Shown: in pieces, positions 1 through 51,479 of the stretch
Numbering within the stretch: the first letter of the stretch is position 1
How the letters are laid out: each line of letters starts with the position of its first letter
Virus record (IMG/VR): IMGVR_UViG_3300045988_007046
Coordinates: 1 to 51,479 of that record
Source: a virus
Taxonomy: Duplodnaviria > Heunggongvirae > Uroviricota > Caudoviricetes
Direction: 5' to 3' (one strand)
DNA: 51,479 nucleotides
The notes under the pieces: model-generated
What the model was told of the DNA's origin: nothing
Seen by the model: the letters and a program-made list of their open reading frames with translations, nothing else
Databases searched by the model: none
Position numbers and translations under genes: made by a program

Positions 1-68
1 AAAATATTGTTATCTTAGAACTCGATATTCCAGATGATGAGCTAAATGATGATTATTCTTGTGATAAT

Positions 69-323
69 ATGTCGAGTGTAGCAAGTTTTACAGAGTACTT
101 TGATGAAAACTGGATTAAAAAGGTCTATACAACAGAGTTTAACGCTATGTATTCGCCTTTTTGTCTTCCTTCACTGGATAACCCAAATATGAACTATCTT
201 GATGAGACATTAGAACTACTTGCTAAAAGTGTTCAACAGTCGGACAGTATTCAGGTTTTTTGTGACATCATAGATACACTGACAGGAAACATTGCAGAAG
301 AGGATTTAAAGAGCTTTTTCTAA
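69..323 (+). CDS. hypothetical protein (small early-region ORF)
   Basis: 84-aa ORF in a co-oriented run of small ORFs; followed by a GC hairpin plus T-run at 356-376. Confidence 0.45.
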   Translation: MSSVASFTEYFDENWIKKVYTTEFNAMYSPFCLPSLDNPNMNYLDETLELLAKSVQQSDSIQVFCDIIDTLTGNIAEEDLKSFF

Positions 324-355
324 AAACCTATGCAATCACCTTATAAACACTAATC

Positions 356-376
356 AGCCCCTTGTAGGGGCTTTTA
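356..376 (+). terminator. rho-independent terminator-like hairpin
   Basis: AGCCCC-TTGT-GGGGCT stem-loop followed by TTTT. Confidence 0.5.
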
Positions 377-389
377 GAGGGCTTAAATC

Positions 390-623
390 ATGCTTACAAC
401 CATTTATCTCATCCTCTCAATTTGTAATGGCCATTCATGTGACTTTAAAGGGCTTGAAGAGTTTACAGGAAGTAAAGAAAATGCTATTCAAGTTTGCCAG
501 ATAGCAAGGCAAGACTATCCCGCCAGTGATGATATACAATGTTACTTTAAGACAGAAGATGACGACGGAATCTATTTCGACAGTGTTGACGGTCAATATG
601 AAATTATCATTGAAAAAGACTAG
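390..623 (+). CDS. hypothetical protein
   Basis: 77-aa ORF; hairpin/RBS cassette follows at 636-714. Confidence 0.45.
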   Translation: MLTTIYLILSICNGHSCDFKGLEEFTGSKENAIQVCQIARQDYPASDDIQCYFKTEDDDGIYFDSVDGQYEIIIEKD

Positions 624-635
624 ACAAGCCTGATA

Positions 636-714
636 AAAGTCTGTAAATTGTCAATCAACGGGGAGGGAATGACCTTCCCCACTAAATAAAACCCTTAAAC
701 TAGGAGATTCAAAA
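636..714 (+). repeat. conserved intergenic hairpin+RBS cassette, copy 1
   Basis: AAAAGTCTGTAAATTGTCAATCAACGGGGAGGGAATGACCTTCCCCACTAAATAAAACCCTTAAACTAGGAGATTCAAAA directly upstream of ATG at 715; GGGGAGG/CCTTCCCC hairpin plus AGGAG Shine-Dalgarno. Confidence 0.7.
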
Positions 715-1056
715 ATGGCTTATGTAACCGTAATTACCGATAAAGCTGGCGCATCTTGGTCAACTCAAGTAAGTGATAAGATGTCACCTATGCAGTGCCT
801 AAAATACTTTGAACAGTGGAACAAAGGCGAGGACACAAGCCCCTTTCAAGTGATGCAGATTATCCATGTAGATAACGAAGGGAATAAAACGGTTTTAAAT
901 AGTGAATACTACGCAAGCCGTTTTGAAACGAGAAGTAAAACAATGAAGCTTTTACGTGAATCCGGTTATGCCCATATCGCCGCGTTAATCTGGGATGACC
1001 TGCTAAAAAACCAACGTATCAGCTATGTAAAGCCTGAAAAAATATTCATCAGTTAA
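715..1056 (+). CDS. hypothetical protein
   Basis: 113-aa ORF; start sits at the fixed distance from the AGGAG of the cassette. Confidence 0.55.
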   Translation: MAYVTVITDKAGASWSTQVSDKMSPMQCLKYFEQWNKGEDTSPFQVMQIIHVDNEGNKTVLNSEYYASRFETRSKTMKLLRESGYAHIAALIWDDLLKNQRISYVKPEKIFIS

Positions 1057-1080
1057 TCAATAACTTACAAAAAACTTTTA

Positions 1081-1125
1081 AAAAAGTGTTGACAATACCC
1101 CTTGACATTGGTAACTTTGTTCGAG
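1081..1125 (+). promoter_or_regulatory. sigma70-like promoter candidate (AAAAGTGTTGACA family)
   Basis: TTGACA at 1089-1094 preceded by an A-tract; second TTGACA at 1102-1107; the -10 is ambiguous. Confidence 0.35.
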
Positions 1126-1207
1126 GGGGTTTATCTAAAAGGGATTCACTTAAAAGATTCTTTATAGATAAGCTCAAAAAATTACTTGCAATCAACTATC
1201 AAAACAA

Positions 1208-1276
1208 GTAAATTACTAATCAACGGGAAGGCAATAACCTCCCCACTAAATAAAGTCCTAAACTGGAGATTCTAAA
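1208..1276 (+). repeat. conserved intergenic hairpin+RBS cassette, copy 2 (diverged)
   Basis: GTAAATTACTAATCAACGGGAAGGCAATAACCTCCCCACTAAATAAAGTCCTAAACTGGAGATTCTAAA upstream of ATG at 1277. Confidence 0.65.
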
Positions 1277-1807
1277 ATGAACAAATTTCAAGCTATCAAC
1301 TTCATTCGTTCAAATGCTGTAATGTCTAAGCCTGTAAAAGATACATACGAATTCCGTTGTAATGGGGTACATTTCGCAACAATCACCAAATCAGAAAACG
1401 GGGCTTATTACGTTCATCGTCGTAATGTTTCCACTGTTGTAGTCTCTCACTTTATGCAAGCTGTAGCGGAATTATTACCGTTATTCTTAGAGATTTACTT
1501 AGATGAGTGTAAAAACGTTCACAACCACGTTAAAAACCTTTTAAACGGTTATAAAATGGCTTATGAACGTTCTATCAAGTCCTTAAACAAGTTCTATAAA
1601 GCCCCTGAAAACTCTGTTGCTTCAGCCTATGGCGTAGGCGGTTGGACTGTTAGTCTCTTCGAAGTGGAAGAAATCGAGCTTTACGACCATCGACCTAACG
1701 GTTACTCTAAGACTCTCGGTGAAGGTTTAACGTTCAATATCAAGAACTTAGAAAAAACTTTAAAAGATATTGAAAAAGATATTGACGAGACAATAAAAAG
1801 TCTGTAA
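1277..1807 (+). CDS. hypothetical protein
   Basis: 176-aa ORF preceded by cassette copy 2; its 3' end (AAAAGTCTGTAA) is itself the start of cassette copy 3. Confidence 0.6.
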   Translation: MNKFQAINFIRSNAVMSKPVKDTYEFRCNGVHFATITKSENGAYYVHRRNVSTVVVSHFMQAVAELLPLFLEIYLDECKNVHNHVKNLLNGYKMAYERSIKSLNKFYKAPENSVASAYGVGGWTVSLFEVEEIELYDHRPNGYSKTLGEGLTFNIKNLEKTLKDIEKDIDETIKSL

Positions 1808-1873
1808 ATTGTCAATCAACGGGGAGGGAATGACCTTCCCCACTAAATAAAACCCTAAACTGGAGTTATCAAG
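1797..1873 (+). repeat. conserved intergenic hairpin+RBS cassette, copy 3
   Basis: Nearly identical to copy 1 (AAAAGTCTGTAAATTGTCAATCAACGGGGAGGGAATGACCTTCCCCACTAAATAAAACCC...), upstream of ATG at 1874. Confidence 0.7.
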
Positions 1874-2137
1874 ATGGAAAACGTAGAATTAACCACACTT
1901 TTACAAATTGCAACTGACAAAGAAGATGTAGCACTGTTTCACCGTATCGAAAGCGATTTATTCAATGGTGAAATCATCAAAGAGTCTTACGAAGTTGTCG
2001 GATTCAAAGATGGTAAAGCGTTTGGCTTTTTTGACCTCGACAAAGGCAACGCTGTCACAAAGTATGATGTCGTATCTTGTGAGATTCTTACAAAATACAA
2101 CGAAAAAAGGCTTGCAACATACGCCAATATGCAGTAA
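1874..2137 (+). CDS. hypothetical protein
   Basis: 87-aa ORF preceded by cassette copy 3. Confidence 0.55.
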   Translation: MENVELTTLLQIATDKEDVALFHRIESDLFNGEIIKESYEVVGFKDGKAFGFFDLDKGNAVTKYDVVSCEILTKYNEKRLATYANMQ

Positions 2138-2203
2138 ATTACTAATCAACGGGAGGCGATAACCTCCCCACTAAATAAAACCCTTAAACTAGGAGATTCA
2201 AAA
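2137..2203 (+). repeat. conserved intergenic hairpin+RBS cassette, copy 4
   Basis: GTAAATTACTAATCAACGGGAGGCGATAACCTCCCCACTAAATAAAACCCTTAAACTAGGAGATTCAAAA upstream of ATG at 2204; GGGAGG/CCTCCC hairpin. Confidence 0.7.
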
Positions 2204-2452
2204 ATGGCAACTATCCGCGCTACTGTCAATGCCTATGGCTGTTATACTCTGGACGTTAAATTCGATATTGGTGGAACTGATGAGTGTTTTTCATTAGTGA
2301 AGACAGTTATCAAACAAGTTATTCCAGATTATAACCCTACTGATGACTTCTGGAAAGATGCTGTAAAAGAGGCATTAAACGACGAGCATCACTATCATTA
2401 CTGGGGTGACTTGATTGTTTCCCTGTACTACAATAAACAAGGTTACAACTAA
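2204..2452 (+). CDS. hypothetical protein
   Basis: 82-aa ORF preceded by cassette copy 4; terminator downstream. Confidence 0.55.
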   Translation: MATIRATVNAYGCYTLDVKFDIGGTDECFSLVKTVIKQVIPDYNPTDDFWKDAVKEALNDEHHYHYWGDLIVSLYYNKQGYN

Positions 2453-2490
2453 TCGACGCAGCGGGGCTAAATAGCCCCAGATACCTCAAC

Positions 2491-2517
2491 AGCCCCTATT
2501 TAAAGGGGCTTTTTTAC
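2491..2517 (+). terminator. rho-independent terminator
   Basis: AGCCCCT-ATTTA-AGGGGCT hairpin followed by TTTTTT; a second GGGGCT/AGCCCC hairpin sits at 2463-2480. Confidence 0.6.
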
Positions 2518-2519
2518 GT

Positions 2520-4100
2520 CTATTGAATCCTTATACAATCCCTTTCCAGAATCTTATCAGACCTTAAAAGCAATAACTCTATAGTCTACTCTATAACCTC
2601 TTATCAAATCAACTTAAATAAAAGCCAATAACCCCCAGAAAGGGGATGGCCCATTTAAACGCTCTATAAAGCTCTATAACAGCCTTATCAACCTAACTTA
2701 AGGGATTGCATTAACCAACCTTAAAAAGCTCTTTACAGGGCTTTATAGAGACTTAAAAGAATCTTATAAGGGTGTAAGCTTTATCATCTCGTTAGTATCT
2801 TGTGAATAACTAAAAAGGGCTATGAGATAGGAATCTATCGAATCCTATTGTTAGTGTCTTAAAAGTATGTTATAGGGGCTTAAAAGTTACTTCAAAGTTA
2901 CGTAAAAGGGGTTATAAAGTTACGTAAATGCTAACCCCCTTAACAAATTCTTAACAATCCCTACATAGTTATGCTTGTTAGAGACTTGTTAGCCACTTGT
3001 TAAATCTCTGTTAAGACCACGTAAAAGCCTTGTAAGAGTCTTTGACATAGCCTTAAAAGTTCCTGTAAAGCCCTATAAAGAGGTGTCTGTATAGTTGGGG
3101 TGTAACTACTAGGAAGAGACTTAAAAGGGGCTATACAGAGCTATAGAGAGCTTTTAAGAGGTATGTTTAAGGAATCACTAAGAAGGGAAAGGGAACGATA
3201 AGAAAGAGATAGTGACCATGTTAATAGCTTGTTAAAAAGATTAAACACTTGTTAGAGACTTGTTAATTATCTTAACAAAATAACTCTTAAAAATTAACTT
3301 GTTAGCTCTTGTTAGTCATCTGTTAAGATTCTGTAAAGCCCATGTATCAACTGTTAAGAAACTGTTAAGCCCTTGTTAGTTCTGTTAAGAATCTGTTAAG
3401 ACCTATGAAGAGTTGTTAAGAGCTTGAGAGAGTTGTTAAGAAATTGTTAAGGATATTTTAAAATTTTGCAAAGTACTTGTAAGGGAGTTGTTAAGGGCTA
3501 CCAAGCAGATATACACCCTATTCAGATATTTTTGAGTTCCTTCAAAGACCCTAAAAAATGACTTGATAGTCCTATTTTATAAAAATTTTAAGATTCTGAA
3601 TAATTACCTAGACAGTCTTTTAAAAATACAGGTAATAACAGGCTTATAAGATACCTTGTTAGTACCGTGTTAGACCTTGTGAGATAAGGTCTGTAAAGAT
3701 ATTCCTGTTAAGTTTGTTAAAACAGTCTATATAGAGGCTTAGTAATACCTAGTGAACACCTATAGAGAGTAACATAGCTGACATAGAGATTAAGAGGTGT
3801 ATAGGAGCTTCTAAGAGGGTATAGAGAGATGGTTAAGGTGATTGTATAGGTTGTTTAGAAGGCTTGTTAGAAGAGTGTTTAGAAGGGCTATTTAGAAGGG
3901 TTATACAGAGGGCTATTAAGACCACTAGATAGTTACTAAGATACTATATAGTACTATATAACTATATAGAGAGTAAGATTAAGAAGGTTGTTAAGAAGGA
4001 TAGATATTTTATTCACATATGATGGTGACCAAGAGGTTGGGACAACCGATAAAATTTTATAAAAATTAAAAAGCCCCCAATTAAGGAGGCTCTTAAGATA
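2520..4100. repeat. 1.6-kb ORF-free iteron-rich region
   Basis: No ORF of 60 aa or more on either strand; dense degenerate direct repeats CTTGTTAG/CTGTTAAG/GTTGTTAAG (densest 2960-3050, 3216-3500, 3650-3730), tandem GTTTAGAAGG x4 (3863-3912), ACTATATAG x3 (3936-3965). Confidence 0.7.
4061..4091 (-). terminator. rho-independent terminator-like hairpin (minus strand)
   Basis: On the minus strand, AGCCTCC...GGGGGCT hairpin followed by a T-run, directly downstream of the 4103-4726 ORF stop. Confidence 0.4.
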
Positions 4101-4102
4101 TT

Positions 4103-4726
4103 TTAAATCAGTGTTTCCAGAACTGTCTTCAGTGATGACTTGGTTGTCTGATAAAAATGAGTAAATCCATTGTTGTTATCGAATATCTGCATCATGATAT
4201 CATCACCCTTGATTGGGTAAACTCGGATATCATAGTGAAAACCATTAAAGACACAAGAGCCATTACAGAATGCACTAAAGTCATCAACTGAGATATACTC
4301 TTCATGTCCTGTGATTTTTATACAAACGCCTTTACTCGGTCTCTTAGGGTTGATATCTTCCATCACAGACATACTCTGTCCACCAAGAGATACCATAGTG
4401 ACCACTTTACGGTTCTTCTGTTTAAAGTACATCTTAACTTTCTGCAAAGTGTCTTCATAGAATGGATAAGACTTCTCTACAAAGATTCCTTCAAGTGGCT
4501 CTTTACCATTTTCAACTTCTCGGTTATGCCGTACTGCAAAGATAATTTGTTCGAACCAGTCAAGATTTTCTTCGGAGAGTGCTTCCCGAACATCCTTCCA
4601 GTCAAGTACTAAGTAGTTACCTTCAACTTCTTTTAAGTTATCTTTTTCCATATCTATCACACCATTATCGTAAAACTTGATATTCTGGTACTGCGAATTT
4701 ATTACTATTATTCTTGATGAGGTCAT
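4103..4726 (-). CDS. hypothetical protein
   Basis: 207-aa ORF; overlaps the upstream gene by 62 nt, so the true start may be the internal Met near 4651. Confidence 0.5.
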   Translation of the reverse strand: MTSSRIIVINSQYQNIKFYDNGVIDMEKDNLKEVEGNYLVLDWKDVREALSEENLDWFEQIIFAVRHNREVENGKEPLEGIFVEKSYPFYEDTLQKVKMYFKQKNRKVVTMVSLGGQSMSVMEDINPKRPSKGVCIKITGHEEYISVDDFSAFCNGSCVFNGFHYDIRVYPIKGDDIMMQIFDNNNGFTHFYQTTKSSLKTVLETLI

Positions 4727-5129
4727 CCTCTGAAACTAAAAATGTAATACCACATAAGTGTCTGTAACGACTATCATACTCGAATATCTTAAACAGATAT
4801 TTACCATCATGATAAACCTGTTGCACTTCACCTTCTGCAACAATCTCGCCTGTAATAAAATTTTTTAGTTTATACACATTACCAACCTTAGGTACTGTTT
4901 TCATCTCAGGCTCTTTTAGTGCTACACCTATTTTTACATCACCGAGTAAATGAGAACTCTCAAAAGCTACGTGTTTCATATAGGCTTCTGAGCATTCCCA
5001 AATAAAACAATGTACAAGAACCTTAGCAGCATGTCTTGAGCAGTTCAACTTATCACAAATTTCTGTGTACATCTCATCTTTAGTAGAATTGTCAAGCATT
5101 GCTCTTTGCACTACTTCTTTAATTTTCAT
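4665..5129 (-). CDS. hypothetical protein
   Basis: 154-aa ORF in a co-oriented compact block. Confidence 0.5.
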   Translation of the reverse strand: MKIKEVVQRAMLDNSTKDEMYTEICDKLNCSRHAAKVLVHCFIWECSEAYMKHVAFESSHLLGDVKIGVALKEPEMKTVPKVGNVYKLKNFITGEIVAEGEVQQVYHDGKYLFKIFEYDSRYRHLCGITFLVSEDDLIKNNSNKFAVPEYQVLR

Positions 5130-5547
5130 AAGCTCTCCGAATAACCCTATTAAGCATCTCTAAAGTCAGCTTTCCAGATTCTAAATGTGGCATAACAAGC
5201 TTTAAAGCTTTTTCAACATCATGCACAACATCTATTATACCTTCCGCGTAGGCTTCTACAAGGATATCTTTTACATTTTGTGATTTACCTTTTTGTGGTA
5301 TCACTAGACGCATATCAAACTCATTTGCTTGAGGATGGTTCTTACCACGCCAGAAACCGTCCTTATCAAAGCTTATAAAGTTATCCTCATTAAAATTAAT
5401 ACCACAAACCTTAAACTTATCTAAAACTATGCAGTTGAGAGGGTAATCATCACTTGCATCATTCATTCCAAGAAACTTAACAGTAGCTATATACCTCTGT
5501 GTCTTTGCATCTACAACGTCAAGCTCTTTACCTATAAGTTCTTTCAT
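5119..5547 (-). CDS. hypothetical protein
   Basis: 142-aa ORF; 11-nt overlap with the downstream gene suggests coupling. Confidence 0.5.
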   Translation of the reverse strand: MKELIGKELDVVDAKTQRYIATVKFLGMNDASDDYPLNCIVLDKFKVCGINFNEDNFISFDKDGFWRGKNHPQANEFDMRLVIPQKGKSQNVKDILVEAYAEGIIDVVHDVEKALKLVMPHLESGKLTLEMLNRVIRRAYEN

Positions 5548-5600
5548 TTCGCTACCTTCTAAGTTCCTACAAAGGGGCTATCAAGTAACCCCTCAAGTTA

Positions 5601-5825
5601 TTACTCAGATTTTTCAGTCTTCTTATCAGATTTCTTACTAGTCTTCTTCTCAGCTTTCTGTTCAGGCTCCTTCTCAGAAGTTGCCTTAATAACCATATCA
5701 AGAAGCTCTGATAAGTCACTCTTCAGAAGTGTTACAGGCTGCTCGTTGTAGAAGTTTTTGTCAAGATAAACTTTGAATTCTTCTATAGAAGGAAATCCAA
5801 AAATTGGTACAGGTGTCTTAATCAT
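5601..5825 (-). CDS. hypothetical protein (Lys/Glu-rich C-terminus)
   Basis: 74-aa ORF; C-terminal KKTSKKSDKKTEKSE tail. Confidence 0.4.
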   Translation of the reverse strand: MIKTPVPIFGFPSIEEFKVYLDKNFYNEQPVTLLKSDLSELLDMVIKATSEKEPEQKAEKKTSKKSDKKTEKSE

Positions 5826-5901
5826 TACTTAGTCTCTCCATAGGCATCTTTTAAGATTGCCTTGTTAATCATTTCAGCGATTGCAAAACGAACACATACA
5901 G

Positions 5902-6435
5902 CTATAATTGTAGGTTGCATTCTTTACTTACCTCTTCAAGTTTAACCTCAGAATCCTTAAGTCGTTTCTTATGAACTCTGAATCTTAGTAGTGAGATAAT
6001 GATACCAGCTAAAGGAACAGCATACAAGTACCATACATCATATACCTTTGCAGTAATCTGTGTGATAGTTAAATCTTGAGCTATGTAGCTGATTGCTGAT
6101 ACTGCCAGTAACATTGCTAAGAAGAACGCCAGTACCATAACAATACTTAGGCAGCCTCTGGCATGGTGTTCATGCTTAATACACTTATTCTTCTCTTCAA
6201 CAACCCTGTTGTAGTCATTTGTAAAATCTCTGTAGAAAGCTTTCAAGTATTCTTGAGTGTAGCCTTCAAAGCAACCTGTACCGTACCAATAATCACCACC
6301 AAAATGTGCTATGATACCAGTATCCCCATTTGGTTTGGTTACTCTTAGTGAAGTATGATGACCAGTCTTCTGATAATCTATCTTGTATCTTTCTTCGTAA
6401 ATCATTTCCCAACCCCTCTCAATCGTTTGTTCCAC
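5902..6435 (-). CDS. hypothetical membrane protein
   Basis: 177-aa ORF; hydrophobic stretch LSIVMVLAFFLAMLLAVSAISYIA consistent with one TM helix. Confidence 0.5.
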   Translation of the reverse strand: MEQTIERGWEMIYEERYKIDYQKTGHHTSLRVTKPNGDTGIIAHFGGDYWYGTGCFEGYTQEYLKAFYRDFTNDYNRVVEEKNKCIKHEHHARGCLSIVMVLAFFLAMLLAVSAISYIAQDLTITQITAKVYDVWYLYAVPLAGIIISLLRFRVHKKRLKDSEVKLEEVSKECNLQL

Positions 6436-6620
6436 TCAAGGTCAACAAGCCTTTGCAGGACTTTACCTCTAGGTGTTACACCTTTTAAATCTGCATCGTA
6501 GCAACGGTAAAAGTCACCTTCAGCGTGTTTACCGTAGCATTTTCTGATATTCTGGCTCCTACGATACTGCTCTAACAGGGACAGTTTGTAGTAGTCTTCA
6601 ACTGTAGTTAGTTTTTTCAT
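6402..6620 (-). CDS. hypothetical protein
   Basis: 72-aa ORF overlapping the downstream gene. Confidence 0.4.
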   Translation of the reverse strand: MKKLTTVEDYYKLSLLEQYRRSQNIRKCYGKHAEGDFYRCYDADLKGVTPRGKVLQRLVDLEWNKRLRGVGK

Positions 6621-6703
6621 TCTTTTACCATGTCTCTTATCTAGAAACTAAAAAGGGAACTACCTCTCGATAGCTCCCATCATAATCAGTGTTGTATACT
6701 CGG

Positions 6704-7285
6704 TCAAGAGTATTTTTTAGGCAGCAATGCACTGCGCTTGTTACTCTCTTCACTCAATAGTGCAATGAAATCATCACTTTTACCTTTCCACGGGCTGAAT
6801 GAAGGGATATGTTCGCGGATAGCCTCAATCACTGTTTTAAGTGCTGTGTTCTTCATCCACCAATCAGAATCTGCTGATGCTACCACGTAGTATCCACCGT
6901 CATCAGTTAAAATTGGCTCTGAAATACATGGTGAAATCAAAGTGGTGATGATTGAACCGTTGTTCATGTAGTATGTGCGCTTCATAACCTTTTCAAGAAG
7001 CTTGTGAAGGTCACCAAACAGTGTTACAAGTTCTTTGTGGTCGATGTCTTTTTCGAGGCTTGCTCGGTACTTCAATAGTGCGGCATCAACCTCTCTGTCA
7101 TTGAACTTGAAATATTGAACTTCTTCAACAAGGCAAACACTGATGTTGTTAACATTCATAGTCAACTTACAAACTTTTACAGGAGAGTTGATATTTGGTT
7201 GAAAAAGTGCAATACACCCTTCAATATTTCCAAAATGCTGTACCAGTGTTACTTGTGGAGTGATATTCTGTTGCTCTTCGGACAT
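6704..7285 (-). CDS. hypothetical protein
   Basis: 193-aa ORF. Confidence 0.5.
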   Translation of the reverse strand: MSEEQQNITPQVTLVQHFGNIEGCIALFQPNINSPVKVCKLTMNVNNISVCLVEEVQYFKFNDREVDAALLKYRASLEKDIDHKELVTLFGDLHKLLEKVMKRTYYMNNGSIITTLISPCISEPILTDDGGYYVVASADSDWWMKNTALKTVIEAIREHIPSFSPWKGKSDDFIALLSEESNKRSALLPKKYS

Positions 7286-7629
7286 TACAGTTTCCTCATT
7301 AAATACTTTTTAAGTTGTGTGTTTGGTTTCTCAAAAACTTCTATAGAAGATATCTTTACAGATTCACCACGCATACCAGTATGTTTGAATATATAGTACT
7401 CTAACATCCCTATGTACTTTGCTGGCAAGTCATACTTGACATACACCGTTACAGAATCTTCAAACTCAACAACCTTTGTACCATCTTTGTAGTTAAACTC
7501 TTTAGGATGGTTGTAGTTGTCTATATCGTACATTAAGAAGAGTCTTTTACGTTGTAAGTCAAGCTTATTTGTTAAAGACTCTTTAATATCTGAGAAGTTT
7601 TTGTAAACTGTGACATGGAGCTTACTCAT
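7285..7629 (-). CDS. hypothetical protein
   Basis: 114-aa ORF; 1-nt overlap with neighbour. Confidence 0.5.
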   Translation of the reverse strand: MSKLHVTVYKNFSDIKESLTNKLDLQRKRLFLMYDIDNYNHPKEFNYKDGTKVVEFEDSVTVYVKYDLPAKYIGMLEYYIFKHTGMRGESVKISSIEVFEKPNTQLKKYLMRKL

Positions 7630-7915
7630 CGTTAAACTCTCTGACGAAGAAATAGTTGACTTTATTATTACCTACCATAAGGTCAAAGCAGGTGTTCTCA
7701 AAAGGCTTGTTGTAGGCATCATATGAAGTGTACGTATCAGCTACTTGCTTAGTAGTGAGCTTTTTACTTGATGGATTTAAGAGGCCACCATACAGTTTCT
7801 TGATAGCCTCTTCTACAACAGACCATATAATTTCGTCAGTAATTTCTTCGTACAGGTCAAGTTCACGCTCTAGTGAGAAGTCACAAATAGGGAAAATAAC
7901 CTGTACTTTACTCAT
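7622..7915 (-). CDS. hypothetical protein
   Basis: 97-aa ORF; overlapping start/stop with neighbours. Confidence 0.5.
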   Translation of the reverse strand: MSKVQVIFPICDFSLERELDLYEEITDEIIWSVVEEAIKKLYGGLLNPSSKKLTTKQVADTYTSYDAYNKPFENTCFDLMVGNNKVNYFFVREFNDE

Positions 7916-8313
7916 TAACGAATCACCTGTGAGACTTGAATTGCTTCAGTTACTGACAAGTCACCTACTTTCTCTTCTTTGATAAAGGTGAAGGTAAGTT
8001 CAACAGGCTCTCGCTCTTCTTGCTCAACTGGAACACCATTAAGCTCATCAAAGATTGATTGGGTTGTCCAATCTTCACCACCATCTGGGTAGTGGATTGC
8101 GTAAAGAGGGAACTCCCTGTCAAACCAACCAAATACAGGACAACCATCTTCATCATCTCGTACTCGATGAAGTGTGCTTCCAGACCCTGTAAACTGAAGG
8201 AATAAATCTCCGTTGCACTTGTATATTACTGCATCGGCAAAACCTATATCTTCTCGACCATCATGGCCAAACGTGTCAACTTTTACTTGGATATCTCTAA
8301 CATCTTTATTCAT
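7915..8313 (-). CDS. hypothetical protein
   Basis: 132-aa ORF. Confidence 0.5.
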   Translation of the reverse strand: MNKDVRDIQVKVDTFGHDGREDIGFADAVIYKCNGDLFLQFTGSGSTLHRVRDDEDGCPVFGWFDREFPLYAIHYPDGGEDWTTQSIFDELNGVPVEQEEREPVELTFTFIKEEKVGDLSVTEAIQVSQVIR

Positions 8314-8704
8314 AAAAACCTCTCTCTGCTTGTTCGATTTTTGCTTTTAGAACTTCACACCGTTCAATGTGATATCTGGCTTCATGCTCATGTGTCGCCA
8401 AAGTTCTTTCAAGAATGGTTTTATAGTAACCTGCAAGTTGCTCTCTTGTCAATGGGTTCTCTGAAATAATATCGAGACCACTTTCACCTAGAGTATTAAA
8501 CTGTCCATGCTCATTTACATGGTAAGTTTCAAACTTGAATAAACCATTATTAGCAGACTCAATAGGCGATAGTTCAACCAACTCAACAGTAAACCTTGTA
8601 TGTACCCTATCTCCAACTGTAACAACGTTACTTCCAATGATACGTACAAGCGAGCCGTTACGAGTGTACTTAAAAGTTCCAAAGTCACTAGCCCAAAGCT
8701 TCAT
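8306..8704 (-). CDS. hypothetical protein
   Basis: 132-aa ORF. Confidence 0.5.
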   Translation of the reverse strand: MKLWASDFGTFKYTRNGSLVRIIGSNVVTVGDRVHTRFTVELVELSPIESANNGLFKFETYHVNEHGQFNTLGESGLDIISENPLTREQLAGYYKTILERTLATHEHEARYHIERCEVLKAKIEQAERGFYE

Positions 8705-8722
8705 AGTTTTCTCCTTAGAAAA

Positions 8723-8746
8723 TAAAAAAGGCTCCCGAAGGAGCCT
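8723..8746 (-). terminator. rho-independent terminator (minus strand)
   Basis: Minus strand reads GGCTCC-TTCG-GGAGCC followed by TTTTTTATTTT, immediately downstream of the lysozyme stop. Confidence 0.65.
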
Positions 8747-8755
8747 ATGAAGATA

Positions 8756-9220
8756 TTACTTTGGGTATACACTGTCAAGATAAATGTCAGCTTCCATTCT
8801 ACGTCTGTTTTTCAGTCCGTTTGAAGTGACCTTCTGACCTTTGACTGTAACCTTGTTCCACCACTGCATAGCTTCTGCACAACCTACCTTATTACCAGCA
8901 TTGTGGCGCTTGATAAATGTAGAATCCTGCATAGCTGTGATACCGATGTTGTATGTTTCACTTACAAGTGCATCGAACTCATTCTGAGAAGTTGGAACCT
9001 TGATGGCTTTGTTCACTGCTACAACGAACTTTTCAACATCTGCGAGAAGATACTGTTCAGCTTGTTCAGCAGTAATTTTCATACCCATCTTAACAGGTTT
9101 TCCGTCAATACGGATTGTCCCATACCCAATTGTTGGGATTCCGGCAGAGTCTTCGTAAGCCTCTAACTTCAGACCTTCGAAGAACTTAATAGCATCTAAA
9201 CCTTTTCTTGAGAGTTGCAT
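8756..9220 (-). CDS. lysozyme / endolysin (glycoside hydrolase family 24, T4-lysozyme-like)
   Basis: N-terminal FEGLKLEAYEDSAGIPTIGYGT motif typical of GH24 lysozymes; 154 aa; terminator downstream. Confidence 0.8.
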   Translation of the reverse strand: MQLSRKGLDAIKFFEGLKLEAYEDSAGIPTIGYGTIRIDGKPVKMGMKITAEQAEQYLLADVEKFVVAVNKAIKVPTSQNEFDALVSETYNIGITAMQDSTFIKRHNAGNKVGCAEAMQWWNKVTVKGQKVTSNGLKNRRRMEADIYLDSVYPK

Positions 9221-10104
9221 TATGCCTCCCCTGCTGGATTAACTGTAACTGTTGCTGCATTAGATGTTACAGAGCCACCTGCGCCAGTAACTACACAGGT
9301 GTAGCTTCCTGAATCAGCAGCGGTTGCTCCTTCTTTGGTGTAGGTTGCAGTAGTTGCATCGAGGATGTCTTCCTCATCTTTCTTCCACTGATAACCTGTC
9401 GCACCTGTTGCCACAACATTCAGTGTTAAGGTCTCACCTTCAGTGATTTCTTGATTGGTTGGTTGCTGAGTGATGACAGGAAGTGCATTCACAGTCACTG
9501 TTGCTGCATCTGAGGTAACACTTGTTCCACCCTCTCCAGATACAACACAAGTGTATGAACCAGCATCAGAAGGTGCTACTGACTGTTTTGTGTAAGTTGC
9601 AGAATTGGCACTAGGGATGTCCTCACCATCCTTCTTCCACTGATATCCAGTGGCGTTAGTTGCTAGAATGCTTAGAGTAAGTGTGCCACCCTCATTGACT
9701 GTTTGACCTGTCGGTTGCTGAGTAATTGCTGGTGACTTAATAGCATCCTTCAACTTAGCATTCAACATTGAGAACGGCTTAACTCTTGCCAACCATTCAC
9801 AGTAAATTGTGTCAACATCTTTACCATTGATGATTGCATACTGCAAATCCATGAAGAAATCAGCAGTTCTCATCTGTGCACCAACACTGTAAAGCAATTC
9901 ATCACTAAATGGAACTTTGTAGTCTGGTTTGTAGTCAAACTTCTCAACTTCTGCAATATCAGCTTCAGGCCAATATGAACTATAGGTAAGTGGTAAAATA
10001 GCCTCTTGATATGTTCTAAAATCATACCTCTTACCAGCCTTTACATTTGCAATGAAACCCTTCACAAACTCTTTGAAGTCTGGGTAAGTCTTTGCTTTAA
10101 TCAT
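9220..10104 (-). CDS. Ig-like-domain protein (two tandem I-set-like repeats after an N-terminal domain)
   Basis: Two repeats of the pattern ATGYQWKKDGEDI...ATYTK...DSGSYTCVV...AATVTVN; N-terminal 125 aa is paralogous to the adjacent 10101-10472 product. Confidence 0.65.
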   Translation of the reverse strand: MIKAKTYPDFKEFVKGFIANVKAGKRYDFRTYQEAILPLTYSSYWPEADIAEVEKFDYKPDYKVPFSDELLYSVGAQMRTADFFMDLQYAIINGKDVDTIYCEWLARVKPFSMLNAKLKDAIKSPAITQQPTGQTVNEGGTLTLSILATNATGYQWKKDGEDIPSANSATYTKQSVAPSDAGSYTCVVSGEGGTSVTSDAATVTVNALPVITQQPTNQEITEGETLTLNVVATGATGYQWKKDEEDILDATTATYTKEGATAADSGSYTCVVTGAGGSVTSNAATVTVNPAGEA

Positions 10105-10472
10105 TTCTTTTTAGCCTCTAAATGTGCGTTTAGTCTAAAATAACCTTTGTGATGCGGAGATACATCACCAACAACAATACCTTTAACCTTATAACCTTTA
10201 CCAATTACATACTGGATATACATAAGGAATCTTCCAAGTCCAACAATATGGAACATTGGATATAATAGGTTCTCAGAATCTGGAATATTGATTTCAGGTT
10301 TGTAGGTACGCTGTTCGATTGTTGGTGTAATATCTTCTTCAGGCCATTTGCTGAGTCTCCATGTCAAAGGTGTTGGGATAACATCATTAAGGTTGTACCT
10401 TTCACCATTTTGCACGGAATTGATATAGGATTGTAGGAAGCAATAAAAGTCTTTTGCACTCTTAGCTTTCAT
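10101..10472 (-). CDS. hypothetical protein, paralogue of the N-terminal domain of the Ig-like protein
   Basis: Shared pattern MKAK..DF..F......V..G.RY...........WPE.DI.....YKP....P....LLY with 9220-10104. Confidence 0.55.
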   Translation of the reverse strand: MKAKSAKDFYCFLQSYINSVQNGERYNLNDVIPTPLTWRLSKWPEEDITPTIEQRTYKPEINIPDSENLLYPMFHIVGLGRFLMYIQYVIGKGYKVKGIVVGDVSPHHKGYFRLNAHLEAKKK

Positions 10473-10519
10473 TAAATATCCTTATAAATAGTTAAAGGGG
10501 CATCAGCCCCTATTCACAC

Positions 10520-11110
10520 TTAAGCTTTGGTCTTAAGTAGGTTCTTAAGTTTTTTAAGATTCATACTCTCATCAAACTTAAAACCAAATCCATTGACATA
10601 ATCAATGAACTCGGATTTCTTACTGAGTGACAATGCGTAACTCATATCAAAGTTCTTACTTGTTTCTGCGTCTGGACTAGAGTTCACATCAAATGAAATT
10701 TCTGTAGGCTCTTGCTTACTTTTTCTCATATTATCAACCAACAAACATGTATAGTTTGCTGGATAGAAATTTACACTACCATCAACGTAGCTGTACTTAT
10801 TATTATGGATAAGGTTGGAAAATACCTTAAGGAATGTTTCTGAGTCGTGGCAAACAAGTTTGAATTGGCTGCTCTCTCCAAGCGCAACTAATGAGTACGG
10901 ACTTTCACTATCAAAGTCATAATTTTGATTCGATGCCGTTACTGTTACACGCATCAAGTTATTAGCAATAGTCTTCTGTTTAAAAGAATTTTGAACATAG
11001 TGAAGACCTCTATCACACTGATTGACTAGCTCTTTAAGCAGGTCATTTGCATATGGTGAATTAATTGATACAGAGCCATCACTATTGTAATTAAAACTTA
11101 CTGTTAACAT
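10520..11110 (-). CDS. hypothetical protein
   Basis: 196-aa ORF. Confidence 0.5.
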   Translation of the reverse strand: MLTVSFNYNSDGSVSINSPYANDLLKELVNQCDRGLHYVQNSFKQKTIANNLMRVTVTASNQNYDFDSESPYSLVALGESSQFKLVCHDSETFLKVFSNLIHNNKYSYVDGSVNFYPANYTCLLVDNMRKSKQEPTEISFDVNSSPDAETSKNFDMSYALSLSKKSEFIDYVNGFGFKFDESMNLKKLKNLLKTKA

Positions 11111-11337
11111 TTTTCAGTTCTCCTGCGGTTTATAATTTTGCTGCAATAGAGAAACGAAGTAAACTCACTGGAAGAAACCATTAAGTGTTGTTCACTAGAT
11201 TGAGCCATTGCCCTGAAATACATTCCAGTCAAAGCATCATAGTGACTATTCTTTCCAATTGAGGTTATATAGCCATGACTCTTTGCAGTTTGATATAAAT
11301 CTATAATATCTGCGATTTCTAATTGGGAACTACACAT
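11104..11337 (-). CDS. hypothetical protein
   Basis: 77-aa ORF overlapping the downstream gene by 7 nt. Confidence 0.4.
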   Translation of the reverse strand: MCSSQLEIADIIDLYQTAKSHGYITSIGKNSHYDALTGMYFRAMAQSSEQHLMVSSSEFTSFLYCSKIINRRRTEKC

Positions 11338-11570
11338 AGATAATCCTCTTGTCTTCTGTAATTTTGAAAGAACAGGTACAGACCAATTTCAGAGGATGAA
11401 TAGTAGATTAACTCTACCCTTTTTGATTCCTTACAGTGATTGGTATTCTTACCTTTCTTCGGTTTATTTGATTTTCTCATTAAGTCTCCTTTGTAGAACA
11501 AGGCAGACCTACAGCTTTAAGTAAGATGGTACAGTAATCCATACAACAAGTCAAGAACTATTGCAAGTTA

Positions 11571-11615
11571 AAAAAGTTGTTGACAAAGTACTTGACAAGG
11601 TGTAGGCTTATAAAT
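11571..11615 (+). promoter_or_regulatory. sigma70-like promoter candidate (AAAAAGTTGTTGACA family)
   Basis: A-tract plus TTGACA at 11579-11584, second TTGACA at 11592-11597, TATAAAT downstream; sits in the divergent region upstream of 11730. Confidence 0.4.
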
Positions 11616-11729
11616 ACTTAGAAGATAACTTAAAAGGTTCCTCTAAAAAGGCTATTTAAACAGATATCTTTCTGGATATCTATCTTTTATCTTAAAAGCC
11701 TTTTAAGAGGTCTTATAAGAGGCATACCA

Positions 11730-12101
11730 ATGAAAAACAGAACAAACAAAGGCCAGTTTAAAAAAGGCCAGTCTGGAAACCCATCTGGAAGACCAAAAGG
11801 CTCTCGTAACAAAAGCTCACTTGTAAAAGCTCAACTGACCATTGATAATTCTGCTGAGTTTGCTGCAAAGTTGTTTGAGGCGGTTGTTACAAGGGATGCT
11901 GCTAAGCTTGCAGAGTTCGGTTTGACGACTGACGATGTAAACCTGAAGTCGATGATGGAGGCTGGTAAAACCATCATGACTCACTCAGCAGGTGAGATGA
12001 AAGCGATTGCAGCAGACACTAAGAAGACCCCTGATAATGGTGGTCAGTCTCAGACAGATAACAAACCAACGTTCTCTGCTGTAGCGACTCTCAAAAAATA
12101 A
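11730..12101 (+). CDS. hypothetical small basic protein (possible DNA-binding)
   Basis: 123 aa; N-terminus KGQFKKGQSGNPSGRPKGSRNK is strongly basic and Gly/Pro-rich. Confidence 0.5.
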   Translation: MKNRTNKGQFKKGQSGNPSGRPKGSRNKSSLVKAQLTIDNSAEFAAKLFEAVVTRDAAKLAEFGLTTDDVNLKSMMEAGKTIMTHSAGEMKAIAADTKKTPDNGGQSQTDNKPTFSAVATLKK

Positions 12102-12105
12102 TTTT

Positions 12106-12150
12106 AAAAGGTGTTGACAGACTCTACAAAGTTGCTCTAAAGTCTGTCAC
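12106..12150 (+). promoter_or_regulatory. sigma70-like promoter candidate overlapping an 8-bp inverted repeat
   Basis: AAAAGGTGTTGACA with TTGACA at 12114-12119, TAAAGT about 18 nt downstream; GACAGACT...AGTCTGTC inverted repeat spans the core. Confidence 0.45.
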
Positions 12151-12182
12151 ATCAACAAACAAATGAGAGAAGAGAGTAAAAT

Positions 12183-13598
12183 ATGAGCGAATTATTTAAA
12201 CATGCGCACCTTCATGCAGGTCGAACTGAAAATGGTGCTGTAAACCATACTTCATCAATGTCTGCTCTTGTAGACTTTTACAAAGCTGCTGGTTCAAGCC
12301 GTAGCAACGTAGAAATCTTACCAGACCTGTTCTACAAAGCTTTGCGTGAGGATGTTGATGTTGCAGTTCGTATTTTGCTTCATATGCGAGATGTACGAGA
12401 AGGTATGGGTGAGCGTAAAGCCTTCAGAACTGTTTTACTTCAAGCGATTGAAGACAAAGTTTTAGAGCCTACGCAGGTTCTTCGCATTATGGATAAGATT
12501 GCAGAACTTGGTCGTTTTGATGACTTCAAAATCTTCGTAGGTACTCGTTTCGAGACAGATGCCTTCAAACATCTAGAAGCAGCATTACTAGACCCTGCAA
12601 CAGCAGGTTTGGCGGCTAAGTGGTTACCACGAGTCAAACCACGTCATAAGCAGTTTGTAAAACGTTTCTGCAAGTTTGCCAACTTGAGTGAGAAAGAGTA
12701 CCGCACACTGTTGTCTGCACTATCTGATACAGTTGAGCAAAAAATCTCTGCTAATGAGTTTGGTAAGATTGACTACAGTAAGATTCCTTCACTTGCTGCT
12801 GCACGTTACCAAAAACTGTTTAACCGCAAAGATGGAGAACGCTACAAAGCTTACATCGAGTCCTTATCAAAGGGTGAGACTAAGATTAATGCTGGTGCTG
12901 TTTACCCATACGATGTAATTAAATCTGTTAAGCATGGTAATGCAGATGTTGCTAATGAGCAGTGGAAAGCACTACCAAACTGGATGGCAGAGGGTGAAAA
13001 CATCTTGTGTATGTCTGATGTTTCAAGCTCAATGTCTTGGGTGAATTTTGGTTCAATTACTGCTCTTGATATTGGTGTTTCACTTGCATTGTATGTAGCA
13101 GAACGTAATACAGGTTGCTTTAAGAATGAGTTGATGGTTTATTCAACAAACCCTCACTTCATCGAACTGAGTGGTGATTTACGAAACCGTCATCGTCAGG
13201 TGATGCGACACGTTGAATATGGCTCAACTAACTTACAAGCAGCTTTTGACCGTATTCTTGAAACAGGTAAAAGAAACAACTTGACTCAGAAAGATATGCC
13301 AAGTAAGCTTATCATCTTCTCCGATATGGAGTTCAATCAGGTTGATGGAGCTAACGGTCGTACAAACTTTGAAGCAATTCGTAGTAAGTACAAAAAAGCT
13401 GGATACGAAATGCCTCAACTGGTATTCTGGTACTTAGCAAACCGTAATGGTACTTGCGAAGTGTCTGTTAAGGATAACGGTGTAGCAATGGTATCTGGTT
13501 TTTCTCCAGCTACTTTAAAAGCTCTGCTTGGTGGTGAGAAGTTTGACCCAATCAGCGTAATGCTCAAAGCAGTAATGATTGACCGTTATATCTGGTAA
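12183..13598 (+). CDS. vWA-domain protein, possibly Ro60/TROVE-like RNA-binding protein
   Basis: 471 aa; MIDAS-like D-x-S-x-S (MSDVSSSMSW) followed by vWA-like strands (ELMVYS, GSTNLQAAF, KLIIFSDMEF, GVAMVSGFS) whose order resembles the Ro60 C-terminal vWA domain; helical N-terminal region. Confidence 0.4.
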   Translation: MSELFKHAHLHAGRTENGAVNHTSSMSALVDFYKAAGSSRSNVEILPDLFYKALREDVDVAVRILLHMRDVREGMGERKAFRTVLLQAIEDKVLEPTQVLRIMDKIAELGRFDDFKIFVGTRFETDAFKHLEAALLDPATAGLAAKWLPRVKPRHKQFVKRFCKFANLSEKEYRTLLSALSDTVEQKISANEFGKIDYSKIPSLAAARYQKLFNRKDGERYKAYIESLSKGETKINAGAVYPYDVIKSVKHGNADVANEQWKALPNWMAEGENILCMSDVSSSMSWVNFGSITALDIGVSLALYVAERNTGCFKNELMVYSTNPHFIELSGDLRNRHRQVMRHVEYGSTNLQAAFDRILETGKRNNLTQKDMPSKLIIFSDMEFNQVDGANGRTNFEAIRSKYKKAGYEMPQLVFWYLANRNGTCEVSVKDNGVAMVSGFSPATLKALLGGEKFDPISVMLKAVMIDRYIW

Positions 13599-13609
13599 AA
13601 AGTTTTAAA

Positions 13610-13646
13610 AAGGGTATTGACAATGTGTTTGATGCCCTTTAATATG
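13610..13646 (+). promoter_or_regulatory. sigma70-like promoter candidate
   Basis: AAAAAGGGTATTGACA with TTGACA at 13617-13622, 17-nt spacer, TAATAT at 13640-13645. Confidence 0.5.
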
Positions 13647-13699
13647 TTCTACATAGAAACGAAACGAGAGCTTTTCTAAGATACTGAAAAATATTTTAA

Positions 13700-13738
13700 A
13701 AAAGTTCTTGACAACCACTAAAAAATAATGTTAAAGTG
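13700..13738 (+). promoter_or_regulatory. sigma70-like promoter candidate upstream of the tRNA array
   Basis: AAAAAGTTCTTGACA with TTGACA at 13708-13713, TAAAGT at 13732-13737. Confidence 0.45.
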
Positions 13739-13763
13739 GTTACATAGAGTTTGAAAAGTTTAT

Positions 13764-13840
13764 CTCTGTTTAGCTCAGCTTGGTAGAGCGTTCCGTTTGG
13801 GGCGGTAAGGCCGGAGGTTCAAGTCCTCCAACAGAGACCA
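13764..13840 (+). tRNA. tRNA-Pro (anticodon TGG)
   Basis: Hand-folded: acceptor CTCTGTT/AACAGAG with C1-G72, T-arm GGAGG-TTCAAGT-CCTCC, anticodon loop TTTGGGG, CCA encoded. Confidence 0.65.
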
Positions 13841-13847
13841 AATTAAT

Positions 13848-13925
13848 GTTCCAGTAGACAAAATGGTAAAGTCACCACTCTTTCAAAGTGGATATCTGAG
13901 GGTTCAAATCCCTTCTGGAACGCCA
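13848..13925 (+). tRNA. tRNA-Glu (anticodon TTC)
   Basis: Acceptor GTTCCAG/CTGGAAC, anticodon arm CCACT-CTTTCAA-AGTGG, T-loop TTCAAAT, CCA encoded. Confidence 0.75.
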
Positions 13926-13930
13926 GTTTT

Positions 13931-14004
13931 GACAGAAGACCAATTACAGCAAACTTAATCTACTCATCTGACACGAAATCGGACAAAGAAGATATTTGGT
14001 CTGG
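13931..14004 (+). ncRNA. structured spacer element E1 (CAGAAGACC...GGTCTGG family)
   Basis: 5' GACAGAAGACCAA pairs with 3' TTGGTCTGG; conserved internal ACAGCAA. Confidence 0.35.
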
Positions 14005-14015
14005 TCATTGAGAAT

Positions 14016-14092
14016 TGCGGGTATAGAGAAAGGGCGTCTCACATGTCTCATTAGCATGGTATCGGCAGGTTCGACTCCTGCACCCGCCTCCA
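14016..14092 (+). tRNA. tRNA with CAT anticodon (Met or Ile2), with a 1-72 mismatch
   Basis: Acceptor TGCGGGT/ACCCGCC (U1 opposite C72), anticodon arm CATGT-CTCATTA-GCATG, T-arm GCAGG-TTCGACT-CCTGC, CCA encoded. Confidence 0.55.
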
Positions 14093-14097
14093 ATTTT

Positions 14098-14158
14098 GCA
14101 GAAGACCGTATTCAGCAACAAAATACTTTTTGCGGATAAAAGAAAAAACACGGTCTGG
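14098..14158 (+). ncRNA. structured spacer element E2 (CAGAAGACC...GGTCTGG family)
   Basis: 5' GCAGAAGACCGT pairs with 3' ACGGTCTGG; internal TTCAGCAA. Confidence 0.35.
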
Positions 14159-14169
14159 CAATGTATTAA

Positions 14170-14246
14170 GGTTAGGAAGCACATAAGGTATGTGCGGTCG
14201 CCTGTTAAGCGAATGGCACAGGGTTCGAATCCCTGACTAACCGCCA
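14170..14246 (+). tRNA. tRNA-Asn (anticodon GTT)
   Basis: Acceptor GGTTAGG/ACTAACC, D-arm GCAC/GTGC, anticodon loop CTGTTAA, T-arm CAGGG-TTCGAAT-CCCTG, CCA encoded. Confidence 0.7.
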
Positions 14247-14255
14247 AATTTAAAT

Positions 14256-14343
14256 GTGTCGTTATCCCGTAGATGGTAGCGGTGGGGACTGTAAATCCCT
14301 TGTCATTGAGACTCGGTAGGTTCGACTCCTACACGACACACCA
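14256..14343 (+). tRNA. tRNA-Tyr (anticodon GTA), long variable arm
   Basis: Acceptor GTGTCGT/ACGACAC, anticodon arm GGGGA-CTGTAAA-TCCCT, long variable arm, T-arm GTAGG-TTCGACT-CCTAC, CCA encoded. Confidence 0.75.
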
Positions 14344-14348
14344 ATAAA

Positions 14349-14426
14349 GGTTATGTAGTTTAATTTGGTTAAAATACTCCCCTGTCACGGGAGATGATGA
14401 GGGTTCAAATCCCTTCGTAACCGCCA
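14349..14426 (+). tRNA. tRNA-Asp (anticodon GTC)
   Basis: Acceptor GGTTATG/CGTAACC, anticodon arm CTCCC-CTGTCAC-GGGAG, T-loop TTCAAAT, CCA encoded. Confidence 0.75.
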
Positions 14427-14432
14427 ATTTTG

Positions 14433-14478
14433 AGAGGGCTATTTAGCCCCTCCCTTAAAGAGTTCTTACGAGTATTCT
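14433..14478 (+). promoter_or_regulatory. paired hairpins in a tRNA spacer (possible processing or termination signal)
   Basis: GGGCT-ATTT-AGCCC hairpin followed by CCCTTAAAGA...TCTTTAAGGG inverted repeat enclosing GTTCTTACGAG. Confidence 0.4.
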
Positions 14479-14487
14479 TTAAGGGAG

Positions 14488-14561
14488 CAGAAGACCAAAT
14501 ACAGCAAGAATGTATGAAATTTCAAGCCAATTTAATTTTGAAAATTTAAAACTTGGTCTGG
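14488..14561 (+). ncRNA. structured spacer element E3 (CAGAAGACC...GGTCTGG family)
   Basis: 5' CAGAAGACCAAA pairs with 3' ACTTGGTCTGG; internal ACAGCAA. Confidence 0.35.
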
Positions 14562-14574
14562 CTCAACAAATTTA

Positions 14575-14706
14575 CAGAAGACCGTTTACAGCAAAACTTA
14601 AACAATCTATTTCTCCGGTAAAGAAAAGGCGAAGGTTCGATTCCTTCACTCGGCAGATGTCGAGTTGGTGTAATGGTAGCACTTAAGATGATAAACAACG
14701 GTCTGG
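14575..14706 (+). ncRNA. structured element E4: CAGAAGACC...GGTCTGG closing helix enclosing a tRNA-like module (Y-RNA/YrlA-like candidate)
   Basis: Closing helix AGACCGTT (14579-14586) with AACGGTCT; inside: perfect T-arm GAAGG-TTCGATT-CCTTC (14631-14647), 7-bp hairpin ACTCGGC-AGAT-GTCGAGT (14648-14665), D-arm-like GTGT-AATGGTA-GCAC (14668-14682). Confidence 0.4.
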
Positions 14707-14707
14707 T

Positions 14708-14851
14708 AATTATCTTTGTAGATAAGTTATTAAGCTTACCTGTGAGTATGCGACCACAAAGGGTGAAAGGGTAAATTCTAGATTTAAACCCAAAAAGGCA
14801 CATCGCTACAGACCTTAAGCAAGTCTGGGTAGCTTATCTACAAAGATAATT
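14708..14851 (+). repeat. 19-bp perfect inverted repeat enclosing a ~106-nt segment
   Basis: AATTATCTTTGTAGATAAG (14708-14726) is the exact reverse complement of CTTATCTACAAAGATAATT (14833-14851); interior holds a CAGAC...GTCTG hairpin. Confidence 0.6.
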
Positions 14852-14855
14852 TAAT

Positions 14856-14931
14856 GGAAGTGTAGCAGAATGGTGATGCGGCAGACTTTTAATCTGACAG
14901 GCGATGGGTTCGAATCCCTCCACTTCTACCA
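14856..14931 (+). tRNA. tRNA-Lys (anticodon TTT)
   Basis: Acceptor GGAAGTG/CACTTCT with G1-U72, anticodon loop CTTTTAA, T-region ATGGG-TTCGAAT-CCCTC (only 3 clean T-stem pairs), CCA encoded. Confidence 0.6.
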
Positions 14932-14936
14932 AAAAT

Positions 14937-15013
14937 GGTTCAGTCGCAGATAAGGTAATGCAAGGGTTTCATAAGCCCTATGAATGTGGGTTCGATTCCC
15001 ACCTGAACCTCCA
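14937..15013 (+). tRNA. tRNA with CAT anticodon (Met or Ile2)
   Basis: Acceptor GGTTCAG/CTGAACC, anticodon arm AGGGT-TTCATAA-GCCCT, T-arm GTGGG-TTCGATT-CCCAC, CCA encoded. Confidence 0.7.
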
Positions 15014-15014
15014 A

Positions 15015-15090
15015 GCTGGTATAGTTAAGAAGGTTATAACACTCCCCTGATAAGGGAACATCGGTGGTTCGATTCCACCTACCAGTACCA
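15015..15090 (+). tRNA. tRNA-Ile (anticodon GAT)
   Basis: Acceptor GCTGGTA/TACCAGT, anticodon loop CTGATAA, T-arm GGTGG-TTCGATT-CCACC, CCA encoded; starts 1 nt after the preceding tRNA. Confidence 0.7.
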
Positions 15091-15097
15091 ATTTCAA

Positions 15098-15136
15098 TAA
15101 AGTTGTTGACATTGAGATGTGACTACTTTATAGTAA
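15098..15136 (+). promoter_or_regulatory. sigma70-like promoter candidate inside the tRNA array
   Basis: AATAAAGTTGTTGACA with TTGACA at 15106-15111, exact 17-nt spacer, TATAGT at 15129-15134. Confidence 0.55.
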
Positions 15137-15294
15137 CCTTAGTTTTCGTTGCGTAGCGTCTATTTTGCAAATTTAAAATAAATGCAAACGACAATGTTTT
15201 TCTGGCAGTAGCTTGATAGGCTAAACACCAGTGAGGTCTTCCAATCCCTCATCAAAGAATTTGGCGTACTCGCCCACGGTATGATTAATAAGGT

Positions 15295-15336
15295 GGGCAT
15301 CTTTAAGGGCTTTCTAAGAGAGTCTTTAAAGATAAT
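15295..15336 (+). promoter_or_regulatory. spacer hairpin (ATCTTTAA...TTAAAGAT inverted repeat)
   Basis: 8-bp inverted repeat enclosing GGGCTTTCTAAGAGAGTC; related to other spacer hairpins carrying TTCTTA/CTAAGA motifs. Confidence 0.35.
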
Positions 15337-15338
15337 TA

Positions 15339-15420
15339 CGGGGCGTATCTCAGCGGTCTTCTAAACCGCCGTTAACCGAGTAAGTGGAGTATGCGGGTTC
15401 GAGTCCTGCCGCCTCGACCA
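15339..15420 (+). ncRNA. atypical tRNA-like element (possible aberrant tRNA-Arg TCT or pseudo-tRNA)
   Basis: Good acceptor CGGGGCG/CGCCTCG, T-arm GCGGG-TTCGAGT-CCTGC and CCA, but the only anticodon-like hairpin GCGGT-CTTCTAA-ACCGC lies 7 nt after the acceptor (no room for a D-arm) and is followed by a 23-nt extra region. Confidence 0.3.
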
Positions 15421-15563
15421 ATTTAGTTAGCAGATTACTTAGACGACCTAAGCGTGTCTTCCTGTAAGGAGGTGGTCTGTATCTCATGTTTTCCAGAACA
15501 TGTAAATAATCTGAGAAGGGGCTTTACAGTGTTGCGAAAATACGGTAAGCTTCGAATTACAGT

Positions 15564-15646
15564 ATGGGACGATGTTAAGACTCTAAGGCATGAGCAACGG
15601 CCTCCAAAACCGTTTCAAAGGGGTTCAACTCCTCCGTCCCATGCCA
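15564..15646 (+). tRNA. tRNA-Trp-like (anticodon CCA) with extended D region
   Basis: Exact acceptor ATGGGAC/GTCCCAT, anticodon loop CTCCAAA (identical to canonical Trp loop), T-loop TTCAACT, CCA encoded; about 7 extra nt between acceptor and anticodon stem. Confidence 0.4.
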
Positions 15647-15659
15647 AAGTCTTATTAGG

Positions 15660-15750
15660 GGTAGGTAGCGGCTAATGGTAGCCAAACTGTCTTGAAAACA
15701 GTTGCCACTGTAGAGATACGGTGAGGGTTCGACTCCTTTACTTACCGCCT
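15660..15750 (+). tRNA. tRNA-Ser (anticodon TGA), long variable arm
   Basis: Acceptor GGTAGGT/ACTTACC, anticodon arm ACTGT-CTTGAAA-ACAGT, long variable arm, T-arm GAGGG-TTCGACT-CCTTT; 3' CCA only partly encoded. Confidence 0.65.
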
Positions 15751-15900
15751 AATAAGATTTACACCGTCCATGCTTGCTCGCATTTTCGGTTTATCCCTCG
15801 TGTATTGTCGTACACTGATAAAGCACCTAGTAGGTGTCACGGAGAAGAGATAATATCAAGCTCTCCAAAGGTTCTAGTCACCGGATTAAACAAGACTATG

Positions 15901-15925
15901 CAAAGACCTATTTAGGTCTTTTTAG
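15901..15925 (+). terminator. terminator-like hairpin inside the tRNA array
   Basis: AAAGACC-TATTT-AGGTCTTT followed by TTTTA. Confidence 0.4.
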
Positions 15926-16003
15926 AGGGCTTCTAAGGTTATTAGTCGCTTGTTGTGGAACCTTGTTGCTCAGGTTCTTAGAAGTTCTCTAAAAAGATTT
16001 AAT

Positions 16004-16082
16004 GGGAGATTGACGGCAACTTGGTAGACCTATCTCGCTTAGAACGAGATGCTTGAGGGTTCGAATCCCTTGTCTCCTACCA
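16004..16082 (+). tRNA. tRNA with Leu anticodon TAG but short variable arm (atypical)
   Basis: Acceptor GGGAGAT/GTCTCCT, Leu-like D-loop CAACTTGGTAGAC, anticodon arm ATCTCG-CTTAGAA-CGAGAT, only ~4-nt variable region, T-arm GAGGG-TTCGAAT-CCCTT, A73, CCA encoded. Confidence 0.5.
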
Positions 16083-16089
16083 AATTAAT

Positions 16090-16165
16090 GCAGGTGTAGC
16101 AAAATGGTTATGCGGCTGACTCTTAATCAGTAAGACGATGGGTTCAATTCCCTCCACCTGTACCA
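16090..16165 (+). tRNA. tRNA-Lys (anticodon CTT)
   Basis: Acceptor GCAGGTG/CACCTGT, anticodon arm GCTGA-CTCTTAA-TCAGT, T-region ATGGG-TTCAATT-CCCTC (same pattern as Lys-TTT), CCA encoded. Confidence 0.65.
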
Positions 16166-16171
16166 GACATT

Positions 16172-16247
16172 GGGGATGTAGTTTACATGGTTAAAACATA
16201 AGTTTTGCAAACTTAAGTACAGGGTTCAATTCCCTGCTTCTCCACCA
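16172..16247 (+). tRNA. tRNA-Ala (anticodon TGC)
   Basis: G3-U70 pair present; D-arm GTTT/AAAC, anticodon arm TAAGT-TTTGCAA-ACTTA, T-arm CAGGG-TTCAATT-CCCTG, CCA encoded. Confidence 0.75.
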
Positions 16248-16253
16248 ATTAGT

Positions 16254-16328
16254 GCATCCATAGTTTAAACGGGAAAATTACAGTCTTCCAAACTGAGGTT
16301 GAGGGTTCGATTCCCTCTGGATGCTCCA
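16254..16328 (+). tRNA. tRNA-Gly (anticodon TCC)
   Basis: Exact acceptor GCATCCA/TGGATGC, anticodon loop CTTCCAA, T-arm GAGGG-TTCGATT-CCCTC, CCA encoded. Confidence 0.7.
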
Positions 16329-16335
16329 AATTAAT

Positions 16336-16411
16336 GCTCCTATCGTATAATTGGCTATTACGGTTGCCTTGTAAGCAACTTATCAGGGTTCGAATCCTTG
16401 TGGGAGCACCA
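16336..16411 (+). tRNA. tRNA-Thr (anticodon TGT)
   Basis: Acceptor GCTCCTA/TGGGAGC, anticodon arm GTTGC-CTTGTAA-GCAAC, T-arm CAGGG-TTCGAAT-CCTTG, CCA encoded. Confidence 0.75.
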
Positions 16412-16414
16412 ATT

Positions 16415-16502
16415 CAGAGGTCAAGTGAAAGACCGCTGGTGTCAACTGAAGACCGTAACAAATTCCACGGAGTTGAGTTAGCGGCACAACTTCAGACCTC
16501 TT
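16415..16502 (+). ncRNA. structured spacer element E5 (AGAGGTC...GACCTCT closing helix, internal GAAGACC motifs)
   Basis: CAGAGGTC at 16415-16422 pairs with GACCTCT at 16496-16502; interior has GAAAGACCG and TGAAGACCG plus CCGCT/AGCGG complementarity. Confidence 0.3.
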
Positions 16503-16506
16503 TCAT

Positions 16507-16581
16507 GCTCGCTTAGTTTATATGGTAAAACATCACCCTTACAAGATGAAGAAAAAGGTTCAAGTCCTTTAGTGAGTACCA
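16507..16581 (+). tRNA. tRNA-Val (anticodon TAC)
   Basis: Acceptor GCTCGCT/AGTGAGT (with G-U pairs), D-arm GTTT/AAAC, anticodon loop CTTACAA, T-arm AAAGG-TTCAAGT-CCTTT, CCA encoded. Confidence 0.65.
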
Positions 16582-16582
16582 T

Positions 16583-16660
16583 GTTCCAGTATCCCAATTG
16601 GCAGAGGATGCAAGCTCAAACCTTGTATTAGTGACGGTTCGAATCCGTCTTGGAACACCA
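16583..16660 (+). tRNA. tRNA with Leu anticodon CAA but short variable arm (atypical)
   Basis: Acceptor GTTCCAG/TTGGAAC, D-loop CCAATTGGCAGAG, anticodon arm GCAAG-CTCAAAC-CTTGT, short variable region, T-arm GACGG-TTCGAAT-CCGTC, A73, CCA encoded. Confidence 0.5.
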
Positions 16661-16665
16661 ATTTT

Positions 16666-16741
16666 GCAGGATTAGTTCAAATGGATAGAGCAACAGTCTA
16701 CGAAGCTGTTAATAGGGGTTCGAATCCCTTATCCTGCGCCA
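16666..16741 (+). tRNA. tRNA-Arg (anticodon ACG)
   Basis: Exact acceptor GCAGGAT/ATCCTGC, anticodon arm ACAGT-CTACGAA-GCTGT, T-arm AGGGG-TTCGAAT-CCCTT, CCA encoded. Confidence 0.7.
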
Positions 16742-16758
16742 GATAAAAAGGTGATACT

Positions 16759-17001
16759 ATGCAAACATTAACAGTAGTTGAACATGAAAACTGTGAGAAT
16801 ATTGAGTTTGTCAGGGTCATTGGTGTTGAACACCACATTTTCTTAAAAGTAGGGTACTTATGTGACCCCGCTAGAGTAGAAAGATTTATACGTGATTGTT
16901 TTGGTGGTAGACAGCTAAAGAGTGTTATTTTTGAGACAGTTTTACCAGAAGGTTTAGAAACGAATAATAACATTTATCTCCTTACAAGGATTAGACGATG
17001 A
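16759..17001 (+). CDS. hypothetical protein embedded in the tRNA array
   Basis: 80-aa ORF starting 18 nt after tRNA-Arg; 4-nt overlap with the next ORF. Confidence 0.4.
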   Translation: MQTLTVVEHENCENIEFVRVIGVEHHIFLKVGYLCDPARVERFIRDCFGGRQLKSVIFETVLPEGLETNNNIYLLTRIRR

Positions 17002-17555
17002 GATATTTAAAATATGCTTCATGGATTTTCCTAGCTTTGCTAGAACCATTAGCAGCAACCTTAGCAGTTATCTTAGCACCTTTCGTAGTTCCATTTTACA
17101 GTGAGAAGAAAGGCCACTTACCTTTCGGATTTAGATGGATGGAGACATATGACAACCCAATTGATGGTGACGAAGGTCATATCGAACGATGGGCTAAGAT
17201 TAGAAAGATTGGTAAGCTGGGTGTCTACATGCAGAGAGTCGGATGGCTCTGGAGAAACAAAGCTTATAACTTCTCTTACCATGTATTAGGAAGAGATGTA
17301 AAAGATGTTACTAAGTGGAAAGGTAATATCAACGTAAGTTCTGACCCTGAAGATAATCAGACAGGTTATCTCCTAATGTGGAACAGTAATGCTTGGGGAT
17401 TATTCGCTTTTATCCCATCAATTAAAGTCTTTGGTAAACAGTTTTACTGGAGAATTTATATTGGATGGAAACTAAAAAGTGTTGTCCCAGAAGAAAGAGC
17501 ATTCTCAAGGGAAAGAGTTATGTTGGCATTCTTTATTCATCCACTGAGAAAGTAA
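16998..17555 (+). CDS. hypothetical membrane protein embedded in the tRNA array
   Basis: 185 aa; N-terminal hydrophobic segment WIFLALLEPLAATLAVILAPFVV; Trp-rich. Confidence 0.5.
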   Translation: MRYLKYASWIFLALLEPLAATLAVILAPFVVPFYSEKKGHLPFGFRWMETYDNPIDGDEGHIERWAKIRKIGKLGVYMQRVGWLWRNKAYNFSYHVLGRDVKDVTKWKGNINVSSDPEDNQTGYLLMWNSNAWGLFAFIPSIKVFGKQFYWRIYIGWKLKSVVPEERAFSRERVMLAFFIHPLRK

Positions 17556-17563
17556 AGATTTAA

Positions 17564-17639
17564 AGGGGATTAGTTTACAAGGTTAAAACCTCGGTCTTTG
17601 AAATCGAAGAAGTTGGTTCAATTCCAACATCCCCCGCCA
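17564..17639 (+). tRNA. tRNA-Gln (anticodon TTG)
   Basis: Acceptor AGGGGAT/ATCCCCC (weak 1-72 pair), D-arm GTTT/AAAC, anticodon arm TCGGT-CTTTGAA-ATCGA, T-arm GTTGG-TTCAATT-CCAAC, CCA encoded. Confidence 0.65.
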
Positions 17640-17641
17640 AT

Positions 17642-17720
17642 GCTCCATTACTCCAATTGGCAGAGAGGCCAGACTTAAAATCTGTGTTATGTATCGGTTC
17701 GAATCCGATATGGAGTACCA
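17642..17720 (+). tRNA. tRNA with Leu anticodon TAA but short variable arm (atypical)
   Basis: Acceptor GCTCCAT/ATGGAGT, D-loop CCAATTGGCAGAG (shared with 16583-16660), anticodon loop CTTAAAA, ~7-nt variable region, T-arm ATCGG-TTCGAAT-CCGAT, A73, CCA encoded. Confidence 0.5.
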
Positions 17721-17725
17721 AATTT

Positions 17726-17801
17726 AGCGGTATAGCATAACTGGCAATGCAACAGTCTCTGAAGCTGTCCTATTAAGGTTCAAATCCTTATGCCGCTGCC
17801 A
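17726..17801 (+). tRNA. tRNA-Gln (anticodon CTG)
   Basis: Acceptor AGCGGTA/TGCCGCT, D-arm GCAT/ATGC, anticodon arm ACAGT-CTCTGAA-GCTGT, T-arm TAAGG-TTCAAAT-CCTTA, CCA encoded. Confidence 0.7.
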
Positions 17802-17802
17802 C

Positions 17803-17830
17803 TTCTAAGGGTTCTTACGAGAGTCCTTAA
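17803..17830 (+). promoter_or_regulatory. spacer hairpin carrying the GTTCTTACGAG motif
   Basis: CTAAGG-GTTCTTACGAGAGT-CCTTAA; same loop motif as the hairpin at 14445-14478. Confidence 0.4.
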
Positions 17831-17832
17831 AT

Positions 17833-17908
17833 GTGGCCTTATCATAAATGGTAATGACCCATGCTGTGAACATGGTCTATACGGGTTCAAATCCCGTAGG
17901 TCACCCCA
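17833..17908 (+). tRNA. tRNA-His (anticodon GTG)
   Basis: Acceptor GTGGCCT/AGGTCAC, D-arm TCAT/ATGA, anticodon arm CCATG-CTGTGAA-CATGG, T-arm ACGGG-TTCAAAT-CCCGT, CCA encoded. Confidence 0.75.
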
Positions 17909-17913
17909 ATTTA

Positions 17914-17990
17914 TAGTCCAAGTAGCTTATATGGTTAAAGCGCGTGTCTGAAAAACATGAGAAGAGGGTTCAAATCCCACTGGACTACCA
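17914..17990 (+). tRNA. tRNA-Phe (anticodon GAA)
   Basis: Exact acceptor TAGTCCA/TGGACTA, anticodon arm CGTGT-CTGAAAA-ACATG, T-loop TTCAAAT; 3' CCA not cleanly encoded. Confidence 0.6.
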
Positions 17991-18006
17991 ATTTCAAAGG
18001 TGCTTA

Positions 18007-18741
18007 ATGAAAGAGATGACAGAACAAGGTAAGGAGATTTTTAATCTCTTAAAAACCGGTAAAGGGTTTTCTAACCCACTTATTACTGGTGCAGCAGTTC
18101 TCGGTGGAACCGTAGCTGCCTCTACATCACTTGTAAGCTCTATTAGTTCTGTAACAGACCCTACAATGCAGGAGAAACTTGTTGCTGCTGGACTTACAAC
18201 AGTCCTTCTAAACAGCTTTACAACAAGCCTTACAAGCACTACAGCAACTACTAAGACCCTGACAGACTACGGTCAAAAGTCTATTGATGAGTTTTCATCA
18301 CGTATGCAGGTAGCAAAGGGATATTCCAATGTTATGAGTGCAGCAGGAGAACAAGTTGGTTGTACACCGTTCAGTGGTATTATGGGTGTTGCTACAGAAT
18401 ATGGTCAAAAAGCTATTGATACAATTAACAGTACACTAGAGAGTGTTAACGATGTATTAAGTGACTTACAAGACGCTATTGATGAGGGTCTTGATACTAT
18501 TTCTGATTTAGCTAATCAGGCTGTTAGTAAGATTAATGAAGGTATTTCAAAGATTACAGCTTATGCAGATGAAGTTGTGCAGATGATTGAAGAAGAAGCT
18601 GCCCTTATTGCAGAGTACCTTAAAACGAATATCAATGGGTTCTTAGCAGGTATCTTACCAGACTGGTTTGACGATGCCTGTAAAACTGGTGTAATTGACA
18701 CTATTGCAACACCAGAAATGAAGAACGCATTACAGAAATAA
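18007..18741 (+). CDS. hypothetical Ser/Thr-rich protein embedded in the tRNA array
   Basis: ORF track gives 17944-18741 but that start overlaps tRNA-Phe; first ATG clear of the tRNA is 18007 (MKEMTEQGKE), preceded by AAGGTG; hydrophobic/Ser-Thr-rich N-half, acidic helical C-half. Confidence 0.5.
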   Translation: MKEMTEQGKEIFNLLKTGKGFSNPLITGAAVLGGTVAASTSLVSSISSVTDPTMQEKLVAAGLTTVLLNSFTTSLTSTTATTKTLTDYGQKSIDEFSSRMQVAKGYSNVMSAAGEQVGCTPFSGIMGVATEYGQKAIDTINSTLESVNDVLSDLQDAIDEGLDTISDLANQAVSKINEGISKITAYADEVVQMIEEEAALIAEYLKTNINGFLAGILPDWFDDACKTGVIDTIATPEMKNALQK

Positions 18742-18743
18742 AT

Positions 18744-18836
18744 GGAAGATTAACCCTAAAAGGTAAGGGAGCAGTTTGCTAAACTGCCAGTAGCTGAGAA
18801 ATCGGTGTACCAGTTCAAGTCTGGTATCTTCCTCCA
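18744..18836 (+). tRNA. tRNA-Ser (anticodon GCT), long variable arm
   Basis: Exact acceptor GGAAGAT/ATCTTCC, anticodon arm GCAGT-TTGCTAA-ACTGC, long variable arm, T-arm ACCAG-TTCAAGT-CTGGT, CCA encoded. Confidence 0.75.
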
Positions 18837-18840
18837 ATTT

Positions 18841-18916
18841 GAATCCGTGACAGAAATGGCTATGTGCCTGTCTGCAAAACAGGTTTATAAGGGTTCGAGT
18901 CCCTTCGGATTCTCCA
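18841..18916 (+). tRNA. tRNA-Cys (anticodon GCA)
   Basis: Exact acceptor GAATCCG/CGGATTC, anticodon arm CCTGT-CTGCAAA-ACAGG, T-arm AAGGG-TTCGAGT-CCCTT, CCA encoded. Confidence 0.75.
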
Positions 18917-18953
18917 AGTTATTTTACTCTCTCTCAATTAAAATAATAATAAT

Positions 18954-19013
18954 GCCCTGCTATAAGTATTCTTCCTTTCGCTACCGAAGAGTATTTTTAG
19001 ACAGGGCTTTTTT
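18954..19013 (+). terminator. rho-independent terminator closing the tRNA array
   Basis: GCCCTG...CAGGGC outer stem with an inner imperfect hairpin, followed by TTTTTT at 19008-19013. Confidence 0.5.
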
Positions 19014-19078
19014 ACAGAGTTATACTTTATAAGAAGGCTTATACAGTATGTCTCTGACGTACATTGTGGTTTCTCCTT

Positions 19079-19104
19079 GACGGTCTCTGTGCCGTCTTTT
19101 TTAA
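19079..19104 (+). terminator. rho-independent terminator
   Basis: GACGG-TCTCTGTG-CCGTC hairpin followed by TTTTTT. Confidence 0.6.
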
Positions 19105-19138
19105 GGAGAAACATGGTTAATTATTTGGAGAAAACATA

Positions 19139-19339
19139 ATGAGTGAGACCGTTTATAAAGAACTTTATGAAGCTAACAAAAAGCTAGAATTTATGCAGAA
19201 TACTATCATGGCAATTGCAGACAGATTGTCTGTAGCAACAGGTATTGATATTAAAGAAGCATCTATGGATGCACTTCTTGATGCTGTTGATGCAAAGTTC
19301 GAAGTTAAGAAAGAAGAGACTGCTACAGACTCTGAATAA
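19139..19339 (+). CDS. hypothetical small acidic protein (possible small terminase or packaging accessory)
   Basis: 66-aa ORF directly upstream of the large terminase, with GGAGAAAACATA upstream of its ATG; function is inferred from position only. Confidence 0.4.
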   Translation: MSETVYKELYEANKKLEFMQNTIMAIADRLSVATGIDIKEASMDALLDAVDAKFEVKKEETATDSE

Positions 19340-19360
19340 TTCTATTTGCGGAGGTGCTTA

Positions 19361-20962
19361 ATGGACTTAAATGCTGTTAAGCAGAAGCGAGTGGAAGATG
19401 TTAGGAAAGTCCTAGCTGGAGAGTTGGGGCTTTCTGATGAAGTAAAAGAAATTATTAAATCATTCGGTAAAGACCCCTCTAAATTCCTTCCAACTCAAAT
19501 TCTGACTTTATTAAGATACACACCAGACCAAGTTCGCCTTATCTTTAAATTGATGACTGATAAGAACTATGTAGCCCCTCAGCCGGGTTCTCAAGAGGTC
19601 TTTTTAAATACTAATGCTGACTTGGTACTCTATGGTGGTGCTGCTGGTGCTGGTAAGACTGCCGCATTGTTAATGGACTCTTTAAGATTTATTGAAGACC
19701 CTAACTATAATGCTGTATATTTCCGTCGAAATACAACACAGTTACAAGGTGGTTTATGGCCTGCTGCAAAGAAACTATTTGGTAAGTTTGGTGGGATTCC
19801 TCACGAGCAGAAAATGACTATCACATTCCCTTCTGGGGCAACTATCAAGTTTACCTACCTAGAACTTGAAAAGCACGCTGAAGGTCATCAGGGTATTGAA
19901 TACTCAGCTATTTACTTTGACGAAGGTACACACTTCTCTGCTTCACAGATTTCATACCTACAAACCCGTCTACGTTCTGGTGCTGAAGGTGATTCATACA
20001 TGAAGATTTCTATGAACCCAGACAGAGACCACTTTATTTACGATTGGGTAGAACCTTTCTTAGATGAAGAAGGTTATCCAGACCCTGAAAAGTGTGGTCG
20101 TATTCGTTGGTATGTAATGAATGATGGTGTGATGGTTTCTGATTGGGAGAGAGACAAGATTCTTGAAATGTTCCCTCTTGAGATTCCTCAAACATACACC
20201 TTCATCTCTGGTACAATTGATGATAACCCAATTCTTGACTTCTTAGAACCTAAGTACCGTGGTAAGTTGGAAAACAACACTCCTGTAAACGTTGCAAGAC
20301 TTCGTTTCGGTAACTGGAAGGCTCGTGCAGAAGGTTCAAATTATTGGCAAAGACAATGGTGTGAAATTGTTGATTCACTCCCAGAAGATGTATTTGATGT
20401 TAGAGCATGGGACTTAGCAGCAACTTTACCATCTGAGATTAACCCTAATCCAGACTGGACAGCAGGTGTTAAGATGGGTAAATCTAAAAAAGACGGTTGC
20501 TATTATATCATTGATGTAGTAAGATTTAGAGATAGACCCTCTGGAGTCGAAACACAAATTAATTTGACTGCTGAAAGTGACGGTAAGCGAACTGGTATTT
20601 TTATCCCTCAAGACCCAGGCGCTGCTGGTAAATCCTACGCAACATCCCTCATCAGGAAACTTGCCGAGAAAGGTTATCGAGCAAGAGCCAAACCAACAAA
20701 TAAAGATAAAGTTACCCGCTTTGCGGGATTTTCTGCTGCTTCTGAAGCTGGACTTGTAAAAGTCTTGAGAGGTAGTTGGAATGAAGCTTACTTTCAAGAA
20801 CTTGAAGGCTTTTGTGGTGACGGTAAAACTAAAGATGACCAAGTGGATGCTACCAGTGATGCTTTCAACAGTCTTAACGAAGTTAAATTATTCAAGCCAC
20901 CATCAATGGGTGCTCACACAGATTTAGTGAGAGGAAACCCATATGAGGGGCTTAGACGTTGA
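19361..20962 (+). CDS. terminase large subunit
   Basis: Walker A motif LYGGAAGAGKT; size and position upstream of portal; ORF track start at 19346 is TTG, the ATG at 19361 with upstream GGAGG is preferred. Confidence 0.8.
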   Translation: MDLNAVKQKRVEDVRKVLAGELGLSDEVKEIIKSFGKDPSKFLPTQILTLLRYTPDQVRLIFKLMTDKNYVAPQPGSQEVFLNTNADLVLYGGAAGAGKTAALLMDSLRFIEDPNYNAVYFRRNTTQLQGGLWPAAKKLFGKFGGIPHEQKMTITFPSGATIKFTYLELEKHAEGHQGIEYSAIYFDEGTHFSASQISYLQTRLRSGAEGDSYMKISMNPDRDHFIYDWVEPFLDEEGYPDPEKCGRIRWYVMNDGVMVSDWERDKILEMFPLEIPQTYTFISGTIDDNPILDFLEPKYRGKLENNTPVNVARLRFGNWKARAEGSNYWQRQWCEIVDSLPEDVFDVRAWDLAATLPSEINPNPDWTAGVKMGKSKKDGCYYIIDVVRFRDRPSGVETQINLTAESDGKRTGIFIPQDPGAAGKSYATSLIRKLAEKGYRARAKPTNKDKVTRFAGFSAASEAGLVKVLRGSWNEAYFQELEGFCGDGKTKDDQVDATSDAFNSLNEVKLFKPPSMGAHTDLVRGNPYEGLRR

Positions 20963-20978
20963 TAGCTAGGTGAGAAGA

Positions 20979-22445
20979 ATGGCAGATATTACAGAAACAC
21001 AAGAAAGCTTACCACCATTTAGAATGGGTGAAGTAGGTTCTTTGGGTCTGAAGGTTAAGAATGGAAGAATCTATGAAGAACCTCGTCAGGCACTAAGGTT
21101 CCCTGAAAGTATTAAAACTTTCCAATTAATGATGCGTGACCCTGCTGTAGCAGCATCTGTAAATATTATTAAGATGTTTGTCAGAAAAGTCAACTGGAGA
21201 TTCGTACCTCCAAAGGGAAAAGAGCAAGACCCTAAAATGCTTGAAAGAGCAGACTTCTTTAATTCTTTAATGGATGACATGGAGCATGATTGGGCAGATT
21301 TTATTAATTCTGTAATGTCATTCTGCACTTATGGGTTTTGTGTTAACGAGAAAGTTTATAAGAAGCGACAGGGTAAAAAAGGAAAGTACCAGTCAAAATT
21401 TGATGATGGTCTAATTGGATGGGCTAAATTACCAATCAGAAACCAATCAACACTTGATAAGTGGTATTTTGACGAAGACTTTAGAAAAGTTACTGGTGTT
21501 AGACAGAATCTGAGAAATGTTTCACATATTGCTGGAGCAATTAATCTTGGAGAAAGACCACTAACAAGAAAACTTCCACGAGCTAAATTCATGCTGTTTA
21601 AGTATGATGATGAATATGGAAACCCAGAAGGTCGTTCACCATTACTTAATGCCTATGTACCGTGGAAGTATAAAGTTCAGATTGAAGAGTACGAAGCTGT
21701 TGGTGTTTCAAGAGACTTGGTAGGTATGCCAAAGATTGGTTTACCACCAGATTATCTGGATGAAAATGCAGAACCTGAAAAGAAAGCTTTCGTACAATAC
21801 TGCAAAACTGTTGTTAATGATATGATTGCTAATGACAGAGCAGGTTTAATCTGGCCTAGATATATCGACCCAGATACTAAAGAGGATATTTTTGAGTTCT
21901 CATTAGTCTCTAGACAGGGTGCTAAAGCATATGATACAGGTTCTATCATTGACAGATATTCCAAGCAAATTATGATGGCATTTATGTCAGATGTTCTTGC
22001 TATGGGTCAGTCAAAATATGGTTCATTCTCTCTTGCAGATTCTAAGACAAGCTTATTAGCAATGTCAGTAGATATTTTGCTGAAGCAAATTAAGAACGTA
22101 ATTAACCGTGATTTAGTTGCACAGACTTATGCTCTTAATATGTGGGATGATGAAGAACATGTACAAATCACATATGATGATATCGAAACTCCAGACCTTG
22201 AAGCAATTGGTTCTTATATTCAGAAGACTGTTGCAGTAGGTGCTTTGGAAGTTGACAAAGAGCTATCTAACAAACTTAGAGAGCATATTGGTCTTCCTCC
22301 TGCTGATGAGTCTCAACCAGTATCTGAAAAGCTTTCTCCAAATAGCCAAAGCCGCTCAGGAGATGGTTATAAGACCGCTGGAGAAGGTACTGCAAAGACA
22401 CCTTCAGCGAAAGACCCAAGCACAGCAAATAAGGCAAATAAATAA
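20979..22445 (+). CDS. portal protein
   Basis: About 490-aa ORF immediately after the large terminase with an acidic, Ser-rich C-terminus; ORF track start 20970 is GTG, the ATG at 20979 is preferred; call is positional. Confidence 0.55.
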   Translation: MADITETQESLPPFRMGEVGSLGLKVKNGRIYEEPRQALRFPESIKTFQLMMRDPAVAASVNIIKMFVRKVNWRFVPPKGKEQDPKMLERADFFNSLMDDMEHDWADFINSVMSFCTYGFCVNEKVYKKRQGKKGKYQSKFDDGLIGWAKLPIRNQSTLDKWYFDEDFRKVTGVRQNLRNVSHIAGAINLGERPLTRKLPRAKFMLFKYDDEYGNPEGRSPLLNAYVPWKYKVQIEEYEAVGVSRDLVGMPKIGLPPDYLDENAEPEKKAFVQYCKTVVNDMIANDRAGLIWPRYIDPDTKEDIFEFSLVSRQGAKAYDTGSIIDRYSKQIMMAFMSDVLAMGQSKYGSFSLADSKTSLLAMSVDILLKQIKNVINRDLVAQTYALNMWDDEEHVQITYDDIETPDLEAIGSYIQKTVAVGALEVDKELSNKLREHIGLPPADESQPVSEKLSPNSQSRSGDGYKTAGEGTAKTPSAKDPSTANKANK

Positions 22446-22945
22446 TGGCTGAAGTTATCTCTATTTCAAATGCTACACGAGTGCATTCGTATAGGGGTGT
22501 CCTTATCATTACTGATAAGTTATCTGTAGAGGCTGGCTCAAGGGTCAGCCTTTCAGGTTATGTTAGTGATGGTGGAATCTCTGACGTTTTCACTATTTGC
22601 AGGTTACTTGATGCACCAATGAGTGGAAAACCGTTTATTTCAGGAAATTGTAGTGAAATTGTTAAAATTCCATTTGACAGTTCATGCCTTTTGGGTGTAA
22701 AGTTATATAACTGCGAGAATAAACGTATCAATGTTAATAGCATTGAAGCCGCTTTCATTACCCTCGATACTGCATTTCAATCTCCAATGACAGTTAATAA
22801 AGAAACAAACAGACTTGAATACATTTTTTCACAAAATGATTACAAAGTACTTGTCAAAGGTAAAGTATATGATATGATTGTAAATGTGGTAGATGAATCT
22901 GGTAACCATTCAACAGTCCTTAAACAAAAAGTAAGGTTTAATTAA
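22445..22945 (+). CDS. hypothetical head-module protein
   Basis: 166-aa ORF with overlapping stop/start to portal. Confidence 0.5.
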   Translation: MAEVISISNATRVHSYRGVLIITDKLSVEAGSRVSLSGYVSDGGISDVFTICRLLDAPMSGKPFISGNCSEIVKIPFDSSCLLGVKLYNCENKRINVNSIEAAFITLDTAFQSPMTVNKETNRLEYIFSQNDYKVLVKGKVYDMIVNVVDESGNHSTVLKQKVRFN

Positions 22946-23277
22946 TGGGAACATTAACTATTGATGGTAAGAATAAAATCCTCGCCACGCTAACCCCAAC
23001 GACTATTATTTTACACAATGTAGACCCAACGGCAGACCCTACAGCAAATAAGGTTACTCAGCCAGTGGCTATTTATTTTTCTGAACCGGATAATGGCTTA
23101 ATTGCCTCAGAAGACACAGTTAATATTACTGTCCCAGCTTCTGCAACGGTCTCACACTATAGCTTGTGGGATGCTAACGATAAATGCGTGGCAACTGGTG
23201 CTCTTAGCAAACCTCAATTCTTTGCTGAAGAAGGTATCTATGTTATCTCTTCAGTCTCTGTAGATTTAAACAAATAG
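22945..23277 (+). CDS. hypothetical head-module protein
   Basis: 110-aa ORF in the tightly packed late operon. Confidence 0.5.
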   Translation: MGTLTIDGKNKILATLTPTTIILHNVDPTADPTANKVTQPVAIYFSEPDNGLIASEDTVNITVPASATVSHYSLWDANDKCVATGALSKPQFFAEEGIYVISSVSVDLNK

Positions 23278-23288
23278 GGTGAGTAAAA

Positions 23289-24635
23289 ATGAGTTCGAAT
23301 ATCTTCAGACTTGCTGATAGATTATTCAACCAACCTTTACTAGCCACTGAATCATTAGCTCACTCAGCAGCAACTTATGTGAATAACAGATTGCTGGGTG
23401 ATGTCCAAGCAGCAGTAAACTTTGATAAACCCAAAGGTGAAGCAAGAAGTCTTTTAAAAGTAAAAGATGACATTGCTATTATCCCTATTATGGGTGGTTT
23501 AACCCATCGTATGACATTCATTGATGCAATGTGTACAGGTGGATTAAGCTCTTATGAAGGTTTGCGTAGAGGCTTTGACGAAGCTTTAGCAGATGAGTCA
23601 ATCAAGACTATTGTTCTGCACATTGATTCTGGTGGTGGTGAAGCTTCAGGTTGCTTTGAATTAGCACGTCACATTATGGCTTCAAGAGGCCAAAAGAAAA
23701 TTATTGCTTATGTAGATGAGTTCGCTTGTTCCGCTGCATACGCTCTTGCATCTTCTGCTGAAGAAATTATTGCATCACCAGATGCAGATGTTGGTTCTAT
23801 TGGTGTAATTATGGTTCATCAGGAATTAACTAAGGCATTTGAAAAGAATGGCGTAACAATTAACGTCATCAAAGCTGGTGAGTTTAAAGGTATGGGTTCA
23901 CCATTCCAAGCACTCTCAGAAGAAAGCAAAGAAAGACTTCAAAAGAGAATTAATGATACCTACGCAACCTTTACAGGTTTTGTAGCCGAATCTCGTAATC
24001 TCTCTGAAGAAGCTGTAAAGAATACTGAGGCGAATGTTTATTCTGCTCAGGAAGCTCTTGAACTTGGTTTAATTAACTCAATCATGTCTCAAGATGATTT
24101 CTTAAATTACTTACAAGGTTCTGAAGAGGCTCCTGTAAGTTTAAACGTTAACAATTCAGGTGAAGAAATGACTGAACAAGAAAAGCAAGAACTAGAAGCT
24201 TTGCGTCTTCAGGTTGCTCAAATGAAAGCTAAAGAACAGGAAGCTGCTTTGTCAGATTTGACTAATAAGATTTCTGCTTCTGCTGAAGCTTTTGGATTTG
24301 ATGCAAAAGAAGCTGCAACGACTATTTTAGGTGCTGGTCTTGATAACCCTCTGAGTGTTCTGTTTATGAATGCTATGGAAGGTGCTAACCAGAAACTTAA
24401 TGAAACTATCGCGTCCCATGCTTCTGCAATGGAAGAAAAAGAATCAGAAATTACCAAGCTGAAAGAAACTGCTGGTGCTGTTCTTGAACATTCCAACGCT
24501 ATGGAAGAAATGGGTAATGACGGCGAAGCTGATTTGGTTGAAGAAGAAAAAGAACCAGCTAAGAATGCTTCCGAAGACACCGCTGAACAACGCAAACTGG
24601 CTCTCCAGAATGCTCTAAAATCTCTTATCAAATAA
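23289..24635 (+). CDS. head maturation protease (S49/ClpP-like) fused to a scaffold-like coiled-coil domain
   Basis: N-terminal region with IIPIMGGL and IDSGGGEASG resembles S49 signal-peptide-peptidase-type proteases; C-terminal 170 aa is Ala/Glu-rich coiled coil; lies between portal and capsid. Confidence 0.6.
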   Translation: MSSNIFRLADRLFNQPLLATESLAHSAATYVNNRLLGDVQAAVNFDKPKGEARSLLKVKDDIAIIPIMGGLTHRMTFIDAMCTGGLSSYEGLRRGFDEALADESIKTIVLHIDSGGGEASGCFELARHIMASRGQKKIIAYVDEFACSAAYALASSAEEIIASPDADVGSIGVIMVHQELTKAFEKNGVTINVIKAGEFKGMGSPFQALSEESKERLQKRINDTYATFTGFVAESRNLSEEAVKNTEANVYSAQEALELGLINSIMSQDDFLNYLQGSEEAPVSLNVNNSGEEMTEQEKQELEALRLQVAQMKAKEQEAALSDLTNKISASAEAFGFDAKEAATTILGAGLDNPLSVLFMNAMEGANQKLNETIASHASAMEEKESEITKLKETAGAVLEHSNAMEEMGNDGEADLVEEEKEPAKNASEDTAEQRKLALQNALKSLIK

Positions 24636-24646
24636 GGAACACAATA

Positions 24647-25024
24647 ATGGCATATCAAGGTTTTACTAAGTTAGGTAAAAGAGAACCTCTGAATGATATC
24701 ATTCTTTGGGAACAGGTTACCCCAACAGGCCACTCTCGTAAAGAGTACACTCCACAGGCATCTACAGAATATCGTGTAGGTGAAGTTCTGAAGGAAGACG
24801 GTACTAAAGTCGCAGCAGGGGAAGAAGCTCAGGCTGATTCTGTATGTATCGTTAACTTTTATTCAGACCTGCAACTGTCTTACCACGGTCAGTTGAAAGT
24901 TGTTGGTATTTACCGTGACGCAGAACTGAAAGACATGCTTACTCTTGAGTCTGGTGTTAATGCTAAGAACGTCAAGAAAGCTCTGGCTGCTAAAGGTATT
25001 GATTTCGTACCAACTGGCCTGTAA
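24647..25024 (+). CDS. hypothetical protein (possible head decoration or scaffold accessory)
   Basis: 125-aa ORF between protease and major capsid. Confidence 0.45.
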   Translation: MAYQGFTKLGKREPLNDIILWEQVTPTGHSRKEYTPQASTEYRVGEVLKEDGTKVAAGEEAQADSVCIVNFYSDLQLSYHGQLKVVGIYRDAELKDMLTLESGVNAKNVKKALAAKGIDFVPTGL

Positions 25025-25057
25025 TAACAATAATAAGACATTCTGGAGAATTTTACA

Positions 25058-26161
25058 ATGTTGACTAATTCTGAAAAAAGCAGATTTTTCCTTGCTGACC
25101 TGACTGGTGAAGTCCAGTCTATCCCAAATACTTATGGGTATATTTCCAACTTAGGTCTGTTCCGTTCAGCACCAATCACCCAAACTACTTTCCTTATGGA
25201 CTTGACTGATTGGGATGTTAGCTTGCTTGATGCGGTAGACCGTGATAGCCGTAAAGCAGAGACTAGCGCACCTGAGCGTGTTCGTCAAATCAGCTTCCCA
25301 ATGATGTACTTCAAAGAAGTTGAAAGCATCACTCCTGATGAAATTCAGGGTGTACGTCAGCCAGGCACTGCAAACGAACTGACTACTGAAGCTGTAGTAC
25401 GTGCTAAGAAGCTGATGAAGATTCGTACCAAGTTCGATATTACTCGTGAGTTCCTGTTTATGCAAGCTCTGAAGGGTAAAGTTGTTGATGCTCGTGGTAC
25501 TCTGTATGCTGACCTGTACAAGCAGTTCGACGTTGAGAAGAAAACTGTTTACTTCGACCTTGACAACCCTAATGCTGACATCGACGCTTCTATTGAAGAA
25601 CTGCGTATGCACATGGAAGACGAAGCTAAGACTGGCACTGTAATCAACGGTGAAGAAATTCACGTAGTTGTTGACCGTGTATTCTTCAGCAAACTGGTTA
25701 AGCATCCTAAGATTCGTGACGCTTATCTTGCACAGCAGACTCCGCTGGCTTGGCAACAGATTACTGGTTCTCTGAGAACTGGTGGTACTGACGGCGTTCA
25801 GGCTCACATGAACACCTTCTACTACGGTGGTGTTAAGTTTGTCCAGTACAACGGTAAGTTCAAAGACAAGCGTGGTAAGGTTCATACTCTGGTGAGCATT
25901 GATGGTGCTGGTGCAGAGGTTGGTGTAGGACACGCTTTCCCTAACGTTTCTATGCTTGGTGAAGCAAACAACATCTTCGAAGTGGCTTATGGTCCATGTC
26001 CTAAGATGGGTTACGCAAATACACTTGGTCAGGAACTGTACGTATTCGAATATGAAAAAGACCGTGACGAAGGTATTGACTTCGAAGCTCACTCTTACAT
26101 GCTGCCATACTGTACTCGTCCTCAGTTGCTGGTAGATGTTCGTGCTGACGCTAAAGACTAA
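25058..26161 (+). CDS. major capsid protein (putative)
   Basis: 367-aa ORF after protease/scaffold; strong codon bias; call is positional. Confidence 0.55.
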   Translation: MLTNSEKSRFFLADLTGEVQSIPNTYGYISNLGLFRSAPITQTTFLMDLTDWDVSLLDAVDRDSRKAETSAPERVRQISFPMMYFKEVESITPDEIQGVRQPGTANELTTEAVVRAKKLMKIRTKFDITREFLFMQALKGKVVDARGTLYADLYKQFDVEKKTVYFDLDNPNADIDASIEELRMHMEDEAKTGTVINGEEIHVVVDRVFFSKLVKHPKIRDAYLAQQTPLAWQQITGSLRTGGTDGVQAHMNTFYYGGVKFVQYNGKFKDKRGKVHTLVSIDGAGAEVGVGHAFPNVSMLGEANNIFEVAYGPCPKMGYANTLGQELYVFEYEKDRDEGIDFEAHSYMLPYCTRPQLLVDVRADAKD

Positions 26162-26182
26162 TATTCTTAAGGAGGGTTATGA

Positions 26183-26632
26183 ATGTGTTATACAGGCGAC
26201 CCAGCCAATAACCCTCTTGATAGAGTAAGAATCCTCTGCACAGACACCAATAATGATGAAATTCTTATTGAACAGTCTGTGCTAGAGTGGTTCTATCTAG
26301 AATCTGGAAAGGATGAAAAGAAAGCAGCCATCAAAGCTCTTAAATATTTACTCTTTCAAGTAGCCAAGATGGGAGATGAGAAGGTTGGTGGTGTTTATTT
26401 ACGTAACTCTTCCAGATTCAAATCTCTGAAAGCTGTTTATGACGACCTTGTTAAAAGCTCTGTTTCAGGACTACCCTATGCAGGTGGTATTAATCAGTGT
26501 GACATTGATATGCGTCGTCAGAATCCTTGCTCTGTCAAGAAATACACAGAATATGGTGATGCTGCCAGATACGAAGGCAGAGATTACTGCAACCGTGTTA
26601 ATGGCGTATTTATTATCGAGCGAGATGAATAA
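26183..26632 (+). CDS. hypothetical head-completion or connector protein
   Basis: 149-aa ORF with GGAGGG RBS. Confidence 0.5.
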   Translation: MCYTGDPANNPLDRVRILCTDTNNDEILIEQSVLEWFYLESGKDEKKAAIKALKYLLFQVAKMGDEKVGGVYLRNSSRFKSLKAVYDDLVKSSVSGLPYAGGINQCDIDMRRQNPCSVKKYTEYGDAARYEGRDYCNRVNGVFIIERDE

Positions 26633-27114
26633 TGGTTAAAAGGGTTATTCACCCCGCTAGAGCAAAATTAGTCGGGGCTATGAAGAACTTGCAAACGGCT
26701 AATGCTCAAGTTGGGTATTTTCAAGAACAAGGTCAACATAGCTCTGGTTTTTCTTATCCTGCTTTAATGTATTTACAAGAAGTTATTGGGGTTCCTTCAG
26801 CTTCTGGTAAAGTATATCGTAGGTTGTTTGAAATCACTATGATGCTAAACAGACAGACCTTGTTAGAGCAGACTAAGAAGAATCTATATAAGCAACTTAG
26901 CAGTCTCAACGTAGACCCCTCAGATACCTTAGAAGCATTTGCAAAGAATGCTCAAAAGGCAATTAAAAGAGGTTTTGGTAATTCTGCTATCCTCCCTCCT
27001 AACGCACCTTCCACAGTCAAGAAAAAAGGCTTTAATGCACCTCTTGTTGAGACAGGTGACTTAAGGGATAACCTTGCTTATAAAATTTCTACTAAGAAGG
27101 GTATTAAGAAATGA
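26632..27114 (+). CDS. hypothetical head-tail joining protein
   Basis: 160-aa ORF with overlapping stop/start. Confidence 0.5.
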   Translation: MVKRVIHPARAKLVGAMKNLQTANAQVGYFQEQGQHSSGFSYPALMYLQEVIGVPSASGKVYRRLFEITMMLNRQTLLEQTKKNLYKQLSSLNVDPSDTLEAFAKNAQKAIKRGFGNSAILPPNAPSTVKKKGFNAPLVETGDLRDNLAYKISTKKGIKK

Positions 27115-27512
27115 GACTCTTAAACAGACACAGCTTTGTAGTAAAGCGTAAAGTCTCTGAAGACGGTTATTATAATGATGATGGTGATTGGGTAGCTTCA
27201 CAAGATATTGTAGAGGTTAACTGTAAAGGTAATATCCAGCCATATATCAAAGGTTCTGTAAAGAATGGTACACAGATTGCTTTACCGGAAGGTATTAGAC
27301 TAACCGATACAAGAATCCTGTATACTACATATAAACTTAGAACTTCAGATGATGTAGAGTGGAATGAGTCTGATATTGTTATGATTGATGGTCATGAGTA
27401 TGAAGTATTTATGACTATGGATTGGTCACAGCAATTAGCCCATACATCCCATTATGAATATATCATTATTAGAAGGGATAAAATGAATGCAGTTAGAAAC
27501 AGCAGAACTTGA
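27111..27512 (+). CDS. hypothetical head-tail joining protein
   Basis: 133-aa ORF with 4-nt overlap. Confidence 0.5.
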   Translation: MRLLNRHSFVVKRKVSEDGYYNDDGDWVASQDIVEVNCKGNIQPYIKGSVKNGTQIALPEGIRLTDTRILYTTYKLRTSDDVEWNESDIVMIDGHEYEVFMTMDWSQQLAHTSHYEYIIIRRDKMNAVRNSRT

Positions 27513-28086
27513 AAAAGGTCTAGTTAGAACCTTAGTGGATGTTATTGGTCACAGATTAGCTCGTGATAAAAATAATAGACCAAACGTAATTAGAGCTTAC
27601 CCTTCTGATAACTCAAATGACAAAGGTTTAAAACCTGACCAGCCATTTATTACCGTATATTGTCAAGATGCTGCAACACCTTATGGTTGGGTTCTTGATA
27701 AGTTTGTTGAAGATGATGTAGTTTGTTACAGAATTGCTTTTCAGATTCCTGTATTAATTACGGTAAATGGGAAAGGTGCTCACAGTATTATGCTTGAGCT
27801 TAAACAACGATTAGAGATGAGTTCAGTCAGGGATTTAATTCTTGAAGAGACAGGAGCTACAGTGCTAGACACTGGAGCCATCCCAAATGACTACACTTAT
27901 CTCAATACAGATTTCGAAAATTCTGCGCCTCTTGTTGTAACTCTTGTAAAAAATTCAGTCCTGAAAGATGAACGCGGAAGTATTATTGAGCGTGTCATTG
28001 TTGATGGCGAGTTGGTTTATGAAGAAGGACAAGAGCCACCAGAATATACTATCCATCTAGATGTAGACTCCAAAGGGGTAAAATAA
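27487..28086 (+). CDS. hypothetical tail-completion protein
   Basis: 199-aa ORF. Confidence 0.5.
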   Translation: MQLETAELEKGLVRTLVDVIGHRLARDKNNRPNVIRAYPSDNSNDKGLKPDQPFITVYCQDAATPYGWVLDKFVEDDVVCYRIAFQIPVLITVNGKGAHSIMLELKQRLEMSSVRDLILEETGATVLDTGAIPNDYTYLNTDFENSAPLVVTLVKNSVLKDERGSIIERVIVDGELVYEEGQEPPEYTIHLDVDSKGVK

Positions 28087-29439
28087 ATGTGGAATCCAAT
28101 TGTTAATGTAGATATTACATTGAACACCGCAGGAACTACAAGAGAAGGTTTTGGTTTGCCACTATTCTTAGCTTCAACAGATAACTTTGAAGAAAGAGTG
28201 CGTGGTTATACTTCCTTAACTGAAGTTGCTGAAGATTTCGATGAGAATACTGCTGCATATAAGGCTGCTAAACAACTTTGGAGTCAGACTCCTAAAGTAA
28301 CTCAGCTTTATATTGGTAGACGCGCTATGCAGTACACTGTATCAATTCCTGATGAGGTTACTGAGAGCACGGACTACTCAATTACTGTAGCTGTCGGTGG
28401 GGGAATGTCACAACCATTCCAGTACACCTCACAAGGTGAAGATACTGCCGAGAATGTATTACAACAGTTTAAAACACAGATTGAAGCTGACCAATCAATT
28501 AAAGATAAAGTTTCAGTCAATGTTACTGGTAGCAACGGTTCTGCCACAATGGTCATCTCCAAAGCTGGTGACAATGATTTCGTGAAGGTAACCACTACAG
28601 CACAAACTGTGTCTATTGCAAGCACAACTGCTGATACAGCGTCAACTGCTCTGGCAGCTATTGAAGCTTATTCTACCGACTGGTATTTCATTGCAGCAGA
28701 AGACAGAACTCAACAGTTTGTTTTGGCAATGGCTTCTGAGATTCAGGCTCGTAAGAAAATCTTCTTCACAGCTAACTCTGATGTAGCAGCACTGCAAGGT
28801 ACAGAATTAAATAGTGCAAATGATGTTCCAGCACAGCTTGCTAAGAGTATGTATACTCGCACAGTTTGCTTGTGGCATCACACAGCGGCAGAAGATTATC
28901 CAGAGATGGCATATATTGCTTATGGCGCTCCATACGATGCAGGGTCAATTGCTTGGGGTAATGCTCAGTTGACTGGTGTAGCTGCTTCTTTACAGCCAGC
29001 TAATAAGAGACCTCTGACAAGCATTCAGAAGTCAGCTTTAGATGTACGTCACTGTAACTTTATCGACCTTGATGGTGGTGTTCCAGTGGTTCGTAGAGGG
29101 ATTACTTCTGGTGGGGAATGGATTGATATCGTCCGTGGTGTTGACTGGTTAGAATCAGACCTGAAAACTTCTCTGAGAGACTTGCTAATTAACCAGAAGG
29201 GTGGTAAGATTACTTATGATGATACTGGTATTACCCGTATTCGTCAAGTCATTGAAACCTCTCTACAAAGAGCAGTCAACAGAAACTTCCTGTCATCTTA
29301 CACAGTTAATGTTCCTAAAGCCTCTCAAGTTGCTTTGGCAGACAAGAAAGCTCGTATCCTGAAAGATGTTACCTTCGCAGGTATCTTAGCAGGGGCTATC
29401 TTGGATGTTGACTTGAAAGGTACAGTGGCTTACGAATAA
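28087..29439 (+). CDS. tail sheath protein (putative)
   Basis: 450-aa ORF immediately upstream of a ~150-aa tube-sized ORF and the chaperone/tape-measure genes; positional inference. Confidence 0.45.
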   Translation: MWNPIVNVDITLNTAGTTREGFGLPLFLASTDNFEERVRGYTSLTEVAEDFDENTAAYKAAKQLWSQTPKVTQLYIGRRAMQYTVSIPDEVTESTDYSITVAVGGGMSQPFQYTSQGEDTAENVLQQFKTQIEADQSIKDKVSVNVTGSNGSATMVISKAGDNDFVKVTTTAQTVSIASTTADTASTALAAIEAYSTDWYFIAAEDRTQQFVLAMASEIQARKKIFFTANSDVAALQGTELNSANDVPAQLAKSMYTRTVCLWHHTAAEDYPEMAYIAYGAPYDAGSIAWGNAQLTGVAASLQPANKRPLTSIQKSALDVRHCNFIDLDGGVPVVRRGITSGGEWIDIVRGVDWLESDLKTSLRDLLINQKGGKITYDDTGITRIRQVIETSLQRAVNRNFLSSYTVNVPKASQVALADKKARILKDVTFAGILAGAILDVDLKGTVAYE

Positions 29440-29454
29440 TAGAGGTAAATTGGA

Positions 29455-29901
29455 ATGGCTATGTATCAGCAATATTCCCCTAAAGACGTTGTATGTAGCT
29501 GGAATGGTATTGCCATTGAAGGCTTTGCCCCAGACTCATTTTTACGTCTACAGAGAACATCACCACTTATCACACCAGTTGTAGGTGCAGGTGGTCAGGT
29601 TGCTCTGACAAGAAATGCAGACAAGACAGGTACTATTGAGATTGAGCTAATGCAGACTTCTCTCTCTAACCAGATGCTTTCTGCAATTCAAGCTAAACAA
29701 GACAACATGGAACTTGAAGAAGATATTTCTTCTAACTTCGTAATCTACGACCCATCAGGCTCTGTTCTGGCAACTGGTATTAATGCTTGGTTGCAGGAAT
29801 TACCACAGATTGAACTTGGGCGTGACCAGAACTCTAAAACTTGGATTTTTGGTTGTGAGAAGCTAGACTACACTTCTACAATTCCAGCGTCAAGTGTTTA
29901 A
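29455..29901 (+). CDS. tail tube protein (putative)
   Basis: 148-aa ORF followed by a strong terminator; positional inference. Confidence 0.45.
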   Translation: MAMYQQYSPKDVVCSWNGIAIEGFAPDSFLRLQRTSPLITPVVGAGGQVALTRNADKTGTIEIELMQTSLSNQMLSAIQAKQDNMELEEDISSNFVIYDPSGSVLATGINAWLQELPQIELGRDQNSKTWIFGCEKLDYTSTIPASSV

Positions 29902-29913
29902 TAAATCCTATAA

Positions 29914-29946
29914 GGGGGAGACTTTAAAAGGTCTTCCCCTTTTTTG
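29914..29946 (+). terminator. rho-independent terminator after the putative tube gene
   Basis: GGGGGAGAC...GTCTTCCCC hairpin followed by TTTTTTGTTT. Confidence 0.65.
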
Positions 29947-29974
29947 TTTCTTTTAAAAGTATTAAGGAATCACA

Positions 29975-30373
29975 ATGAAAACAGAATCTAAAGTAATTAA
30001 TGGTAAGAAAGTAAATATCGTTCTGCTTGGGGCAAGAGATGGGATTAAGATGTCTATGAAGCTGGGTAAAATTGTTGTTCCAACATTTGCACAGATGCTA
30101 TCAAGTCTGACTGATAAAGATAAGAAAGAAGCTCCAATGGTTCCATTTAAAGACCTTGTTGAAGCTTGTTTTGACAGAATTGAAGAAATTAACCTTGAAG
30201 AAATGGCTACCCTGTTATTTCAAGGGGCAACTGTTGATGACTTCCCACTCAATATTGATACATACTTCCAAGCAAACTACGGTGAGTTTATTGATTACTT
30301 AGCATTTGCGCTGGAGGCAAACTTCGGAAGTTTTTTCGAAGCAAGCATTTTCAAAAGCCTAACTTCTCAGTAA
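29975..30373 (+). CDS. tail assembly chaperone (putative)
   Basis: 132-aa acidic ORF directly upstream of the tape measure. Confidence 0.45.
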   Translation: MKTESKVINGKKVNIVLLGARDGIKMSMKLGKIVVPTFAQMLSSLTDKDKKEAPMVPFKDLVEACFDRIEEINLEEMATLLFQGATVDDFPLNIDTYFQANYGEFIDYLAFALEANFGSFFEASIFKSLTSQ

Positions 30374-30375
30374 AC

Positions 30376-30614
30376 ATGGGTAATACTCTACAGACACCAC
30401 TAACTGATGCTGCTGTAGAGGCAACCTATGAAGAAGCAGACGAGATGAAATTTGTGCTTGCTATTTATGGTATGGAAGGGTGTAAAGAAACACTTGACCA
30501 ACTCTTTGCTATGACATTCTCTGATTTATTATCATTGAGACAATTTCTTGAAATTCAGAGGTCGTATAAAGAGGAAATTGCTTACAACGAACTTAGAAGA
30601 GCAGGAAAAATGTA

Positions 30615-30615
<1 letters not shown>
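30376..30615 (+). CDS. tail assembly chaperone, second ORF (putative)
   Basis: 79-aa ORF between chaperone and tape measure, in a different frame. Confidence 0.4.
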
Positions 30616-38631
<8,016 letters not shown>

Positions 38632-38633
38632 TA

Positions 38634-39806
38634 ATGGCAGTAGGTGAAATTCAAATTAGTGCCTTGCCTCAAGCAGCCTTACCAATTGACCTTAGTGATA
38701 TCTTCCATCTTAAGCAGGGTATTGAGGATAAGAGGTGTACTCTTGAGCAATTACTTGCTCCACACGCAAGCCTAAGAAATAACCCTCATGGTGTTACTAA
38801 AACACAAATTGGTTTAGATAATGTTATTAATGCTCTTCAGTTAGTCGCTGCAAATAACTTATCAGATATTGTTAATGTAGCTGAGGCAAGAGCAAATCTA
38901 CAGATTATGTCTTCAGAAGAGGTTAATAACCTTGTCCAGCAACATATCAAGGACAAGAGTAACCCACACAATACAACTAAGGCACAGGTTGGTTTAAGTA
39001 ATGTTCAGAACTGGACAACATCTAATCTGTATAACGAAGATGCAGATAAGTATGCTACAGCAAGAGCAGTAAATAACTTGTACAAGGCTGTTCAGGCTTC
39101 TTATCCAGTAGGTACTATCCATCTTTCTATGAACTCTGCAAACCCTTCTACATACTTAATTTGTGGAGGTACTTGGGAGTTAGTTTCAAAAGGCAGGGCA
39201 TTGGTTGGCTATGACTCTGATACAAGACCAGCAGGTTCTGTATTTGGTGCTTCAACTGTCACTTTGTCAGTTAATAACATGCCTCAACACTCCCACTCTG
39301 TGTCACTTAGTGGTGGTGGTCACACTCATAACGCAACTGTGTCAATTTCAGCTTTTGATTATGGGACTAAGACTACAAACTCTTTTGACTATGGGACAAA
39401 AGCTACTAACACAACTGGTAACCATACACACAGTGTGTCAGGTAACACTAGCACCAATGGTACTCACAACCATGATGTGTATCCTAGAGAAAATGATGGT
39501 ACTGGCAATGCTGTGGCTGACTCTGATGGTGGTGGTGCAAGAAGGACATCAAGGACTTCTAGTGATGGTGCGCACTCACACAGCTTTAACGTCACATCTG
39601 GTGCATCAGGTGACCACAGCCACACGGTTGGTATTGGTGCTCACAGTCATACAGTTGGTATTGGTTCACATACGCATAGTGGCACTGTAACAGTTTCTTC
39701 TTCTGAACATACACATAGTGGCAATACAAATAGTGTTGGTGGAGGTCAGGCAGTTAATATTGAACAGCCATCCTTCGTACTGTATGTATGGCAGAGAACA
39801 GCTTAA
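38634..39806 (+). CDS. tail fibre protein with His-rich (HxH) C-terminal tip
   Basis: 390 aa; C-terminal GGHTHNATVS, NHTHSVSG, GAHSHSFNV, GDHSHTVGIGAHSHTVGIGSHTHSG repeats; C-terminal region paralogous to 39853-42201. Confidence 0.65.
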   Translation: MAVGEIQISALPQAALPIDLSDIFHLKQGIEDKRCTLEQLLAPHASLRNNPHGVTKTQIGLDNVINALQLVAANNLSDIVNVAEARANLQIMSSEEVNNLVQQHIKDKSNPHNTTKAQVGLSNVQNWTTSNLYNEDADKYATARAVNNLYKAVQASYPVGTIHLSMNSANPSTYLICGGTWELVSKGRALVGYDSDTRPAGSVFGASTVTLSVNNMPQHSHSVSLSGGGHTHNATVSISAFDYGTKTTNSFDYGTKATNTTGNHTHSVSGNTSTNGTHNHDVYPRENDGTGNAVADSDGGGARRTSRTSSDGAHSHSFNVTSGASGDHSHTVGIGAHSHTVGIGSHTHSGTVTVSSSEHTHSGNTNSVGGGQAVNIEQPSFVLYVWQRTA

Positions 39807-39852
39807 TTTCTTTACAGGGGCTTTATAGCCCCTTTTAAGAGGAAAATTTATA

Positions 39853-42201
39853 ATGGCAGATTACAAATTGAGTGAACTAAACTCAATCGACACAATCCGT
39901 TCAGATGACCTTCTTCATGTCAGAGTTAAAAAGAGACCTGAAATGCTGGGTGATGAAGACCGTCGAATGACCTATCAAGATTTCTTAGCATCTTTTAAGC
40001 TTGAAAGATTTGTTCAGATTGCTGGTAGCACTATGACGGGTGACTTAGGAATTGTTAAGCTACTTTACGGTGGTAAGGCTGTATTCGACCCCACAGGCTC
40101 TTCTGAGATTACTGTTGGGGATGTTTTAAAGACTTTTAAAATCAACGCAAACGGCCTTAAACTAACTATTGCAGACGCTTCAAGGTCGGCAACTGTTTAT
40201 CATACTTTGAATAAGCCAAGACCTAATGAACTTGGGATGAGAACTAATGAAGAGAATGACGCAAGGTATGCAAGACTAGCCGTGAATAATACCTTTAGAG
40301 GTACTCAAGCTATCCTCTCTGACAATGAAGCGCTCATTATTAAAAATATCACTCAAGGTGCTCCACTCTATCTTCGTGGTCAAGATGCAGATGGTACTAA
40401 CAGATGGTATCTAGGTAATGATAATAGAGGTACAAATAATCTTGTATTGAAGAATGTAAAGTCTGACGTTTCAATTGCTATTTTAGAGAATTTGGTGACA
40501 GTCAACAGAACTCTTCAAATTGCTGGTCAAGTTCAGCCTTCAAGTTTTGCTAACTTAGATGCTAGATATTTTACCCAGACAGCAGCTAATCAAAGATTTG
40601 CACAGTTAACTGCGAATAACACTTTTACTGGCACTAACACTTTCGCTAATTTTGTTGCTAAGAAGAATGCTGAAGCCATCACTCTTCAGAATGTGGACAC
40701 TGCTCCCTCTTTATATATCCGAGCAAGAAAGTCAGATGGGAATTATAAGTGGTACATTGGTAATGACGGTGATGAGAGTATTTTAAAAATCTATAATTAT
40801 CTAACAAAAACACAAGTCTCACTAGGTAACACCATTACCATGAGCAAAACAGTTCAAATTGATGGTCAAGTACAACCTTCTGATTGGACTAATATTGATT
40901 CTCGATACATTCCAGCAGCTACTTTGAGTAATCTTGCTAAACTTAATGTTGCTAATACTTTCACAAATGTGCAGACTATTGTATCAGATAATGAAGGTTT
41001 AGTATTAAGGAGCTTAACACAGGGACAGCCACAATATATCCGTGGTGTTGATACTGCGAATGTATCTAGGTGGTGGCTGGGCGTAGGAACTGCTAATTCT
41101 AACGTGGTAACCTTGAGCAACAGCTTTTCAGGCACTCAAATTTCCCTAGAGCCAACATTGGTTAGTATGAATAAGAATCTGTATATTAATGGGCAGGTTC
41201 AACCACAAAATTGGTCTAACTTAGATGCTAGATACTTTGTTAAGACTCAGTTATTAAATCAATCTTTGATGACTGCATCTGTAAATAATCTTGGAAACCC
41301 TTCAGCATTTAATCTTGGGTATTCAGGTTTTGTCAGAAACAACGATGTGACTAGTGGTCTGAGAGAGTTGGCAATTCATGTTGCTCACTCTAGTAAGACT
41401 GCTGCACACGCAAGGGGTATCTCTTTTGTATACGGTTCAAACGGTTTGGCAACATTCACCTATGCCTATGACAAAAATGGTGACTATGCCGGAGAGGCAC
41501 AGCTTTACACAACTGATTTTAAACCAACCCCTTCAGAGATTGGTGCATATACTAAAGCAGAAACTGACCAGAAAATTGCAACAGCAATTAGTGACTCTAC
41601 AGACCTTAATAAAATCTATCCAGTAGGTATTGTAACTTGGTTTAACAGTGATGTTGACCCTAATACAGCACTACCTGGGTTAACTTGGACGTATCTTAAC
41701 AATGGTGTTGGTAGGACTATCAGGATTGCAGCAGCAGATGGTTCAGATGTTGCTACAACAGGTGGTTCAGACTCTGTGGTGTTATCTGTTGGTAACTTAC
41801 CGTCACACACCCATAGTTTCTCTGCTACCACTTCATCTTTTGATTATGGTACGAAGAACACTAATAGTACTGGTGCTCACACCCACTCAGTTAGTGGTAC
41901 TGCTGCATCTGCTGGGCAACACGCACACAGAATTTCACAGGGTGACAACGCTAACGTTCCATCAGGTAGAGTTGCATCTTCGAACTCTGCTCAGACCCAT
42001 GTTGGTTGGACTGAAAATGATGGTGCTCACACCCACTCAGTTAGTGGTACTGCTGCATCTGCTGGTGGACATGCTCACTCTGTAGGTATTGGTGCTCACA
42101 GCCACACAGTTAGTGGTAACACTGGTGGTACAGGCTCTGGTTCAGCATTTAGTGTTACTAACCAGTTCTACAAGTTAATGGCTTGGGTAAGAACTGCTTA
42201 A
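39853..42201 (+). CDS. long tail fibre protein with repeated shaft modules and HxH C-terminal tip
   Basis: 782 aa; internal repeated modules (LQIAGQVQPSSFANLDARYF / VQIDGQVQPSDWTNIDSRYI / LYINGQVQPQNWSNLDARYF); C-terminal GAHTHSVSGTAASAG x2 and GAHSHTVSG. Confidence 0.7.
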   Translation: MADYKLSELNSIDTIRSDDLLHVRVKKRPEMLGDEDRRMTYQDFLASFKLERFVQIAGSTMTGDLGIVKLLYGGKAVFDPTGSSEITVGDVLKTFKINANGLKLTIADASRSATVYHTLNKPRPNELGMRTNEENDARYARLAVNNTFRGTQAILSDNEALIIKNITQGAPLYLRGQDADGTNRWYLGNDNRGTNNLVLKNVKSDVSIAILENLVTVNRTLQIAGQVQPSSFANLDARYFTQTAANQRFAQLTANNTFTGTNTFANFVAKKNAEAITLQNVDTAPSLYIRARKSDGNYKWYIGNDGDESILKIYNYLTKTQVSLGNTITMSKTVQIDGQVQPSDWTNIDSRYIPAATLSNLAKLNVANTFTNVQTIVSDNEGLVLRSLTQGQPQYIRGVDTANVSRWWLGVGTANSNVVTLSNSFSGTQISLEPTLVSMNKNLYINGQVQPQNWSNLDARYFVKTQLLNQSLMTASVNNLGNPSAFNLGYSGFVRNNDVTSGLRELAIHVAHSSKTAAHARGISFVYGSNGLATFTYAYDKNGDYAGEAQLYTTDFKPTPSEIGAYTKAETDQKIATAISDSTDLNKIYPVGIVTWFNSDVDPNTALPGLTWTYLNNGVGRTIRIAAADGSDVATTGGSDSVVLSVGNLPSHTHSFSATTSSFDYGTKNTNSTGAHTHSVSGTAASAGQHAHRISQGDNANVPSGRVASSNSAQTHVGWTENDGAHTHSVSGTAASAGGHAHSVGIGAHSHTVSGNTGGTGSGSAFSVTNQFYKLMAWVRTA

Positions 42202-42212
42202 TCCCTTGTTGA

Positions 42213-42254
42213 CTGATTGTTAAGATGGTGTTAATATTCTTTATGGGTATTCTC
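42213..42254 (+). promoter_or_regulatory. 9-bp inverted repeat between the tail fibre and the next gene
   Basis: AAGATGGTG (42213-42221) and CACCATCTT (42246-42254); no T-run, so not a classic terminator. Confidence 0.3.
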
Positions 42255-42280
42255 ACCATCTTGGCTGATGAGGTGATTAA

Positions 42281-42475
42281 ATGCCTACAATCCTAGCAAT
42301 TCTTCTAAAAAATCTAGGTAGCTTCTTCTGGAAACTCATTTTATCCCTTCTAAGTGAATACATGATTGAGAAAGTGTTCTTTAAGCTTGCAAGATATCTT
42401 GCGAGTAAAACAGACACACCTATTGATGATGAGTTCGTAGATAACTTAGAAAAAGCTTTTAAGGGGGAGAAATAA
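42281..42475 (+). CDS. hypothetical small protein (holin-like candidate)
   Basis: 64 aa; N-terminal hydrophobic segment ILAILLKNLGSFFWKLILSLL, charged C-terminus. Confidence 0.3.
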   Translation: MPTILAILLKNLGSFFWKLILSLLSEYMIEKVFFKLARYLASKTDTPIDDEFVDNLEKAFKGEK

Positions 42476-42847
42476 ATGAAGTGGCTAGAGGAAGCTTTTA
42501 AAAATAATATTGGTGCAATTGTAGTTGGTATTTTTAGTGTTATTGGGATGTATACCACCATGCAAGTTTCAAGTGGTAAACAAGAAGTGTCTGTCACAAC
42601 AAAGTTACAGCAGCTAGATAATTATTCAAAAAGTAACTATTTAGCTATTCGTGATTTACAGTCTGACATGAGATTGATTCAGCTAGGGATGGAGAACCAG
42701 AAAGTTCAGTTAGAGAATGTTAAGGGCGAAAACGCAAAACTTACCAAAACTCTTGATAAATTCTCTGACAGTGTAAATAATCTGGCTCAATCAGTATCAG
42801 CCCTCCAAGCTATTACTGAGAAGAACACAAAGAATACTGAAAAATAA
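42476..42847 (+). CDS. membrane-anchored coiled-coil protein (i-spanin-like candidate)
   Basis: 123 aa; one N-terminal TM (IGAIVVGIFSVIGMYTTMQV) followed by a helical heptad-like region. Confidence 0.35.
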   Translation: MKWLEEAFKNNIGAIVVGIFSVIGMYTTMQVSSGKQEVSVTTKLQQLDNYSKSNYLAIRDLQSDMRLIQLGMENQKVQLENVKGENAKLTKTLDKFSDSVNNLAQSVSALQAITEKNTKNTEK

Positions 42848-42852
42848 AATTT

Positions 42853-42884
42853 AAGGCTCCCGTAAAAAGGAGCCTTTTTTGTTT
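42853..42884. terminator. bidirectional rho-independent terminator between convergent genes
   Basis: GGCTCC-CGTAAAAA-GGAGCC hairpin flanked by an A-run upstream and a T-run downstream. Confidence 0.65.
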
Positions 42885-43783
42885 TACTTACCTACTGACA
42901 GAGGTGCTTCAATCTTCCCTGCATGTTGGTAGTTGTTAATGCCACCAATAAAATCACTTGCAGTAAGGTGTTTTAAATCACTTAGAGTGTTAAGCTGCAC
43001 ACCAATCTCAAAAGTAGGTGCATGGAACTCTTCATTATTCATCAGTTCATAAACCTGTTTCATATGGTTCTGATAAATCTGAGTATCTCCAAATACACCT
43101 ATCAAGTACCGTGGAGTGTATCCAGTCATCTTGCAAAGAACTTCCAGAATAAAACCATAAGATGCAATGTTAAACGGAAGTCCTAAAAAGGTGTCTACAG
43201 AACGTTGATACCATTGTAAGTCAACTTCACCTTCGTTAGTGATATAAATCTGAAACAGAACATGACAAGGTGCTAAAGCCATTGAGTTAGCTGCAATATC
43301 TGCTGCATTCCAAGCATTAACAAGCATGTAACGGTCTGTGATATCACCTTTCATCTTCGTTACTAAGGTCTCTAACTGGTCTACAACACAACCATTATGG
43401 CCTTCAAAGTTTCTCCACTGAACCCCGTAGATTCTCCCACCTGCATCCTCTAACCAGTCTTGTTCAGAAGAATAGTTAGAGCTTAACCAGCGTTTAAAAT
43501 CATCTGACCAGATAGTCCAGCGTTCCCCATCATTTTCACCCCAAGTACGGTAACGGAGTTCACCAAGTTTATTCTCACCATTTAGGAACCATAAAGCTTC
43601 TCCGATAACTTGCCGTGTAAACACCTGTTTAGATGTTAAGAGTGGGAAACCAGTTCGCATATCAAAACGAAACTGAGGTGGAGCAAATGCAGAGATAACA
43701 TCTCCAGTTCGTGTAGTACGCAGTTCACCAACGGATAAAACATGGTTTAGAATATTTTTGTAACTCAAATCAGCTTGTGACAT
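42884..43783 (-). CDS. thyA: thymidylate synthase
   Basis: 299 aa; active-site region MALAPCHVLFQIY matches the ThyA catalytic-Cys motif. Confidence 0.9.
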   Translation of the reverse strand: MSQADLSYKNILNHVLSVGELRTTRTGDVISAFAPPQFRFDMRTGFPLLTSKQVFTRQVIGEALWFLNGENKLGELRYRTWGENDGERWTIWSDDFKRWLSSNYSSEQDWLEDAGGRIYGVQWRNFEGHNGCVVDQLETLVTKMKGDITDRYMLVNAWNAADIAANSMALAPCHVLFQIYITNEGEVDLQWYQRSVDTFLGLPFNIASYGFILEVLCKMTGYTPRYLIGVFGDTQIYQNHMKQVYELMNNEEFHAPTFEIGVQLNTLSDLKHLTASDFIGGINNYQHAGKIEAPLSVGK

Positions 43784-43784
43784 A

Positions 43785-44330
43785 TCAAAAGTGTCCTTTT
43801 ACTTGTGGAACATAGATTTCAAAGGTTGCTTTACCATCATCCGATGGCCTTGACTGTACCTTTGCAAATACACGGCTATCATACAGCTTATCGAAGAAGT
43901 TTTCAAAAGGTAAATATACAGTGGCCTCTTCAGTAACCTTATGGAAAACTGTATGGAAAACTACACCAGCATACGGTAAAGCATTGACAAGGACACCTGC
44001 ACCACCAATTACAAAGACATCTTCATCAATAGAGCTATCAAGATACTTCAAAAATGCTCCAAAGGATTCTTTACTGGCCTTAGCATACATTACATCATCT
44101 TTGTCAAAGTCTATACCCAAATATAGAACAGAGTTCGTTAAGACGATGTTTGTACGTTCTGGTAATGGTTTGCTACCCAGAGTCTTAAAAGTCTCATTAC
44201 CCATTACTACTAAGTTATCTTTAGTGAGTCTCTTAAACTCTTGCATGTCCTGTTTATGTCGAGGCCACGGCATACCAGTTGGAGTACCGAACTCCCCATT
44301 TTCACCACTTGCAAAGATTAATTTAATCAT
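43785..44330 (-). CDS. folA: dihydrofolate reductase
   Basis: 181 aa; N-terminal MIKLIFASGENGEFG...GMPW...VVMGNETFKTLG matches the DHFR fold signature; adjacent to thyA. Confidence 0.8.
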   Translation of the reverse strand: MIKLIFASGENGEFGTPTGMPWPRHKQDMQEFKRLTKDNLVVMGNETFKTLGSKPLPERTNIVLTNSVLYLGIDFDKDDVMYAKASKESFGAFLKYLDSSIDEDVFVIGGAGVLVNALPYAGVVFHTVFHKVTEEATVYLPFENFFDKLYDSRVFAKVQSRPSDDGKATFEIYVPQVKGHF

Positions 44331-44587
44331 TTTGTAAATCCTTTCTTAATGAACCAGTTGATAACACTCTTCACAACTTTACTACGATGGTAGATAAAAT
44401 GTGGAGAGGGTTGGTATGAACCATAAGCCCAGAAAGCGATAATTTCATTACACCCTGTGCATCGGGTACTTTCTTCAGCAATATGACCGTTGACTATTTC
44501 ACTTACCTCACCTTGTAAGTCTGTACACCCGCAATGTGGACAACGGATAGGTGTTCCATCAGACTCATAGCAGTGTTCAATTTTCAT
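44327..44587 (-). CDS. hypothetical zinc-ribbon protein
   Basis: 86 aa; CPHCGC...CTGCNE four-Cys arrangement. Confidence 0.5.
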   Translation of the reverse strand: MKIEHCYESDGTPIRCPHCGCTDLQGEVSEIVNGHIAEESTRCTGCNEIIAFWAYGSYQPSPHFIYHRSKVVKSVINWFIKKGFTK

Positions 44588-45109
44588 CTATTTAACCTCA
44601 AAAACTGGCTCAAGAACCAATATAAAGTCTACACAGTCATCTTCTTCATCCAGAATACCATCAAAGTTCTTAGGTACAAAGTCGAAGAGGCTCATAGAAT
44701 ATCGGTCAGAAGTAACCCTGATAGTGTTCCCTATATTCTCTACAGTTAATATTGTACGGCTTTCTGTTACCTCACTTAGAAGATTACTCACAAAGTCATC
44801 TAAGAAGTGTTTCATCAGTGACTTGAAGCCTTTAGGGTAATCTGTACCAGAGTATGTTTCAATCTGAGGAACAAGCTTAACATTTATACTAGTCTTTGTT
44901 AAGAACGTTTTAGAGAACATGCTATCAGGTAGCTTACAAACAGTCTTTCCAGTACCTTCATGCTCAATCTCAACAAAACCAGCTTCATCGCCACATGTAA
45001 CTATTTTAAAAGATGCTTCATTCTCATACTGTGAAGCCATAAACTTCTTAAGCATTTCTTTAAGGAAGTCTGCATGAGCATCTTGTAAGTAGATATCAAT
45101 CATAATCAA
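44588..45109 (-). CDS. hypothetical protein
   Basis: 173-aa ORF. Confidence 0.5.
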   Translation of the reverse strand: MIMIDIYLQDAHADFLKEMLKKFMASQYENEASFKIVTCGDEAGFVEIEHEGTGKTVCKLPDSMFSKTFLTKTSINVKLVPQIETYSGTDYPKGFKSLMKHFLDDFVSNLLSEVTESRTILTVENIGNTIRVTSDRYSMSLFDFVPKNFDGILDEEDDCVDFILVLEPVFEVK

Positions 45110-45116
45110 TCACCTA

Positions 45117-45476
45117 TTATGGGAACAAACACTTGATGTCATCGTTTTTGAAAACAAAACTTGTGTAGTTATGACCATCAACATCCAGCCAAACAGCCTG
45201 AACATCTACACCATCAAGATTCTGGTAAAGCTCTTTGATGAAGTGGTCTTTTACAATATGACTGCTAGTGGTTTCCAGCTTAATGTTCGAGATTGCTGAA
45301 CCTACAGCCATATAGCCCATGACACGTTTCTTCTCAGTATGCTTAATCTTACCATCTTTGTAAGCCATAATGAGATTGGAGAGAATCTTCACACCATAAT
45401 ACTTTTCAAGGTGAGTGGGTACGCCATAAAAGCCTAATGCGAAGTTTTCAGAGTGGATAATGTTTTCACGTTTCAT
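45117..45476 (-). CDS. hypothetical protein
   Basis: 119-aa ORF. Confidence 0.5.
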   Translation of the reverse strand: MKRENIIHSENFALGFYGVPTHLEKYYGVKILSNLIMAYKDGKIKHTEKKRVMGYMAVGSAISNIKLETTSSHIVKDHFIKELYQNLDGVDVQAVWLDVDGHNYTSFVFKNDDIKCLFP

Positions 45477-45477
45477 A

Positions 45478-45807
45478 TTAATCTGCCAACCTTAAATTGA
45501 AATTAACACCAAATTTTTCACATACTTCCAACATATACTCAAGGGAAACATTACCAGTGAGGTGGATTATGTTGGATACACGAGCTTGAGAGATACCACA
45601 AATTTTAGCGACTTGCTCTTGAGAAAGACCTCTGGATTTAATCTCTCTCTTAAAACGATGTGCAACGAAGTCTCTCATTTCGTCTACATCCATTGGACAA
45701 ATATAACTCTCCATTTCAGCCTCTCTATCAGCCTCCCAATCATCTTGTGGAGCATAAGGGTCAAAAACCTCATTCATCTTTCTTCTTCCGTTTGCGTGAA
45801 GTATCAA
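45478..45807 (-). CDS. helix-turn-helix DNA-binding protein (XRE-like)
   Basis: 109 aa; LSQEQVAKICGISQARVSNIIH is a classic HTH pattern. Confidence 0.6.
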   Translation of the reverse strand: MILHANGRRKMNEVFDPYAPQDDWEADREAEMESYICPMDVDEMRDFVAHRFKREIKSRGLSQEQVAKICGISQARVSNIIHLTGNVSLEYMLEVCEKFGVNFNLRLAD

Positions 45808-45982
45808 TCAATGAATCTATGTTTGTAGCCCTAACCTTTTCACGTTCATCGTTAAGATAATCATCAAGAGCCTTTTCAATCTGTGAATCATCTTGACAGA
45901 TAACTGTAAAGACTGTAAAGCCGTCTGTATCGTCAATTATCTTACCATAACCGCTTCTGGGATGTAACTTTTTAAGAGCCAT
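45770..45982 (-). CDS. hypothetical protein
   Basis: 70-aa ORF with basic C-terminus. Confidence 0.4.
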   Translation of the reverse strand: MALKKLHPRSGYGKIIDDTDGFTVFTVICQDDSQIEKALDDYLNDEREKVRATNIDSLIDTSRKRKKKDE

Positions 45983-45983
45983 A

Positions 45984-46367
45984 TCAAATACCTGTGCAGC
46001 TTCTGTTTTCTAAGAAATACTCAACACCATACATAGCTTTTTGCATCAAATCTTCTTTAAACTGAATACGATGATTAAGCATAGCCTGTACATCAATATC
46101 ATCATGGTGCTTCTCTTTAATATTTGCAGATTGCAGGAAATACTCTGCAAGAACACGATACTGATAGTCAGTTACCTTGTCAGTCATCTCTGTTAAAGAC
46201 TCTTCAGAGATTGGTTTAAGTAACTCACCATTAGCCAAAGCAACACCTTTAACAATCTGACAAGTGTCTTCTGGAACACCTGATAAGTCCACATTTGGAA
46301 GTTCTGTTGCATTGACTGGTAAATTCATTGCCATAACCATTGCAGCAGCTAATAAAATCTTTTTCAT
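45984..46367 (-). CDS. secreted or periplasmic hypothetical protein
   Basis: 127 aa; N-terminal signal-peptide-like MKKILLAAAMVMAMNLPVNA. Confidence 0.55.
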   Translation of the reverse strand: MKKILLAAAMVMAMNLPVNATELPNVDLSGVPEDTCQIVKGVALANGELLKPISEESLTEMTDKVTDYQYRVLAEYFLQSANIKEKHHDDIDVQAMLNHRIQFKEDLMQKAMYGVEYFLENRSCTGI

Positions 46368-46439
46368 AATGACCTCAAAGTTATATTGAATTTTGTATTA
46401 CATTGAGTATAAAAATAAGCTATAACACCTGACTTGTCA

Positions 46440-46883
46440 ACAGACTTTATAGCTTATTTGGCAGATTTTTTATAAGGCTACTGCCATCCTTCCATACCAC
46501 ACCTCACCCAACCATACCATGCCTTACCAGACCGCACCTTGCCTCATTAAAAGACCCTCTTAAAAGACCTTTTAAAAAGGTAAGTCTCATTTTAATGTAG
46601 CTGAGACTAACTACCCGCACCGAACCTCACCTGACCTAACCGCGCCATACCTAACCGCGCCTTACCACACCTCACTTAAAAACCCTATGAGATACTCTAT
46701 CGAATATAATTTAAAGACTCTTAAGTGATGTAATCGAATTTTTATGTAGCTCCGATTAACTACCCGCACTTTACCAAACCTCACCCTACCCTACCAGACC
46801 TTACCTAACCGCGCCGTACCTCATTAAAAGACCCTCTTAAAGACCTTTTAAAAAGGAGCCTCCGAAGAGGCTACCTAGTCAAC
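46440..46883. repeat. repeat-rich intergenic region: C/A-rich 10-bp-periodic tracts plus a conserved ~70-bp module
   Basis: Strongly G-poor tracts on the plus strand with ~10-bp periodic CC-rich units (46485-46545, 46618-46678, 46766-46822); module TAAAAGACCCTCTTAAAAGACCTTTTAAAAAGGTAAGTCTCATTTTAATGTAGCTGAGACTAACTACCCGCAC at 46546-46618, reused in part at 46706-46770 and 46824-46856. Confidence 0.65.
46846..46872 (-). terminator. rho-independent terminator-like hairpin (minus strand)
   Basis: On the minus strand, AGCCTC-TTCG-GAGGCT hairpin followed by CTTTTTAAAA, just downstream of the 46884-47324 stop. Confidence 0.45.
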
Positions 46884-47324
46884 TTAGAAAGGTTTTCTAC
46901 GTTGCTTGTTAATGTTAGCTTTCATAGCAGCTAAATGGTTTTGCTGTTCAATTAGTCGTGAACGTTCTTGATGGCTAAGTACCATAGTGTTCACATTCTC
47001 AATCGCTTGAGTGGCTTGCTTTAAAGCACGACCAATCTTACCAGACATTTTACGTTTTGCAATAGTTGCTTGATGCTTAGGTTCAACCACACGATAACCA
47101 ACACCCATTGAAGCAACCAGATAAATCTTCTCTTCTTTAAGAAGCTTCTCAATAAACTTCTCAAGTCGATTTAAGCGTGTAAGTGCGTAAGCTTTCATTT
47201 CATCTTCGTACTTAACAATGTCACCTTGATAAGTTGGCTTCACAATACCTAAGAAGGTATCCATCTCAGAGTGTGATACAGTGTCACCGTAACTAAACTT
47301 TGCTGCTAATGCTTTTGTATTCAT
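46884..47324 (-). CDS. hypothetical protein
   Basis: 146-aa ORF with basic C-terminus; flanked by repeat regions. Confidence 0.5.
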   Translation of the reverse strand: MNTKALAAKFSYGDTVSHSEMDTFLGIVKPTYQGDIVKYEDEMKAYALTRLNRLEKFIEKLLKEEKIYLVASMGVGYRVVEPKHQATIAKRKMSGKIGRALKQATQAIENVNTMVLSHQERSRLIEQQNHLAAMKANINKQRRKPF

Positions 47325-47326
47325 AA

Positions 47327-47932
<606 letters not shown>

Positions 47933-47989
47933 TTAGTTGATTGTTAAGTTGTTTGTAAAGAACCCTCAACAGAAGACTCTTTAGAAACT

Positions 47990-48300
47990 TGGTAGATTTT
48001 TAACGTGGCTACTACCATCCACCCACACCGTGCCACACCACACCATACCCAACTCCACCTAACCCTACCACACCTTATTAAAAGACCCTCCTAAAGACCT
48101 TTTAAAAAGGTAAGTCTCATTTTAATGTAGCTGAGACTAACTACCCATACTTCACATCACCGCACCATACTACACCTGACACCACCTTACACCACCTTAC
48201 ACCACCGCACCATACCTGACCAAGCTACACATCACTTAAAAACCCTCTTAAAAGACTCTTAAGTGATGCTGGTGAGTACCCGTTGGTTTATGCTGCTCAG
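47990..48300. repeat. second repeat-rich intergenic region (C/A-rich 10-bp tandem repeats plus the conserved module)
   Basis: Near-identical module at 48071-48146; tandem ACACCACCTT x3 within 48196-48228; G-poor tracts 48021-48075 and 48147-48240. Confidence 0.65.
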
Positions 48301-48332
48301 TATACTCACCAAATTTTCTATGTCAACAACTT

Positions 48333-49469
48333 TTATTCGTAGTCTCGAATAACGAGACCAACAGGCAACTGTAAAGAACCCTTACGAGTCATCTTCTGGA
48401 ACTGAACCGTTAAAGGTTTCCCGATAAACTCTTCAGGATGCTCAGCAAGATACTGTTTCTTCTCATGAGTGGTCTTCCATGAAACATCTACAAAGACGTT
48501 AGGAAGAGTCTCTACAACGAACTTACCGTGACCACGCTTATCGGTCTTGACACCAGTCACTTTAAACTCTTCAGTGTGCATCTTCTTGTGCTTAATCAAG
48601 AAGTAGGAACGGTGACCACACTCATAGAAAGAGTCTTCAGAGATTGAACGGTACATTGCACCTTCAAACTTAGCTTCAACCCACTTATCATGAGCTTCAT
48701 CAAACTCTTCCCAAGAATTTACACGACGAGACTTAACAGGAACAACTTTACAGCCGTCTCTGAAGTCATTCAATGGTGAAGTCTCAATAATATCTCTACG
48801 CTCAGGCCACGTCTTAGTGCTGTCACAGATATCGTACCAGTAGAACTGGAGTAGATGTCGGTCTGGATTGTCAGCATTCTTAATCATAGACACAATATCT
48901 TCTAAGTCCCAACCATGAGCATAAATCTCACCATCAAAGTCTTCTACTTGTGGATGCAATTTAAGCAACAAAAGCAAATCTGGGATTAGTTCTTCTGGGA
49001 CGTTGTAAATAGTATTCTCACGAGAATAAGCCGTGAAGCTAACTAAATCAGCATCTCTTGAAATCCTACAACGGACACCATCAAGTTTCGGTTGAGCATC
49101 AGCAGGGAACTTCAGATACTTTGCATGGCTAACCTTTGCAGCATCATGAGCAAGCTGTACACCTACCTTCTCAGTATTCTGTGCAGACTCTTTTGTGTAA
49201 GAATAACCTTTGCGGTCAACCTGCTTTTTATACTTTGCAGCAACTTCAAAGAGAGCTTGCTGTTCAGCGTTACGCTCATTCTTTTTACCGATGTTTTTAG
49301 GTTCTGCTGTATACTCTTCAAACATCATCTTGCCATTTTCTTTGCCATACGTGGTAACAACTTTGTCACCTACAGCAACGCATGACCAGACGTTAAAAGA
49401 GCCGTCTTTATTTTGTTTGTATAGAATTGTCATTTTTAACCTCTGAGTGATACCAAGTATTGCAAGCAT
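48333..49469 (-). CDS. ATP-dependent DNA ligase
   Basis: Motif I KLDGVR, motif III FDGEIYAHGW, motif IV EGAMYRS, motif V FLIKHKK in correct order; 378 aa. Confidence 0.8.
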   Translation of the reverse strand: MLAILGITQRLKMTILYKQNKDGSFNVWSCVAVGDKVVTTYGKENGKMMFEEYTAEPKNIGKKNERNAEQQALFEVAAKYKKQVDRKGYSYTKESAQNTEKVGVQLAHDAAKVSHAKYLKFPADAQPKLDGVRCRISRDADLVSFTAYSRENTIYNVPEELIPDLLLLLKLHPQVEDFDGEIYAHGWDLEDIVSMIKNADNPDRHLLQFYWYDICDSTKTWPERRDIIETSPLNDFRDGCKVVPVKSRRVNSWEEFDEAHDKWVEAKFEGAMYRSISEDSFYECGHRSYFLIKHKKMHTEEFKVTGVKTDKRGHGKFVVETLPNVFVDVSWKTTHEKKQYLAEHPEEFIGKPLTVQFQKMTRKGSLQLPVGLVIRDYE

Positions 49470-49626
49470 TACATGCGTAAAGCTCTAAGTCATTTTTATC
49501 TGGTTTGTGGAAACAGTTTGACCCACAACGACACCGGAATAGCTTACCATCAACACGAAGAATGAATGTTTCAAGCTCACCATCTTCTGTAAGAACTGCG
49601 TTCTTAAATTTATCTTCTACAGTCAT
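49408..49626 (-). CDS. hypothetical zinc-finger protein
   Basis: 72 aa; CRCGSNCFH...CNACN Cys cluster; overlaps the ligase start region, so one of the two starts is probably later. Confidence 0.4.
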   Translation of the reverse strand: MTVEDKFKNAVLTEDGELETFILRVDGKLFRCRCGSNCFHKPDKNDLELYACNACNTWYHSEVKNDNSIQTK

Positions 49627-49880
49627 TTTCTCTTACCACCAATCTCTACGTCGATAACTTGAACATCGCCAGCAACATCAAACTTATGAATGATGCTTTC
49701 CACAGTGTAAGTCCAACCCTCAATGCGAACCAACTCACCTTCTCGTGGGACGATTGGATTACGTTGAGCTACGGTTGTAGTGGAGTGAACAACATCATAA
49801 CAATAGATGTAGTTTACTAAGACTTCCATCGTGAAAACCTCACTCAATAACCGTAGTGTGTGATTGTCCATTTTTGCCAT
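49623..49880 (-). CDS. hypothetical protein
   Basis: 85-aa ORF. Confidence 0.45.
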   Translation of the reverse strand: MAKMDNHTLRLLSEVFTMEVLVNYIYCYDVVHSTTTVAQRNPIVPREGELVRIEGWTYTVESIIHKFDVAGDVQVIDVEIGGKRK

Positions 49881-50109
49881 AGCTGTAAGATGTTGTTGTT
49901 TGAGAATTTGGACATCTTACAACAACAATATCTCTACTTATAGCATCACCATGTAACTTGTATACTCTGCAATCTTGCATCTCTGGTGGGAGGCTGTAAG
50001 AAGCATTTTTATCTTCATAAGAAGGGTTGCAGCCAGATAGAAAAATAACACCAAGCACAATTACTGCTTTCCACATAACACTTCCACAGAGACTGTACAT
50101 TTTCTTCAT
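49840..50109 (-). CDS. putative lipoprotein
   Basis: 89 aa; signal peptide followed by lipobox-like LSGC (MKKMYSLCGSVMWKAVIVLGVIFLSGC). Confidence 0.55.
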   Translation of the reverse strand: MKKMYSLCGSVMWKAVIVLGVIFLSGCNPSYEDKNASYSLPPEMQDCRVYKLHGDAISRDIVVVRCPNSQTTTSYSYGKNGQSHTTVIE

Positions 50110-50339
50110 AGCAACTCCAGAATATCAATACGCTCACCTTTGAGTACTCCAGTACGGTCTTTTGCAATCTTACCTTCAACAATAAGAATGTGTGCAGACC
50201 TTAAAGTGTCACTGTTAAAGGCTTTTACGAACTTGCTAGGCATCACTACAATACACATCTCCTGAATCAACTCTGGAGTATAGCAGTTGTCGTGAAGTTG
50301 CTGAATAACGTCTGCAAGTGTCATTTTTGATGTCTCCAA
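50106..50339 (-). CDS. hypothetical protein
   Basis: 77-aa ORF. Confidence 0.45.
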   Translation of the reverse strand: METSKMTLADVIQQLHDNCYTPELIQEMCIVVMPSKFVKAFNSDTLRSAHILIVEGKIAKDRTGVLKGERIDILELL

Positions 50340-50530
50340 TACTCAATGTCAATAAGTTCTTGTGCAATGCTTTTCAGATTACCTTTCAAGAAAACCTTCT
50401 CAGAACCTGAAAGAGATGAATTGTCAATTAACCTGTTCATTCTCTCAAACAACTTCTGCTTACGGTTCTTGATAGTTTCCTTTGAAGCACCTTTCATCAT
50501 CGCTGCATGGGTTCTTCCACGGTGGCTCAT
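50321..50530 (-). CDS. hypothetical basic protein
   Basis: 69-aa ORF. Confidence 0.4.
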   Translation of the reverse strand: MSHRGRTHAAMMKGASKETIKNRKQKLFERMNRLIDNSSLSGSEKVFLKGNLKSIAQELIDIEYWRHQK

Positions 50531-50581
50531 AAGCCCTCCTATACAAGATGTAGTATAAGGTACTCTTCCCTGAGCACCTTG

Positions 50582-51145
50582 TCAACTTAGTTTTGCAAAC
50601 TCTCCGTGGAGTTTTACAGCAGCTTCACAGTAAGCTTTATGGGCTTCTTCAGGGGTGTCAAACATACCAAGATGATAGCTTTTACCTTGTAAACGTATCA
50701 TTGCTCGAAACCTTTTACTTATCTTCTGTACACCTTTTGGCATCCCAGATGGGGACTTTCTTGACCGATTGCAAGAGTTTTGTGAAGCTGTACAAACCCT
50801 TAAATTCAAGTACCTATTGTCCCAACCGTCCCCATTCTTATGGTCAACCTGTAAGGTTTTATCAGGTAGATAGCCATCCACATATAGTATTGCTAGACGG
50901 TTAGCTTGGTAGCCTTTACCATCAAGCAATAACTGAACAGACTTGTGACCATCTGTGTTTATCCTATAATTTCCTGCCTTTTTGCCTCCAAAACGAGAGT
51001 TGAAGTTCTTATTGCCTCGTGATACCGGCTCTCTAAACTTCCAAGTAAAGACCCCTGTTTCGGGGTCGTAGTCCAATAACTCCTTAAGACGAATTTCTGT
51101 AATCATTTCAACACCATCAATGTACTTCCAACCAGCTCTTACCAA
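50582..51145 (-). CDS. HNH homing endonuclease with C-terminal AP2-type DNA-binding domain
   Basis: HNH_3-like motif LQVDHKNGDGWDNRYLNLRVCTASQNSCN followed by AP2-like FRAMIRLQGKSYHLGMFDTPEEAHKAY. Confidence 0.8.
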   Translation of the reverse strand: MVRAGWKYIDGVEMITEIRLKELLDYDPETGVFTWKFREPVSRGNKNFNSRFGGKKAGNYRINTDGHKSVQLLLDGKGYQANRLAILYVDGYLPDKTLQVDHKNGDGWDNRYLNLRVCTASQNSCNRSRKSPSGMPKGVQKISKRFRAMIRLQGKSYHLGMFDTPEEAHKAYCEAAVKLHGEFAKLS

Positions 51146-51446
51146 CCTTACCTGTGCCAGTTACAAGCGTCTCACTCTTCAAACCTAAATTCTTAGATGC
51201 CTGACCATACATCCAGTCAGTTATGGCTTTAACTTCTTGAGTCATACTTTCTGGGCATTCCCAACTGTTTTCATCGTGGTATGCCAGCAAAAGCCTAGCA
51301 CCGATTGCTGGTTTTCGTCCATTTAATTTTGTCAATCCTTCTTCACATGCTCTTCTACAAGCAAGGTTAATTGCCTCATTTTGAATCTGAGCCTCTGAAC
51401 CCATGAGCAAATAATTCAACAACTTATGTGGAGATTTACACCACAA
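51117..51446 (-). CDS. hypothetical protein
   Basis: 109-aa ORF overlapping the HNH gene start by 29 nt; lies near the window edge. Confidence 0.4.
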   Translation of the reverse strand: MWCKSPHKLLNYLLMGSEAQIQNEAINLACRRACEEGLTKLNGRKPAIGARLLLAYHDENSWECPESMTQEVKAITDWMYGQASKNLGLKSETLVTGTGKVGKSWLEVH

Positions 51447-51479
51447 CCAAGCTCCAGCAACTTTTACAAAGCCCCCTTT

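Follow-up and report, generated by a model that had tools for sequence, protein, structure and literature searches.

The same short sequence stands directly in front of four small ORFs near the start of the DNA stretch analysed here (51,479 bp, referred to as the window), which raises the question of what this repeated sequence is and what it does for the genes behind it. The window is from a Felixounavirus (Felix O1-like phage). An earlier note on this DNA had described the repeat as a modular 5′ cassette with a hairpin and a Shine-Dalgarno (SD) sequence.

Cassette copies in the window

Four cassette copies are present, all on the + strand, which extend from the −10 box through the ATG at positions 644–717, 1209–1279, 1805–1876 and 2135–2206. 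When the whole window was searched, two diagnostic sub-patterns matched these four places only, in agreement with the four copies described before. The matches expected by chance were 0.48 and 0.17, and none of the shuffled sequences (0/100) reached four. The leader word AAACT(A)GGAG matched at the four cassettes and at one stray site, with none besides. The four-copy repeat is confirmed as real and chance is ruled out by a wide margin. The features of the window are as follows, with the promoter elements given as predictions.

611–620, + strand: A-rich, UP-element-like tract 5′ of the copy 1 −35; A-tract conservation across 11 contexts
621–626, + strand: putative copy 1 −35 TAGACA, overlapping the TAG stop of ORF 390–623; promoter scan TAGACA-N17-TAAATT 9/12, position-specific −35 signal
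644–649, + strand: putative copy 1 −10 TAAATT; promoter scan, T−12, A−11 and T−7 invariant in 11/11 contexts
660–680, + strand: copy 1 hairpin GGGGAGGG-AATGA-CCTTCCCC; 8 bp including one G·U, minimum free energy (MFE) structure
681–717, + strand: copy 1 A-rich leader, SD AGGAG (702–706) and ATG (715–717) of ORF 715–1056; copy alignment
1186–1191, + strand: putative copy 2 −35 TTGCAA, exactly 17 nt before TAAATT
1209–1214, + strand: putative copy 2 −10 TAAATT; sub-pattern match, context alignment
1225–1244, + strand: copy 2 hairpin GGGAAGG-CAATAA-CCTCCCC; 6 bp with internal mismatch, −8.0 kcal/mol, weakest of the four
1245–1279, + strand: copy 2 leader, SD TGGAG (1264–1268) and ATG (1277) of ORF 1277–1807
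1782–1787, + strand: putative copy 3 −35 TTGACG, within the 3′ coding end of ORF 1277–1807; promoter scan 9/12
1805–1810, + strand: putative copy 3 −10 TAAATT, its TAA being the stop of ORF 1277–1807; promoter scan
1821–1841, + strand: copy 3 hairpin, same sequence as copy 1; MFE fold
1842–1876, + strand: copy 3 leader, SD TGGAG (1861–1865) and ATG (1874) of ORF 1874–2137 (variable module)
2112–2117, + strand: putative copy 4 −35 TTGCAA, within the 3′ coding end of ORF 1874–2137
2135–2140, + strand: putative copy 4 −10 TAAATT, its TAA being the stop of ORF 1874–2137
2151–2168, + strand: copy 4 hairpin GGGAGG-CGATAA-CCTCCC; 6 bp, MFE fold
2169–2206, + strand: copy 4 leader, SD AGGAG (2191–2195) and ATG (2204) of ORF 2204–2452; in the 44-nt exact match with copy 1
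2491–2510, + strand: canonical intrinsic terminator (stem and TTTTTT) closing the cassette block; terminator scan; corresponds to Felix O1 terminator t23 (PMC3185647)

In the alignment of the copies, the shared sequence runs from GTAAATT to the ATG, and the coding flanks on both sides are unrelated. Exact identity extends over at most 61 nt between copies 1 and 3 (635–695 = 1796–1856), over 44 nt between copies 1 and 4 (676–719 = 2165–2208) and over 20 nt between copies 3 and 4; a core that is '77/77 identical', as claimed previously, was not recovered. Copy 1 is a chimera, with exact matches to copies 3 and 4. The distance between ATG and hairpin end was determined to be 34 nt and the gap between the SD sequence (A/T)GGAG and the ATG to be 8 nt in all four copies, close to the earlier values of about 35 nt and 8–9 nt. 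The stop codon of the upstream ORF, which had been placed inside the cassette throughout, lies there in copies 3 and 4 (TAAATT). In copy 1 the stop (TAG, 621–623) instead overlaps the −35, and copy 2 is located 130 nt past the preceding ORF.

Predicted promoter elements

There is a strong case for reading the conserved TAAATT as the −10 of a sigma-70 promoter; each copy has a TTGACA-like −35 exactly 17 nt before it. When 11 unrelated upstream contexts were compared, the −35 score against TTGACA was 5.0/6 at the exact N17 spacing, compared to 0.7–2.2 at other offsets, and T−35, G−33, T−12, A−11 and T−7 were invariant. An A-tract is found directly 5′ of the −35, with A in 9–11 of the 11 contexts at the three best-conserved positions. 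Among relatives the −10 varies (TAAAGT, TAATAT, TAGTAT, TACTAT), with TAnnnT kept in all. Copies 1 and 3 were called independently by the promoter scan, whereas copies 2 and 4 match the sigma-70 consensus at just 8/12 and stay under the scan threshold, which counts against the promoter reading. The earlier view of a modular cassette holds, but it had overlooked the predicted promoter inside (TAAATT as −10, −35 at N17), and the boundaries drawn at that time left out the −35 and the A-tract, which lie 23–35 nt farther upstream.

Expression of Felix O1 ORFs 16, 20, 21 and 22, each of which has a cassette in front, was maximal at 5 min according to RT-PCR (PMC3185647). A literature search on Felix O1-like phages found no reports of transcription starts, RNA half-lives, reporter assays or RNA-seq. 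Two other readings of the same letters were rejected: TTGTCA at 648–653 has no −10 at the correct spacing and is not kept as a hexamer in copies 2 and 4, and a T4-late-like TATAAATA reading of CTAAATAAA is not conserved, since Mooglevirus has AACAATCC.

Hairpin structure and conservation

Based on the −10/−35 assignment, the hairpin would begin about 3–4 nt past the predicted transcription start site (TSS), which is C656/A657 in copy 1: the stem starts 10 nt past the −10 box, leaving 3–4 unpaired 5′ nt, provided that the spacing to the TSS is canonical. The G-run/C-run hairpin is the MFE structure in 4/4 copies, with weak folding z-scores of −0.8 to −2.2. The copy 1 hairpin was calculated to have about −15.2 kcal/mol on the + strand versus −12.3 on the − strand. 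In these folds the true SD is essentially free, with just weak 3-bp pairing, which argues against an SD-sequestering switch.

The position of the hairpin is constant across 67 unique variants. A MAFFT alignment of the variants was out of structural register and was replaced by a covariance-model alignment, in which 96% of cells are paired (66 distinct copies). Within the outer seven pairs, 15 changes affect one side only, and every one of them proceeds via G·U. Diverged copies have other stem sequences (GGGGC/GCCCC, GGGGU/GCCCC and GGGA/UCCC) and retain complementarity. In the sister type-B cassette the hairpin is located between −35 and −10; it outscores all shuffles and slid controls, and in phiEa21-4 one G-C pair is replaced by U-A. 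Covariation in type A, the type of the window, was no better than in shuffles (score 0.050 vs 0.046, one double-sided change). The hairpin is degenerate or missing in the Felix O1 ORF15, Moogle ORF0 and SME50 fam 7 units, so it is dispensable at least in those.

The covariation result and the hairpin-less units, together with the long exact identities and chimeric copies inside one genome, would suit cassettes that are passive products of duplication or gene conversion of one promoter region, with a functional promoter and a hairpin without selected function. We consider this unlikely, as complementarity is retained by differing stems at an unchanged position across three genera, sense-strand mismatches are overwhelmingly G·U and the type-B hairpin passes both shuffle and slide controls.

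T7-type RNase III sites call for an RNA duplex of at least about 20 bp, and stems of 6–8 bp are too short for this. The terminator scan did not call the cassette hairpin on either strand, and its tail (ACTAAATAAAA) is without a U-tract. The hairpin is neither a canonical terminator nor an RNase III site. A terminator on the opposite strand, as annotated in KhF2, was likewise rejected because of the negative scan, the G·U pairs that become C·A mismatches and the lack of genes on that strand. An SD/anti-SD mimic (GGAGG:CCUCC), acting as ribosome decoy or SD-sequestering switch, fails as the diverged stems lose those sequences.

If each ORF has its own promoter, neighbouring genes are not merely divided by a processing site. 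An alternative without promoter, in which a single long early transcript carries the cassettes as intercistronic RNA elements (endonuclease processing sites or translational-operator hairpins), could account for the fixed placement relative to SD and ATG, the G·U wobbles, which favour a role at the RNA level, and the AU-rich single-stranded stretch after the stem, which resembles an RNase E site. It leaves unexplained why invariant −35 and −10 positions occur at N17 spacing with an A-tract in unrelated, partly coding contexts. Moreover, the stem is far below the requirement of RNase III, a search of the cassettes against Rfam 15 gave no match at E ≤ 1, and diverged copies without GGAGG/CCUCC show that an SD-mimic operator is not conserved. 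We regard this alternative as highly improbable; neither the RNA processing site nor the translational operator suggested in the earlier note gained positive evidence. A processing role could, however, be compatible with a promoter in the same cassette.

For the cassette with its own promoter, the hairpin may act as a 5′ mRNA stabiliser and/or as a read-through attenuator. The 3–4 unpaired 5′ nt are as many as protection from RppH/RNase E would allow, which counts against the stabiliser role. It is possible, though in our view doubtful, that the hairpin mainly works as a transcription attenuator or insulator against upstream read-through, with expression set by the own promoter and negligible stabilisation. 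The promoter-early stem-loops (PeSLs) of T4-like phages provide a precedent: a PeSL stem-loop lowered the expression of lacZ placed behind it to a similar extent as rrnB T1 (PMC2839356), and since it terminated experimentally, attenuation may be the main role of the hairpin. The type-B hairpin straddles the −35/−10 spacer and would thus be found in read-through RNA alone, as suits an insulator, and annotation software labels the hairpin as a terminator in some records. On the other hand, no U-tract follows the stem, the terminator scan called it on neither strand, and a true T-run terminator at 2491–2510 closes the block. In addition, the type-A hairpin would occupy about +4 to +25 of its own transcript, where an efficient terminator would abort transcription before the ORF.

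Related genomes and module exchange

A search of relatives for further copies, as proposed earlier, yielded 8–18 units per genome, in collinear order within a single block of small genes and with individual modules present or absent. In the complete KhF2 genome, 12/12 units are found within one 7-kb block on one strand. Cassette BLAST matched only Felixounavirus and Mooglevirus and detected no similarity to T4-type PeSLs. A pattern scan of IMG/VR gave many chance matches in unrelated contigs, of which only loci with the shared SD leader were kept. The ORFs of the cassette block fall into PHROGs without assigned function, and a Pfam search of these ORFs found no domain.

At least six gain or loss events were observed, with breakpoints at varied points of the cassette (−35, −10, stem start and leader). 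They concern the ORF 1874–2137 family (Felix O1, UAB_Phi87), ORF15 (window-type phages, Moogle), ORF12, ORF14 together with ORF19, and ORF14. Of about 250 related records, 123 carry ORF 1874–2137, which is common among Escherichia phages and rare among Salmonella phages. The breakpoints inside cassettes support the previously suggested modular 5′ unit with exchange points for small early genes; of the 'shuffling' of genes, module gain and loss were found, but no reordering. Together, these sequence comparisons argue strongly for the promoter and modular-exchange reading of the cassettes.

Frequent module exchange might also be expected if the GGGG...CCCC inverted repeat were recognised at the DNA level by a protein dedicated to recombination or mobilisation, as in integron-like gene cassettes, which was speculated by Arbiol et al. 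for PeSLs. The crossovers are, however, spread over −35, −10, stem start and leader instead of one site, as predicted by general homologous recombination. A conserved G·T mismatch weakens a DNA cruciform, no candidate recombinase was found, and the neighbouring ORFs are without Pfam domains. Such a DNA target is therefore very unlikely.

Proposed function and significance

Taken together, we think it likely that each copy is a self-contained expression cassette for an early gene, with promoter, 5′ hairpin and SD, and that the resulting modules are exchanged by recombination. The order of elements would be A-rich tract, sigma-70 promoter, hairpin, unstructured A-rich leader, SD and ATG. Right after infection, host RNA polymerase would initiate at about C656/A657 and at the equivalent sites of the other copies, providing every small gene with its own transcript. 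The hairpin at the extreme 5′ end may shield this mRNA from 5′-end-dependent decay (RppH/RNase E), and in RNA reading through from upstream it may act as a weak attenuator or as a barrier to 3′-exonucleases. Identities of 40–60 nt between cassettes would serve as substrate for ordinary homologous recombination, by which modules could be deleted, inserted or swapped with expression signals staying intact.

This model would fill a gap in Felix O1 early transcription with about 8–18 previously unrecognised, predicted host-type promoters for small early genes, and would extend modular gene exchange of the PeSL type past T4-like phages to Ounavirinae, which are widely used in typing and biocontrol of Salmonella and E. 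coli. It offers a concrete account of the differences in early accessory genes among otherwise near-identical isolates, e.g. ORF 1874–2137. For phage engineering, the cassettes may serve as insulated expression slots that are ready to use and as points where recombination is predictable. Existing ideas are consolidated and none is overturned.

Comparison with known systems

The 'direct repeats' that Whichard et al. described for Felix O1 (2010, PMC3185647) are the same sequences as the cassettes: their 57-bp repeat makes up the core of the type-B cassette, and their 39-bp repeat, TTGACACTGG...TAAATTACACATCAAC, corresponds to a putative type-A promoter. In that genome paper they were listed as repeats only, their nature as promoter, hairpin and exchange point was not recognised, and the control of early transcription was stated to be unknown (PMC3185647).

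Rho-independent terminators share the GC-rich stem-loop and the intergenic position, and some genome records annotate the cassette hairpin accordingly. The cassette hairpin differs from them by the missing U-tract, by its location downstream of the promoter start and by not being called in the scan. With the 5′ UTR stabilisers of ompA and papA, the cassettes would share a stable hairpin a few nt from the 5′ end (predicted here), an unstructured leader and a ribosome-binding site. In such stabilisers the hairpin lies within about 2–4 unpaired nt of the true 5′ end. In contrast to these, the 5′ end of the cassette is predicted, and the cassettes recur as a family in front of many genes. The principle of a 5′ stem-loop as mRNA stabiliser reportedly goes back to Emory, Bouvet and Belasco in 1992, whose work is among the references of the review PMC3997798.

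PeSLs are known in the T4-like phages RB49/phi1, T4/PST and KVP40/nt-1 (Arbiol 2010, PMC2839356; Comeau 2014, PMC4122927). Judged from sequence, the cassettes match their defining anatomy, which makes the comparison with T4-like promoter-stem-loop repeats in the earlier note an apt one. Both feature an upstream stop, an AT-rich tract, a sigma-70 −35/N17/−10 arrangement, SD and ATG, and a G-run/C-run stem-loop with G·T pairs. Both are clustered before small ORFans of a hyperplastic early region, and both show indels between close relatives with crossovers at varied points of the element. PeSL subclasses are defined by stem-loop position; they include 'between −35 and −10', which corresponds to type B, and 'downstream of the −10', which corresponds to type A.

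However, the cassettes belong to the Ounavirinae lineage and have no sequence similarity to T4-type PeSLs, so the relationship is architectural and not demonstrably homologous. In contrast to PeSLs, the whole type-A hairpin is predicted to be transcribed as the 5′ end of its own mRNA, the units have an almost identical 35-nt leader, and the TAA of the −10 also terminates the preceding gene. Promoter and terminator or attenuator activity and the formation of mini-circles belong to the hallmarks of PeSLs; the cassettes of this study may share these, with the early RT-PCR timing of Felix O1 ORFs 16, 20, 21 and 22 as indirect support. It appears quite unlikely that PeSL-type cassettes form a general integron-like exchange system of large virulent phages, with a hairpin read by a conserved phage factor and an architecture that arose or spread across Straboviridae and Ounavirinae; in such a system, the factor may be a protein that promotes the excision of ORFan mini-circles and their capture, or else a marker protecting early mRNAs from phage-induced decay. 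A literature search found no link between PeSLs and Felix O1. PeSL-type cassettes had not been described in Ounavirinae before and are new for this group, while their kind is already known from T4-like phages.

Phage identity and reality of the four repeats

The sequence places the window in Felixounavirus, among the Felix O1-like myoviruses of subfamily Ounavirinae; its bases 1-6000 show about 93% identity to phages ULIM8, ASO1A and fjerdesal as well as to some 250 further records. The four repeats described in the earlier note are all present on the + strand, and each of two diagnostic sub-patterns matched at these copies only within 51,479 bp (0.2-0.5 matches expected). When aligned, the copies are similar from GTAAATT through ATG, while their flanks are unrelated. 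The claimed spacing of the Shine-Dalgarno (SD) motif (8-9 nt) was confirmed at 8 nt from ATG in 4/4 copies, as was a hairpin about 35 nt before the start codon, which ends 34 nt 5' of ATG in copies 1-4. An identity of 77/77 between two copies was not reproduced, the longest exact identities being 61 nt (copies 1 and 3) and 44 nt (copies 1 and 4). The embedded stop codon of the upstream ORF holds for copies 3 and 4, but not for copies 1 and 2. We regard the four repeats as a real, functional-looking element.

Predicted promoter elements

The units are very probably cassettes that carry a sigma-70 promoter and at which modules are exchanged. In the complete relative KhF2 (L004 and L005), all units were found within one 7-kb block on one strand, and inspection of longer upstream sequence revealed a TTGACA-like hexamer exactly 17 nt 5' of TAAATT in every unit. 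The window's cassettes (type A) carry the following predicted elements.

Predicted promoters of the four window cassettes
Copy 1, + strand: -35 box TAGACA at 621-626, -10 box TAAATT at 644-649
Copy 2, + strand: -35 box TTGCAA at 1186-1191, -10 box TAAATT at 1209-1214
Copy 3, + strand: -35 box TTGACG at 1782-1787, -10 box TAAATT at 1805-1810
Copy 4, + strand: -35 box TTGCAA at 2112-2117, -10 box TAAATT at 2135-2140

An independent consensus promoter scan called copies 1 and 3 (9/12). We compared 59 type-A units, drawn from 11 genomes or loci, which reduce to 11 upstream contexts with less than 60% identity outside the hexamers. Across these contexts the 17-nt offset scores 5.0/6 against TTGACA, and all 27 other offsets score 0.7-2.2; T-35, G-33, T-12, A-11 and T-7 are invariant, and an A-tract lies directly 5' of the -35 box. 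In copies 3 and 4 and their Mooglevirus orthologues, the initial TAA of the -10 box is the stop codon of the preceding gene, and the -35 box and spacer are coding sequence. The -10 variants of relatives (TAAAGT, TAATAT, TAGTAT and TACTAT) all keep TAnnnT, which is also kept in units without an upstream ORF; conservation of the -10 box is therefore not owed to the stop codon.

Hairpins of type A and type B

The type-A stem begins 10 nt 3' of the -10 box. A canonical start 7-8 nt past the -10 box, which is C656/A657 in copy 1, would give a transcript that opens with 3-4 unpaired nt and continues into the stem. The hairpin is the MFE structure in 4/4 window copies and identically positioned in 67 unique variants; folding z-scores in the window are weak (-0.8 to -2.2). 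In a covariance-model alignment of 133 copies (66 distinct), 96% of cells are paired, with double-sided covariation among the distinct copies no higher than in shuffles. Within the seven outer pairs, 15 changes are one-sided and every one passes via G.U; one stem position varies between G.U (45 sequences), G-C (6) and A-U (3). Diverged stems of Mooglevirus and Felix O1 differ yet are complementary (GGGGC/GCCCC, GGGGT/GCCCC, GGGA/TCCC and GGGC/GCCC). Because of the common G.U pair, the sense-strand RNA is more stable than the antisense (-15.2 versus -12.3 kcal/mol).

The same block of relatives holds a second cassette type, type B, which is absent from the window. It reads TTTACA-N17-TAnnnT; the hairpin GGGGYTTA...TAAGCCCC sits between the two boxes, and AGATAAAGAGCTTTAC and the SD leader known from type A come next. 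This pattern fits 60 of 62 unique sequences.

Location of type-B sites
Felix O1 (L009): 8640-8716 and 10310-10386
Michonne (L006): 6540-11900

The type-B hairpin is 97% paired, compared to at most 62% in slid controls. Its covariation score exceeds 500/500 shuffles. The stem shows C-G/U.G alternation and, in one lineage only, a G-C to U-A change.

A terminator scan of the window called none of the four type-A hairpins, and no U-tract follows the type-A stem. If the hairpin, at +4 to +25, were a strong terminator, the cassette would cut short its own mRNA; for this reason, and given the absent U-tract, we favour a role of the type-A hairpin as 5'-terminal stabiliser, with read-through attenuation weak at most. 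The principle of a 5' stem-loop mRNA stabiliser was reportedly described in 1992 by Emory, Bouvet and Belasco, whose papers the review PMC3997798 lists among its references. The processing-site and translational-operator readings of the earlier note gained no positive support. Judged by its position between -35 and -10, the type-B hairpin is predicted to occur in read-through RNA only, which would fit an insulator role. Such a role was shown for one stem-loop of the PeSLs, the promoter-early stem-loops of T4-like phages (PMC2839356).

Distribution in relatives

The proposed search of relatives did yield further copies: BLAST of the cassette matched 1412 places, spread over 247 records that all belong to Felixounavirus or Mooglevirus. 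An Rfam search of the cassettes gave no match. The architecture recurs, together with a related leader, in Erwinia phage phiEa21-4 (Kolesnikvirus), and the cassette family therefore covers at least three Ounavirinae genera. This phage belongs to a more distant Ounavirinae genus than the window phage. Its syntenic block (9600-16300) contains promoter-plus-stem-loop cassettes with the leader AACCCTTA-AA-GGAAT, including a class with the -10 box in the loop or 3' arm of GAGGGG...CCCCTC or GGGGTTAT...ATAACCCC hairpins.

Gain and loss of modules

Genomes carry between 8 (Felix O1) and 18 (Michonne) units. The ORFs preceded by cassettes have a median length of about 90-113 aa and fall in PHROGs of unknown function; a Pfam search of them found no domains. 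Module order is collinear between genomes, individual modules are present or absent, and the cassette upstream of a given gene may be of type A or type B depending on the phage.

Several presence/absence differences could be traced to junctions inside the cassette. Felix O1 lacks ORF 1874-2137, located between copies 3 and 4 in the window, and has a single hybrid cassette that switches from copy-3-like to copy-4-like inside TAAATT; in UAB_Phi87, which also lacks this ORF, the same switch occurs past GTCAATCAACGGG. Crossovers in the shared leader were observed for the ORF12 and ORF14+19 modules, missing in Moogle compared to Michonne, and likewise for ORF14, missing in TH10 and UAB_Phi87 compared to KhF2. 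Michonne and Sf14 have a 46-aa ORF15 that both the window and Moogle lack; the junction lies at the -35 box TACTTGCAA in the window and in the leader in Moogle. Copy 1 is an exact chimera, 635-695 being the same as copy 3 and 676-719 the same as copy 4. Crossovers are thus scattered across the entire cassette, in agreement with general homologous recombination between short identical stretches; a site-specific recombination event fits this scatter poorly.

ORF 1874-2137 is present in 123 of about 250 relatives, and its neighbouring ORFs in 193-221. It encodes 87 aa of unknown function and occurs in 70 of about 115 Escherichia-phage, 16 of about 21 Shigella-phage and 10 of 11 Citrobacter-phage records, while it is scarce in Salmonella-phage records (13 of about 75). 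It may be a host-linked accessory gene.

Other features of the window

Positions 2500-4100 form a 1.6-kb non-coding gap with convergent gene blocks on either side. The gap contains 25 copies of YTGTTAR on the + strand (about 1 expected), often phased at 10-11 nt (2975/2986/2997/3008; 3351/3362/3373/3382/3393), and 13 CTNTAAAG-like words; two repeat_regions are annotated at the equivalent position in the fjerdesal record. The gap resembles an iteron-type array and may be a replication origin or an array of protein-binding sites.

In the gap ahead of copy 2 (1086-1140) there are two overlapping TTGACA boxes (1089-1094 and 1102-1107); a C-run at about 1097-1101 forms an inverted repeat with a G-run at about 1125-1129, and TTTAT comes next. 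One promoter and one terminator are annotated at the equivalent position in ASO1A, and just 3' of it Michonne and Sf14 have the extra 46-aa ORF with its own promoter. Upstream of ORF 390-623, positions 324-389 hold a hairpin AGCCCCTTGTAGGGGCT plus TTT and an AGAGGG SD without a cassette; this ORF is probably co-transcribed with the ORF ending at 323.

A large tRNA gene cluster spans 13800-18920, where the top repeat families (D1, D2, D6, D7 and D11) are tRNA T-arm sequences; more than 20 tRNAs are annotated in the syntenic region of KhF2. Positions 46458-46854 and 47971-48215 contain 74-120-nt repeats (e.g. AAAGACCTTTTAAAAAGGTAAGTCTCATTTTAATGTAGCTGAGACTAACTACCC, 89% between 46563 and 48093) followed by CA-rich CACC-type tracts, in 3-8 copies (families D3-D5 and D12). 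Tail-fibre-like GGTGCTCACAC...CAGTTAGTGG repeats are located at 39609-42118.

Comparison with PeSLs

PeSLs consist of an upstream stop codon, AT-rich tract, sigma-70 -35/-10, stem-loop, SD and ATG, with a G(n)-loop-C(n) stem-loop that includes G.T pairs (Arbiol 2010, PMC2839356; Comeau 2014, PMC4122927). Where the stem-loop lies sets their five subclasses, among them 'between -35 and -10' and 'downstream of the -10'; PeSLs are concentrated in hyperplastic ORFan regions and mediate indels with varied crossover points (PMC2839356, PMC4122927). At the functional level, PeSLs are marked by promoter strength, terminator activity and mini-circles. The Felix O1-like cassettes share every sequence-level PeSL feature. 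However, they belong to the Ounavirinae lineage and have no detectable sequence similarity to PeSLs, the type-A hairpin lies wholly within the cassette's own predicted transcript, the leader is near-uniform among units, and the -10 box includes the stop codon.

No paper that ties PeSLs to Felix O1-like phages turned up in our literature search, nor did any transcription-start data for these phages. The Felix O1 genome paper lists 57-bp and 39-bp repeats without interpretation, calls no promoters in the cassette block and states that early transcription control is unknown; its RT-PCR table reports ORFs 16, 20, 21 and 22 at 5 min (Whichard et al. 2010, PMC3185647).

Taken together, the cassettes are best filed as a putative PeSL-like early promoter/stem-loop/SD family in Ounavirinae. 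As such, they would account for early transcription in Felix O1, explain why its accessory genes vary, and widen the reach of PeSL-type modular evolution.

Follow-up and report, generated by a model that had tools for sequence, protein, structure and literature searches.

A gene-free region between convergent gene blocks

The window, i.e., the whole stretch of 51,479 nucleotides analyzed here, belongs to Felixounavirus and represents a Felix O1-like myovirus. Its + strand gene block stops at 2452 and its − strand gene block stops at 4103, both being convergent toward a gene-free region with terminators on each side; the genes flanking this region fall into small PHROG families without known function. 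The longest ORF on either strand within 2453–4102 is 35 aa, in agreement with an earlier sequence-only reading of this DNA, which had reported about 1.6 kb lacking any ORF of at least 60 aa. The region matches 286 phage records, nearly all of which are Ounavirinae, and is covered to at least 80% in 207 of them. The features of the locus, including a predicted direct terminal repeat (DTR), are as follows; slashes mark predicted boundaries.

2463–2516, + strand: terminator of the + strand gene block, two hairpins (terminator scan; a rho-independent terminator is annotated at this site in ASO1A)
2463–2478: hairpin 1 of this terminator, GGGGCTAAATAGCCCC
2491–2510: hairpin 2 of this terminator, AGCCCCTATTTAAAGGGGCT with a T run
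2511–2933, no strand assigned: unique non-coding arm, expected immediately internal to the right-end DTR copy in virion DNA; 14 CT-N4-AG units
2911–2960, no strand assigned: left cut-site block, ...ACGTAAATGCTA/ACCCCCTTAACAAATTCTTAACAATCC, predicted boundary between 2933 and 2934 (±2 nt)
2934–3502, + strand: predicted DTR, 569 bp (homology to the annotated DTR of UAB_69)
2973–3015, + strand: heptamer cluster A, four tandem 11-bp units (TGTTAR at 2976, 2987, 2998 and 3009)
3016–3215, no strand assigned: central DTR segment, mixed CT-N4-AG units (CTTAAAAG, CTGTAAAG, CTATAAAG, CTATACAG, CTATAGAG and CTTTTAAG)
3216–3495, + strand: heptamer cluster B, 16 same-strand TGTTA(A/G) sites over 270 bp, on one helix face with a period of 10.3 bp
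3494–3515, no strand assigned: right cut-site block, AGGGCTACC/AAGCAGATATACA, predicted boundary between 3502 and 3503 (±2 nt)
3503–4060, no strand assigned: unique non-coding arm, which would follow the left-end DTR copy; TGTTAG pairs at 3657/3668 and 3706/3715
4060–4094, − strand: terminator of the − strand gene block (gene 4103–4726; terminator scan; annotated in ASO1A and Michonne)

Scans for products of the region itself were negative. A search of 2300–4300 against Rfam (E ≤ 1) returned two sub-threshold matches, both on the flanking terminators, and no family, and a tRNA scan found no tRNA within the region. Small ORFs have been annotated here by some depositors; of six ORFs that reach 25 aa, five are interrupted in most relatives, and the sole survivor overlies the invariant right cut-site block (see below). 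Promoter-like sites for sigma-70 number 11, compared with 7.2 ± 2.4 in shuffled sequences, which is not above chance. IHF consensus sites are absent from the region.

Same-strand repeats and their helical phasing

The motif [CG]TTGTTA[AG] occurs 15 times and CTGTTAAG seven times in the region, giving 22 copies, all on the + strand; the count of more than 20 in the sequence-only reading was thus sound. Relative to the rest of the window, these motifs are 57-fold and 42-fold denser, respectively. Their core, TGTTA[AG], is present 27 times on the + strand and three times on the − strand (binomial p = 8e-6), with 20 of the 27 + strand sites inside the predicted DTR. The top-scoring 300-nt windows for this core all fall inside the region, the median elsewhere being 0, and clusters of the heptamer are found nowhere else in the 51 kb.

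Other units accompany the heptamers. CTTAAAAG is present seven times (13-fold density) and CTATAAAG three times (18-fold), and a purine-rich tract lies at about 3176–3210 in the central DTR segment. The 2511–2933 arm contains CTTAAAAG in four copies as well as CTATAAAG and others, with TATAGAG-type units on the − strand (2577, 2589, 2662 and 2672), and the 3503–4060 arm has TATAGAG on the + strand (3730, 3761, 3820 and 3965), four TTTAGAAGG units (3853–3899) and three copies of ACTATATAG. A fourfold tandem repeat had been claimed at 3863–3912: four GTTTAGAAGG-type units do exist, but at 3853–3899, about 10 nt to the left (TRF array 3854–3921, period 12–13). Three ACTATATAG-type units, previously placed at 3936–3965, were likewise found, at 3943–3969. 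Overall, the region is pieced together from CT-N4-AG octamers, of which there are 64, compared with 10.9 ± 3.4 (maximum 24) in a Markov-1 null model; these are spaced mainly by 10–11 or 20–23 bp.

The spacing of about 10–11 bp noted earlier for 3216–3500 is borne out by intervals of 10, 11, 20 and 31 bp between TGTTA(A/G)-type sites. The best-fit period of the 20 same-strand sites in the DTR is 10.3 bp (Rayleigh R = 0.84, p ≤ 0.0005 vs. random placement), and a three-site spacing pattern matches twice in the window, vs. 0 in 100 shuffles. In six relatives from four genera, the period of the array is 10.2–10.35 bp with R of 0.82–0.97. AA/TT periodicity in the DTR, a proxy for curvature, peaks at 11.15 bp and is therefore off the helical repeat, and for this reason strong intrinsic curvature is not evident.

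Conservation in relatives

The core positions of the motif are 92–100% conserved, compared with 77–82% for spacers, and 0.94 vs. 0.76 in distant genera (p = 1.6e-7); since alignment programs use repeats as anchors, the estimate for the core runs somewhat high. This heptamer also ranks first among k-mers in each genus when taken on its own, even in phages of Erwinia and Pectobacterium, whose surrounding DNA can no longer be aligned. At the place homologous to cluster A, all relatives have four or five units and indels are of 11 or 22 bp; likewise, 12 of 14 multi-base indels in the DTR are of about 11, 22 or 33 bp. The gap between the two heptamer clusters, 188–211 bp, is kept across genera.

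Both arms are also conserved. In the 2511–2933 arm, which is covered to 74–91% in other genera, the CT and AG of CT-N4-AG units are 0.93–0.99 conserved vs. 0.83–0.92 for N4. The 3503–4060 arm is the most conserved sub-region in Felixounavirus (93–98% identity vs. 87–90% for flanking genes). The non-coding block as a whole reaches 92–100% coverage at four of five loci from other genera and 63% at the fifth, L028, where the left flank is absent; flanking genes in the other-genus comparisons are 0–97% alignable, and 14–58% in most.

When the spacing signature was used to scan IMG/VR, 25 Ounavirinae relatives were recovered, each with 14–28 same-strand sites, together with 93 further, unrelated loci, which are mostly plain 9- or 11-bp tandem repeats. 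Taken together, the data support the view that the region is cis-acting non-coding DNA in which sites that proteins probably bind are arrayed in helical phase: phasing at 10.3 bp and strand bias coincide with conservation that is limited to the core of the motif. The sequence-only reading had proposed such an array on the grounds of phasing, and this part stands; the functions it attached to the array, in a replication origin, a partition site or transcription-factor binding, are not favored (see below).

The terminal repeat and the genome ends

Several lines of evidence from relatives place genome ends at this locus. Bal31 digestion together with run-off sequencing has located the ends of UAB_Phi87 and set its DTR at 608 bp (Bardina et al., 2016, PMC4837284), and the UAB_69 record has a 618-bp DTR annotated within the homologous gap. 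For Pr103Blw, a DTR of 581 bp was determined by PhageTerm (PMC8303462); PhageTerm also gives a DTR for H12. Exact repeats stand at both record ends of SeKF_63 (613 bp) and NBSal004 (694 bp), with identical boundaries, and an Erwinia-type contig has an exact 444-bp end repeat whose boundaries are alignable with the window. The first base of the SeKF_63 record is the DTR boundary, and position 17 of the H12 record aligns to 2939 of the window, the same offset as for SeKF_63. Whether genome termini map here, a check that had been proposed for this DNA, is thus answered positively in UAB_69, UAB_Phi87, SeKF_63, NBSal004 and the Erwinia-type contig. It is very probable that the virion termini and the DTR of the present phage lie in this region as well. 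The DTR is present as a single copy in this collapsed assembly, and would stand at both ends of the virion DNA.

The boundaries of the DTR are fixed: they are identical in independent genomes, differ by no more than 2 nt from the UAB_69 annotation, which is anchored experimentally, and can be aligned between genera, and both boundary blocks are present in the window, where the exact positions are predicted by homology. The left boundary is the same in SeKF_63 and NBSal004, lies at most 2 nt from that annotated in UAB_69 and can be aligned with the boundary of the Erwinia-type contig; two inverted heptamers, CTTAACA (2939–2945 and 2950–2956), lie immediately inside it. The right cut-site block is invariant over 22 nt in eight genomes of Felixounavirus, Mooglevirus and Suspvirus and is recognizable in Erwinia-type phages as GGCCACTAA/GTAGATATACA. 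Both cut-site blocks contain a ...CCCTTAACA element that points inward. The large terminase has been grouped with DTR-type terminases in UAB_Phi87, Felix O1, wV8 and HY02 (Bardina et al., 2016, PMC4837284).

A candidate protein for the array

Two genes outside the region are relevant to the cutting and recognition of genome ends.

11730–12101, + strand: DUF5681 protein, 123 aa (Pfam PF18932), candidate small terminase (TerS) and candidate reader of the array
19346–20962, + strand: large terminase (TerL), the presumed end-cutting nuclease (phrog_979, E = 1e-233; Pfam Terminase_6N and Terminase_6C)

The DUF5681 gene is 7.2 kb from the TerL gene, with an island of 25 tRNA genes between them. In three of five contexts, distant DUF5681 homologs are encoded immediately upstream of TerL, which is of the phrog_2/3717 type or of the phrog_38 type; the other two contexts are on short contigs with uninformative neighborhoods. 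A homolog with 62% identity is present in the Erwinia-type contig. The N-terminal motif GNPxGRPKGSxN is invariant, and G-R-P-x-G-S-x-N is found in 27 of 27 homologs. When the N-terminal peptide was compared with the PDB, the HMG-I(Y) AT-hook 2EZD was its sole match (10 identities in 14 residues, E = 0.24), and in the AlphaFold model (pLDDT 67.6) a basic, disordered arm precedes a helical hairpin. A Foldseek search of this model against the PDB gave nothing at E ≤ 0.001, no terminase and generic helical matches only, and the full protein sequence has no match among PDB chains or in NCBIfam. Literature searches covering DUF5681 and AT-hook small terminases turned up no account of a role for this protein.

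On this evidence from sequence and modeling, the DUF5681 protein appears to have about even chances of being the small terminase, and AT-hook-type reading of the array by this protein can be proposed tentatively. In the DNA examined, unrelated contigs have no phased arrays beside DUF5681 genes, and none of the unrelated array-bearing IMG/VR loci encodes the DUF5681 motif within the DNA retrieved. Among the 40 records listed of 224 that match, none in this phage group carries a small terminase annotation. A 66-aa ORF upstream of TerL was also considered and belongs to a family without known function (PHROGs, Pfam). The protein at 11730–12101, now the best small-terminase candidate, had already been named in the sequence-only reading as one to use in binding tests.

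A proposed concatemer junction and packaging platform

The region is probably a concatemer-junction and packaging region in which the array serves as a terminase platform with DUF5681 as its reader; for the component claim that the phased array is the platform of the packaging complex, we regard the odds as balanced. In concatemers, the right-end arm (2511–2933), one DTR (2934–3502) and the left-end arm (3503–4060) would form one block, which the convergent terminators would insulate from transcription. Terminase would cut at both DTR boundaries during packaging and the DTR would be duplicated, such that each virion DNA has a copy at both ends. The 20 same-strand heptamers on one helix face might be the assembly platform for an oligomeric phage protein, with the more generic CT-N4-AG units occupying the center of the array and the arms. 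By bending or wrapping the DNA, the bound oligomer would label the junction and bring TerL to both conserved cut-site blocks. The DUF5681 protein, acting as small terminase, would be the likeliest binder, and AT-hook-like reading in the minor groove might recognize the A/T-rich cores of the heptamers. Protein binding to the array, the identity of the binder, minor-groove reading and wrapping are all suggested by the features described above. A further step, which we consider speculative, is that DUF5681 represents an unrecognized small-terminase family that reads DNA through an AT-hook-like arm and wraps the junction on a phased array of more than 20 A/T-cored sites within the terminal repeat, with TerL then cutting at two conserved sites in inverted orientation. 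If so, its mode of recognition would be distinct from that of the helix-turn-helix small terminases studied so far, and the locus would offer a defined substrate for work on the cutting and duplication of short terminal repeats.

Alternative roles of the array

An end-specific structural or protective role apart from terminase recognition is the foremost alternative, although an unlikely one. The array might carry a protein for end protection, ejection control or recombination, might shape the DNA at the end that is packaged last and ejected first, or might promote annealing of terminal repeats into concatemers. Such a role is consistent with the location of the array in the DTR, which always occupies the tips of the genome, with one-face phasing, which suits any cooperative binder or curvature, and with DTR lengths varying by unit indels (444–694 bp), as expected if repeats mis-anneal. 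However, it comes without a candidate protein, the AA/TT peak at 11.15 bp gives little sign of strong intrinsic curvature, and simple annealing would depend on sequence identity and have no need of a conserved heptamer whose footprint is specific to certain bases.

A replication origin, in which the repeats would be initiator iterons and the AT-rich stretch an unwinding element, could coexist with the DTR but is also improbable. The units have cores of 7–8 bp on a 10–11-bp pitch in more than 20 copies, and are not iterons of 17–22 bp; no initiator, helicase-loader or primase gene adjoins the region; and transcription converges here with no promoter signal above chance, whereas phage origins usually need local transcription. 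The origin proposed in the sequence-only reading is disfavored on these grounds, even though this is a long, conserved and A/T-rich stretch of non-coding DNA that contains phased repeats, has a 40-mer of 85% AT at 3258–3297 (top 0.03% of the window) and includes two relaxed DnaA boxes (TTATTCACA at 2801 and 4009, 1.2 kb apart), compared with 0.3–0.6 expected. T7 has secondary origins near both ends, and the promoters phiOL and phiOR are seen near the ends of its sequence. GC skew is uninformative on an origin at this site because its turning points, at about 10–11 kb and 43 kb, track gene-strand switches.

An array for a transcription factor or nucleoid protein, or a plasmid-like partition site, is very improbable. 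Such a site would titrate or position a regulator, e.g., the HTH protein at 45478–45807, or a host protein; an HTH_3 regulator is indeed encoded in the window, and phased direct repeats of 10–11 bp resemble ParR/parC centromeres and some repressor arrays. But promoters are at chance level, terminators bracket both sides, heptamer clusters are found nowhere else in the 51 kb and hence there is no regulon, the phage is virulent, and neither par genes adjacent to the region nor IHF consensus sites within it were found, and neither function, as suggested earlier, is supported. The least credible explanation is that these are functionless slippage-prone end repeats, or a source of small RNAs or peptides: unit-sized indels do indicate that slippage happens and depositors' annotations include small ORFs, but the block is kept more fully than neighboring genes in most cross-genus comparisons, its conservation footprint is limited to motif cores with a spacing signature common to genera, most of the small ORFs are broken, and the terminator-insulated region has no Rfam match.

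Packaging at the junction remains the preferred reading, and its interest is broader than this phage. Junction recognition, two-site cutting and repeat duplication in short-DTR phages are unsettled even for T7, and the locus offers a short and deeply conserved cis-element whose sites recur once per helical turn, together with two cut-site blocks and a candidate protein. Felix O1-like phages are widely used for typing and biocontrol of Salmonella and E. coli, and the boundary sequences let annotators fix the true ends of hundreds of arbitrarily opened Ounavirinae records.

Comparison with known systems

In the Felix O1-like phages with mapped DTRs (UAB_Phi87, UAB_69 and Pr103Blw), the locus and the flanking genes are the same and the boundary sequences agree within 2 nt, such that the region is the ortholog of theirs. 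The predicted DTR of 569 bp is shorter than those of UAB_Phi87 (608 bp), UAB_69 (618 bp) and Pr103Blw (581 bp) because of unit indels. The literature on Felix O1-like DTRs gives their existence and length, and no description of the array, phasing, CT-N4-AG units or cut-site blocks was found in it. The location of the terminus is already known, whereas the phased array and the TerS candidate appear to be undescribed.

ParR/parC centromeres and iteron origins have direct repeats on a pitch of 10–11 bp, on which a cooperative nucleoprotein complex forms. The present region differs in that it has neither adjacent par or rep genes nor a promoter inside the array, and in that the phage is virulent and the array coincides with mapped genome ends. 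The small-terminase recognition sites pacL and pacR of SPP1/SF6 and the R sites of lambda cosB likewise have short repeated boxes about one helical turn apart beside the terminase cut, which are thought to wrap around oligomeric small terminase. However, those phages have cohesive or headful-permuted ends and few boxes, in or beside the terS gene, whereas more than 20 sites, exact DTR ends, two cut sites and a TerS candidate gene about 8 kb away are found here.

The junction of T7 and T3, with a terminal repeat of 160 bp and arrays of the CCTAAAG heptamer, was reportedly described by Dunn and Studier in 1983 and by Chung and Hinkle in 1990. To our knowledge, the function of the heptamer array of T7 is still not established, and for this reason placement at a junction alone is no proof of a packaging role. 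The specificity of T7-type packaging resides near the termini (PMC3276506). Re-analysis of the T7 sequence found 13 copies of CCTAAAG on one strand and 0 on the other, and the present region resembles T7 in having a short exact DTR, a non-coding junction and heptamer copies on one strand inside and beside the repeat. The two differ in the motif, TGTTA(A/G) here and CCTAAAG in T7, and in its arrangement: the T7 units have a pitch of about 13 bp, which is out of phase with the helix, and most of them fall beyond the 160-bp repeat, whereas those here have a period of 10.3 bp and lie mostly inside a repeat of about 570 bp. Also, the T7 junction has the promoters A0, phiOL and phiOR, whereas the junction here is promoter-poor and bracketed by terminators. 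Overall, the array is an analog of the heptamer arrays at the T7 junction and not a member of that group.

Relationship to Felix O1-like phages

The non-coding region at window positions 2453-4102 matches 286 phage records in a database comparison, nearly all of them Ounavirinae (Felixounavirus, Mooglevirus, Suspvirus, and Erwinia and Pectobacterium phages), so that the window is, by sequence, about 51 kb out of a ~87-kb Felix O1-like genome. At least 80% of the region is covered by 207 of these records, with a best identity of 93.5%. The window also contains TerL (large terminase), portal and a tRNA island of 25 genes typical of Felix O1-like genomes.

A Felix O1-type terminal region (88% identity) is also found at 135850-136521 of GenBank GU169904.1 ('Staphylococcus phage SA1', 147 kb), and Staphylococcus aureus is the listed source of a partial DUF5681 protein (P0022); both look like chimeric or contaminated records. 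GATC sites number 0 in the 51.5-kb window versus 147.6 +/- 12 in dinucleotide-preserving shuffles, pointing to strong counter-selection of Dam/MboI/Sau3AI-type sites. The cumulative GC skew minimum and maximum lie at ~10-11 kb and ~43 kb, both at gene-orientation switches.

Genome termini and direct terminal repeat

The original description of Felix O1 deduced short terminal repeats only from a mismatch in size and leaves this region undescribed (PMC3185647). Bal31 digestion and run-off sequencing of UAB_Phi87, a sister phage of UAB_69, located its ends and gave a direct terminal repeat (DTR) of 608 bp (PMC4837284). In the UAB_69 record a 618-bp 'DTR' is annotated within the homologous gap and aligns with the window. 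Exact duplications occur at both record ends of SeKF_63 (613 bp) and NBSal004 (694 bp), with identical boundaries (left ...AAATGCTA|GCCCCCTTAACA..., right ...GTTAAGGGCTACC|AAGCAGATATACA...), and an Erwinia-type contig, related at the protein level only, likewise has an exact duplication, 444 bp long, with boundaries alignable with these. PhageTerm DTRs are reported for Pr103Blw (581 bp) and H12; position 17 of the H12 record aligns to window 2939, the same offset as in the SeKF_63 record, whose first base is the DTR boundary. Whether genome ends map here, as the sequence-only reading had wondered, is thus answered affirmatively by UAB_69, UAB_Phi87, SeKF_63, NBSal004 and the Erwinia-type contig, and it is very probable that termini and DTR lie in this region, as already known for close relatives.

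Both boundary blocks are present in the window, which would place its DTR at 2934-3502 (569 bp, +/-2 nt), a placement made by homology because the assembly holds one collapsed copy. Among relatives (loci L006/L007, L017/L018, L024/L076 and L002) DTR lengths are 444-694 bp, versus the 569 bp predicted here; the differences represent gain or loss of 11/22/33-bp units, both boundary blocks being fixed.

Repeat organization of the region

Between the stops of a plus-strand gene (2452) and a minus-strand gene (4103), the longest ORF on either strand is 35 aa, bearing out the earlier description of the region as coding-free. The repeat observation is likewise confirmed, far beyond chance: there are 15 copies of [CG]TTGTTA[AG] and 7 of CTGTTAAG, every one of the 22 on the plus strand, at 57x and 42x the density in the other 49.8 kb. 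The core TGTTA(A/G) shared by both motifs (the heptamer) is found 27 times on the plus strand versus 3 on the minus strand (p = 8e-6), with dominant spacings of 9, 10, 11, 20 and 31 bp, and a scan of the whole window found no other such cluster outside the region. CTTAAAAG (x7) and CTATAAAG (x3) are enriched 13-18x. The tandem repeats reported earlier also exist, about 10 nt from the positions first assigned to them. More broadly, CT-N4-AG octamers make up the region as a mosaic: 64 were counted, most of them at spacings of 10-11 or 20-23 bp, against an expectation of 10.9 +/- 3.4 and a highest value of 24 in 1000 Markov-1 simulations.

Features of the region (window coordinates)
2491-2510 (+): terminator, convergent, bracketing the block
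2939-2945 and 2950-2956: two inverted heptamers CTTAACA, just inside the left DTR boundary
2973-3015: cluster A, four tandem 11-bp units
Between clusters A and B: DTR centre, ~200 bp, mixed CT-N4-AG units
3216-3495: cluster B, 16 heptamers, the last ending 7 nt short of the right boundary
3494-3515: right cut-site block AGGGCTACCAAGCAGATATACA, containing the right cut
3853-3899: TTTAGAAGG, tandem x4
3943-3969: ACTATATAG, tandem x3
4094-4069 (-): terminator, convergent, bracketing the block

With heptamers inverted at the left boundary and cluster B ending close to the right one, both mature 5' ends would start alike, reading (N1-5)CCCTTAACA..., a short terminal inverted element. Eight genomes from three genera carry the right cut-site block unchanged, and it can still be recognised in Erwinia phages. 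The arms (unique non-coding DNA at 2511-2933 and 3503-4060) carry other unit families. TATAGAG-type units (10 in the region versus 3 elsewhere in the window) lie on the minus strand in the left arm (2577-2672) and on the plus strand from 2744 rightwards (to 3965), so that on a large scale their orientation switches around the DTR.

No Rfam family or tRNA was found in the region, and a promoter scan of it gave promoter-like sites at chance level. The region has six ORFs of 25 aa or more; five of them are broken in the majority of relatives. The survivor, a 26-aa ORF (3436-3516, minus strand) intact in all 15 compared genomes, spans the right cut-site block and has probably been kept because of constraint on the DNA of that invariant block.

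A helically phased array

The heptamers in the window have a 10.3-bp period (R = 0.84, p <= 0.0005), and periods of 10.2-10.35 bp (R 0.82-0.97) are found in Michonne, phiSUSP1, Sf17, SP116, UAB_69 and Erwinia phage Hena2. The mix of 9-, 10-, 11-, 20- and 31-bp steps keeps all heptamers on one helix face over about 26 turns, and a spacing signature (11, 11, 11, ~190-210, 11, 20, 11 ... 9, 11, 20, 20, 11, 44) is common to several genera. In size, 12 of 14 multi-base indels in the DTR are about 11, 22 or 33 bp.

Across 16 aligned genomes, conservation at the six core positions is 0.92-1.00 versus 0.77-0.82 for adjacent spacers, and in three distant genera it is 0.94 versus 0.76 (p = 1.6e-7), figures somewhat inflated as aligners anchor on repeats. 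Alignment-free counting ranks the heptamer first among k-mers in each genus, even in Erwinia and Pectobacterium phages with surrounding DNA too diverged to align. A fainter footprint is seen for units in the flanks, where it centres on their CT and AG ends. Coverage of the non-coding block is 92-100% in four of five other-genus loci compared and 63% in L028, which is without its left flank; flanking genes are mostly much less alignable (0-97%; 14-58% in most comparisons). Taken together, these properties speak for a function of the array. In the preferred mechanism, to which we give an even chance, the phased array would be a platform for the packaging complex.

A viral contig with no DNA or protein similarity found to the window (L120, IMGVR_UViG_3300031707_000026, 53.6 kb) carries dense tandem and inverted GTTGTTAAGG arrays (~5230-5660 and 6100-6250) at a 10-bp pitch with GC-rich spacers between; the core motif is the same and the architecture different.

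The DUF5681 protein as a candidate reader

Among the matches listed (40 of 224 records), none has a small terminase annotated at this locus, and upstream of TerL the 66-aa ORF is labelled 'hypothetical' throughout. The protein at 11730-12101 (123 aa, DUF5681 domain) is conserved throughout Ounavirinae. In unrelated phage contigs, distant homologues lie directly upstream of TerL genes with an overlap of about 20 nt, and a third lies ahead of a TerL that belongs to another PHROG family; two further contexts, on short contigs, were uninformative. A small-terminase role for the DUF5681 protein is plausible, at about even probability. Here its gene (plus strand) is split from TerL (19346-20962) by the 25-gene tRNA island (13764-18916), and since the two genes overlap in unrelated phages, the island may be a later insertion between an ancestral terS-terL pair.

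K-G-x-S-G-N-P-x-G-R-P-x-G-S-x-N is common to 27/27 aligned homologues. In the PDB, this motif peptide matches a single entry, 2EZD, an HMG-I(Y) AT-hook bound to DNA (10/14 residues identical, E = 0.24). In the AlphaFold model (pLDDT 67.6) a helical hairpin follows a disordered basic arm; a fold search with it was uninformative. An AT-hook-like arm would suit units that, at every turn, offer an A/T core of 4-6 bp flanked by C/G bases, and such reading of the array by the DUF5681 protein is a tentative lead. The terminus location is known in close relatives; the packaging role of the phased array and the plausible terS assignment are proposals of this analysis.

Alternative readings and known systems

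An additional role as a replication origin is possible because of two relaxed DnaA boxes (TTATTCACA), one per arm at 2801 (-) and 4009 (+), and an 85%-AT 40-mer inside the DTR (3258-3297; top 0.03% of the window). The array resembles iteron origins in pitch but differs in unit length, gene context and coincidence with mapped ends, and the origin reading offered earlier is not favoured. The same differences apply to ParR centromeres, which have the pitch in common with it. A partition site and a transcription-factor array are also not favoured.

In SPP1 pac and lambda cosB, phased boxes lie next to the terminase cut, an arrangement that the array recalls, but the ends are of other types and the boxes far fewer. 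The same analysis of the T7 junction finds the CCTAAAG heptamer 13 times, always on the same strand, both within the 160-bp repeat and next to it, at a 13-bp pitch and sited among promoters. The T7 junction is, by comparison, an analogue of this locus, alike in placement and strand bias and unlike in geometry, motif and transcriptional setting.

What the first reader, a model, noticed from the sequence alone, without database searches (positions are those of the whole stretch)
12183..14706. Possible Ro60-like protein gene next to Y-RNA-like elements in the tRNA array
The 471-aa product of 12183-13598 has a MIDAS-like D-x-S-x-S motif (DVSSS) and downstream vWA-like strands whose order resembles the C-terminal vWA domain of Ro60/Rsr, after a helical N-terminal region. 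About 1 kb downstream, element 14575-14706 pairs a terminal helix with an internal tRNA-like module. Bacterial YrlA-type Y RNAs, which partner with Ro60 orthologues and occur in some phages, are built the same way: a stem formed by the 5' and 3' ends plus a tRNA-mimic domain. A Ro60/Y-RNA module in a phage of this architecture would be unusual.
Basis: partly seen in the sequence, partly recalled or inferred. Interest (0 to 1): 0.85.

Follow-up and report, generated by a model that had tools for sequence, protein, structure and literature searches.

The report
Phage Ro60-like protein with partner RNAs
This Felix O1-type phage encodes a ring-shaped Ro60-like RNA-binding protein followed by four small RNAs of a conserved family that travels with this protein in many viruses. 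The same RNA signature defines the enigmatic "Class I" RNAs of social amoebae.

Summary

Four co-oriented elements E1-E4 sit between tRNA genes. They share a terminal stem, a single-stranded UUACAGCAA motif and a C-UG 3' end. E4 also carries a permuted tRNA-like domain (T arm, 7-bp acceptor-like hairpin, D arm), as in YrlA.

A covariance model built only from distant phages ranks E1-E3 as the top three hits in the window. It gives 68 and 43 hits in two independent locus sets, all on the strand of the protein gene and mostly within 1 kb of it.

Prior art exists. The Bas63 orthologue gp130 was called Ro60-like and counters the Ppl defence, and mycobacteriophage homologues are annotated "Ro-like". 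I found no description of the RNAs.

Unexpectedly, the signature equals that of Dictyostelium Class I RNAs. A model built only from those RNAs retrieves the phage elements (36 of 36 hits on the gene strand). RNA binding and RNA stability are inferred, not shown.

The parts
12114..12143 (+). Sigma-70-like promoter candidate in front of the Ro60-like gene
   Evidence: TTGACA-18-TAAAGT, 10 of 12 consensus positions. This is a consensus match only.
12183..13598 (+). Ro60-fold protein gene (471 aa): helical-repeat N-terminal part plus C-terminal vWA domain with a MIDAS site. Pfam DUF2828+DUF7788; PHROG 850 'RNA-binding protein'; orthologue of Bas63 gp130.
   Evidence: ORF and families. MIDAS invariants D279, S281, S283, T349, D381. 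Structure model. Fold matches to Ro60. Identity with bas63_0130.
13617..13737 (+). Two promoter candidates (13617-13645 and 13708-13737) that would drive the tRNA/E-RNA array
   Evidence: tRNA-Pro starts at 13764.
13930..14007 (+). E1 small RNA, between tRNA-Glu and tRNA-Met. Core 13938-14003: GACCAA|UUA|CAGCAA...UUGGUC|UG. Outer helix UGAC/GUCA.
   Evidence: Phage-derived model R1: 27.4 bits, E 2.7e-5, best hit in the window. Dictyostelid-derived model R2: 18.0 bits, E 0.02. Rfam RF01414: 17.5 bits. Orthologues.
14096..14161 (+). E2 small RNA, between tRNA-Met and tRNA-Asn. Core 14104-14157: GACCGU|AUU|CAGCAA...ACGGUC|UG. Outer helix UUGC/GCAA.
   Evidence: R1: 27.0 bits, E 3.5e-5. R2: 18.3 bits, E 0.017. 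RF01414: 24 bits. The outer helix changes to UUAC/GUAA in relatives, a compensatory change.
14485..14564 (+). E3 small RNA. Core 14493-14560: GACCAA|AUA|CAGCAA...UUGGUC|UG. Outer helix GAGC/GCUC.
   Evidence: R1: 20.4 bits, E 0.0026, third best hit in the window. Orthologues.
14572..14709 (+). E4, a YrlA-type chimera. Same terminal module (core 14580-14705) enclosing a permuted tRNA-like domain: T arm 14631-14647, 7-bp acceptor-like hairpin 14648-14665, D arm 14668-14682.
   Evidence: Shared end motifs. Fold. Orphan T arm. Rfam tRNA partial match, 22 bits at 14598-14648. Consensus structure with 6 analogues from other phages, 18 of 19 pairs with compensatory changes. The short-RNA models score it weakly: R1 10.8 bits, partial span; R2 11.4 bits, full span.

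Best explanation
The locus is a phage ribonucleoprotein module built like Ro60/Y RNA.

Shown:
- The 471-aa protein adopts the Ro60 architecture, a ring of helical repeats closed by a vWA/MIDAS domain.
- E1-E4 share a 6-7 bp terminal stem starting with G, an unpaired (U)UA-CAGCAA stretch directly 3' of the 5' strand, and a C-UG 3' end. The interiors are free to vary.
- This RNA class is encoded on the same strand as, and usually within 1 kb of, the same protein family in unrelated phages and bacterial assemblies.
- E4 and its analogues elsewhere carry a circularly permuted tRNA mimic, as YrlA does.

Inferred:
- E1-E4 are transcribed with the tRNA array from the promoter candidates at 13617 and 13708. 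tRNA processing enzymes then release them as small stable RNAs.
- The protein recognises the constant stem/CAGCAA/UG junction, as Ro60 recognises the conserved Y RNA helix.
- The variable loops, or the tRNA-like domain of E4, gate the protein's cavity or tether it to tRNA-handling enzymes or to targets.
- The module acts in RNA surveillance and counter-defence during infection. The nearly identical Bas63 gp130 counters the Ppl defence system experimentally.
For: Fold:
- AlphaFold model with pLDDT 88.5 and pTM 0.87.
- Foldseek's ten best PDB hits are all Ro60, TM up to 0.65.
- MIDAS residues invariant. Nine of 45 relatives touch Pfam vWA_Ro60.

RNA-protein linkage:
- A rule-based scan of 75 distant viral loci found 89 elements on the gene strand, 9 on the other strand and 3-6 in shuffles.
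- 69 of the 89 lie within 1 kb of the gene (0.34-0.61 per kb, against 0.03 per kb further away), and 49 of 75 loci have one within 1 kb.
- Model R1, built without any Felixounavirus sequence, ranks E1, E2 and E3 first to third in 51 kb on both strands.
- R1 gives 68 of 68 hits on the gene strand in viral loci and 43 of 43 in an independent set of bacterial-assembly loci, mostly just upstream of the gene.
- Elements also sit next to the homologue in Mooglevirus, Suspvirus, Bas63, a Klebsiella phage, Listeria phage LMTA-34 and mycobacteriophage Nicholas.

Other support:
- In Ounavirinae the ends are conserved while the interiors are replaced.
- E4-type RNAs from 7 phages share the terminal stem, T arm and 7-bp hairpin, with compensatory changes in 18 of 19 pairs.
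- The Nicholas analogue is itself the Rfam YrlA hit (37.9 bits) and carries CAGCAA.
- Function: Bas63 gp130 deletion, complementation and transfer to T7 on Ppl hosts (PMC11482910).
- Listeria phage CKA15: the homologue lies downstream of very abundant non-coding transcripts (PMC12282133).
Against: - No direct evidence here that E1-E4 accumulate as RNAs or bind the protein.
- No Pfam TROVE match (0 of 45). A sequence profile reaches Ro60 only at E about 1.
- No Rfam Y_RNA or YrlA hit in 13590-16000 even at E<=10.
- Single-sequence folding energies are unremarkable (z -1 to -2.8).
- gp130 alone, expressed from a plasmid or inserted into T7 without the E RNAs, suffices against Ppl. The anti-Ppl activity therefore does not require these RNAs, unless host RNAs substitute.
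- The 100% pairing in the seed alignment is circular, because elements were selected for pairing. The real test is the enrichment by strand and by position.
- E4 is only weakly scored by the short-RNA models.
Confidence: 0.75

Rival explanations
1. The elements are cis-acting. They would be operator or leader sites through which the protein autoregulates its own mRNA, or processing and stability signals of the tRNA operon, rather than free trans-acting RNAs.
For: - In bacterial-assembly loci and in the Listeria phage they lie directly upstream of the gene on the same strand, often in tandem.
- In many phages they start 30-400 nt after the stop codon.
- In the window they are embedded in a polycistronic tRNA array.
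Against: - In Ounavirinae they lie 340-1100 nt downstream of the gene, behind separate promoter candidates and interleaved with tRNAs.
- They occur in up to four diverged copies.
- Their closest analogues are free RNAs: mycobacteriophage YrlA-like RNA and bacterial YrlA/YrlB, and dictyostelid Class I RNAs are abundant stand-alone transcripts (PMC4201824, PMC7919456).
- This rival still implies protein binding.
Confidence: 0.13
2. The RNAs work independently of the protein. They could be tRNA-mimic decoys for host anticodon nucleases, or base-pairing small RNAs that use the CAGCAA stretch. Co-localisation would then reflect only a shared accessory module.
For: - gp130 counters Ppl without the RNAs.
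- E4-type members mimic tRNA.
- The elements sit in tRNA arrays in 37 of 80 loci.
Against: - The linkage to the protein gene persists in phages that have no tRNA genes nearby.
- It persists across protein identities down to about 30%.
- The invariant part is the terminal module, not the tRNA-like part, which most members lack.
Confidence: 0.09
3. Nothing special is present. The protein is a generic vWA protein, and the elements are decayed tRNA genes or spacer repeats.
For: - Pfam gives only DUF and vWA families.
- GenBank records call the protein 'vWFA protein' or hypothetical.
- E4 contains tRNA-like arms.
Against: - Full-length Ro60 fold match.
- E1-E3 have no tRNA features.
- Models trained on unrelated phages find them with E down to 2.7e-5.
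- Perfect strand bias in two independent locus sets.
Confidence: 0.03

Closest known systems
Ro60 (Rsr) with Y RNAs, especially bacterial and phage YrlA/YrlB (Chen et al. 2014, PMC4201824; Rfam RF02553)
   Same: - Same protein architecture, a helical ring plus vWA/MIDAS.
- The RNA genes lie next to the protein gene on the same strand.
- The RNA ends form a stem with a conserved protein-binding-type motif on the 5' side.
- There is one long member with a permuted tRNA-like domain (T arm, closed acceptor-like stem, D arm) and shorter members without it, as with YrlA and YrlB.
- In Listeria phages an RtcB ligase gene lies nearby, recalling the rsr-yrlBA-rtcBA operon.
   Different: - The protein belongs to a different sequence family (DUF2828/DUF7788, no TROVE hit).
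- The RNA motif is UUACAGCAA plus a 3' C-UG instead of GNCGAAN0-1G.
- Rfam YrlA and Y_RNA do not detect E1-E4.
Bas63 (JohannRWettstein) gp130, from the PhageMaP preprint PMC11482910
   Same: Orthologue: locus bas63_0130, and the region is 95% identical in DNA. The preprint reports it as structurally Ro60-like and as a counter of the Ppl defence.
   Different: The preprint only guessed that 'some tRNA genes are possibly Y RNAs'. The elements found here lie between the tRNA genes. In Bas63 they are unannotated or covered by small minus-strand ORFs (bas63_0137 and 0138).
Dictyostelium Class I RNAs (Rfam RF01414; Kjellin et al. 2021, PMC7919456)
   Same: - 6-bp terminal stem with an invariant 5' G.
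- CCUUACAGCAA motif directly after the 5' strand.
- 3' C-UG, a variable A-rich interior and a length of about 50-65 nt.
- A model built only from 30 dictyostelid RNAs retrieves the phage elements: 36 of 36 hits on the gene strand, best 32.5 bits at E 5e-5. In bacterial-assembly loci 15 of 16 hits are on the gene strand. E2 and E1 are the top two hits in the window.
- A few dictyostelid members also carry a T arm plus hairpin (asu_can_20, ppa_can_99).
   Different: - They are eukaryotic, have their own DUSE promoter and come from dozens of dispersed genes.
- The reported direct binder is an RRM protein, Rnp1A/CIBP.
- Rfam RF01414 scores phage elements only 17-24 bits (gathering score 41.5) and misses many.
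- Whether Dictyostelium has a DUF2828 protein could not be checked here.
Thermus phage phiLo Ro60 (PDB 9l5y and 9kop; PMC12135203)
   Different: phiLo Ro60 is deposited as a TROVE-domain protein. The window protein shows no TROVE sequence match.

Membership tests
Ro60 / TROVE protein family | Sequence match to the Pfam TROVE domain | tested here: not met
   Scanning at E<=1 gives only DUF7788 and DUF2828 for the window protein. None of 45 family members hits TROVE. A family profile against PDB sequences reaches Ro60 only at E 1.1.
Ro60 / TROVE protein family | Fold: ring of alpha-helical repeats closed by a C-terminal vWA domain | tested here: met
Ro60 / TROVE protein family | MIDAS motif in the vWA domain (DxSxS...T...D) | tested here: met
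   D279, S281, S283, T349 and D381 are invariant in 45 sequences. The profile aligns DVSgSM to DVSaSM of Xenopus Ro60. Nine of 45 members hit Pfam vWA_Ro60 weakly, best E 1.7e-4.
Ro60 / TROVE protein family | Binds Y RNA on its outer surface and misfolded RNA ends in its cavity | not testable with these tools
   Needs RIP/CLIP, gel-shift assays or an experimental structure.
YrlA-type Y RNA (Rfam RF02553) | Covariance-model match | tested here: not met
   No YrlA or Y_RNA hit in 13590-16000 at E<=10. The analogous RNA of mycobacteriophage Nicholas scores 37.9 bits, below the gathering score of 69.
YrlA-type Y RNA (Rfam RF02553) | 5'/3' terminal stem enclosing T arm, closed acceptor-like stem and D arm, in that order | tested here: met
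   E4: terminal stem, T arm 14631-14647, 7-bp hairpin 14648-14665, D arm 14668-14682. The same layout with compensatory changes appears in 7 phages.
YrlA-type Y RNA (Rfam RF02553) | GNCGAAN0-1G motif near the 5' end (PMC4201824) | tested here: not met
   The 5' ends read GACCRN-NUA-CAGCAA. The only GGCGAAG, at 14626-14632, lies at the T arm and is not conserved in relatives (GGAGAAG in L002).
YrlA-type Y RNA (Rfam RF02553) | Encoded next to the Ro60-type gene on the same strand | tested here: met
   E1-E4 lie 340-1100 nt downstream on the same strand. This is general across the family.
Class I RNA (Rfam RF01414) | 6-bp terminal stem with 5' G, an 11-nt CCUUACAGCAA-type motif after the 5' strand, and 3' C-UG | tested here: met
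   E1 is GACCAA-UUA-CAGCAA...UUGGUC-UG, and E2-E4 are alike.
Class I RNA (Rfam RF01414) | Rfam gathering score (41.5 bits) | tested here: not met
   E2 scores 24.0 bits and E1 17.5 bits. L054 scores 24.4 bits. The elements of L071, L013 and L077 get no hit.
Class I RNA (Rfam RF01414) | Detection by an independent model built only from dictyostelid sequences | tested here: met
   Model R2. Window: E2 18.3 bits (E 0.017) and E1 18.0 bits (E 0.02) are the two best hits. Phage loci: 36 hits at E<=1, all on the gene strand and on the elements. Bacterial-assembly loci: 15 of 16 on the gene strand.
Class I RNA (Rfam RF01414) | A DUF2828-type partner protein present in Dictyostelia | not testable with these tools
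   No eukaryotic protein look-up was available; the AFDB libraries were not installed. Relatives exist in giant viruses of protists, and DUF2828 is mentioned in plant papers. The pull-down protein DDB_G0281243 is of unknown function.

The most novel reading that the evidence does not exclude
The stem/UUACAGCAA/C-UG RNAs next to DUF2828/DUF7788 genes and the Dictyostelium Class I RNAs are one RNA family. Its conserved partner would be the Ro60-fold DUF2828 protein. That would make it a second, parallel 'Ro/Y RNA' ribonucleoprotein system running from phages and bacteria through giant viruses to eukaryotes. Class I RNAs would then not be unique to Dictyostelia. Their biochemical partner could be predicted: a dictyostelid DUF2828 protein, possibly the uncharacterised pull-down protein DDB_G0281243.
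Probability: 0.45. Interest if true: 0.9.

Novelty: new variant of a known kind. Interest (0 to 1): 0.78.

Why it matters
- It identifies the RNA partners that the Bas63 study could only guess at. A demonstrated anti-defence protein (gp130 against Ppl) becomes a testable ribonucleoprotein.
- It shows that the large DUF2828/DUF7788 family is a Ro60-type family with its own cognate RNA class, defined by a simple searchable signature. I counted 710 phage records carrying the family.
- It shows that phage 'YrlA' RNAs use this CAGCAA module rather than the bacterial Ro-binding motif.
- If the match to Dictyostelium Class I RNAs reflects common descent or a common protein partner, it gives a concrete hypothesis for an abundant eukaryotic RNA class. 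The function of that class has stayed open since it was described, and it was thought to be lineage-specific.

Tried and rejected
- Rfam at gathering threshold on the window and on 11 related loci found only tRNA and tmRNA.
- Rfam at E<=10 found no Y_RNA or YrlA in the E region.
- RF01414 hits are patchy and below threshold, so I built my own models.
- Sequence searches against PDB chains gave no significant Ro60 match. NCBIfam gave nothing.
- Thermodynamic stability of E1-E4 is not significant on its own.
- My first loose motif scans were dominated by noise and were replaced by a stricter definition with strand and shuffle controls.
- The pair count on the seed alignment is circular and is not used as evidence of pairing.
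- A neighbourhood look-up in two distant phages showed no conserved RNA-repair neighbours. An RtcB gene is near the homologue only in the Listeria phage.
- The AFDB fold libraries were unavailable.
- Avesson et al. 2011 and the supplementary tables of Chen et al. 2014 are not held.
- DDB_G0281243 could not be identified.
- The outgroup candidates in Kjellin's Table S4 (for example Arabidopsis ath_can_1 at 40 bits) are too few to count as evidence.
Full report
**What the window is.** The region 12183-14900 is 99.7% identical to Escherichia phage vB_EcoM_ASO1A. It matches 299 phage records, almost all of them Felixounavirus and relatives. The window carries 25 tRNA genes on the + strand between 13764 and 18916. 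The ORF of the finding, 12183-13598 (471 aa), lies directly upstream of this array.

**The protein.**
- Pfam assigns DUF7788 (E 3e-43) and DUF2828 (E 1.5e-29). PHROGs assigns family 850, 'RNA-binding protein'.
- There is no TROVE match in this protein or in any of 45 relatives. Nine of the 45 touch Pfam vWA_Ro60 weakly. NCBIfam has nothing.
- Sequence searches against PDB chains reach Ro60 only at E about 1, at the MIDAS strand.
- An AlphaFold model built on 45 homologues is confident, with pLDDT 88.5 and pTM 0.87.
- Foldseek against the PDB returns Ro60 structures as its ten best hits, with alignments spanning 520-560 columns and TM-scores normalised to the query of 0.51-0.65. These include Thermus phage phiLo, Xenopus, human complexes and D. 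radiodurans Rsr. Generic vWA domains follow at TM about 0.2.
- The MIDAS residues D279, S281, S283, T349 and D381 are invariant, and so are many basic and aromatic N-terminal residues.
- The protein therefore has the Ro60 fold while belonging to a separate sequence family.

**The RNA elements in the window.**
- Four co-oriented elements share AGAAGACCNNNTNCAGCAA, with 4 matches against 0.14 expected. Each ends in a complementary NYGGTCTG.
- Read in the register given by the covariance model, each is G-ACCRN | NUA | CAGCAA ... NYGGUC | UG.
- In Ounavirinae an additional outer 4-bp helix surrounds an AGAA/UG internal loop. It reads UGAC/GUCA in E1, UUGC/GCAA in E2, GAGC/GCUC in E3 and UUAC/GUAA in E4. 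E2's helix becomes UUAC/GUAA in relatives, a compensatory change.
- E1 and E2 each sit between two tRNA genes, with spacers of 11-12 nt. E3 and E4 lie between tRNA-Asp and tRNA-Lys.
- Promoter candidates lie at 13617 and 13708, and the next one is at 15106.
- Across Felixounavirus, Mooglevirus and Suspvirus the ends are conserved while the interiors of E1 and E2 are replaced.
- E4 encloses a T arm (GAAGG-UUCGAUU-CCUUC), a 7-bp hairpin (ACUCGGC-AGAU-GUCGAGU), UG, and a D arm (GUGU-AAUGGUA-GCAC). This is the order reported for YrlA.

**Is the RNA class linked to the protein class?**
- I fetched 80 viral loci that encode relatives. Excluding the five Felixounavirus loci leaves 75 distant loci, with proteins about 40-45% identical to the query.
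- A rule-based scan asked for a 5' G, a 6-bp stem, a 3-4 nt linker, CAGCA[AG], the partner strand and an xG tail. It found 89 elements on the gene strand, 9 on the opposite strand and 3-6 in ten dinucleotide shuffles.
- 69 of the 89 lie within 1 kb of the gene, at 0.34-0.61 per kb against 0.03 per kb elsewhere. 49 of the 75 loci have one that close, including loci with no tRNA genes.
- A covariance model (R1) built from 33 short elements of these distant phages ranks E1 (27.4 bits, E 2.7e-5), E2 (27.0 bits) and E3 (20.4 bits) as the three best hits in the whole window on both strands.
- R1 gives 68 hits at E<=0.1 in the viral loci, all on the gene strand.
- In an independent set of 80 loci from bacterial genome assemblies it gives 43 hits, all on the gene strand and mostly just upstream of the gene.
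- The 100% pairing in the seed alignment follows from how the seeds were chosen. I do not count it as evidence.

**E4-type members.** RNAs with the same terminal module and an internal tRNA-like domain occur next to the gene in at least six other phages. RNAalifold on the seven sequences recovers the terminal stem, the T arm and the 7-bp hairpin, with compensatory changes in 18 of 19 pairs. In mycobacteriophage Nicholas the 'Ro-like RNA binding protein' gene is followed by three RNAs:
- a short element;
- an RNA that Rfam scores as YrlA (37.9 bits, below threshold), whose ends read GGACCCC-CA-CAGCAA...GGGGUCC-AG;
- another short element (36.1 bits with R1), and then a terminator-like GC-rich hairpin with a U tract, read by eye from the sequence.

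Phage 'YrlA' RNAs therefore use the CAGCAA module.

**What was already known.**
- The protein family is present in 710 phage records: Ounavirinae, Vibrio and Aeromonas jumbo phages, Campylobacter phages, Herelleviridae of Listeria, Staphylococcus, Enterococcus and Bacillus, and 95 Mycobacterium phages annotated 'Ro-like'.
- It also occurs in giant viruses of protists.
- Chen et al. 2014 reported YrlA-like RNAs near Ro60 genes in bacteria and phages.
- The PhageMaP preprint states that Bas63 gp130 is structurally similar to Ro60. Its deletion cripples plaques on a Ppl host, and gp130 alone rescues T7 on Ppl. The authors speculate that some annotated tRNAs are Y RNAs. bas63_0130 is the orthologue of the window ORF, and in that record E3/E4 are overlain by small minus-strand ORFs.
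- For Listeria phage CKA15 the homologue was matched to Rsr by HHpred and detected in virions. It lies within 2 kb downstream of three very abundant non-coding transcripts.
- In the related phage LMTA-34, R1 finds two elements (39.4 and 36.9 bits), and a third is visible by eye, directly upstream of the gene. A ROOL-like RNA lies further upstream and an RtcB gene downstream.
- I found no paper that defines the short CAGCAA RNAs.

**The unexpected link.**
- The only Rfam family that touched E1 and E2 was Dicty_Class_I_RNA.
- Kjellin et al. 2021 define Class I RNAs by a 6-bp terminal stem with an invariant 5' G, the motif CCUUACAGCAA next to the 5' strand, a 3' CUG(U), a variable interior and a length of about 60 nt. 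They report the class as unique to Dictyostelia.
- That is the signature of the phage family. Many dictyostelid members even share the 3-nt linker, for example GAACUC-UUA-CAGCAA. A few carry a T arm plus hairpin.
- As a reciprocal test I built model R2 from 30 dictyostelid sequences only.
- In 918 kb of phage loci R2 gives 36 hits at E<=1, all on the gene strand and on the elements already defined. The best are 32.5 bits (E 5e-5), 32.2 bits in the Listeria phage and 32.0 bits.
- In the bacterial-assembly loci 15 of 16 hits are on the gene strand. In the window E2 and E1 are the two best hits.
- Rfam's own model is patchy.
- Whether Dictyostelium encodes a DUF2828 protein could not be tested. 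The Class I pull-down recovered Rnp1A/CIBP, GuaB, NdkC and DDB_G0281243, which is of unknown function.

**Mechanism.**
- Shown: the fold, the RNA signature, the genetic linkage, and the tRNA mimicry in E4-type members.
- Taken from the literature: the anti-Ppl activity of the orthologue.
- Inferred: co-transcription with the tRNAs and release by tRNA processing; binding of the protein to the constant stem/CAGCAA/UG junction; and use of the variable part as gate or tether.
- gp130 works against Ppl without the RNAs. The RNAs are therefore more likely regulators or adaptors for other substrates than obligatory cofactors for that activity.

**Verdict.** The protein part is already in the literature for a near-identical phage. 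The RNA family, its general linkage to DUF2828/DUF7788 proteins and its identity of signature with Class I RNAs appear to be new.

Noticed in passing
window 14706-14853 (+): A 148-nt region between E4 and tRNA-Lys folds into a long hairpin with a closing stem of about 24 bp. MFE is -48.3 kcal/mol, z = -6.3, and 0 of 200 shuffles fold as well. No Rfam match. In Bas63 it is covered by a small minus-strand ORF (bas63_0138).
   Followed up: partly
window 15106-15417 and 15566-15640 (+): The strongest promoter-like site (15106-15134, 11 of 12) precedes about 200 nt with weak tmRNA-type matches (15148-15337 and 15032-15216). A tRNA-like gene follows at 15339-15417; Rfam scores it 31.7 bits, ARAGORN does not call it, and the equivalent Bas63 gene is annotated tRNA-Arg. 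A further weak tRNA-Sec-like match lies at 15566-15640.
   Followed up: no
L165 2428-2979 (Listeria phage LMTA-34): A ROOL-like RNA (88.5 bits, E 5e-17, just under the gathering score of 99.1) lies about 1 kb upstream of the Ro60-like gene. It is probably one of the 'highly transcribed non-coding regions' reported for phage CKA15. An RtcB 'tRNA splicing ligase' gene lies 1.3 kb downstream of the Ro60-like gene.
   Followed up: partly
literature: PMC12282133, Table 1: The Listeria phage homologue CKA15_055 was detected in purified virions (20 peptides, 57% coverage). The protein may therefore be delivered with the genome.
   Followed up: no
L073 7418-7518: One family member encloses a tRNA-like domain in normal rather than permuted order: D arm, an anticodon-type arm with a 7-nt loop, then T arm. 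The CAGCAA terminal stem stands in place of the acceptor stem. tRNA-like inserts therefore seem to have arisen more than once.
   Followed up: no
L055 7529-7636 and L032 8155-8289: In two E4-type RNAs the loop that closes the acceptor-like hairpin contains CCA directly after the 3' strand (for example AUUUUCC-GCCAAUU-GGAAAAU). This looks as if a tRNA's 3' CCA end had been joined to its 5' end.
   Followed up: no
literature: PMC7919456, Supplemental Table S4: The authors' outgroup search lists an Arabidopsis candidate (ath_can_1, 40 bits: GUUUUC-AUUA-CAGCAA...GAAAAC-UG) that fits the signature. Plant papers mention DUF2828 proteins. It was dismissed because such candidates were few.
   Followed up: partly
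window 11730-12101 (+): A co-oriented 123-aa ORF (Pfam DUF5681, PHROG 4114) lies immediately upstream of the Ro60-like gene. An annotated ORF of the same length occupies the same position in Bas63, ESh20 and SUSP2. Its function is unknown and its link to the module is untested.
   Followed up: no
BFVD fold search: Close structural relatives occur in giant viruses of eukaryotes: Pithovirus LCPAC304 (TM 0.87), Marseillevirus, Cafeteria roenbergensis virus, Mimiviridae ChoanoV1 and Bodo saltans virus. This is a possible route between phage and protist versions of the family.
   Followed up: no
L081 (Bas63), L167 (ESh20), L168 (SUSP2): In public records the E elements are unannotated or overlain by short hypothetical ORFs, mostly on the opposite strand. 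These ORFs are probably annotation artefacts.
   Followed up: partly

What the first reader, a model, noticed from the sequence alone, without database searches (positions are those of the whole stretch)
13764..18916. Large tRNA array of about 26 tRNAs interrupted by ORFs, promoters and hairpins
The array carries tRNAs with anticodons for Pro, Glu, Met/Ile2 (two CAT), Asn, Tyr, Asp, Lys (two), Ile, Ser (two), Leu (three), Ala, Gly, Thr, Val, Arg, Gln (two), His, Phe, Cys and Trp. Most encode CCA and many are separated by only 1-6 nt. That is a near-complete decoding set, far beyond simple codon-usage patching. It is consistent with translational autonomy or with countering tRNA-targeting host defences such as anticodon nucleases and tRNA depletion.
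Basis: partly seen in the sequence, partly recalled or inferred. Interest (0 to 1): 0.55.

Follow-up and report, generated by a model that had tools for sequence, protein, structure and literature searches.

The report
Phage tRNA operon hiding Y-RNA genes
The tRNA array is real but already known from FelixO1-type phages; the new part is that four of its "spacer hairpins" are unannotated Y-RNA-like genes lying next to a Ro60-like protein gene, and they belong to an RNA family that also matches the unexplained "Class I" RNAs of social amoebae.

Summary
ARAGORN finds 25 canonical tRNA genes at 13764-18916, all on the + strand, 24 of them encoding CCA.

The window is a Felixounavirus, 99.8% identical to phage ASO1A, so the array itself is already known. 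About ten U34 tRNAs match A-ending codons that the phage prefers and the host rarely uses. The others do not. Anticodon loops of Lys, Tyr and Asn are identical to the E. coli ones.

The new result is in the spacers:
- The gene just upstream (12183-13598, DUF2828) has a Ro60 fold.
- Four spacers hold paralogous RNAs (Y1-Y4): a covarying terminal helix, then single-stranded UUACAGCAA, then a 3' CUG. Y4 also carries a circularly permuted tRNA-like domain, as in bacterial YrlA.
- Covariance models built from unrelated phages find these elements only beside DUF2828 genes and only on the gene strand. They find none in about 0.9 Mb of control DNA.
- A model built only from Dictyostelium Class I RNAs finds the same phage elements.

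Best reading: a tRNA supply operon fused to a Ro60/Y-RNA module. Binding of these RNAs to the protein, and their function, are inferred, not shown.

The parts
12183..13598 (+). Ro60-fold protein gene (471 aa; Pfam DUF2828 + DUF7788; PHROG 850 'RNA-binding protein')
   Evidence: Pfam and PHROGs. AF2 model has pLDDT 87. The top 9 Foldseek PDB hits are all Ro60/TROVE structures, E 6e-8 to 2.5e-6, TM up to 0.67. The MIDAS residues D279, S281, S283, T349 and D381 are invariant in the 34-sequence alignment.
13617..13737 (+). Two sigma-70-like promoters (13617-13645, 13708-13737) ahead of the first tRNA
   Evidence: Consensus scan, 10 of 12 matches each. This is a pattern match only.
13764..13925 (+). 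tRNA-Pro(UGG) 13764-13840 and tRNA-Glu(UUC) 13848-13925
   Evidence: ARAGORN; Rfam.
13929..14009 (+). Y1, short Y-RNA-like gene. Lower stem TTGAC/GTCA; AGA/G internal loop; helix AGACCAA (13937-13943) / TTGGTCT (13996-14002); motif TTACAGCAA (13944-13952)
   Evidence: CM R2, built from unrelated phages, hits 13934-14007 with E 5.3e-5. The Dictyostelid model R3 hits 13938-14003 with E 0.97. Coordinates.
14016..14092 (+). tRNA-Met-like (CAU), with a T1:C72 mismatch at the top of the acceptor stem
   Evidence: ARAGORN. It does not reach the Rfam gathering score.
14095..14165 (+). Y2, short Y-RNA-like gene. Lower stem TTGC (within 14095-14099) / GCAA; helix AGACCGT (14103-14109) / ACGGTCT (14150-14156); motif ATTCAGCAA (14110-14118)
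   Evidence: R2 hits 14100-14161 with E 2.2e-5. Rfam Dicty_Class_I_RNA scores 24 bits at 14104-14157. The lower stem has two compensating alleles in relatives.
14170..14426 (+). tRNA-Asn(GUU) 14170-14246, tRNA-Tyr(GUA) 14256-14343 and tRNA-Asp(GUC) 14349-14426
   Evidence: ARAGORN; Rfam.
14433..14487 (+). Two hairpins between tRNA-Asp and Y3 (GAGGGGCTA.. and 14450-14487); function unknown
   Evidence: Inverted repeat I9. The fold of 14427-14572 has z = -4.9.
14484..14566 (+). Y3, short Y-RNA-like gene. Lower stem GAGC (within 14484-14488) / GCTC; helix AGACCAA (14492-14498) / TTGGTCT (14553-14559); motif ATACAGCAA (14499-14507)
   Evidence: R2 hits 14489-14563 with E 1.3e-3. Orthologues are present in FelixO1, SUSP2 and Mordin.
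14571..14711 (+). Y4, YrlA-like Y RNA. Helix AGACCGT (14579-14585) / ACGGTCT (14698-14704); motif TTACAGCAA (14586-14594); inner stem CTTAA (14597-14601) / TTAAG (14683-14687); V hairpin 14610-14626; T arm 14631-14647; closed acceptor-like hairpin 14648-14665; D arm 14667-14683
   Evidence: The MFE fold gives this architecture. CM R1 scores 99.4 bits, but this sequence is a seed member. The acceptor-like stem covaries fully in SUSP2 and Mordin. Family covariation.
14708..14851 (+). Unexplained 144-nt element closed by a 22-bp stem (95% complementary)
   Evidence: Inverted repeat I2; fold z = -2.2. It is 98-100% conserved in Felixounavirus loci and was not found in SUSP2 or Mordin.
14856..15090 (+). 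tRNA-Lys(UUU) 14856-14931, tRNA-Met/Ile2(CAU) 14937-15013 and tRNA-Ile(GAU) 15015-15090
   Evidence: ARAGORN; Rfam.
15106..15134 (+). Internal sigma-70-like promoter (TTGACA-17-TATAGT)
   Evidence: Best site of the scan, 11 of 12 matches. This is a pattern match only.
15339..15420 (+). Non-canonical tRNA-Arg(UCU)-like gene: acceptor stem, anticodon arm, T arm and CCA are present; the D arm is replaced by 4 nt and there is a 20-nt variable insert
   Evidence: Rfam tRNA 31.7 bits, with alignment; ARAGORN is negative. The same allele is in wV8 and FelixO1. A canonical tRNA-Arg(UCU) occupies this site in L003, L004, SUSP2 and Mordin.
15564..15646 (+).
   Evidence: Read directly from the sequence, plus a 23-bit tRNA-Sec match. 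It is conserved at 88-100% across three genera. wV8 carries a canonical tRNA-Trp instead.
15660..15749 (+). tRNA-Ser(UGA), the only tRNA in the array without an encoded CCA
   Evidence: ARAGORN.
15912..16002 (+). Long hairpin (26-nt arms, 85% complementary) that abuts tRNA-Leu
   Evidence: Inverted repeat I1.
16004..16411 (+). tRNA-Leu(UAG), Lys(CUU), Ala(UGC), Gly(UCC) and Thr(UGU)
   Evidence: ARAGORN; Rfam.
16412..16506 (+). Structured spacer containing CTGAAGACCGTAACAAATTCC, possibly a decayed 5' half of a Y element
   Evidence: Fold z = -2.9; motif listing. Neither R1 nor R2 hits it as a Y element.
16507..16741 (+). tRNA-Val(UAC), Leu(CAA) and Arg(ACG)
   Evidence: ARAGORN; Rfam.
16759..17555 (+). 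Two ORFs inside the array: 80 aa (PHROG 14202) and 185 aa (DUF7338); function unknown
17564..17990 (+). tRNA-Gln(UUG), Leu(UAA), Gln(CUG), His(GUG) and Phe(GAA)
   Evidence: ARAGORN; Rfam.
18007..18741 (+). ORF of 244 aa (DUF7217); function unknown
18744..18916 (+). tRNA-Ser(GCU) and tRNA-Cys(GCA)
   Evidence: ARAGORN; Rfam.
19079..19104 (+). Terminator-like hairpin followed by a T run, downstream of the array
   Evidence: Consensus scan.

Best explanation
This is the FelixO1-type RNA operon of a Felixounavirus, and it holds two things.

(1) A tRNA supply. There are 25 canonical tRNA genes and 2 non-canonical tRNA-like genes. They are probably transcribed rightward from sigma-70-like promoters and cut out by the host's tRNA-processing enzymes. 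The U34 members match the phage's A-ending codon preference. The others plausibly keep translation going when host tRNAs become limiting or are cleaved.

(2) A Ro60/Y-RNA module. The gene at the head of the array encodes a Ro60-fold protein of the DUF2828 family. Four of the spacers are genes for Y-RNA-like small RNAs (Y1-Y4). Each has a covarying terminal helix, a single-stranded UUACAGCAA-type motif directly 3' of the helix's 5' strand, and a CUG after its 3' strand. Y4 also carries a circularly permuted tRNA-like domain (V, T, closed acceptor stem, D), as in bacterial YrlA. Y1 and Y2 fill their spacers to within 2-8 nt of the flanking tRNAs, so tRNA processing would release them.

By analogy with Rsr-YrlA-PNPase in bacteria and Ro60-Yrl-PNPase of Thermus phage phiLo, the protein probably binds these RNAs and redirects or blocks a host ribonuclease or RNA-surveillance activity during infection. 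This would fit the reported anti-Ppl activity of gp130 in Bas63, another Felixounavirus.

Shown here: the genes, the protein fold, the RNA family, its covariation and its linkage to DUF2828 genes. Inferred: expression, processing, RNA-protein binding and the cellular target.
For: tRNAs. Phage identity: 99.8% to ASO1A; wV8 annotation.

Codon match.

Ro60 fold. The protein is 34% identical over its full length to the mycobacteriophage 'Ro-like RNA binding protein'.

Paralogues: the 5' motif occurs 4 times in the array against 0.5 expected in the whole window. Both halves of the helix covary among Y1-Y4 and among the orthologues in FelixO1, wV8, SUSP2 and Mordin.

Family evidence:
- R1 (the tRNA-like type) gives 104 hits at E<=1, all on the gene strand, in 953 kb of DUF2828 loci. 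Non-seed hits reach E 2e-8, including mycobacteriophage Zakai. In 926 kb of control contigs the only hits were in two stray Felixounavirus contigs.
- Covariation on 24 sequences: 86% of cells paired against 57% in shuffles; 158 double-sided changes against 54+-6.
- R2 was built only from non-Ounavirinae short elements. In the 51-kb window it finds Y1, Y2 and Y3 (E 2e-5 to 1e-3) plus a weak partial match inside Y4, and nothing outside these four elements. It gives 0 hits in 908 kb of control DNA and 58 hits at E<=0.01, all on the gene strand, in the 75 loci.
- The terminal helix is 99.2% paired in 54 sequences, with compensatory change at 7 of 7 pairs.
- My own descriptor gives 0.77 hits per kb within 800 nt of the gene on its strand, against 0.14-0.17 elsewhere.

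Rfam YrlA aligns below threshold to the T-AS-D modules of relatives (39.2, 38.9 and 28.7 bits; Zakai).

Literature.
Against: - There are no expression, end-mapping or binding data for any of these RNAs.
- Rfam YrlA does not hit window Y4 at all, and relatives stay well below its 69-bit gathering score.
- The YrlA 5' motif GNCGAAN0-1G is replaced by UUACAGCAA.
- Single-sequence folding energies of Y1, Y2 and Y4 are not exceptional (z -0.6 to -1.9). The support is comparative, not thermodynamic.
- The alignments used for the covariation counts were fitted to the models, which favours pairing. E-values from the custom models are rough.
- About a third of DUF2828 loci showed no element within 6 kb.
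- The promoter scan is no richer than shuffled sequence (13 sites against 13.0 expected).
- Bas63 tRNAs were mostly dispensable on laboratory hosts.
Confidence: 0.7

Rival explanations
1. Codon patching only. The array exists just to supply tRNAs for the AT-rich phage's preferred codons. The spacer elements are processing signals or terminators with no function of their own.
For: The phage strongly prefers NNA codons, and each has a matching U34 tRNA. AGA makes up 45% of Arg codons, 17-fold more than in the host sample. The tRNA junctions are tight and 24 of 25 genes encode CCA, typical of a processed operon.
Against: Fifteen or so tRNAs serve codons for which the host is well supplied, and the Watson-Crick-cognate enrichment is weak (Mann-Whitney p = 0.07). 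The spacer elements recur beside DUF2828 genes in unrelated phages that have no tRNA within 6 kb (for example L010, L014, L037, L045, L054). They therefore cannot be tRNA-processing signals.
Confidence: 0.15
2. Anti-defence tRNA set. The tRNAs mainly replace host tRNAs destroyed by anticodon nucleases (PrrC, RloC, PARIS, retron-PtuAB, colicin-like) or act as decoys for them.
For: The set includes every classic target (Lys-UUU, Tyr, Asn, Asp, His, Arg). The phage tRNAs are only 59-72% identical to the host isoacceptors, and every anticodon stem differs. The adjacent gene's Bas63 counterpart is reported to counter a defence system.
Against: The anticodon loops of Lys, Tyr, Asn and Val are identical to those of E. 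coli K-12, so there is no loop-mutation signature. Bas63 tRNAs were mostly non-essential on four laboratory hosts, although those hosts may lack the relevant nucleases.
Confidence: 0.3
3. Y1-Y4 are decayed tRNA pseudogenes, or scars of the homing-endonuclease traffic that reshuffles this array. They would be conserved only through linkage.
For: The array is a mosaic. HNH endonuclease genes sit between tRNAs in FelixO1 and wV8, and the Arg and Trp positions carry alternative cassettes. Y4 contains tRNA-derived arms. The spacer 16412-16506 looks like a decayed copy.
Against: Compensatory changes keep the helices intact across genera and across unrelated phage families. The single-stranded motif is near-invariant. 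The elements are strand-specific and lie next to the gene in 50 or more of the 75 loci. Pseudogenes would not keep their pairing.
Confidence: 0.05
4. The elements form a real RNA family, but their partner is not the DUF2828 protein. The partner could be a host protein, an RRM-type protein as for Dictyostelium Class I RNA, or the ribosome. Linkage to the gene would then reflect co-regulation only.
For: No binding data exist. In Dictyostelium the only proven direct binder of a Class I RNA is the RRM protein Rnp1A/CIBP. The YrlA Ro-binding motif is not present.
Against: Tight same-strand adjacency to the gene across very divergent phages is the same criterion that identified YrlA next to rsr. The protein has the Ro60 fold. 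The phage phiLo Ro60 binds RNAs encoded beside its own gene.
Confidence: 0.15

Closest known systems
FelixO1 / Felixounavirus tRNA cluster (public records such as NC_005282, NC_012749 wV8, MZ726791 ASO1A)
   Same: Same locus, gene order and tRNA set. The window is 99.8% identical to ASO1A over 13000-20000, and the tRNAs are annotated in those records.
   Different: Nothing of substance at the tRNA level. The public records leave Y1-Y4 unannotated. In their place they carry doubtful 'hypothetical protein' ORFs, for example wV8 gp048 on the opposite strand across Y3/Y4.
Bacterial and phage Y RNAs of the YrlA type with Ro60/Rsr (Rfam RF02553; Chen et al. 2014, PMC4201824; Thermus phage phiLo Ro60-Yrl1/2, PMC12135203)
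   Same: Small RNAs encoded next to a Ro60-fold gene on the same strand. A terminal stem and a large internal loop. A permuted tRNA-like domain in the order V-T-acceptor hairpin-D (Y4). Several RNAs per locus, some without the tRNA module, like YrlB. Some relatives carry NCCA in the acceptor loop, which recalls the RNase P-cleaved, CCA-tailed YrlA of M. smegmatis.
   Different: The protein belongs to the DUF2828/DUF7788 sequence family and is not a Pfam TROVE hit. The conserved 5' motif is UUACAGCAA rather than GNCGAAN0-1G/CGAA. The Rfam model does not reach threshold. The RNAs are embedded in a tRNA operon. No PNPase link has been shown.
Dictyostelid Class I RNAs (Rfam RF01414; Kjellin et al. 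2021, PMC7919456)
   Same: About 60 nt long. A 6-7-bp terminal stem in which the pairing, not the sequence, is conserved. A conserved 5' G that pairs with the C of a 3' CUG(U). The 11-nt motif CCUUACAGCAA directly after the 5' strand, which is matched exactly in phage loci L014 and L022. An A-rich stretch before the 3' strand. A few members have a T-arm-like GGUUCGAUCC hairpin (asu_can_20, ppa_can_99). A model built only from Dictyostelid sequences finds the phage elements (34 hits against 0 in the control).
   Different: Eukaryotic, with Pol-type DUSE promoters and multiple dispersed genes. The known binder is an RRM protein. They are described as unique to Dictyostelia. No linked DUF2828 gene is known to me. 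Phage scores against RF01414 stay below its gathering score (24-31 bits against 41.5).
tRNA arrays of other large phages (T4, T5, rV5, KVP40-like, mycobacteriophage cluster C)
   Same: Clustered, tightly spaced tRNA genes that encode CCA and are biased towards phage-preferred codons. Roles proposed in the literature include codon adaptation, compensation for loss of host tRNAs and escape from anticodon nucleases.
   Different: Here the array is headed by a Ro60-like gene and interleaved with its presumed partner RNAs. DUF2828 genes also sit beside tRNA arrays in roughly 25-30 of the 75 unrelated loci.

Membership tests
tRNA (Rfam RF00005 / ARAGORN cloverleaf) | Cloverleaf with acceptor, D, anticodon and T arms that scores above the curated threshold | tested here: met
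   25 genes by ARAGORN, 24 of which also reach the Rfam gathering score. The Arg-UCU-like gene passes Rfam (31.7 against 29 bits) but has no D arm. The Trp-like gene fails both tests.
Ro60 / TROVE proteins | HEAT-repeat ring plus a C-terminal vWA domain with a MIDAS site | tested here: met
   AF2 model with pLDDT 87 and pTM 0.87. The nine best PDB matches are all Ro60/TROVE structures and align over the full length. DxSxS...T...D is invariant in 34 homologues.
Ro60 / TROVE proteins | Sequence membership (Pfam TROVE PF05731, or significant sequence similarity to solved Ro60 proteins) | tested here: not met
   Pfam gives only DUF2828 and DUF7788. The profile against PDB sequences gives Ro60 at E 0.4 only, and phmmer finds nothing.
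Ro60 / TROVE proteins | Binds Y RNAs and misfolded RNAs | not testable with these tools
   Needs RNA immunoprecipitation or gel-shift experiments.
YrlA-type Y RNA (RF02553) | Encoded within a few kb of the Ro60 gene, on the same strand | tested here: met
   Y1-Y4 lie 331-1113 nt downstream of the gene's stop, on the same strand. The same holds across the DUF2828 loci.
YrlA-type Y RNA (RF02553) | Permuted tRNA-like domain: V, T arm, closed acceptor-like stem, D arm | tested here: met
   Y4, 14610-14683. The acceptor-like and T stems covary. Y1-Y3 lack this domain, as YrlB does.
YrlA-type Y RNA (RF02553) | GNCGAAN0-1G motif near the 5' end (the presumed Ro60 contact) | tested here: not met
   The conserved 5' motif is WWACAGCAA. 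A GGCGAAGG in window Y4 is simply the start of the T stem and is not conserved: FelixO1 has GGAGAGGG and Mordin GAGAGAAGG.
YrlA-type Y RNA (RF02553) | Reaches the Rfam gathering score (69 bits) | tested here: not met
   No hit at Y4 even at E<=10. Relatives score 21-39 bits.
Dictyostelid Class I RNA (RF01414) | Short terminal stem in which a conserved 5' G pairs with the C of a 3' CUG(U), with the stem sequence free to covary | tested here: met
   The G-C pair is present in 53 of 54 phage elements, followed by UG. All 7 pairs covary.
Dictyostelid Class I RNA (RF01414) | 11-nt motif CCUUACAGCAA next to the 5' strand (T3, C6, C9, A10 and A11 invariant) | tested here: met
   C6, G8, C9, A10 and A11 are invariant and T4 is at 90% or more in alignment A6. 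The window has TTACAGCAA twice, plus ATACAGCAA and ATTCAGCAA.
Dictyostelid Class I RNA (RF01414) | Reaches the Rfam gathering score (41.5 bits); 42-65 nt long; DUSE promoter; dictyostelid genome | tested here: not met
   Scores are 24-31 bits. Y1-Y3 are 71-83 nt including the lineage-specific lower stem. These are phage genes behind bacterial-type promoters.

The most novel reading that the evidence does not exclude
The short Y-like RNAs linked to phage DUF2828 (Ro60-fold) genes and the Class I RNAs of dictyostelid social amoebae are one RNA family. Class I RNAs are abundant and developmentally regulated, their function has been unknown since 2004, and they are described as unique to Dictyostelia. 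On this reading Class I RNAs are Y-RNA equivalents, and their missing partner is a Ro60-like (DUF2828-type) protein. The module would have been shared between phages or bacteria and amoebae by descent or by horizontal transfer. The Felixounavirus array would then be a tractable E. coli phage model for that ribonucleoprotein.
Probability: 0.45. Interest if true: 0.85.

Novelty: new variant of a known kind. Interest (0 to 1): 0.6.

Why it matters
The tRNA array itself adds nothing new. The Y-like RNAs matter for three reasons.

- They turn a speculation into specific genes with coordinates. [quoted passage not shown] The candidates are not among the annotated tRNAs; they lie in the spacers. They can now be deleted, mutated and pulled down in an easy E. 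coli phage whose Ro60-like gene already has a reported phenotype (countering Ppl in the related phage Bas63).
- They define an RNA family that Rfam does not recognise. It accompanies a very widespread phage protein family: 710 GenBank phage records, from Felixounavirus to Listeria, Staphylococcus, Vibrio, Campylobacter and mycobacteriophages. This extends Ro60/Y-RNA biology well beyond TROVE-annotated genomes. It also corrects annotations, for example the "tRNA-Thr" of mycobacteriophage Zakai and the opposite-strand hypothetical ORFs in Felixounavirus records.
- The match to dictyostelid Class I RNAs offers a concrete, testable hypothesis for RNAs whose molecular function has been open for two decades.

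Tried and rejected
- Rfam at gathering and at E-value thresholds found nothing but tRNAs in the array at curated scores. Weak tmRNA and permuted-tmRNA hits at 15032-15337 and miRNA-type hits were treated as chance.
- A pattern scan of IMG/VR with CAGAAGACCNNNNNCAGCAA returned mostly chance single matches. I reused those contigs as negative controls.
- MAFFT alignments of the tRNA-like elements put the acceptor-like and D stems in inconsistent registers. As a result the D helix scores only 57% paired, and I make no claim from it.
- Single-sequence folding z-scores were unremarkable for Y1, Y2 and Y4, so thermodynamic stability is not used as evidence.
- The anticodon-loop comparison with E. coli K-12 covered six isoacceptors only. 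No loop signature was seen for Lys, Tyr, Asn or Val. Asp, Arg and the rest were not compared.
- I could not find out whether Dictyostelia encode a DUF2828 protein. The afdb50 library was unavailable, Avesson 2011 and two Wolin-laboratory reviews are not held, supplement searches for peptide motifs and domain names were empty, and literature searches for the Pfam/InterPro identifiers gave nothing relevant.
- NCBIfam gave no meaningful family for the protein.
- The identity of the two CAU tRNAs (initiator, elongator or Ile2) was left open.

Full report
**1. Observation**

ARAGORN finds 25 tRNA genes between 13764 and 18916, all on the + strand, and none elsewhere in the window. Rfam's tRNA model confirms 24 of them at its curated score and adds a 26th, odd match at 15339-15417.

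24 of the 25 genes encode CCA. 15 junctions are only 1-9 nt long.

That Trp is the element at 15564-15646. It has a CUCCAAA anticodon loop, a T arm, a 7-bp acceptor stem and a GCCA end, but both tRNA detectors reject it.

ORFs, sigma-70-like promoters and long hairpins do interrupt the array.

**2. What the window is**

Positions 13000-20000 are 99.8% identical to Escherichia phage vB_EcoM_ASO1A and 94-98% identical to many other Felixounavirus genomes. The same tRNA cluster is annotated in wV8 and FelixO1. As a tRNA array, the finding is therefore already known.

**3. The tRNA set**

I compared codon usage in 52 window ORFs with 49 E. coli K-12 genes.
- The phage prefers A-ending codons that the host uses rarely: CTA x4.9, TTA x3.0, CCA x3.1, ACA x3.1, TCA x2.9, GGA x2.3. 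Each is matched by a U34 tRNA in the array.
- The G34 tRNAs (Asn, Asp, His, Tyr, Phe, Cys, Ile) serve codons for which the host is well supplied. The overall enrichment of Watson-Crick cognates is weak (p = 0.07).
- Simple wobble covers 42 of 61 codons.
- AGA is 45% of phage Arg codons. In this phage the tRNA-Arg(UCU) position holds an allele whose D arm is replaced by 4 nt and which carries a 20-nt variable insert. Relatives L003, L004, SUSP2 and Mordin have a canonical tRNA-Arg(UCU) there, and wV8 has a canonical tRNA-Trp where this phage has the Trp-like gene.

I then compared six isoacceptors with E. coli K-12. The anticodon loops of Lys-UUU, Tyr, Asn and Val are identical to the host's. 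His differs at positions 32 and 38 and Pro at 38. All anticodon stems differ, and overall identity is 59-72%.

The set goes beyond codon patching. It is not autonomy, and the specific loop-mutation signature of nuclease evasion is absent for the classic targets.

**4. The gene at the head of the array**

ORF 12183-13598 is Pfam DUF2828 + DUF7788 and PHROG 850 "RNA-binding protein". Sequence searches against solved structures give nothing significant.

An AlphaFold model built on 34 homologues has pLDDT 87. Its nine best PDB matches are all Ro60/TROVE structures aligned over the full length: Xenopus and human Ro60, Deinococcus Rsr and Thermus phage phiLo Ro60. E-values run from 6e-8 to 2.5e-6 and TM-scores reach 0.67. 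The vWA MIDAS residues are invariant.

tblastn finds the family in 710 phage records. These include the mycobacteriophage "Ro-like RNA binding protein", at 34% identity over the full length.

A 2024 preprint on Bas63, another Felixounavirus, noted that its gp130 resembles Ro60 and lies directly upstream of the tRNA genes, the same arrangement as here. It showed that gp130 counters the Ppl defence system. [quoted passage not shown]

**5. The spacers contain four Y-RNA-like genes**

The motif GAAGACC-N5-CAGCAA occurs four times in the array, against 0.5 matches expected in the whole window. Each copy is paired downstream with GGTCTGG. The four elements are:
- Y1, 13929-14009
- Y2, 14095-14165
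- Y3, 14484-14566
- Y4, 14571-14711

All four share one design:
- a 4-bp lower stem;
- an AGA/G internal loop;
- a 7-bp helix, AGACCNN paired with NNGGUCU;
- the single-stranded motif (U/A)(U/A)(A/U)CAGCAA;
- a variable core.

Both halves of the helix covary among the four paralogues: GAC/GTC, TGC/GCA, AGC/GCT, TAC/GTA in the lower stem, and AA/TT against GT/AC in the upper helix.

Y1 and Y2 fill their spacers to within 2-8 nt of the flanking tRNAs.

The core of Y4 folds into a V hairpin, a T arm (GAAGGTTCGATTCCTTC), a closed acceptor-like hairpin and a D arm. This is a circularly permuted tRNA, the defining architecture of bacterial YrlA.

All four elements are conserved in FelixO1, wV8 and SUSP2 (genus Suspvirus). 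Mordin (genus Mooglevirus) has Y2-Y4, and a weaker Y1-like match (R2, E 1.7e-3). Y4's acceptor-like stem is completely rewritten while keeping its pairing: ACTCGGC/GTCGAGT, then ACACG/CGTGT, then ACCCTTC/GAAGGGT. Y2's lower stem exists as two compensating alleles.

**6. It is a family linked to DUF2828 genes**

I fetched 80 DUF2828 loci from IMG/VR, 75 of them outside the Felixounavirus group at 38-47% protein identity.
- A strict descriptor for permuted T-acceptor-D modules gave 18 hits on the gene strand and 1 on the other strand.
- Every strong hit had a 7-bp closing helix and an NN(N)C(A/C)GCAA motif in the same relative positions, with the helix sequences all different.
- A helix-plus-motif descriptor is five times denser within 800 nt of the gene on its own strand than anywhere else: 0.77 against 0.14-0.17 hits per kb, with hits in 55 of 75 loci.

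Covariance model R1 (tRNA-like type, 13 seeds) gave 104 hits at E<=1, all on the gene strand.
- Non-seed hits reached E 2e-8. One lies directly after the Ro-like gene of mycobacteriophage Zakai and overlaps its annotated "tRNA-Thr".
- In 926 kb of unrelated viral contigs the only hits were in two stray Felixounavirus contigs.
- On 24 aligned members, 86% of cells pair against 57% in shuffles. There are 158 double-sided changes against 54+-6. Six of 7 closing-helix pairs and 6 of 6 acceptor-stem pairs show compensation.

Model R2 was built only from 24 short elements of non-Ounavirinae phages.
- In the 51-kb window it finds Y2 (E 2e-5), Y1 (5e-5) and Y3 (1e-3), plus a weak partial match inside Y4 (E 1.6), and nothing outside these four elements.
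- It gives no hit in 908 kb of control DNA.
- It gives 58 hits at E<=0.01, all on the gene strand, in the 75 loci.
- Its helix is 99.2% paired in 54 sequences, with all 7 pairs compensating.

Counting R1 and R2 together, about 50 of the 75 loci have at least one element. Many of those loci have no tRNA nearby, so the elements cannot be tRNA-processing signals.

Caveats: the model-fitted alignments favour pairing, and the E-values of these quickly calibrated models are rough. The strand asymmetry and the empty controls do not depend on either point.

**7. Relation to known families**

Rfam YrlA aligns to the T-acceptor-D modules of relatives in the correct permuted order, but below threshold: 39.2, 38.9 and 28.7 bits and 21 bits in Zakai, against a gathering score of 69. 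It does not hit window Y4 at all. The YrlA 5' motif GNCGAAN0-1G is replaced here by UUACAGCAA. So these RNAs work like YrlA/YrlB and are plausibly distant relatives, but they fail two defining tests for membership.

Unexpectedly, Rfam's Dictyostelium Class I RNA model matched the short elements, again below threshold (24-31 bits). Kjellin et al. 2021 define Class I RNAs as follows:
- about 60 nt long;
- a 6-bp terminal stem that covaries;
- an invariant 5' G that pairs with the C of a 3' CUGU;
- the 11-nt motif CCUUACAGCAA next to the 5' strand.

They describe these RNAs as unique to Dictyostelia. The paper does not mention Y RNA or Ro60.

The phage elements meet each structural criterion. L014 and L022 even contain CCTTACAGCAA exactly.

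As a reciprocal test I built model R3 from 25 Class I sequences of four dictyostelid species, taken from that paper's supplement.
- R3 gave 34 hits at E<=1 in the window plus the DUF2828 loci. All are on the gene strand and nearly all fall on elements that R1, R2 or the descriptor had already found (I did not check every hit). The best E-value is 4.5e-4, SUSP2 Y2 scores 9e-4 and window Y1 0.97.
- R3 gave none in 908 kb of control DNA.

Two Class I members (asu_can_20 and ppa_can_99) also carry a GGUUCGAUCC T-arm-like hairpin.

I found no paper that links Class I RNAs to Y RNA, Ro60, DUF2828 or phages. I could not determine whether dictyostelids encode a DUF2828 protein.

**8. Mechanism**

Shown:
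- gene content;
- the Ro60 fold;
- a conserved, covarying RNA family that is strand- and position-linked to the gene;
- the tRNA-like module in Y4.

Inferred:
- The array is transcribed from the promoters at 13617-13737 and 15106-15134. These are pattern matches only, and the scan is no richer than shuffled sequence.
- RNase P and the 3'-processing enzymes release both the tRNAs and the Y RNAs.
- The Ro60-like protein binds the helix-plus-motif module.
- The resulting particle acts on a host exoribonuclease or RNA-surveillance pathway. This is by analogy with Rsr-YrlA-PNPase and phiLo Ro60-Yrl-PNPase and fits the anti-Ppl phenotype in Bas63.

DUF2828 genes repeatedly sit beside tRNA arrays in unrelated phages. 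In Salmonella, rsr-yrlBA lies in the tRNA-damage-induced rtcBA operon; I cite that from the title and abstract listed and from my own knowledge. Together these suggest a connection with tRNA damage or turnover. That connection is conjecture.

**9. Rivals**

- Pure codon patching, with the spacers acting as processing signals, is contradicted by the tRNA-free loci that still carry the elements.
- An anti-nuclease role for the tRNAs remains open and is compatible with the main explanation.
- Pseudogene or homing-scar origins are contradicted by the compensatory changes.
- A partner other than the DUF2828 protein cannot be excluded without binding data.

**10. Verdict**

The array is ordinary and already known. 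The embedded Ro60-like/Y-like RNA module is a new variant of a known kind. Only one preprint anticipates it, and only loosely. The link to Class I RNAs is the most novel reading that the evidence leaves open.

Noticed in passing
window 15339-15420: tRNA-Arg(UCU)-like gene with an intact acceptor stem, anticodon arm, T arm and CCA. Its D arm is replaced by 4 nt and it has a 20-nt variable insert. The same allele is in wV8 and FelixO1, while other relatives carry a canonical tRNA-Arg(UCU) at this site. AGA is the phage's commonest Arg codon (45%), so this odd allele may still function. A D-armless tRNA in a phage would be unusual.
   Followed up: partly
window 15564-15646: Trp(CCA)-like gene with an over-long, non-canonical D region. 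It is conserved at 88-100% across Felixounavirus, Suspvirus and Mooglevirus but is rejected by both tRNA detectors. wV8 has a canonical tRNA-Trp plus an HNH endonuclease gene at this place.
   Followed up: partly
window 14708-14851: A 144-nt element closed by a 22-bp near-perfect stem, directly after Y4. It is 98-100% conserved within Felixounavirus and was not found in SUSP2 or Mordin. No family match; function unknown.
   Followed up: partly
window 15912-16002, 14450-14487 and 15299-15333: Long hairpins (17-26-nt arms) in other spacers. One abuts tRNA-Leu. They may be RNase III-type processing sites or terminators.
   Followed up: no
window 16412-16506: A structured spacer (fold z = -2.9) that contains CTGAAGACCGTAACAAATTCC. 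This resembles the 5' half of a Y element with a degraded motif and no 3' GGTCTGG, so it may be a decayed fifth copy.
   Followed up: partly
L204 (Mycobacterium phage Zakai, KX580961) 4445-4708: The annotated 'tRNA-Thr' (4510-4580), directly after the Ro-like gene, does not reach the Rfam tRNA threshold. It lies inside a YrlA-like member of the family (R1 hit 4504-4636, E 3.5e-8), which is flanked by two short members (4445-4502 and 4640-4708). The annotation is probably wrong.
   Followed up: partly
L001 (wV8, NC_012749) and other public Felixounavirus records: Several annotated 'hypothetical protein' ORFs overlap tRNAs or Y3/Y4, some on the opposite strand (for example wV8 gp048, gp049 and gp053). 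They are probably annotation artefacts.
   Followed up: no
L007-L081 (IMG/VR DUF2828 loci): In roughly 25-30 of the 75 unrelated loci the DUF2828 gene lies beside a same-strand tRNA array. In some tRNA-like family members the acceptor hairpin loop reads NCCA, as if RNase P cleavage would leave a CCA-ended, two-piece tRNA mimic.
   Followed up: partly
Kjellin 2021 supplement (asu_can_20, ppa_can_99, DdR-66/67): A few dictyostelid Class I RNAs are longer and contain a GGUUCGAUCC T-arm-like hairpin followed by a second hairpin. This is the same optional tRNA-like module seen in phage and bacterial Y RNAs.
   Followed up: partly
L023 11696-11922: A group I intron (Rfam 71.5 bits) lies a few kb from the DUF2828 gene in an unrelated viral contig.
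   Followed up: no
window 14016-14092 and 14937-15013: There are two CAU tRNAs. The first has a T1:C72 mismatch, which is initiator-like, but it lacks the GGG/CCC anticodon stem and fails the Rfam threshold. The second has three consecutive G-C pairs in its anticodon stem and a paired 1:72. Which one is initiator, elongator Met or Ile2 (lysidine) was not resolved.
   Followed up: no

What the first reader, a model, noticed from the sequence alone, without database searches (positions are those of the whole stretch)
13931..14561. Family of at least four paralogous helix-closed spacer elements (CAGAAGACC...GGTCTGG)
Four elements (13931-14004, 14098-14158, 14488-14561, 14575-14706) begin with (G/A)CAGAAGACC(A/G) and end with a complementary (T/C)GGTCTGG, and share an internal ACAGCAA/TCAGCAA motif. 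The intervening 45-110 nt differ. This is the pattern of conserved closing helices with variable loops seen in small structured RNAs, not in promoters. Their interleaving with tRNAs suggests co-transcription and processing out of the array.
Basis: seen in the sequence. Interest (0 to 1): 0.7.

Follow-up and report, generated by a model that had tools for sequence, protein, structure and literature searches.

The report
Phage Y-like RNAs beside Ro60-like gene
The four helix-closed spacers in this Felix O1-type phage tRNA array are almost certainly small non-coding "Y-like" RNAs (one of them a tRNA mimic) that partner the Ro60-like RNA-binding protein encoded just upstream, and they belong to a previously unnamed RNA class found next to that protein in many unrelated phages.

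Summary
CAGAAGACC occurs exactly four times in 51 kb, all within 650 nt on the + strand, and each copy is closed by GGTCTGG.

All four elements fold the same way: a 4-bp outer helix with a different sequence in each copy, an AGA/G internal loop, a 7-8 bp helix, then unpaired UU-(A/U)CAGCAA and variable cargo. E4's cargo is a circularly permuted tRNA-like domain (V hairpin, T arm, loop-closed 7-bp acceptor stem, D arm). That is the architecture of bacterial YrlA Y RNAs.

The ORF 332 nt upstream (12183-13598; Pfam DUF2828+DUF7788) models as a Ro60/TROVE ring plus vWA domain; its top 12 PDB fold matches are all Ro60. It is the 98%-identical orthologue of Bas63 gp130. A 2024 preprint calls gp130 Ro60-like and a counter of the Ppl defence, and only guessed that Y RNAs might exist.

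The same RNA module (WGR-helix, UWCAGCAA, YCW-G) lies beside homologous genes, on the gene strand, in phages of Escherichia, Citrobacter, Yersinia, Mycobacterium, Enterococcus, Listeria and Campylobacter and in many metagenomic contigs. Covariation is strong.

The module differs from canonical YrlA: it lacks the GNCGAAG motif, has no Rfam YrlA hit, and canonical TROVE loci lack it.

Verdict: a new variant of a known kind. Protein binding and function are inferred, not shown.

The parts
12183..13598 (+). Ro60-like protein gene (471 aa; Pfam DUF2828 + DUF7788; TROVE-like helical ring plus vWA domain with DxSxS MIDAS motif); orthologue of Bas63 gp130
   Evidence: Pfam. AF2 model pLDDT 84, pTM 0.84. 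Top 12 Foldseek PDB hits are all Ro60/Rsr/TROVE over the full length, E ~1e-8. Best profile-vs-PDB hit is Ro60 at the MIDAS motif. hhalign vs Bxz1 TROVE Ro60: 69% probability, E 4e-5. 98.3% identical to bas63_0130. D279/S281/S283 are invariant in the family.
13617..13737 (+). Two sigma-70-type promoter-like sites (13617-13645 TTGACA-17-TAATAT; 13708-13737 TTGACA-18-TAAAGT) that would drive the tRNA/E array
   Evidence: No + strand terminator-like site within the array before the next promoter-like site at 15106. Function is inferred.
13930..14007 (+). E1, short Y-like RNA (78 nt). Outer helix 13930-13933/14004-14007; internal loop AGA (13934-13936) / G (14003); base helix AGACCAA 13937-13943 / TTGGTCT 13996-14002; unpaired UU-ACAGCAA 13944-13952; hairpin cargo
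   Evidence: R1 hit 45.8 bits, E 1.8e-6. Lies between tRNA-Glu (ends 13925) and tRNA-Met (starts 14016).
14096..14161 (+). E2, short Y-like RNA (66 nt). Outer helix 14096-14099/14158-14161; base helix AGACCGT 14103-14109 / ACGGTCT 14150-14156; trailing G 14157; AU-UCAGCAA 14110-14118; cargo UUUGCGGAUAAAAGAAAA, shared with the first element of mycobacteriophage Rumpelstiltskin
   Evidence: R1 hit 41.9 bits, E 1.3e-5. In orthologues the outer helix flips TGC/GCA to TAC/GTA.
14485..14564 (+). E3, short Y-like RNA (80 nt). Outer helix 14485-14488/14561-14564; base helix AGACCAA 14492-14498 / TTGGTCT 14553-14559; trailing G 14560; AU-ACAGCAA 14499-14507; conserved hairpin cargo UUUCAAGCCAAUUUAAUUUUGAAA
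   Evidence: Found by the descriptor but not by model R1 at E<1.
14572..14709 (+). E4, YrlA-type Y-like RNA with a permuted tRNA-like domain (138 nt). Outer helix 14572-14575/14706-14709; base helix 14579-14585/14698-14704; UU-ACAGCAA 14586-14594; V hairpin 14610-14626; T arm 14631-14647 (loop UUCGAUU); acceptor 3' strand 14648-14654, loop AGAU 14655-14658, acceptor 5' strand 14659-14665; D arm 14668-14682 (loop AAUGGUA)
   Evidence: R1 157 bits. Partial Rfam tRNA hit 14598-14648, 22 bits. Three different self-complementary acceptor stems occur among Ounavirinae orthologues.
13764..15090 (+). tRNA genes interleaved with E1-E4 (Pro, Glu | E1 | Met | E2 | Asn, Tyr, Asp | E3, E4 | Lys, Met, Ile). 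Their RNase P and 3'-end processing would release the E RNAs
   Evidence: ARAGORN and Rfam. Processing is inferred from established tRNA maturation.

Best explanation
E1-E4 are four paralogous small non-coding RNAs of the Y-RNA kind. They are the RNA partners of the Ro60-like (TROVE ring + vWA) protein encoded 332 nt upstream. Proposed mechanism, with each step marked shown or inferred. (1) Inferred: they are transcribed with the tRNAs from the promoter-like sites at 13.62 and 13.71 kb and released when RNase P and 3'-end processing cut out the flanking tRNAs; the outer and base helices protect their ends. (2) Shown by structure prediction and covariation: each folds into a terminal stem (outer helix, A-rich/G internal loop, 7-8 bp helix beginning W-G-R with an invariant G-C second pair). 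The stem is followed by an internal loop carrying the near-invariant single-stranded U-W-C-A-G-C-A-A, then variable cargo. (3) Inferred from the conserved genetic linkage and from the Ro60/Y RNA precedent: the stem plus UWCAGCAA module is the docking site for the Ro60-like protein, and the cargo specifies what the particle does. (4) Architecture shown, activity inferred: E4's cargo is a tRNA mimic (V, T, loop-closed 7-bp acceptor, D), as in YrlA. It probably engages tRNA-recognising enzymes. With a 7-bp acceptor stem it is a likely RNase P substrate, and several homologues encode N-CCA at the matching place. (5) Inferred from published work on orthologues and relatives: the RNP acts in RNA surveillance or anti-defence during infection. 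Bas63 gp130 counters the Ppl system, and Ro60/Y RNA complexes tether PNPase.
For: Motif and closure are far beyond chance. All four share a common fold, and the outer helix differs in sequence between copies while staying complementary. The neighbouring protein is Ro60-like: all top-12 PDB fold hits are Ro60/Rsr/phage Ro60, the best PDB profile hit is Ro60, hhalign links it to a canonical TROVE Ro60, and relatives are annotated 'Ro-like RNA binding protein' in mycobacteriophages. An unbiased 8-mer enrichment downstream of homologous genes in 75 distant loci returns TTACAGCAAA. The half-site WGR-N6-[AT]CAGCAA occurs 96 times on the gene strand and 7 on the other, never inside the gene, and mostly within 1 kb of it; 54 of 75 loci have at least one closed element. 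A strict descriptor gives 28 elements against 0.5 expected. A covariance model trained only on 8 Ounavirinae E4 sequences finds 45 hits at E<1 in phage loci. All are on the gene strand, and they include Rumpelstiltskin at 41.9 bits. It also finds strong hits in an Enterococcus phage (61.4 bits) and one in Listeria A511, and 11 of 11 hits on the gene strand in independent genome contigs. Covariation. G.U versus A.C is 53:11. E4's order V-T-AS-D equals the published YrlA order, and a 7-bp acceptor stem is what made M. smegmatis YrlA an RNase P and CCA-adding substrate (PMC4201824). N-CCA starts the acceptor loop in at least 4 of 23 tRNA-like members against ~0.4 expected. The PhageMaP preprint reports that Bas63 gp130 is Ro60-like, counters Ppl, and that Y RNAs were only suspected (10.1101/2024.10.10.617714). 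A phage Ro60 binds adjacent Y-like RNAs and host PNPase (PMC12135203).
Against: No transcript, processing or binding data exist for these RNAs; everything beyond sequence, fold and linkage is inference. The canonical Ro60-binding motif GNCGAAN0-1G is absent. Rfam YrlA (RF02553) and Y_RNA give no hit at E<=10, although RF02553 does detect a canonical phage YrlA. The protein does not match Pfam TROVE by sequence. 21 of 75 distant loci have no detectable element within the fetched flanks. The alignment behind one search was fitted to the model, which inflates pairing. With the loose closure criterion, chance closure is already 45%.
Confidence: 0.8

Rival explanations
1. The elements are only processing or punctuation hairpins of the polycistronic tRNA precursor (for example RNase III/E entry sites or spacers that insulate tRNA folding), with no dedicated protein partner and no function once excised.
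For: They sit exactly between tRNAs. Other stable hairpins of different types also occupy spacers in this array.
Against: The same module occurs next to the Ro60-like gene where no tRNA is annotated within 3 kb (Rumpelstiltskin). It also occurs directly before the gene's ribosome-binding site in other lineages. A single-stranded 8-nt motif is near-invariant across phages of at least 4 host phyla. One paralogue per locus carries an elaborate tRNA mimic. None of this is expected of generic spacers.
Confidence: 0.07
2. They are DNA-level repeats: inverted-repeat mobile elements, recombination sites (attC-like) or homing-endonuclease targets that shuffle tRNA gene cassettes.
For: They have terminal inverted repeats with a variable centre. 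tRNA content between E2 and E3 varies among relatives (spacing differences). The ~20-nt identical 5' ends could promote recombination.
Against: Strand specificity is strong, 96 vs 7. G.U is tolerated but A.C is not, 53 vs 11. Compensatory changes occur in interior helices (T, acceptor, D arms) that are irrelevant to a DNA site. Positions are conserved and syntenic in all Felixounavirus contigs, not scattered copies. No further copies are found elsewhere in the 51-kb window.
Confidence: 0.03
3. The module is primarily a cis-acting operator: the Ro60-like protein binds it in mRNA or precursor RNA to regulate its own synthesis or tRNA maturation, so the elements do not form a trans-acting RNP.
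For: In several other phage lineages a minimal hairpin with the same module lies immediately 5' of the gene's Shine-Dalgarno sequence (L082, L088, L093, L107, L117, L147, Campylobacter Los1).
Against: In this window all four copies are downstream of the gene and separated from it by promoters. The gene's own leader has no such hairpin. The elaborate cargo (tRNA mimic) is not needed for an operator. This reading still requires protein binding, so it overlaps the main explanation.
Confidence: 0.06
4. E4 is a circularly permuted or split tRNA gene that yields a decoding tRNA after processing, and E1-E3 are its decayed paralogues.
For: E4 has the order 3' half then 5' half, with a perfect 7-bp acceptor stem, canonical T and D loops and a long variable arm. 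N-CCA is encoded in some homologues.
Against: There is no anticodon stem-loop: that position is occupied by the base helix and the RNA termini in every member. ARAGORN finds no tRNA there. No RNA ligase step is known in this system, and window E4 lacks an encoded CCA.
Confidence: 0.03

Closest known systems
Bacterial/phage YrlA and YrlB Y RNAs bound by Rsr (Ro60 orthologue); Rfam RF02553; Chen et al. 2014, PMC4201824
   Same: Encoded within ~1 kb of a Ro60-type gene on the same strand. Several paralogues per locus. The 5' and 3' ends pair into a stem followed by a large internal loop. One paralogue (E4) carries a tRNA-like domain in the identical order V, T arm, acceptor stem-loop, D arm; the short ones (E1-E3) parallel YrlB. 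[quoted passage not shown]
   Different: The published 5' motif GNCGAAN0-1G is absent. Instead there is a W-G-R helix start, an invariant G-C pair, a trailing 3' G and single-stranded UWCAGCAA. Rfam YrlA gives no hit here but does hit a canonical phage YrlA; conversely my model finds nothing at the canonical Bxz1 locus. The partner protein is Pfam DUF2828+DUF7788, not TROVE+vWA_Ro60. The RNAs are embedded in a tRNA array.
Thermus phage phiLo Ro60 with Yrl1/Yrl2 (PMC12135203; PDB 9KOP, 9L5Y)
   Same: A phage-encoded Ro60-type ring protein with two or more adjacent Y-like RNAs. The proposed role is hijacking host PNPase for counter-defence. The phiLo protein is among the best fold matches of the window protein.
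   Different: The phiLo RNAs were picked by the CGAA motif and lie upstream of the gene. The RNAs here lack CGAA, lie downstream among tRNAs, and include a tRNA mimic.
Metazoan Y RNAs (Rfam RF00019) bound by Ro60
   Same: Size range (66-138 nt vs 80-130 nt), a terminal stem with a conserved bulge or internal loop as the presumed protein site, a large internal loop, and multiple paralogues.
   Different: No sequence similarity to the GGUCCGA/bulged-C helix, no Rfam hit, and bacterial-type transcription inside a tRNA operon instead of Pol III genes.
Bas63 (Felixounavirus) gp130, Ro60-like counter of the Ppl defence (preprint 10.1101/2024.10.10.617714)
   Same: The same gene (98.3% identity) in the same position upstream of the tRNA block.
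   Different: The preprint only speculated that some annotated tRNA genes might be Y RNAs. The candidates identified here are unannotated spacers between the tRNAs, not the tRNAs themselves.
Circularly permuted tRNA genes and two-piece tmRNAs (own knowledge, not tested here)
   Same: The 3' half precedes the 5' half, with the acceptor ends joined by a short linker.
   Different: Those mature into functional tRNA or tmRNA. E4 has no anticodon arm or tag reading frame, and its ends are locked in the protein-binding stem.

Membership tests
YrlA-type Y RNA (Chen et al. 2014; Rfam RF02553) | Encoded within ~4 kb of a Ro60 orthologue, on the same strand | tested here: met
   E1 starts 332 nt and E4 ends 1.1 kb after the stop codon of the Ro60-like ORF, on the same strand. 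The same linkage is seen in distant loci.
YrlA-type Y RNA (Chen et al. 2014; Rfam RF02553) | tRNA-like domain in the order V stem-loop, T arm, acceptor stem-loop, D arm, enclosed by a stem formed by the RNA's ends | tested here: met
   Met for E4 only, with covariation in all helices across 45 members. E1-E3 lack it, like YrlB.
YrlA-type Y RNA (Chen et al. 2014; Rfam RF02553) | GNCGAAN0-1G motif near the 5' end (presumed Rsr-binding site) | tested here: not met
   E1-E4 read (G/A)CAGAAGACC, one mismatch from GNCGAAG, and the wider family reads AAAGR. The canonical Bxz1 RNAs do show GGCCGAAGG.
YrlA-type Y RNA (Chen et al. 2014; Rfam RF02553) | Match to the Rfam covariance model | tested here: not met
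   No YrlA or Y_RNA hit at gathering score or at E<=10 over 13600-16000. RF02553 does hit Bxz1 at 32.5 bits, which is itself below the gathering score of 69.
YrlA-type Y RNA (Chen et al. 2014; Rfam RF02553) | [quoted passage not shown] | not testable with these tools
   Requires RIP/EMSA, modification mapping and RNase P assays.
Ro60 / TROVE protein family (the partner protein) | Ring of HEAT-like helical repeats followed by a vWA domain with a MIDAS motif | tested here: met
   Confident AF2 model. Full-length Foldseek matches to Ro60 from frog, human, Deinococcus and Thermus phage. The DxSxS motif is invariant and aligns to the Ro60 MIDAS motif.
Ro60 / TROVE protein family (the partner protein) | Match to Pfam TROVE (PF05731) / vWA_Ro60 (PF25045) | tested here: not met
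   Only DUF2828 and DUF7788 are reported at E<=0.01. Bxz1 gp220 matches both TROVE families.
Transfer RNA (for E4) | Contiguous cloverleaf with an anticodon stem-loop and 5'/3' ends in the acceptor stem | tested here: not met
   ARAGORN finds none at 14572-14709. Rfam tRNA gives only a partial 22-bit hit. The acceptor stem is loop-closed and the anticodon arm is replaced by the base helix.
DNA-level inverted-repeat element (MITE / attC-like / nuclease site) | Strand-symmetric conservation; no requirement for G.U-compatible changes; dispersed or polymorphic copies | tested here: not met
   Strand bias 96:7, G.U:A.C 53:11, and fixed syntenic positions in all relatives.

The most novel reading that the evidence does not exclude
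The UWCAGCAA-stem RNAs and the DUF2828-type Ro60-like proteins may constitute a distinct, ancient and very widespread phage ribonucleoprotein. There are 710 GenBank phage records and more than 2,500 metagenomic protein clusters, with hosts spanning Proteobacteria, Actinobacteria, Firmicutes and Campylobacterota. The system is genetically coupled to phage tRNA arrays. Its tRNA-mimic member would be cut by RNase P and carry CCA, giving a two-piece acceptor-end mimic docked on the ring. The particle would work as an anti-defence or tRNA-pool-protection device, for example as a decoy or sensor for tRNA-directed nucleases or as a recruiter of host PNPase. That would explain why Bas63 needs gp130 to escape Ppl.
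Probability: 0.3. Interest if true: 0.85.

Novelty: new variant of a known kind. Interest (0 to 1): 0.62.

Why it matters
Ro60/Y RNA particles are known from animals, some bacteria and a handful of phages, but their function in phages is open. A 2024 genetic screen showed that the Felixounavirus Ro60-like protein is needed to overcome a host defence (Ppl), and it could only guess at RNA partners.

This analysis pins down four concrete candidate RNAs with exact coordinates. It defines the conserved module a protein would recognise. It also shows that the same module accompanies this protein family across hundreds of phages, usually beside their tRNA genes.

That makes the mechanism directly testable by RIP, EMSA and deletion of E1-E4 in Bas63. 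It adds an RNA class missing from Rfam. It also explains recurrent mis-annotation of these spacers as tiny antisense 'hypothetical proteins'.

Tried and rejected
- **Motif scan of viral contigs.** The 45 single-match loci were chance hits; none is closed by GGTCTGG.
- **Loose helix descriptor.** With at least 7 bp, one G.U allowed and any register, it was uninformative (54 found vs ~34 by chance). The 6-of-7 closure criterion also closes 45% of shuffled controls. I therefore relied on strand bias, the strict descriptor and the covariance model.
- **Ideas from reading the helix.** Kink-turn: no tandem G.A on the 3' strand. Archaeal bulge-helix-bulge splice site: bulge geometry is wrong and no such endonuclease exists in bacteria. 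sigma-54 or sigma-70 promoter in the motif: spacing does not fit. attC-like recombination site: see the DNA-level rival explanation.
- **Rfam.** Gathering thresholds and E<=10 gave nothing beyond tRNAs and weak tmRNA-like hits, in the window and in 14 distant loci.
- **Single-sequence search of the protein against PDB sequences.** Nothing useful.
- **MAFFT alignment of distant tRNA-like members.** It misaligned their 3' halves, so I replaced it with a model-based alignment.
- **Literature.** Searches for DUF2828, for ACAGCAA with 'Y RNA' and for Felix O1 non-coding RNAs or transcriptomes gave nothing relevant. The 2020 Annual Review on bacterial Ro60 and the supplements of Chen et al. 2014 are not held. 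I therefore cannot exclude that some DUF2828-type phage loci were in their list of 22 phages.
- **Model R1 and E3.** R1 did not recover E3 at E<1, although E3 meets the descriptor.
Full report
**Where we are.** The window is a Felix O1-type myovirus (genus Felixounavirus): 13600-15100 is 99.5% identical to Escherichia phage ASO1A, and 236 phage records cover it. The finding lies at the start of a 25-gene tRNA array on the + strand.

**Checking the observation.** CAGAAGACC occurs exactly four times in 51.5 kb, at 13933, 14099, 14488 and 14575, all on the + strand. The gapped pattern closed by GGTCTGG matches three times against zero expected, and the longer fourth copy closes at 14699-14705.

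RNA folding gives all four the same outline:
- a 4-bp outer helix whose sequence differs in each copy but stays complementary (TGAC/GTCA, TTGC/GCAA, GAGC/GCTC, TTAC/GTAA);
- an asymmetric internal loop, AGA on the 5' side and G on the 3' side;
- a 7-8 bp helix AGACC(A/G)N... / ...N(U/C)GGUCU, in which the A-U/G-C alternation between copies is itself compensatory;
- unpaired UU/AU-(A/U)CAGCAA, followed by variable cargo.

Refined coordinates are E1 13930-14007, E2 14096-14161, E3 14485-14564 and E4 14572-14709. Every Felixounavirus-sized contig recovered from IMG/VR carries the same four elements in the same order, with lengths of 73-85, 67-74, 80-85 and 130-140 nt. Single-hit contigs were chance matches.

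**E4 is a tRNA mimic.** Its interior reads: V hairpin (14610-14626), T arm GAAGG-UUCGAUU-CCUUC (14631-14647), a 7-bp acceptor stem closed by the loop AGAU (ACUCGGC-AGAU-GUCGAGU, 14648-14665), UG, then a D arm with loop AAUGGUA (14668-14682). This is a circularly permuted tRNA body. The acceptor end is closed, and the anticodon arm is replaced by the element's closing stem. It is exactly the published architecture of YrlA, the tRNA-like Y RNA bound by bacterial Ro60 (Rsr): 5' motif, V, T, acceptor stem-loop, D, 3' end (PMC4201824).

**The neighbouring gene.**
- Sequence. The ORF 12183-13598 (471 aa) ends 332 nt before E1. Pfam sees only DUF2828 and DUF7788.
- Fold. An AlphaFold2 model built on 30 homologues is confident (pLDDT 84, pTM 0.84). 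Its 12 best PDB matches are all Ro60 proteins aligned over the full length, at E about 1e-8 and TM 0.5-0.64: frog, human, Deinococcus Rsr and Thermus phage phiLo Ro60.
- Sequence-level links to Ro60. The family profile's best PDB sequence hit is also Ro60, at the vWA MIDAS motif. That DxSxS motif is invariant in the family. hhalign links the family to the canonical TROVE Ro60 of mycobacteriophage Bxz1 (69%, E 4e-5).
- Distribution. The family is large: more than 2,500 protein clusters and 710 GenBank phage records. These include mycobacteriophage proteins annotated 'Ro-like RNA binding protein' at 33% identity, E 3e-77.

**Does the RNA travel with the protein?** I fetched 75 viral contigs encoding homologues at 39-47% identity.
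- Its contexts share a fixed register: W-G-R-N4-(N)U-(A/U)CAGCAA, with the W-G-R-N4 segment complementary to a downstream N4-Y-C-W followed by G.
- The half-site occurs 96 times on the gene strand and 7 on the other. It is never inside the gene, and 68 of 79 closed elements lie within 1 kb of it. 54 of 75 loci have at least one.
- Closure of 82% of half-sites compares with 45% in a control where the 3' side is shuffled (z about 8). A stricter descriptor gives 28 against 0.5 expected, and none on the opposite strand.

Named phages show the same:
- Citrobacter phage Moogle has four elements.
- Yersinia phage P778 has three.
- Mycobacteriophage Rumpelstiltskin has three directly after gp54, the middle one tRNA-like.
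- Enterococcus phage vB_Edu_21C1, Listeria A511 and Campylobacter Los1 carry elements in the gap just upstream of the gene.

**A less circular test.** I trained a covariance model (R1) on eight Ounavirinae E4 sequences only, using a hand-assigned 26-pair structure.
- On those eight sequences, 99% of cells pair against about 40% when partners are slid. The acceptor stem exists in three unrelated self-complementary versions: ACUCGGC/GUCGAGU, ACACG/CGUGU and ACCCUUC/GAAGGGU.
- R1 then found 45 hits at E<1 in the distant loci, every one on the gene strand. They include L107 (68.6 bits), three in tandem in L085, and Rumpelstiltskin (41.9 bits).
- Inspection showed that each hit has the base stem, a motif variant, and T, acceptor and D arms. 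None is a pair of adjacent tRNAs.
- R1 also hit the Enterococcus phage at 61.4 and 37.7 bits. In 80 independent genome or MAG contigs, 11 of 11 hits at E<0.1 were on the gene strand and within about 900 nt of the gene.
- On the 45-member alignment, 95% of cells pair against 36-46% when slid. 23 of 26 pairs show double compensatory changes, and the covariation score is 0.495 against 0.08 or less. The caveat is that this alignment is fitted to the model.
- G.U outnumbers A.C 53 to 11 (p = 1e-7). That is expected for an RNA read from this strand and not for a DNA inverted repeat.

Family consensus:
- 5' side: A-rich flank, then A-G(invariant)-R-N4, then U-U(invariant)-W-C-A-G-C-A-A, with C, G, C and A invariant.
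- 3' side: N4-Y-C(invariant)-U, then G (37 of 43).
- T loops read UUCGAWU and D loops contain GG.
- At least 4 of 23 tRNA-like members begin the acceptor 'loop' with N-CCA, for example Moogle's GCCAAACA. About 0.4 would be expected by chance. This suggests real 3'-end processing.

**How it differs from canonical Y RNAs.** Mycobacteriophage Bxz1 gp220 is a true Pfam TROVE + vWA_Ro60 protein. Its upstream gap holds YrlA/YrlB-like RNAs with GGCCGAAGG / GGCCGAGAG, the published GNCGAAN0-1G motif, and no UWCAGCAA. Rfam's YrlA model detects one of them (32.5 bits), while my model finds nothing there.

The reverse holds for the window. Rfam finds no YrlA or Y_RNA in it even at E<=10. Rumpelstiltskin gp54, which carries UWCAGCAA RNAs, is DUF2828+DUF7788 like the window protein.

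So there are two parallel pairings: TROVE with GNCGAAG RNAs, and DUF2828-type with UWCAGCAA RNAs. They share the overall plan, including one tRNA mimic per locus. Chen et al. searched only genomes annotated with a TROVE domain and reported 22 phages. Their supplementary list is not available to me.

**Mechanism (inference).** Two strong sigma-70-type promoter-like sites (13617-13645 and 13708-13737) precede tRNA-Pro, and the scan finds no + strand terminator-like site within the array before the next promoter at 15106. The E RNAs would therefore be made as part of the tRNA precursor. RNase P would cut at the next tRNA's 5' end and processing of the previous tRNA's 3' end would free them. The paired termini would protect them.

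By analogy with Ro60/Y RNA complexes (PMC4201824; PMC12135203), the conserved stem and UWCAGCAA loop would dock on the Ro60-like ring and the variable cargo would recruit other factors. E4's 7-bp acceptor stem and T arm make it a probable RNase P substrate, as shown for M. smegmatis YrlA.

The biological role is probably RNA surveillance or counter-defence, given the Ppl phenotype of Bas63 gp130 and the recurrent placement of the gene beside phage tRNA arrays and tmRNAs. None of these steps has been tested.

**Rivals.**
- Generic tRNA-processing hairpins do not explain the linkage to the protein where no tRNAs are nearby, nor the invariant single-stranded motif.
- DNA-level repeats are contradicted by the strand bias, the G.U pattern and the interior covariation.
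- A purely cis-regulatory operator is plausible for the minimal hairpins that precede the gene's ribosome-binding site in other lineages. It does not fit these four copies, which lie downstream of the gene behind their own promoters; the gene's own leader has no such hairpin.
- A decoding permuted tRNA is excluded because E4 has no anticodon arm.

**Verdict.** These are new, unannotated members of a sequence-distinct variant class of Y-like RNAs, paired with a divergent Ro60-like protein. I put 0.8 on that identity. Protein binding and function remain to be shown.

Noticed in passing
window 14707-14855 (+): A 149-nt spacer between E4 and tRNA-Lys folds into a 24-bp stem closing a multi-branch structure (MFE -48.3 kcal/mol, z -7.2). 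It is conserved in two diverged versions in Felixounavirus/Mooglevirus, with 7 of 32 consensus pairs showing double compensatory changes. It contains a hairpin ACAGACC-UUAAGCAA-GUCUGGG. No Rfam match and function unknown. Bas63 annotates a tiny antisense CDS here.
   Followed up: partly
window 14449-14487 and 17803-17830 (+): Two copies of a stable hairpin with the shared loop UUCUUACGAG, after tRNA-Asp and after tRNA-Gln (the first has z -5.0). Similar 'CUUUAAGGG...UCUUUAAAG' hairpins occur near 15300 and 15920. They may be processing or termination signals of the array.
   Followed up: no
window 15032-15337 (+): Weak Rfam matches to tmRNA_permuted (29.2 bits, E 0.0017) and tmRNA (16 bits) in the 250-nt gap after tRNA-Ile, just downstream of a strong promoter-like site at 15106-15134. 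ARAGORN finds no tmRNA. Genuine tmRNAs sit near the Ro60-like gene in L104 and in Enterococcus phage vB_Edu_21C1.
   Followed up: no
window 15339-15417 (+): A tRNA detected by Rfam (31.7 bits) but missed by ARAGORN. Relatives annotate it as tRNA-Arg(tct).
   Followed up: no
L082:3963, L088:1773, L093:2868, L107:3959, L117:3912, L147:3916, L163:3931-4010, L162:3973: In other phage lineages a minimal 32-37-nt hairpin (longer in Campylobacter Los1) with the same WGR-stem/ACAGCAA module lies immediately 5' of the Shine-Dalgarno sequence of the Ro60-like gene. This suggests translational autoregulation by the protein. The window's own leader (12102-12182) lacks it.
   Followed up: partly
L085, L111, L125, L132, L161, L164 and others: The DUF2828-type Ro60-like gene lies beside a tRNA gene array on the same strand in many unrelated phages, including Listeria A511 and Enterococcus Schiekvirus, so the protein/Y-like RNA/tRNA-array linkage is general.
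   Followed up: partly
window 14110-14148 vs L157:4457-4506: E2's cargo UUUGCGGAUAAAAGAAAA is nearly identical to the cargo of the first element of mycobacteriophage Rumpelstiltskin (UUUGCGGAUAACAAGAAAA). Other short members share a CGGA...AAAGAA segment, hinting at a second conserved functional site.
   Followed up: no
window 12108-12150 and 13609-13640 (+): Both promoter-like sites (the one for the Ro60-like gene and the first one of the tRNA array) are embedded in 9-12-bp inverted repeats that span the -35 hexamer. These may be operator or attenuator structures.
   Followed up: no
window 16409-16508 (+): The spacer between tRNA-Thr and tRNA-Val folds into a long imperfect hairpin closed by AGAGGUC/GACCUCU (z -2.9). 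It contains CUGAAGACC, a one-mismatch copy of the E 5' motif, but no CAGCAA motif or GGUCUGG closure.
   Followed up: no
window 11730-12101 (+): A DUF5681 ORF immediately upstream of the Ro60-like gene is syntenic in Bas63, Moogle and Yersinia phage P778. It may be a functional partner; this was not examined in distant loci.
   Followed up: no
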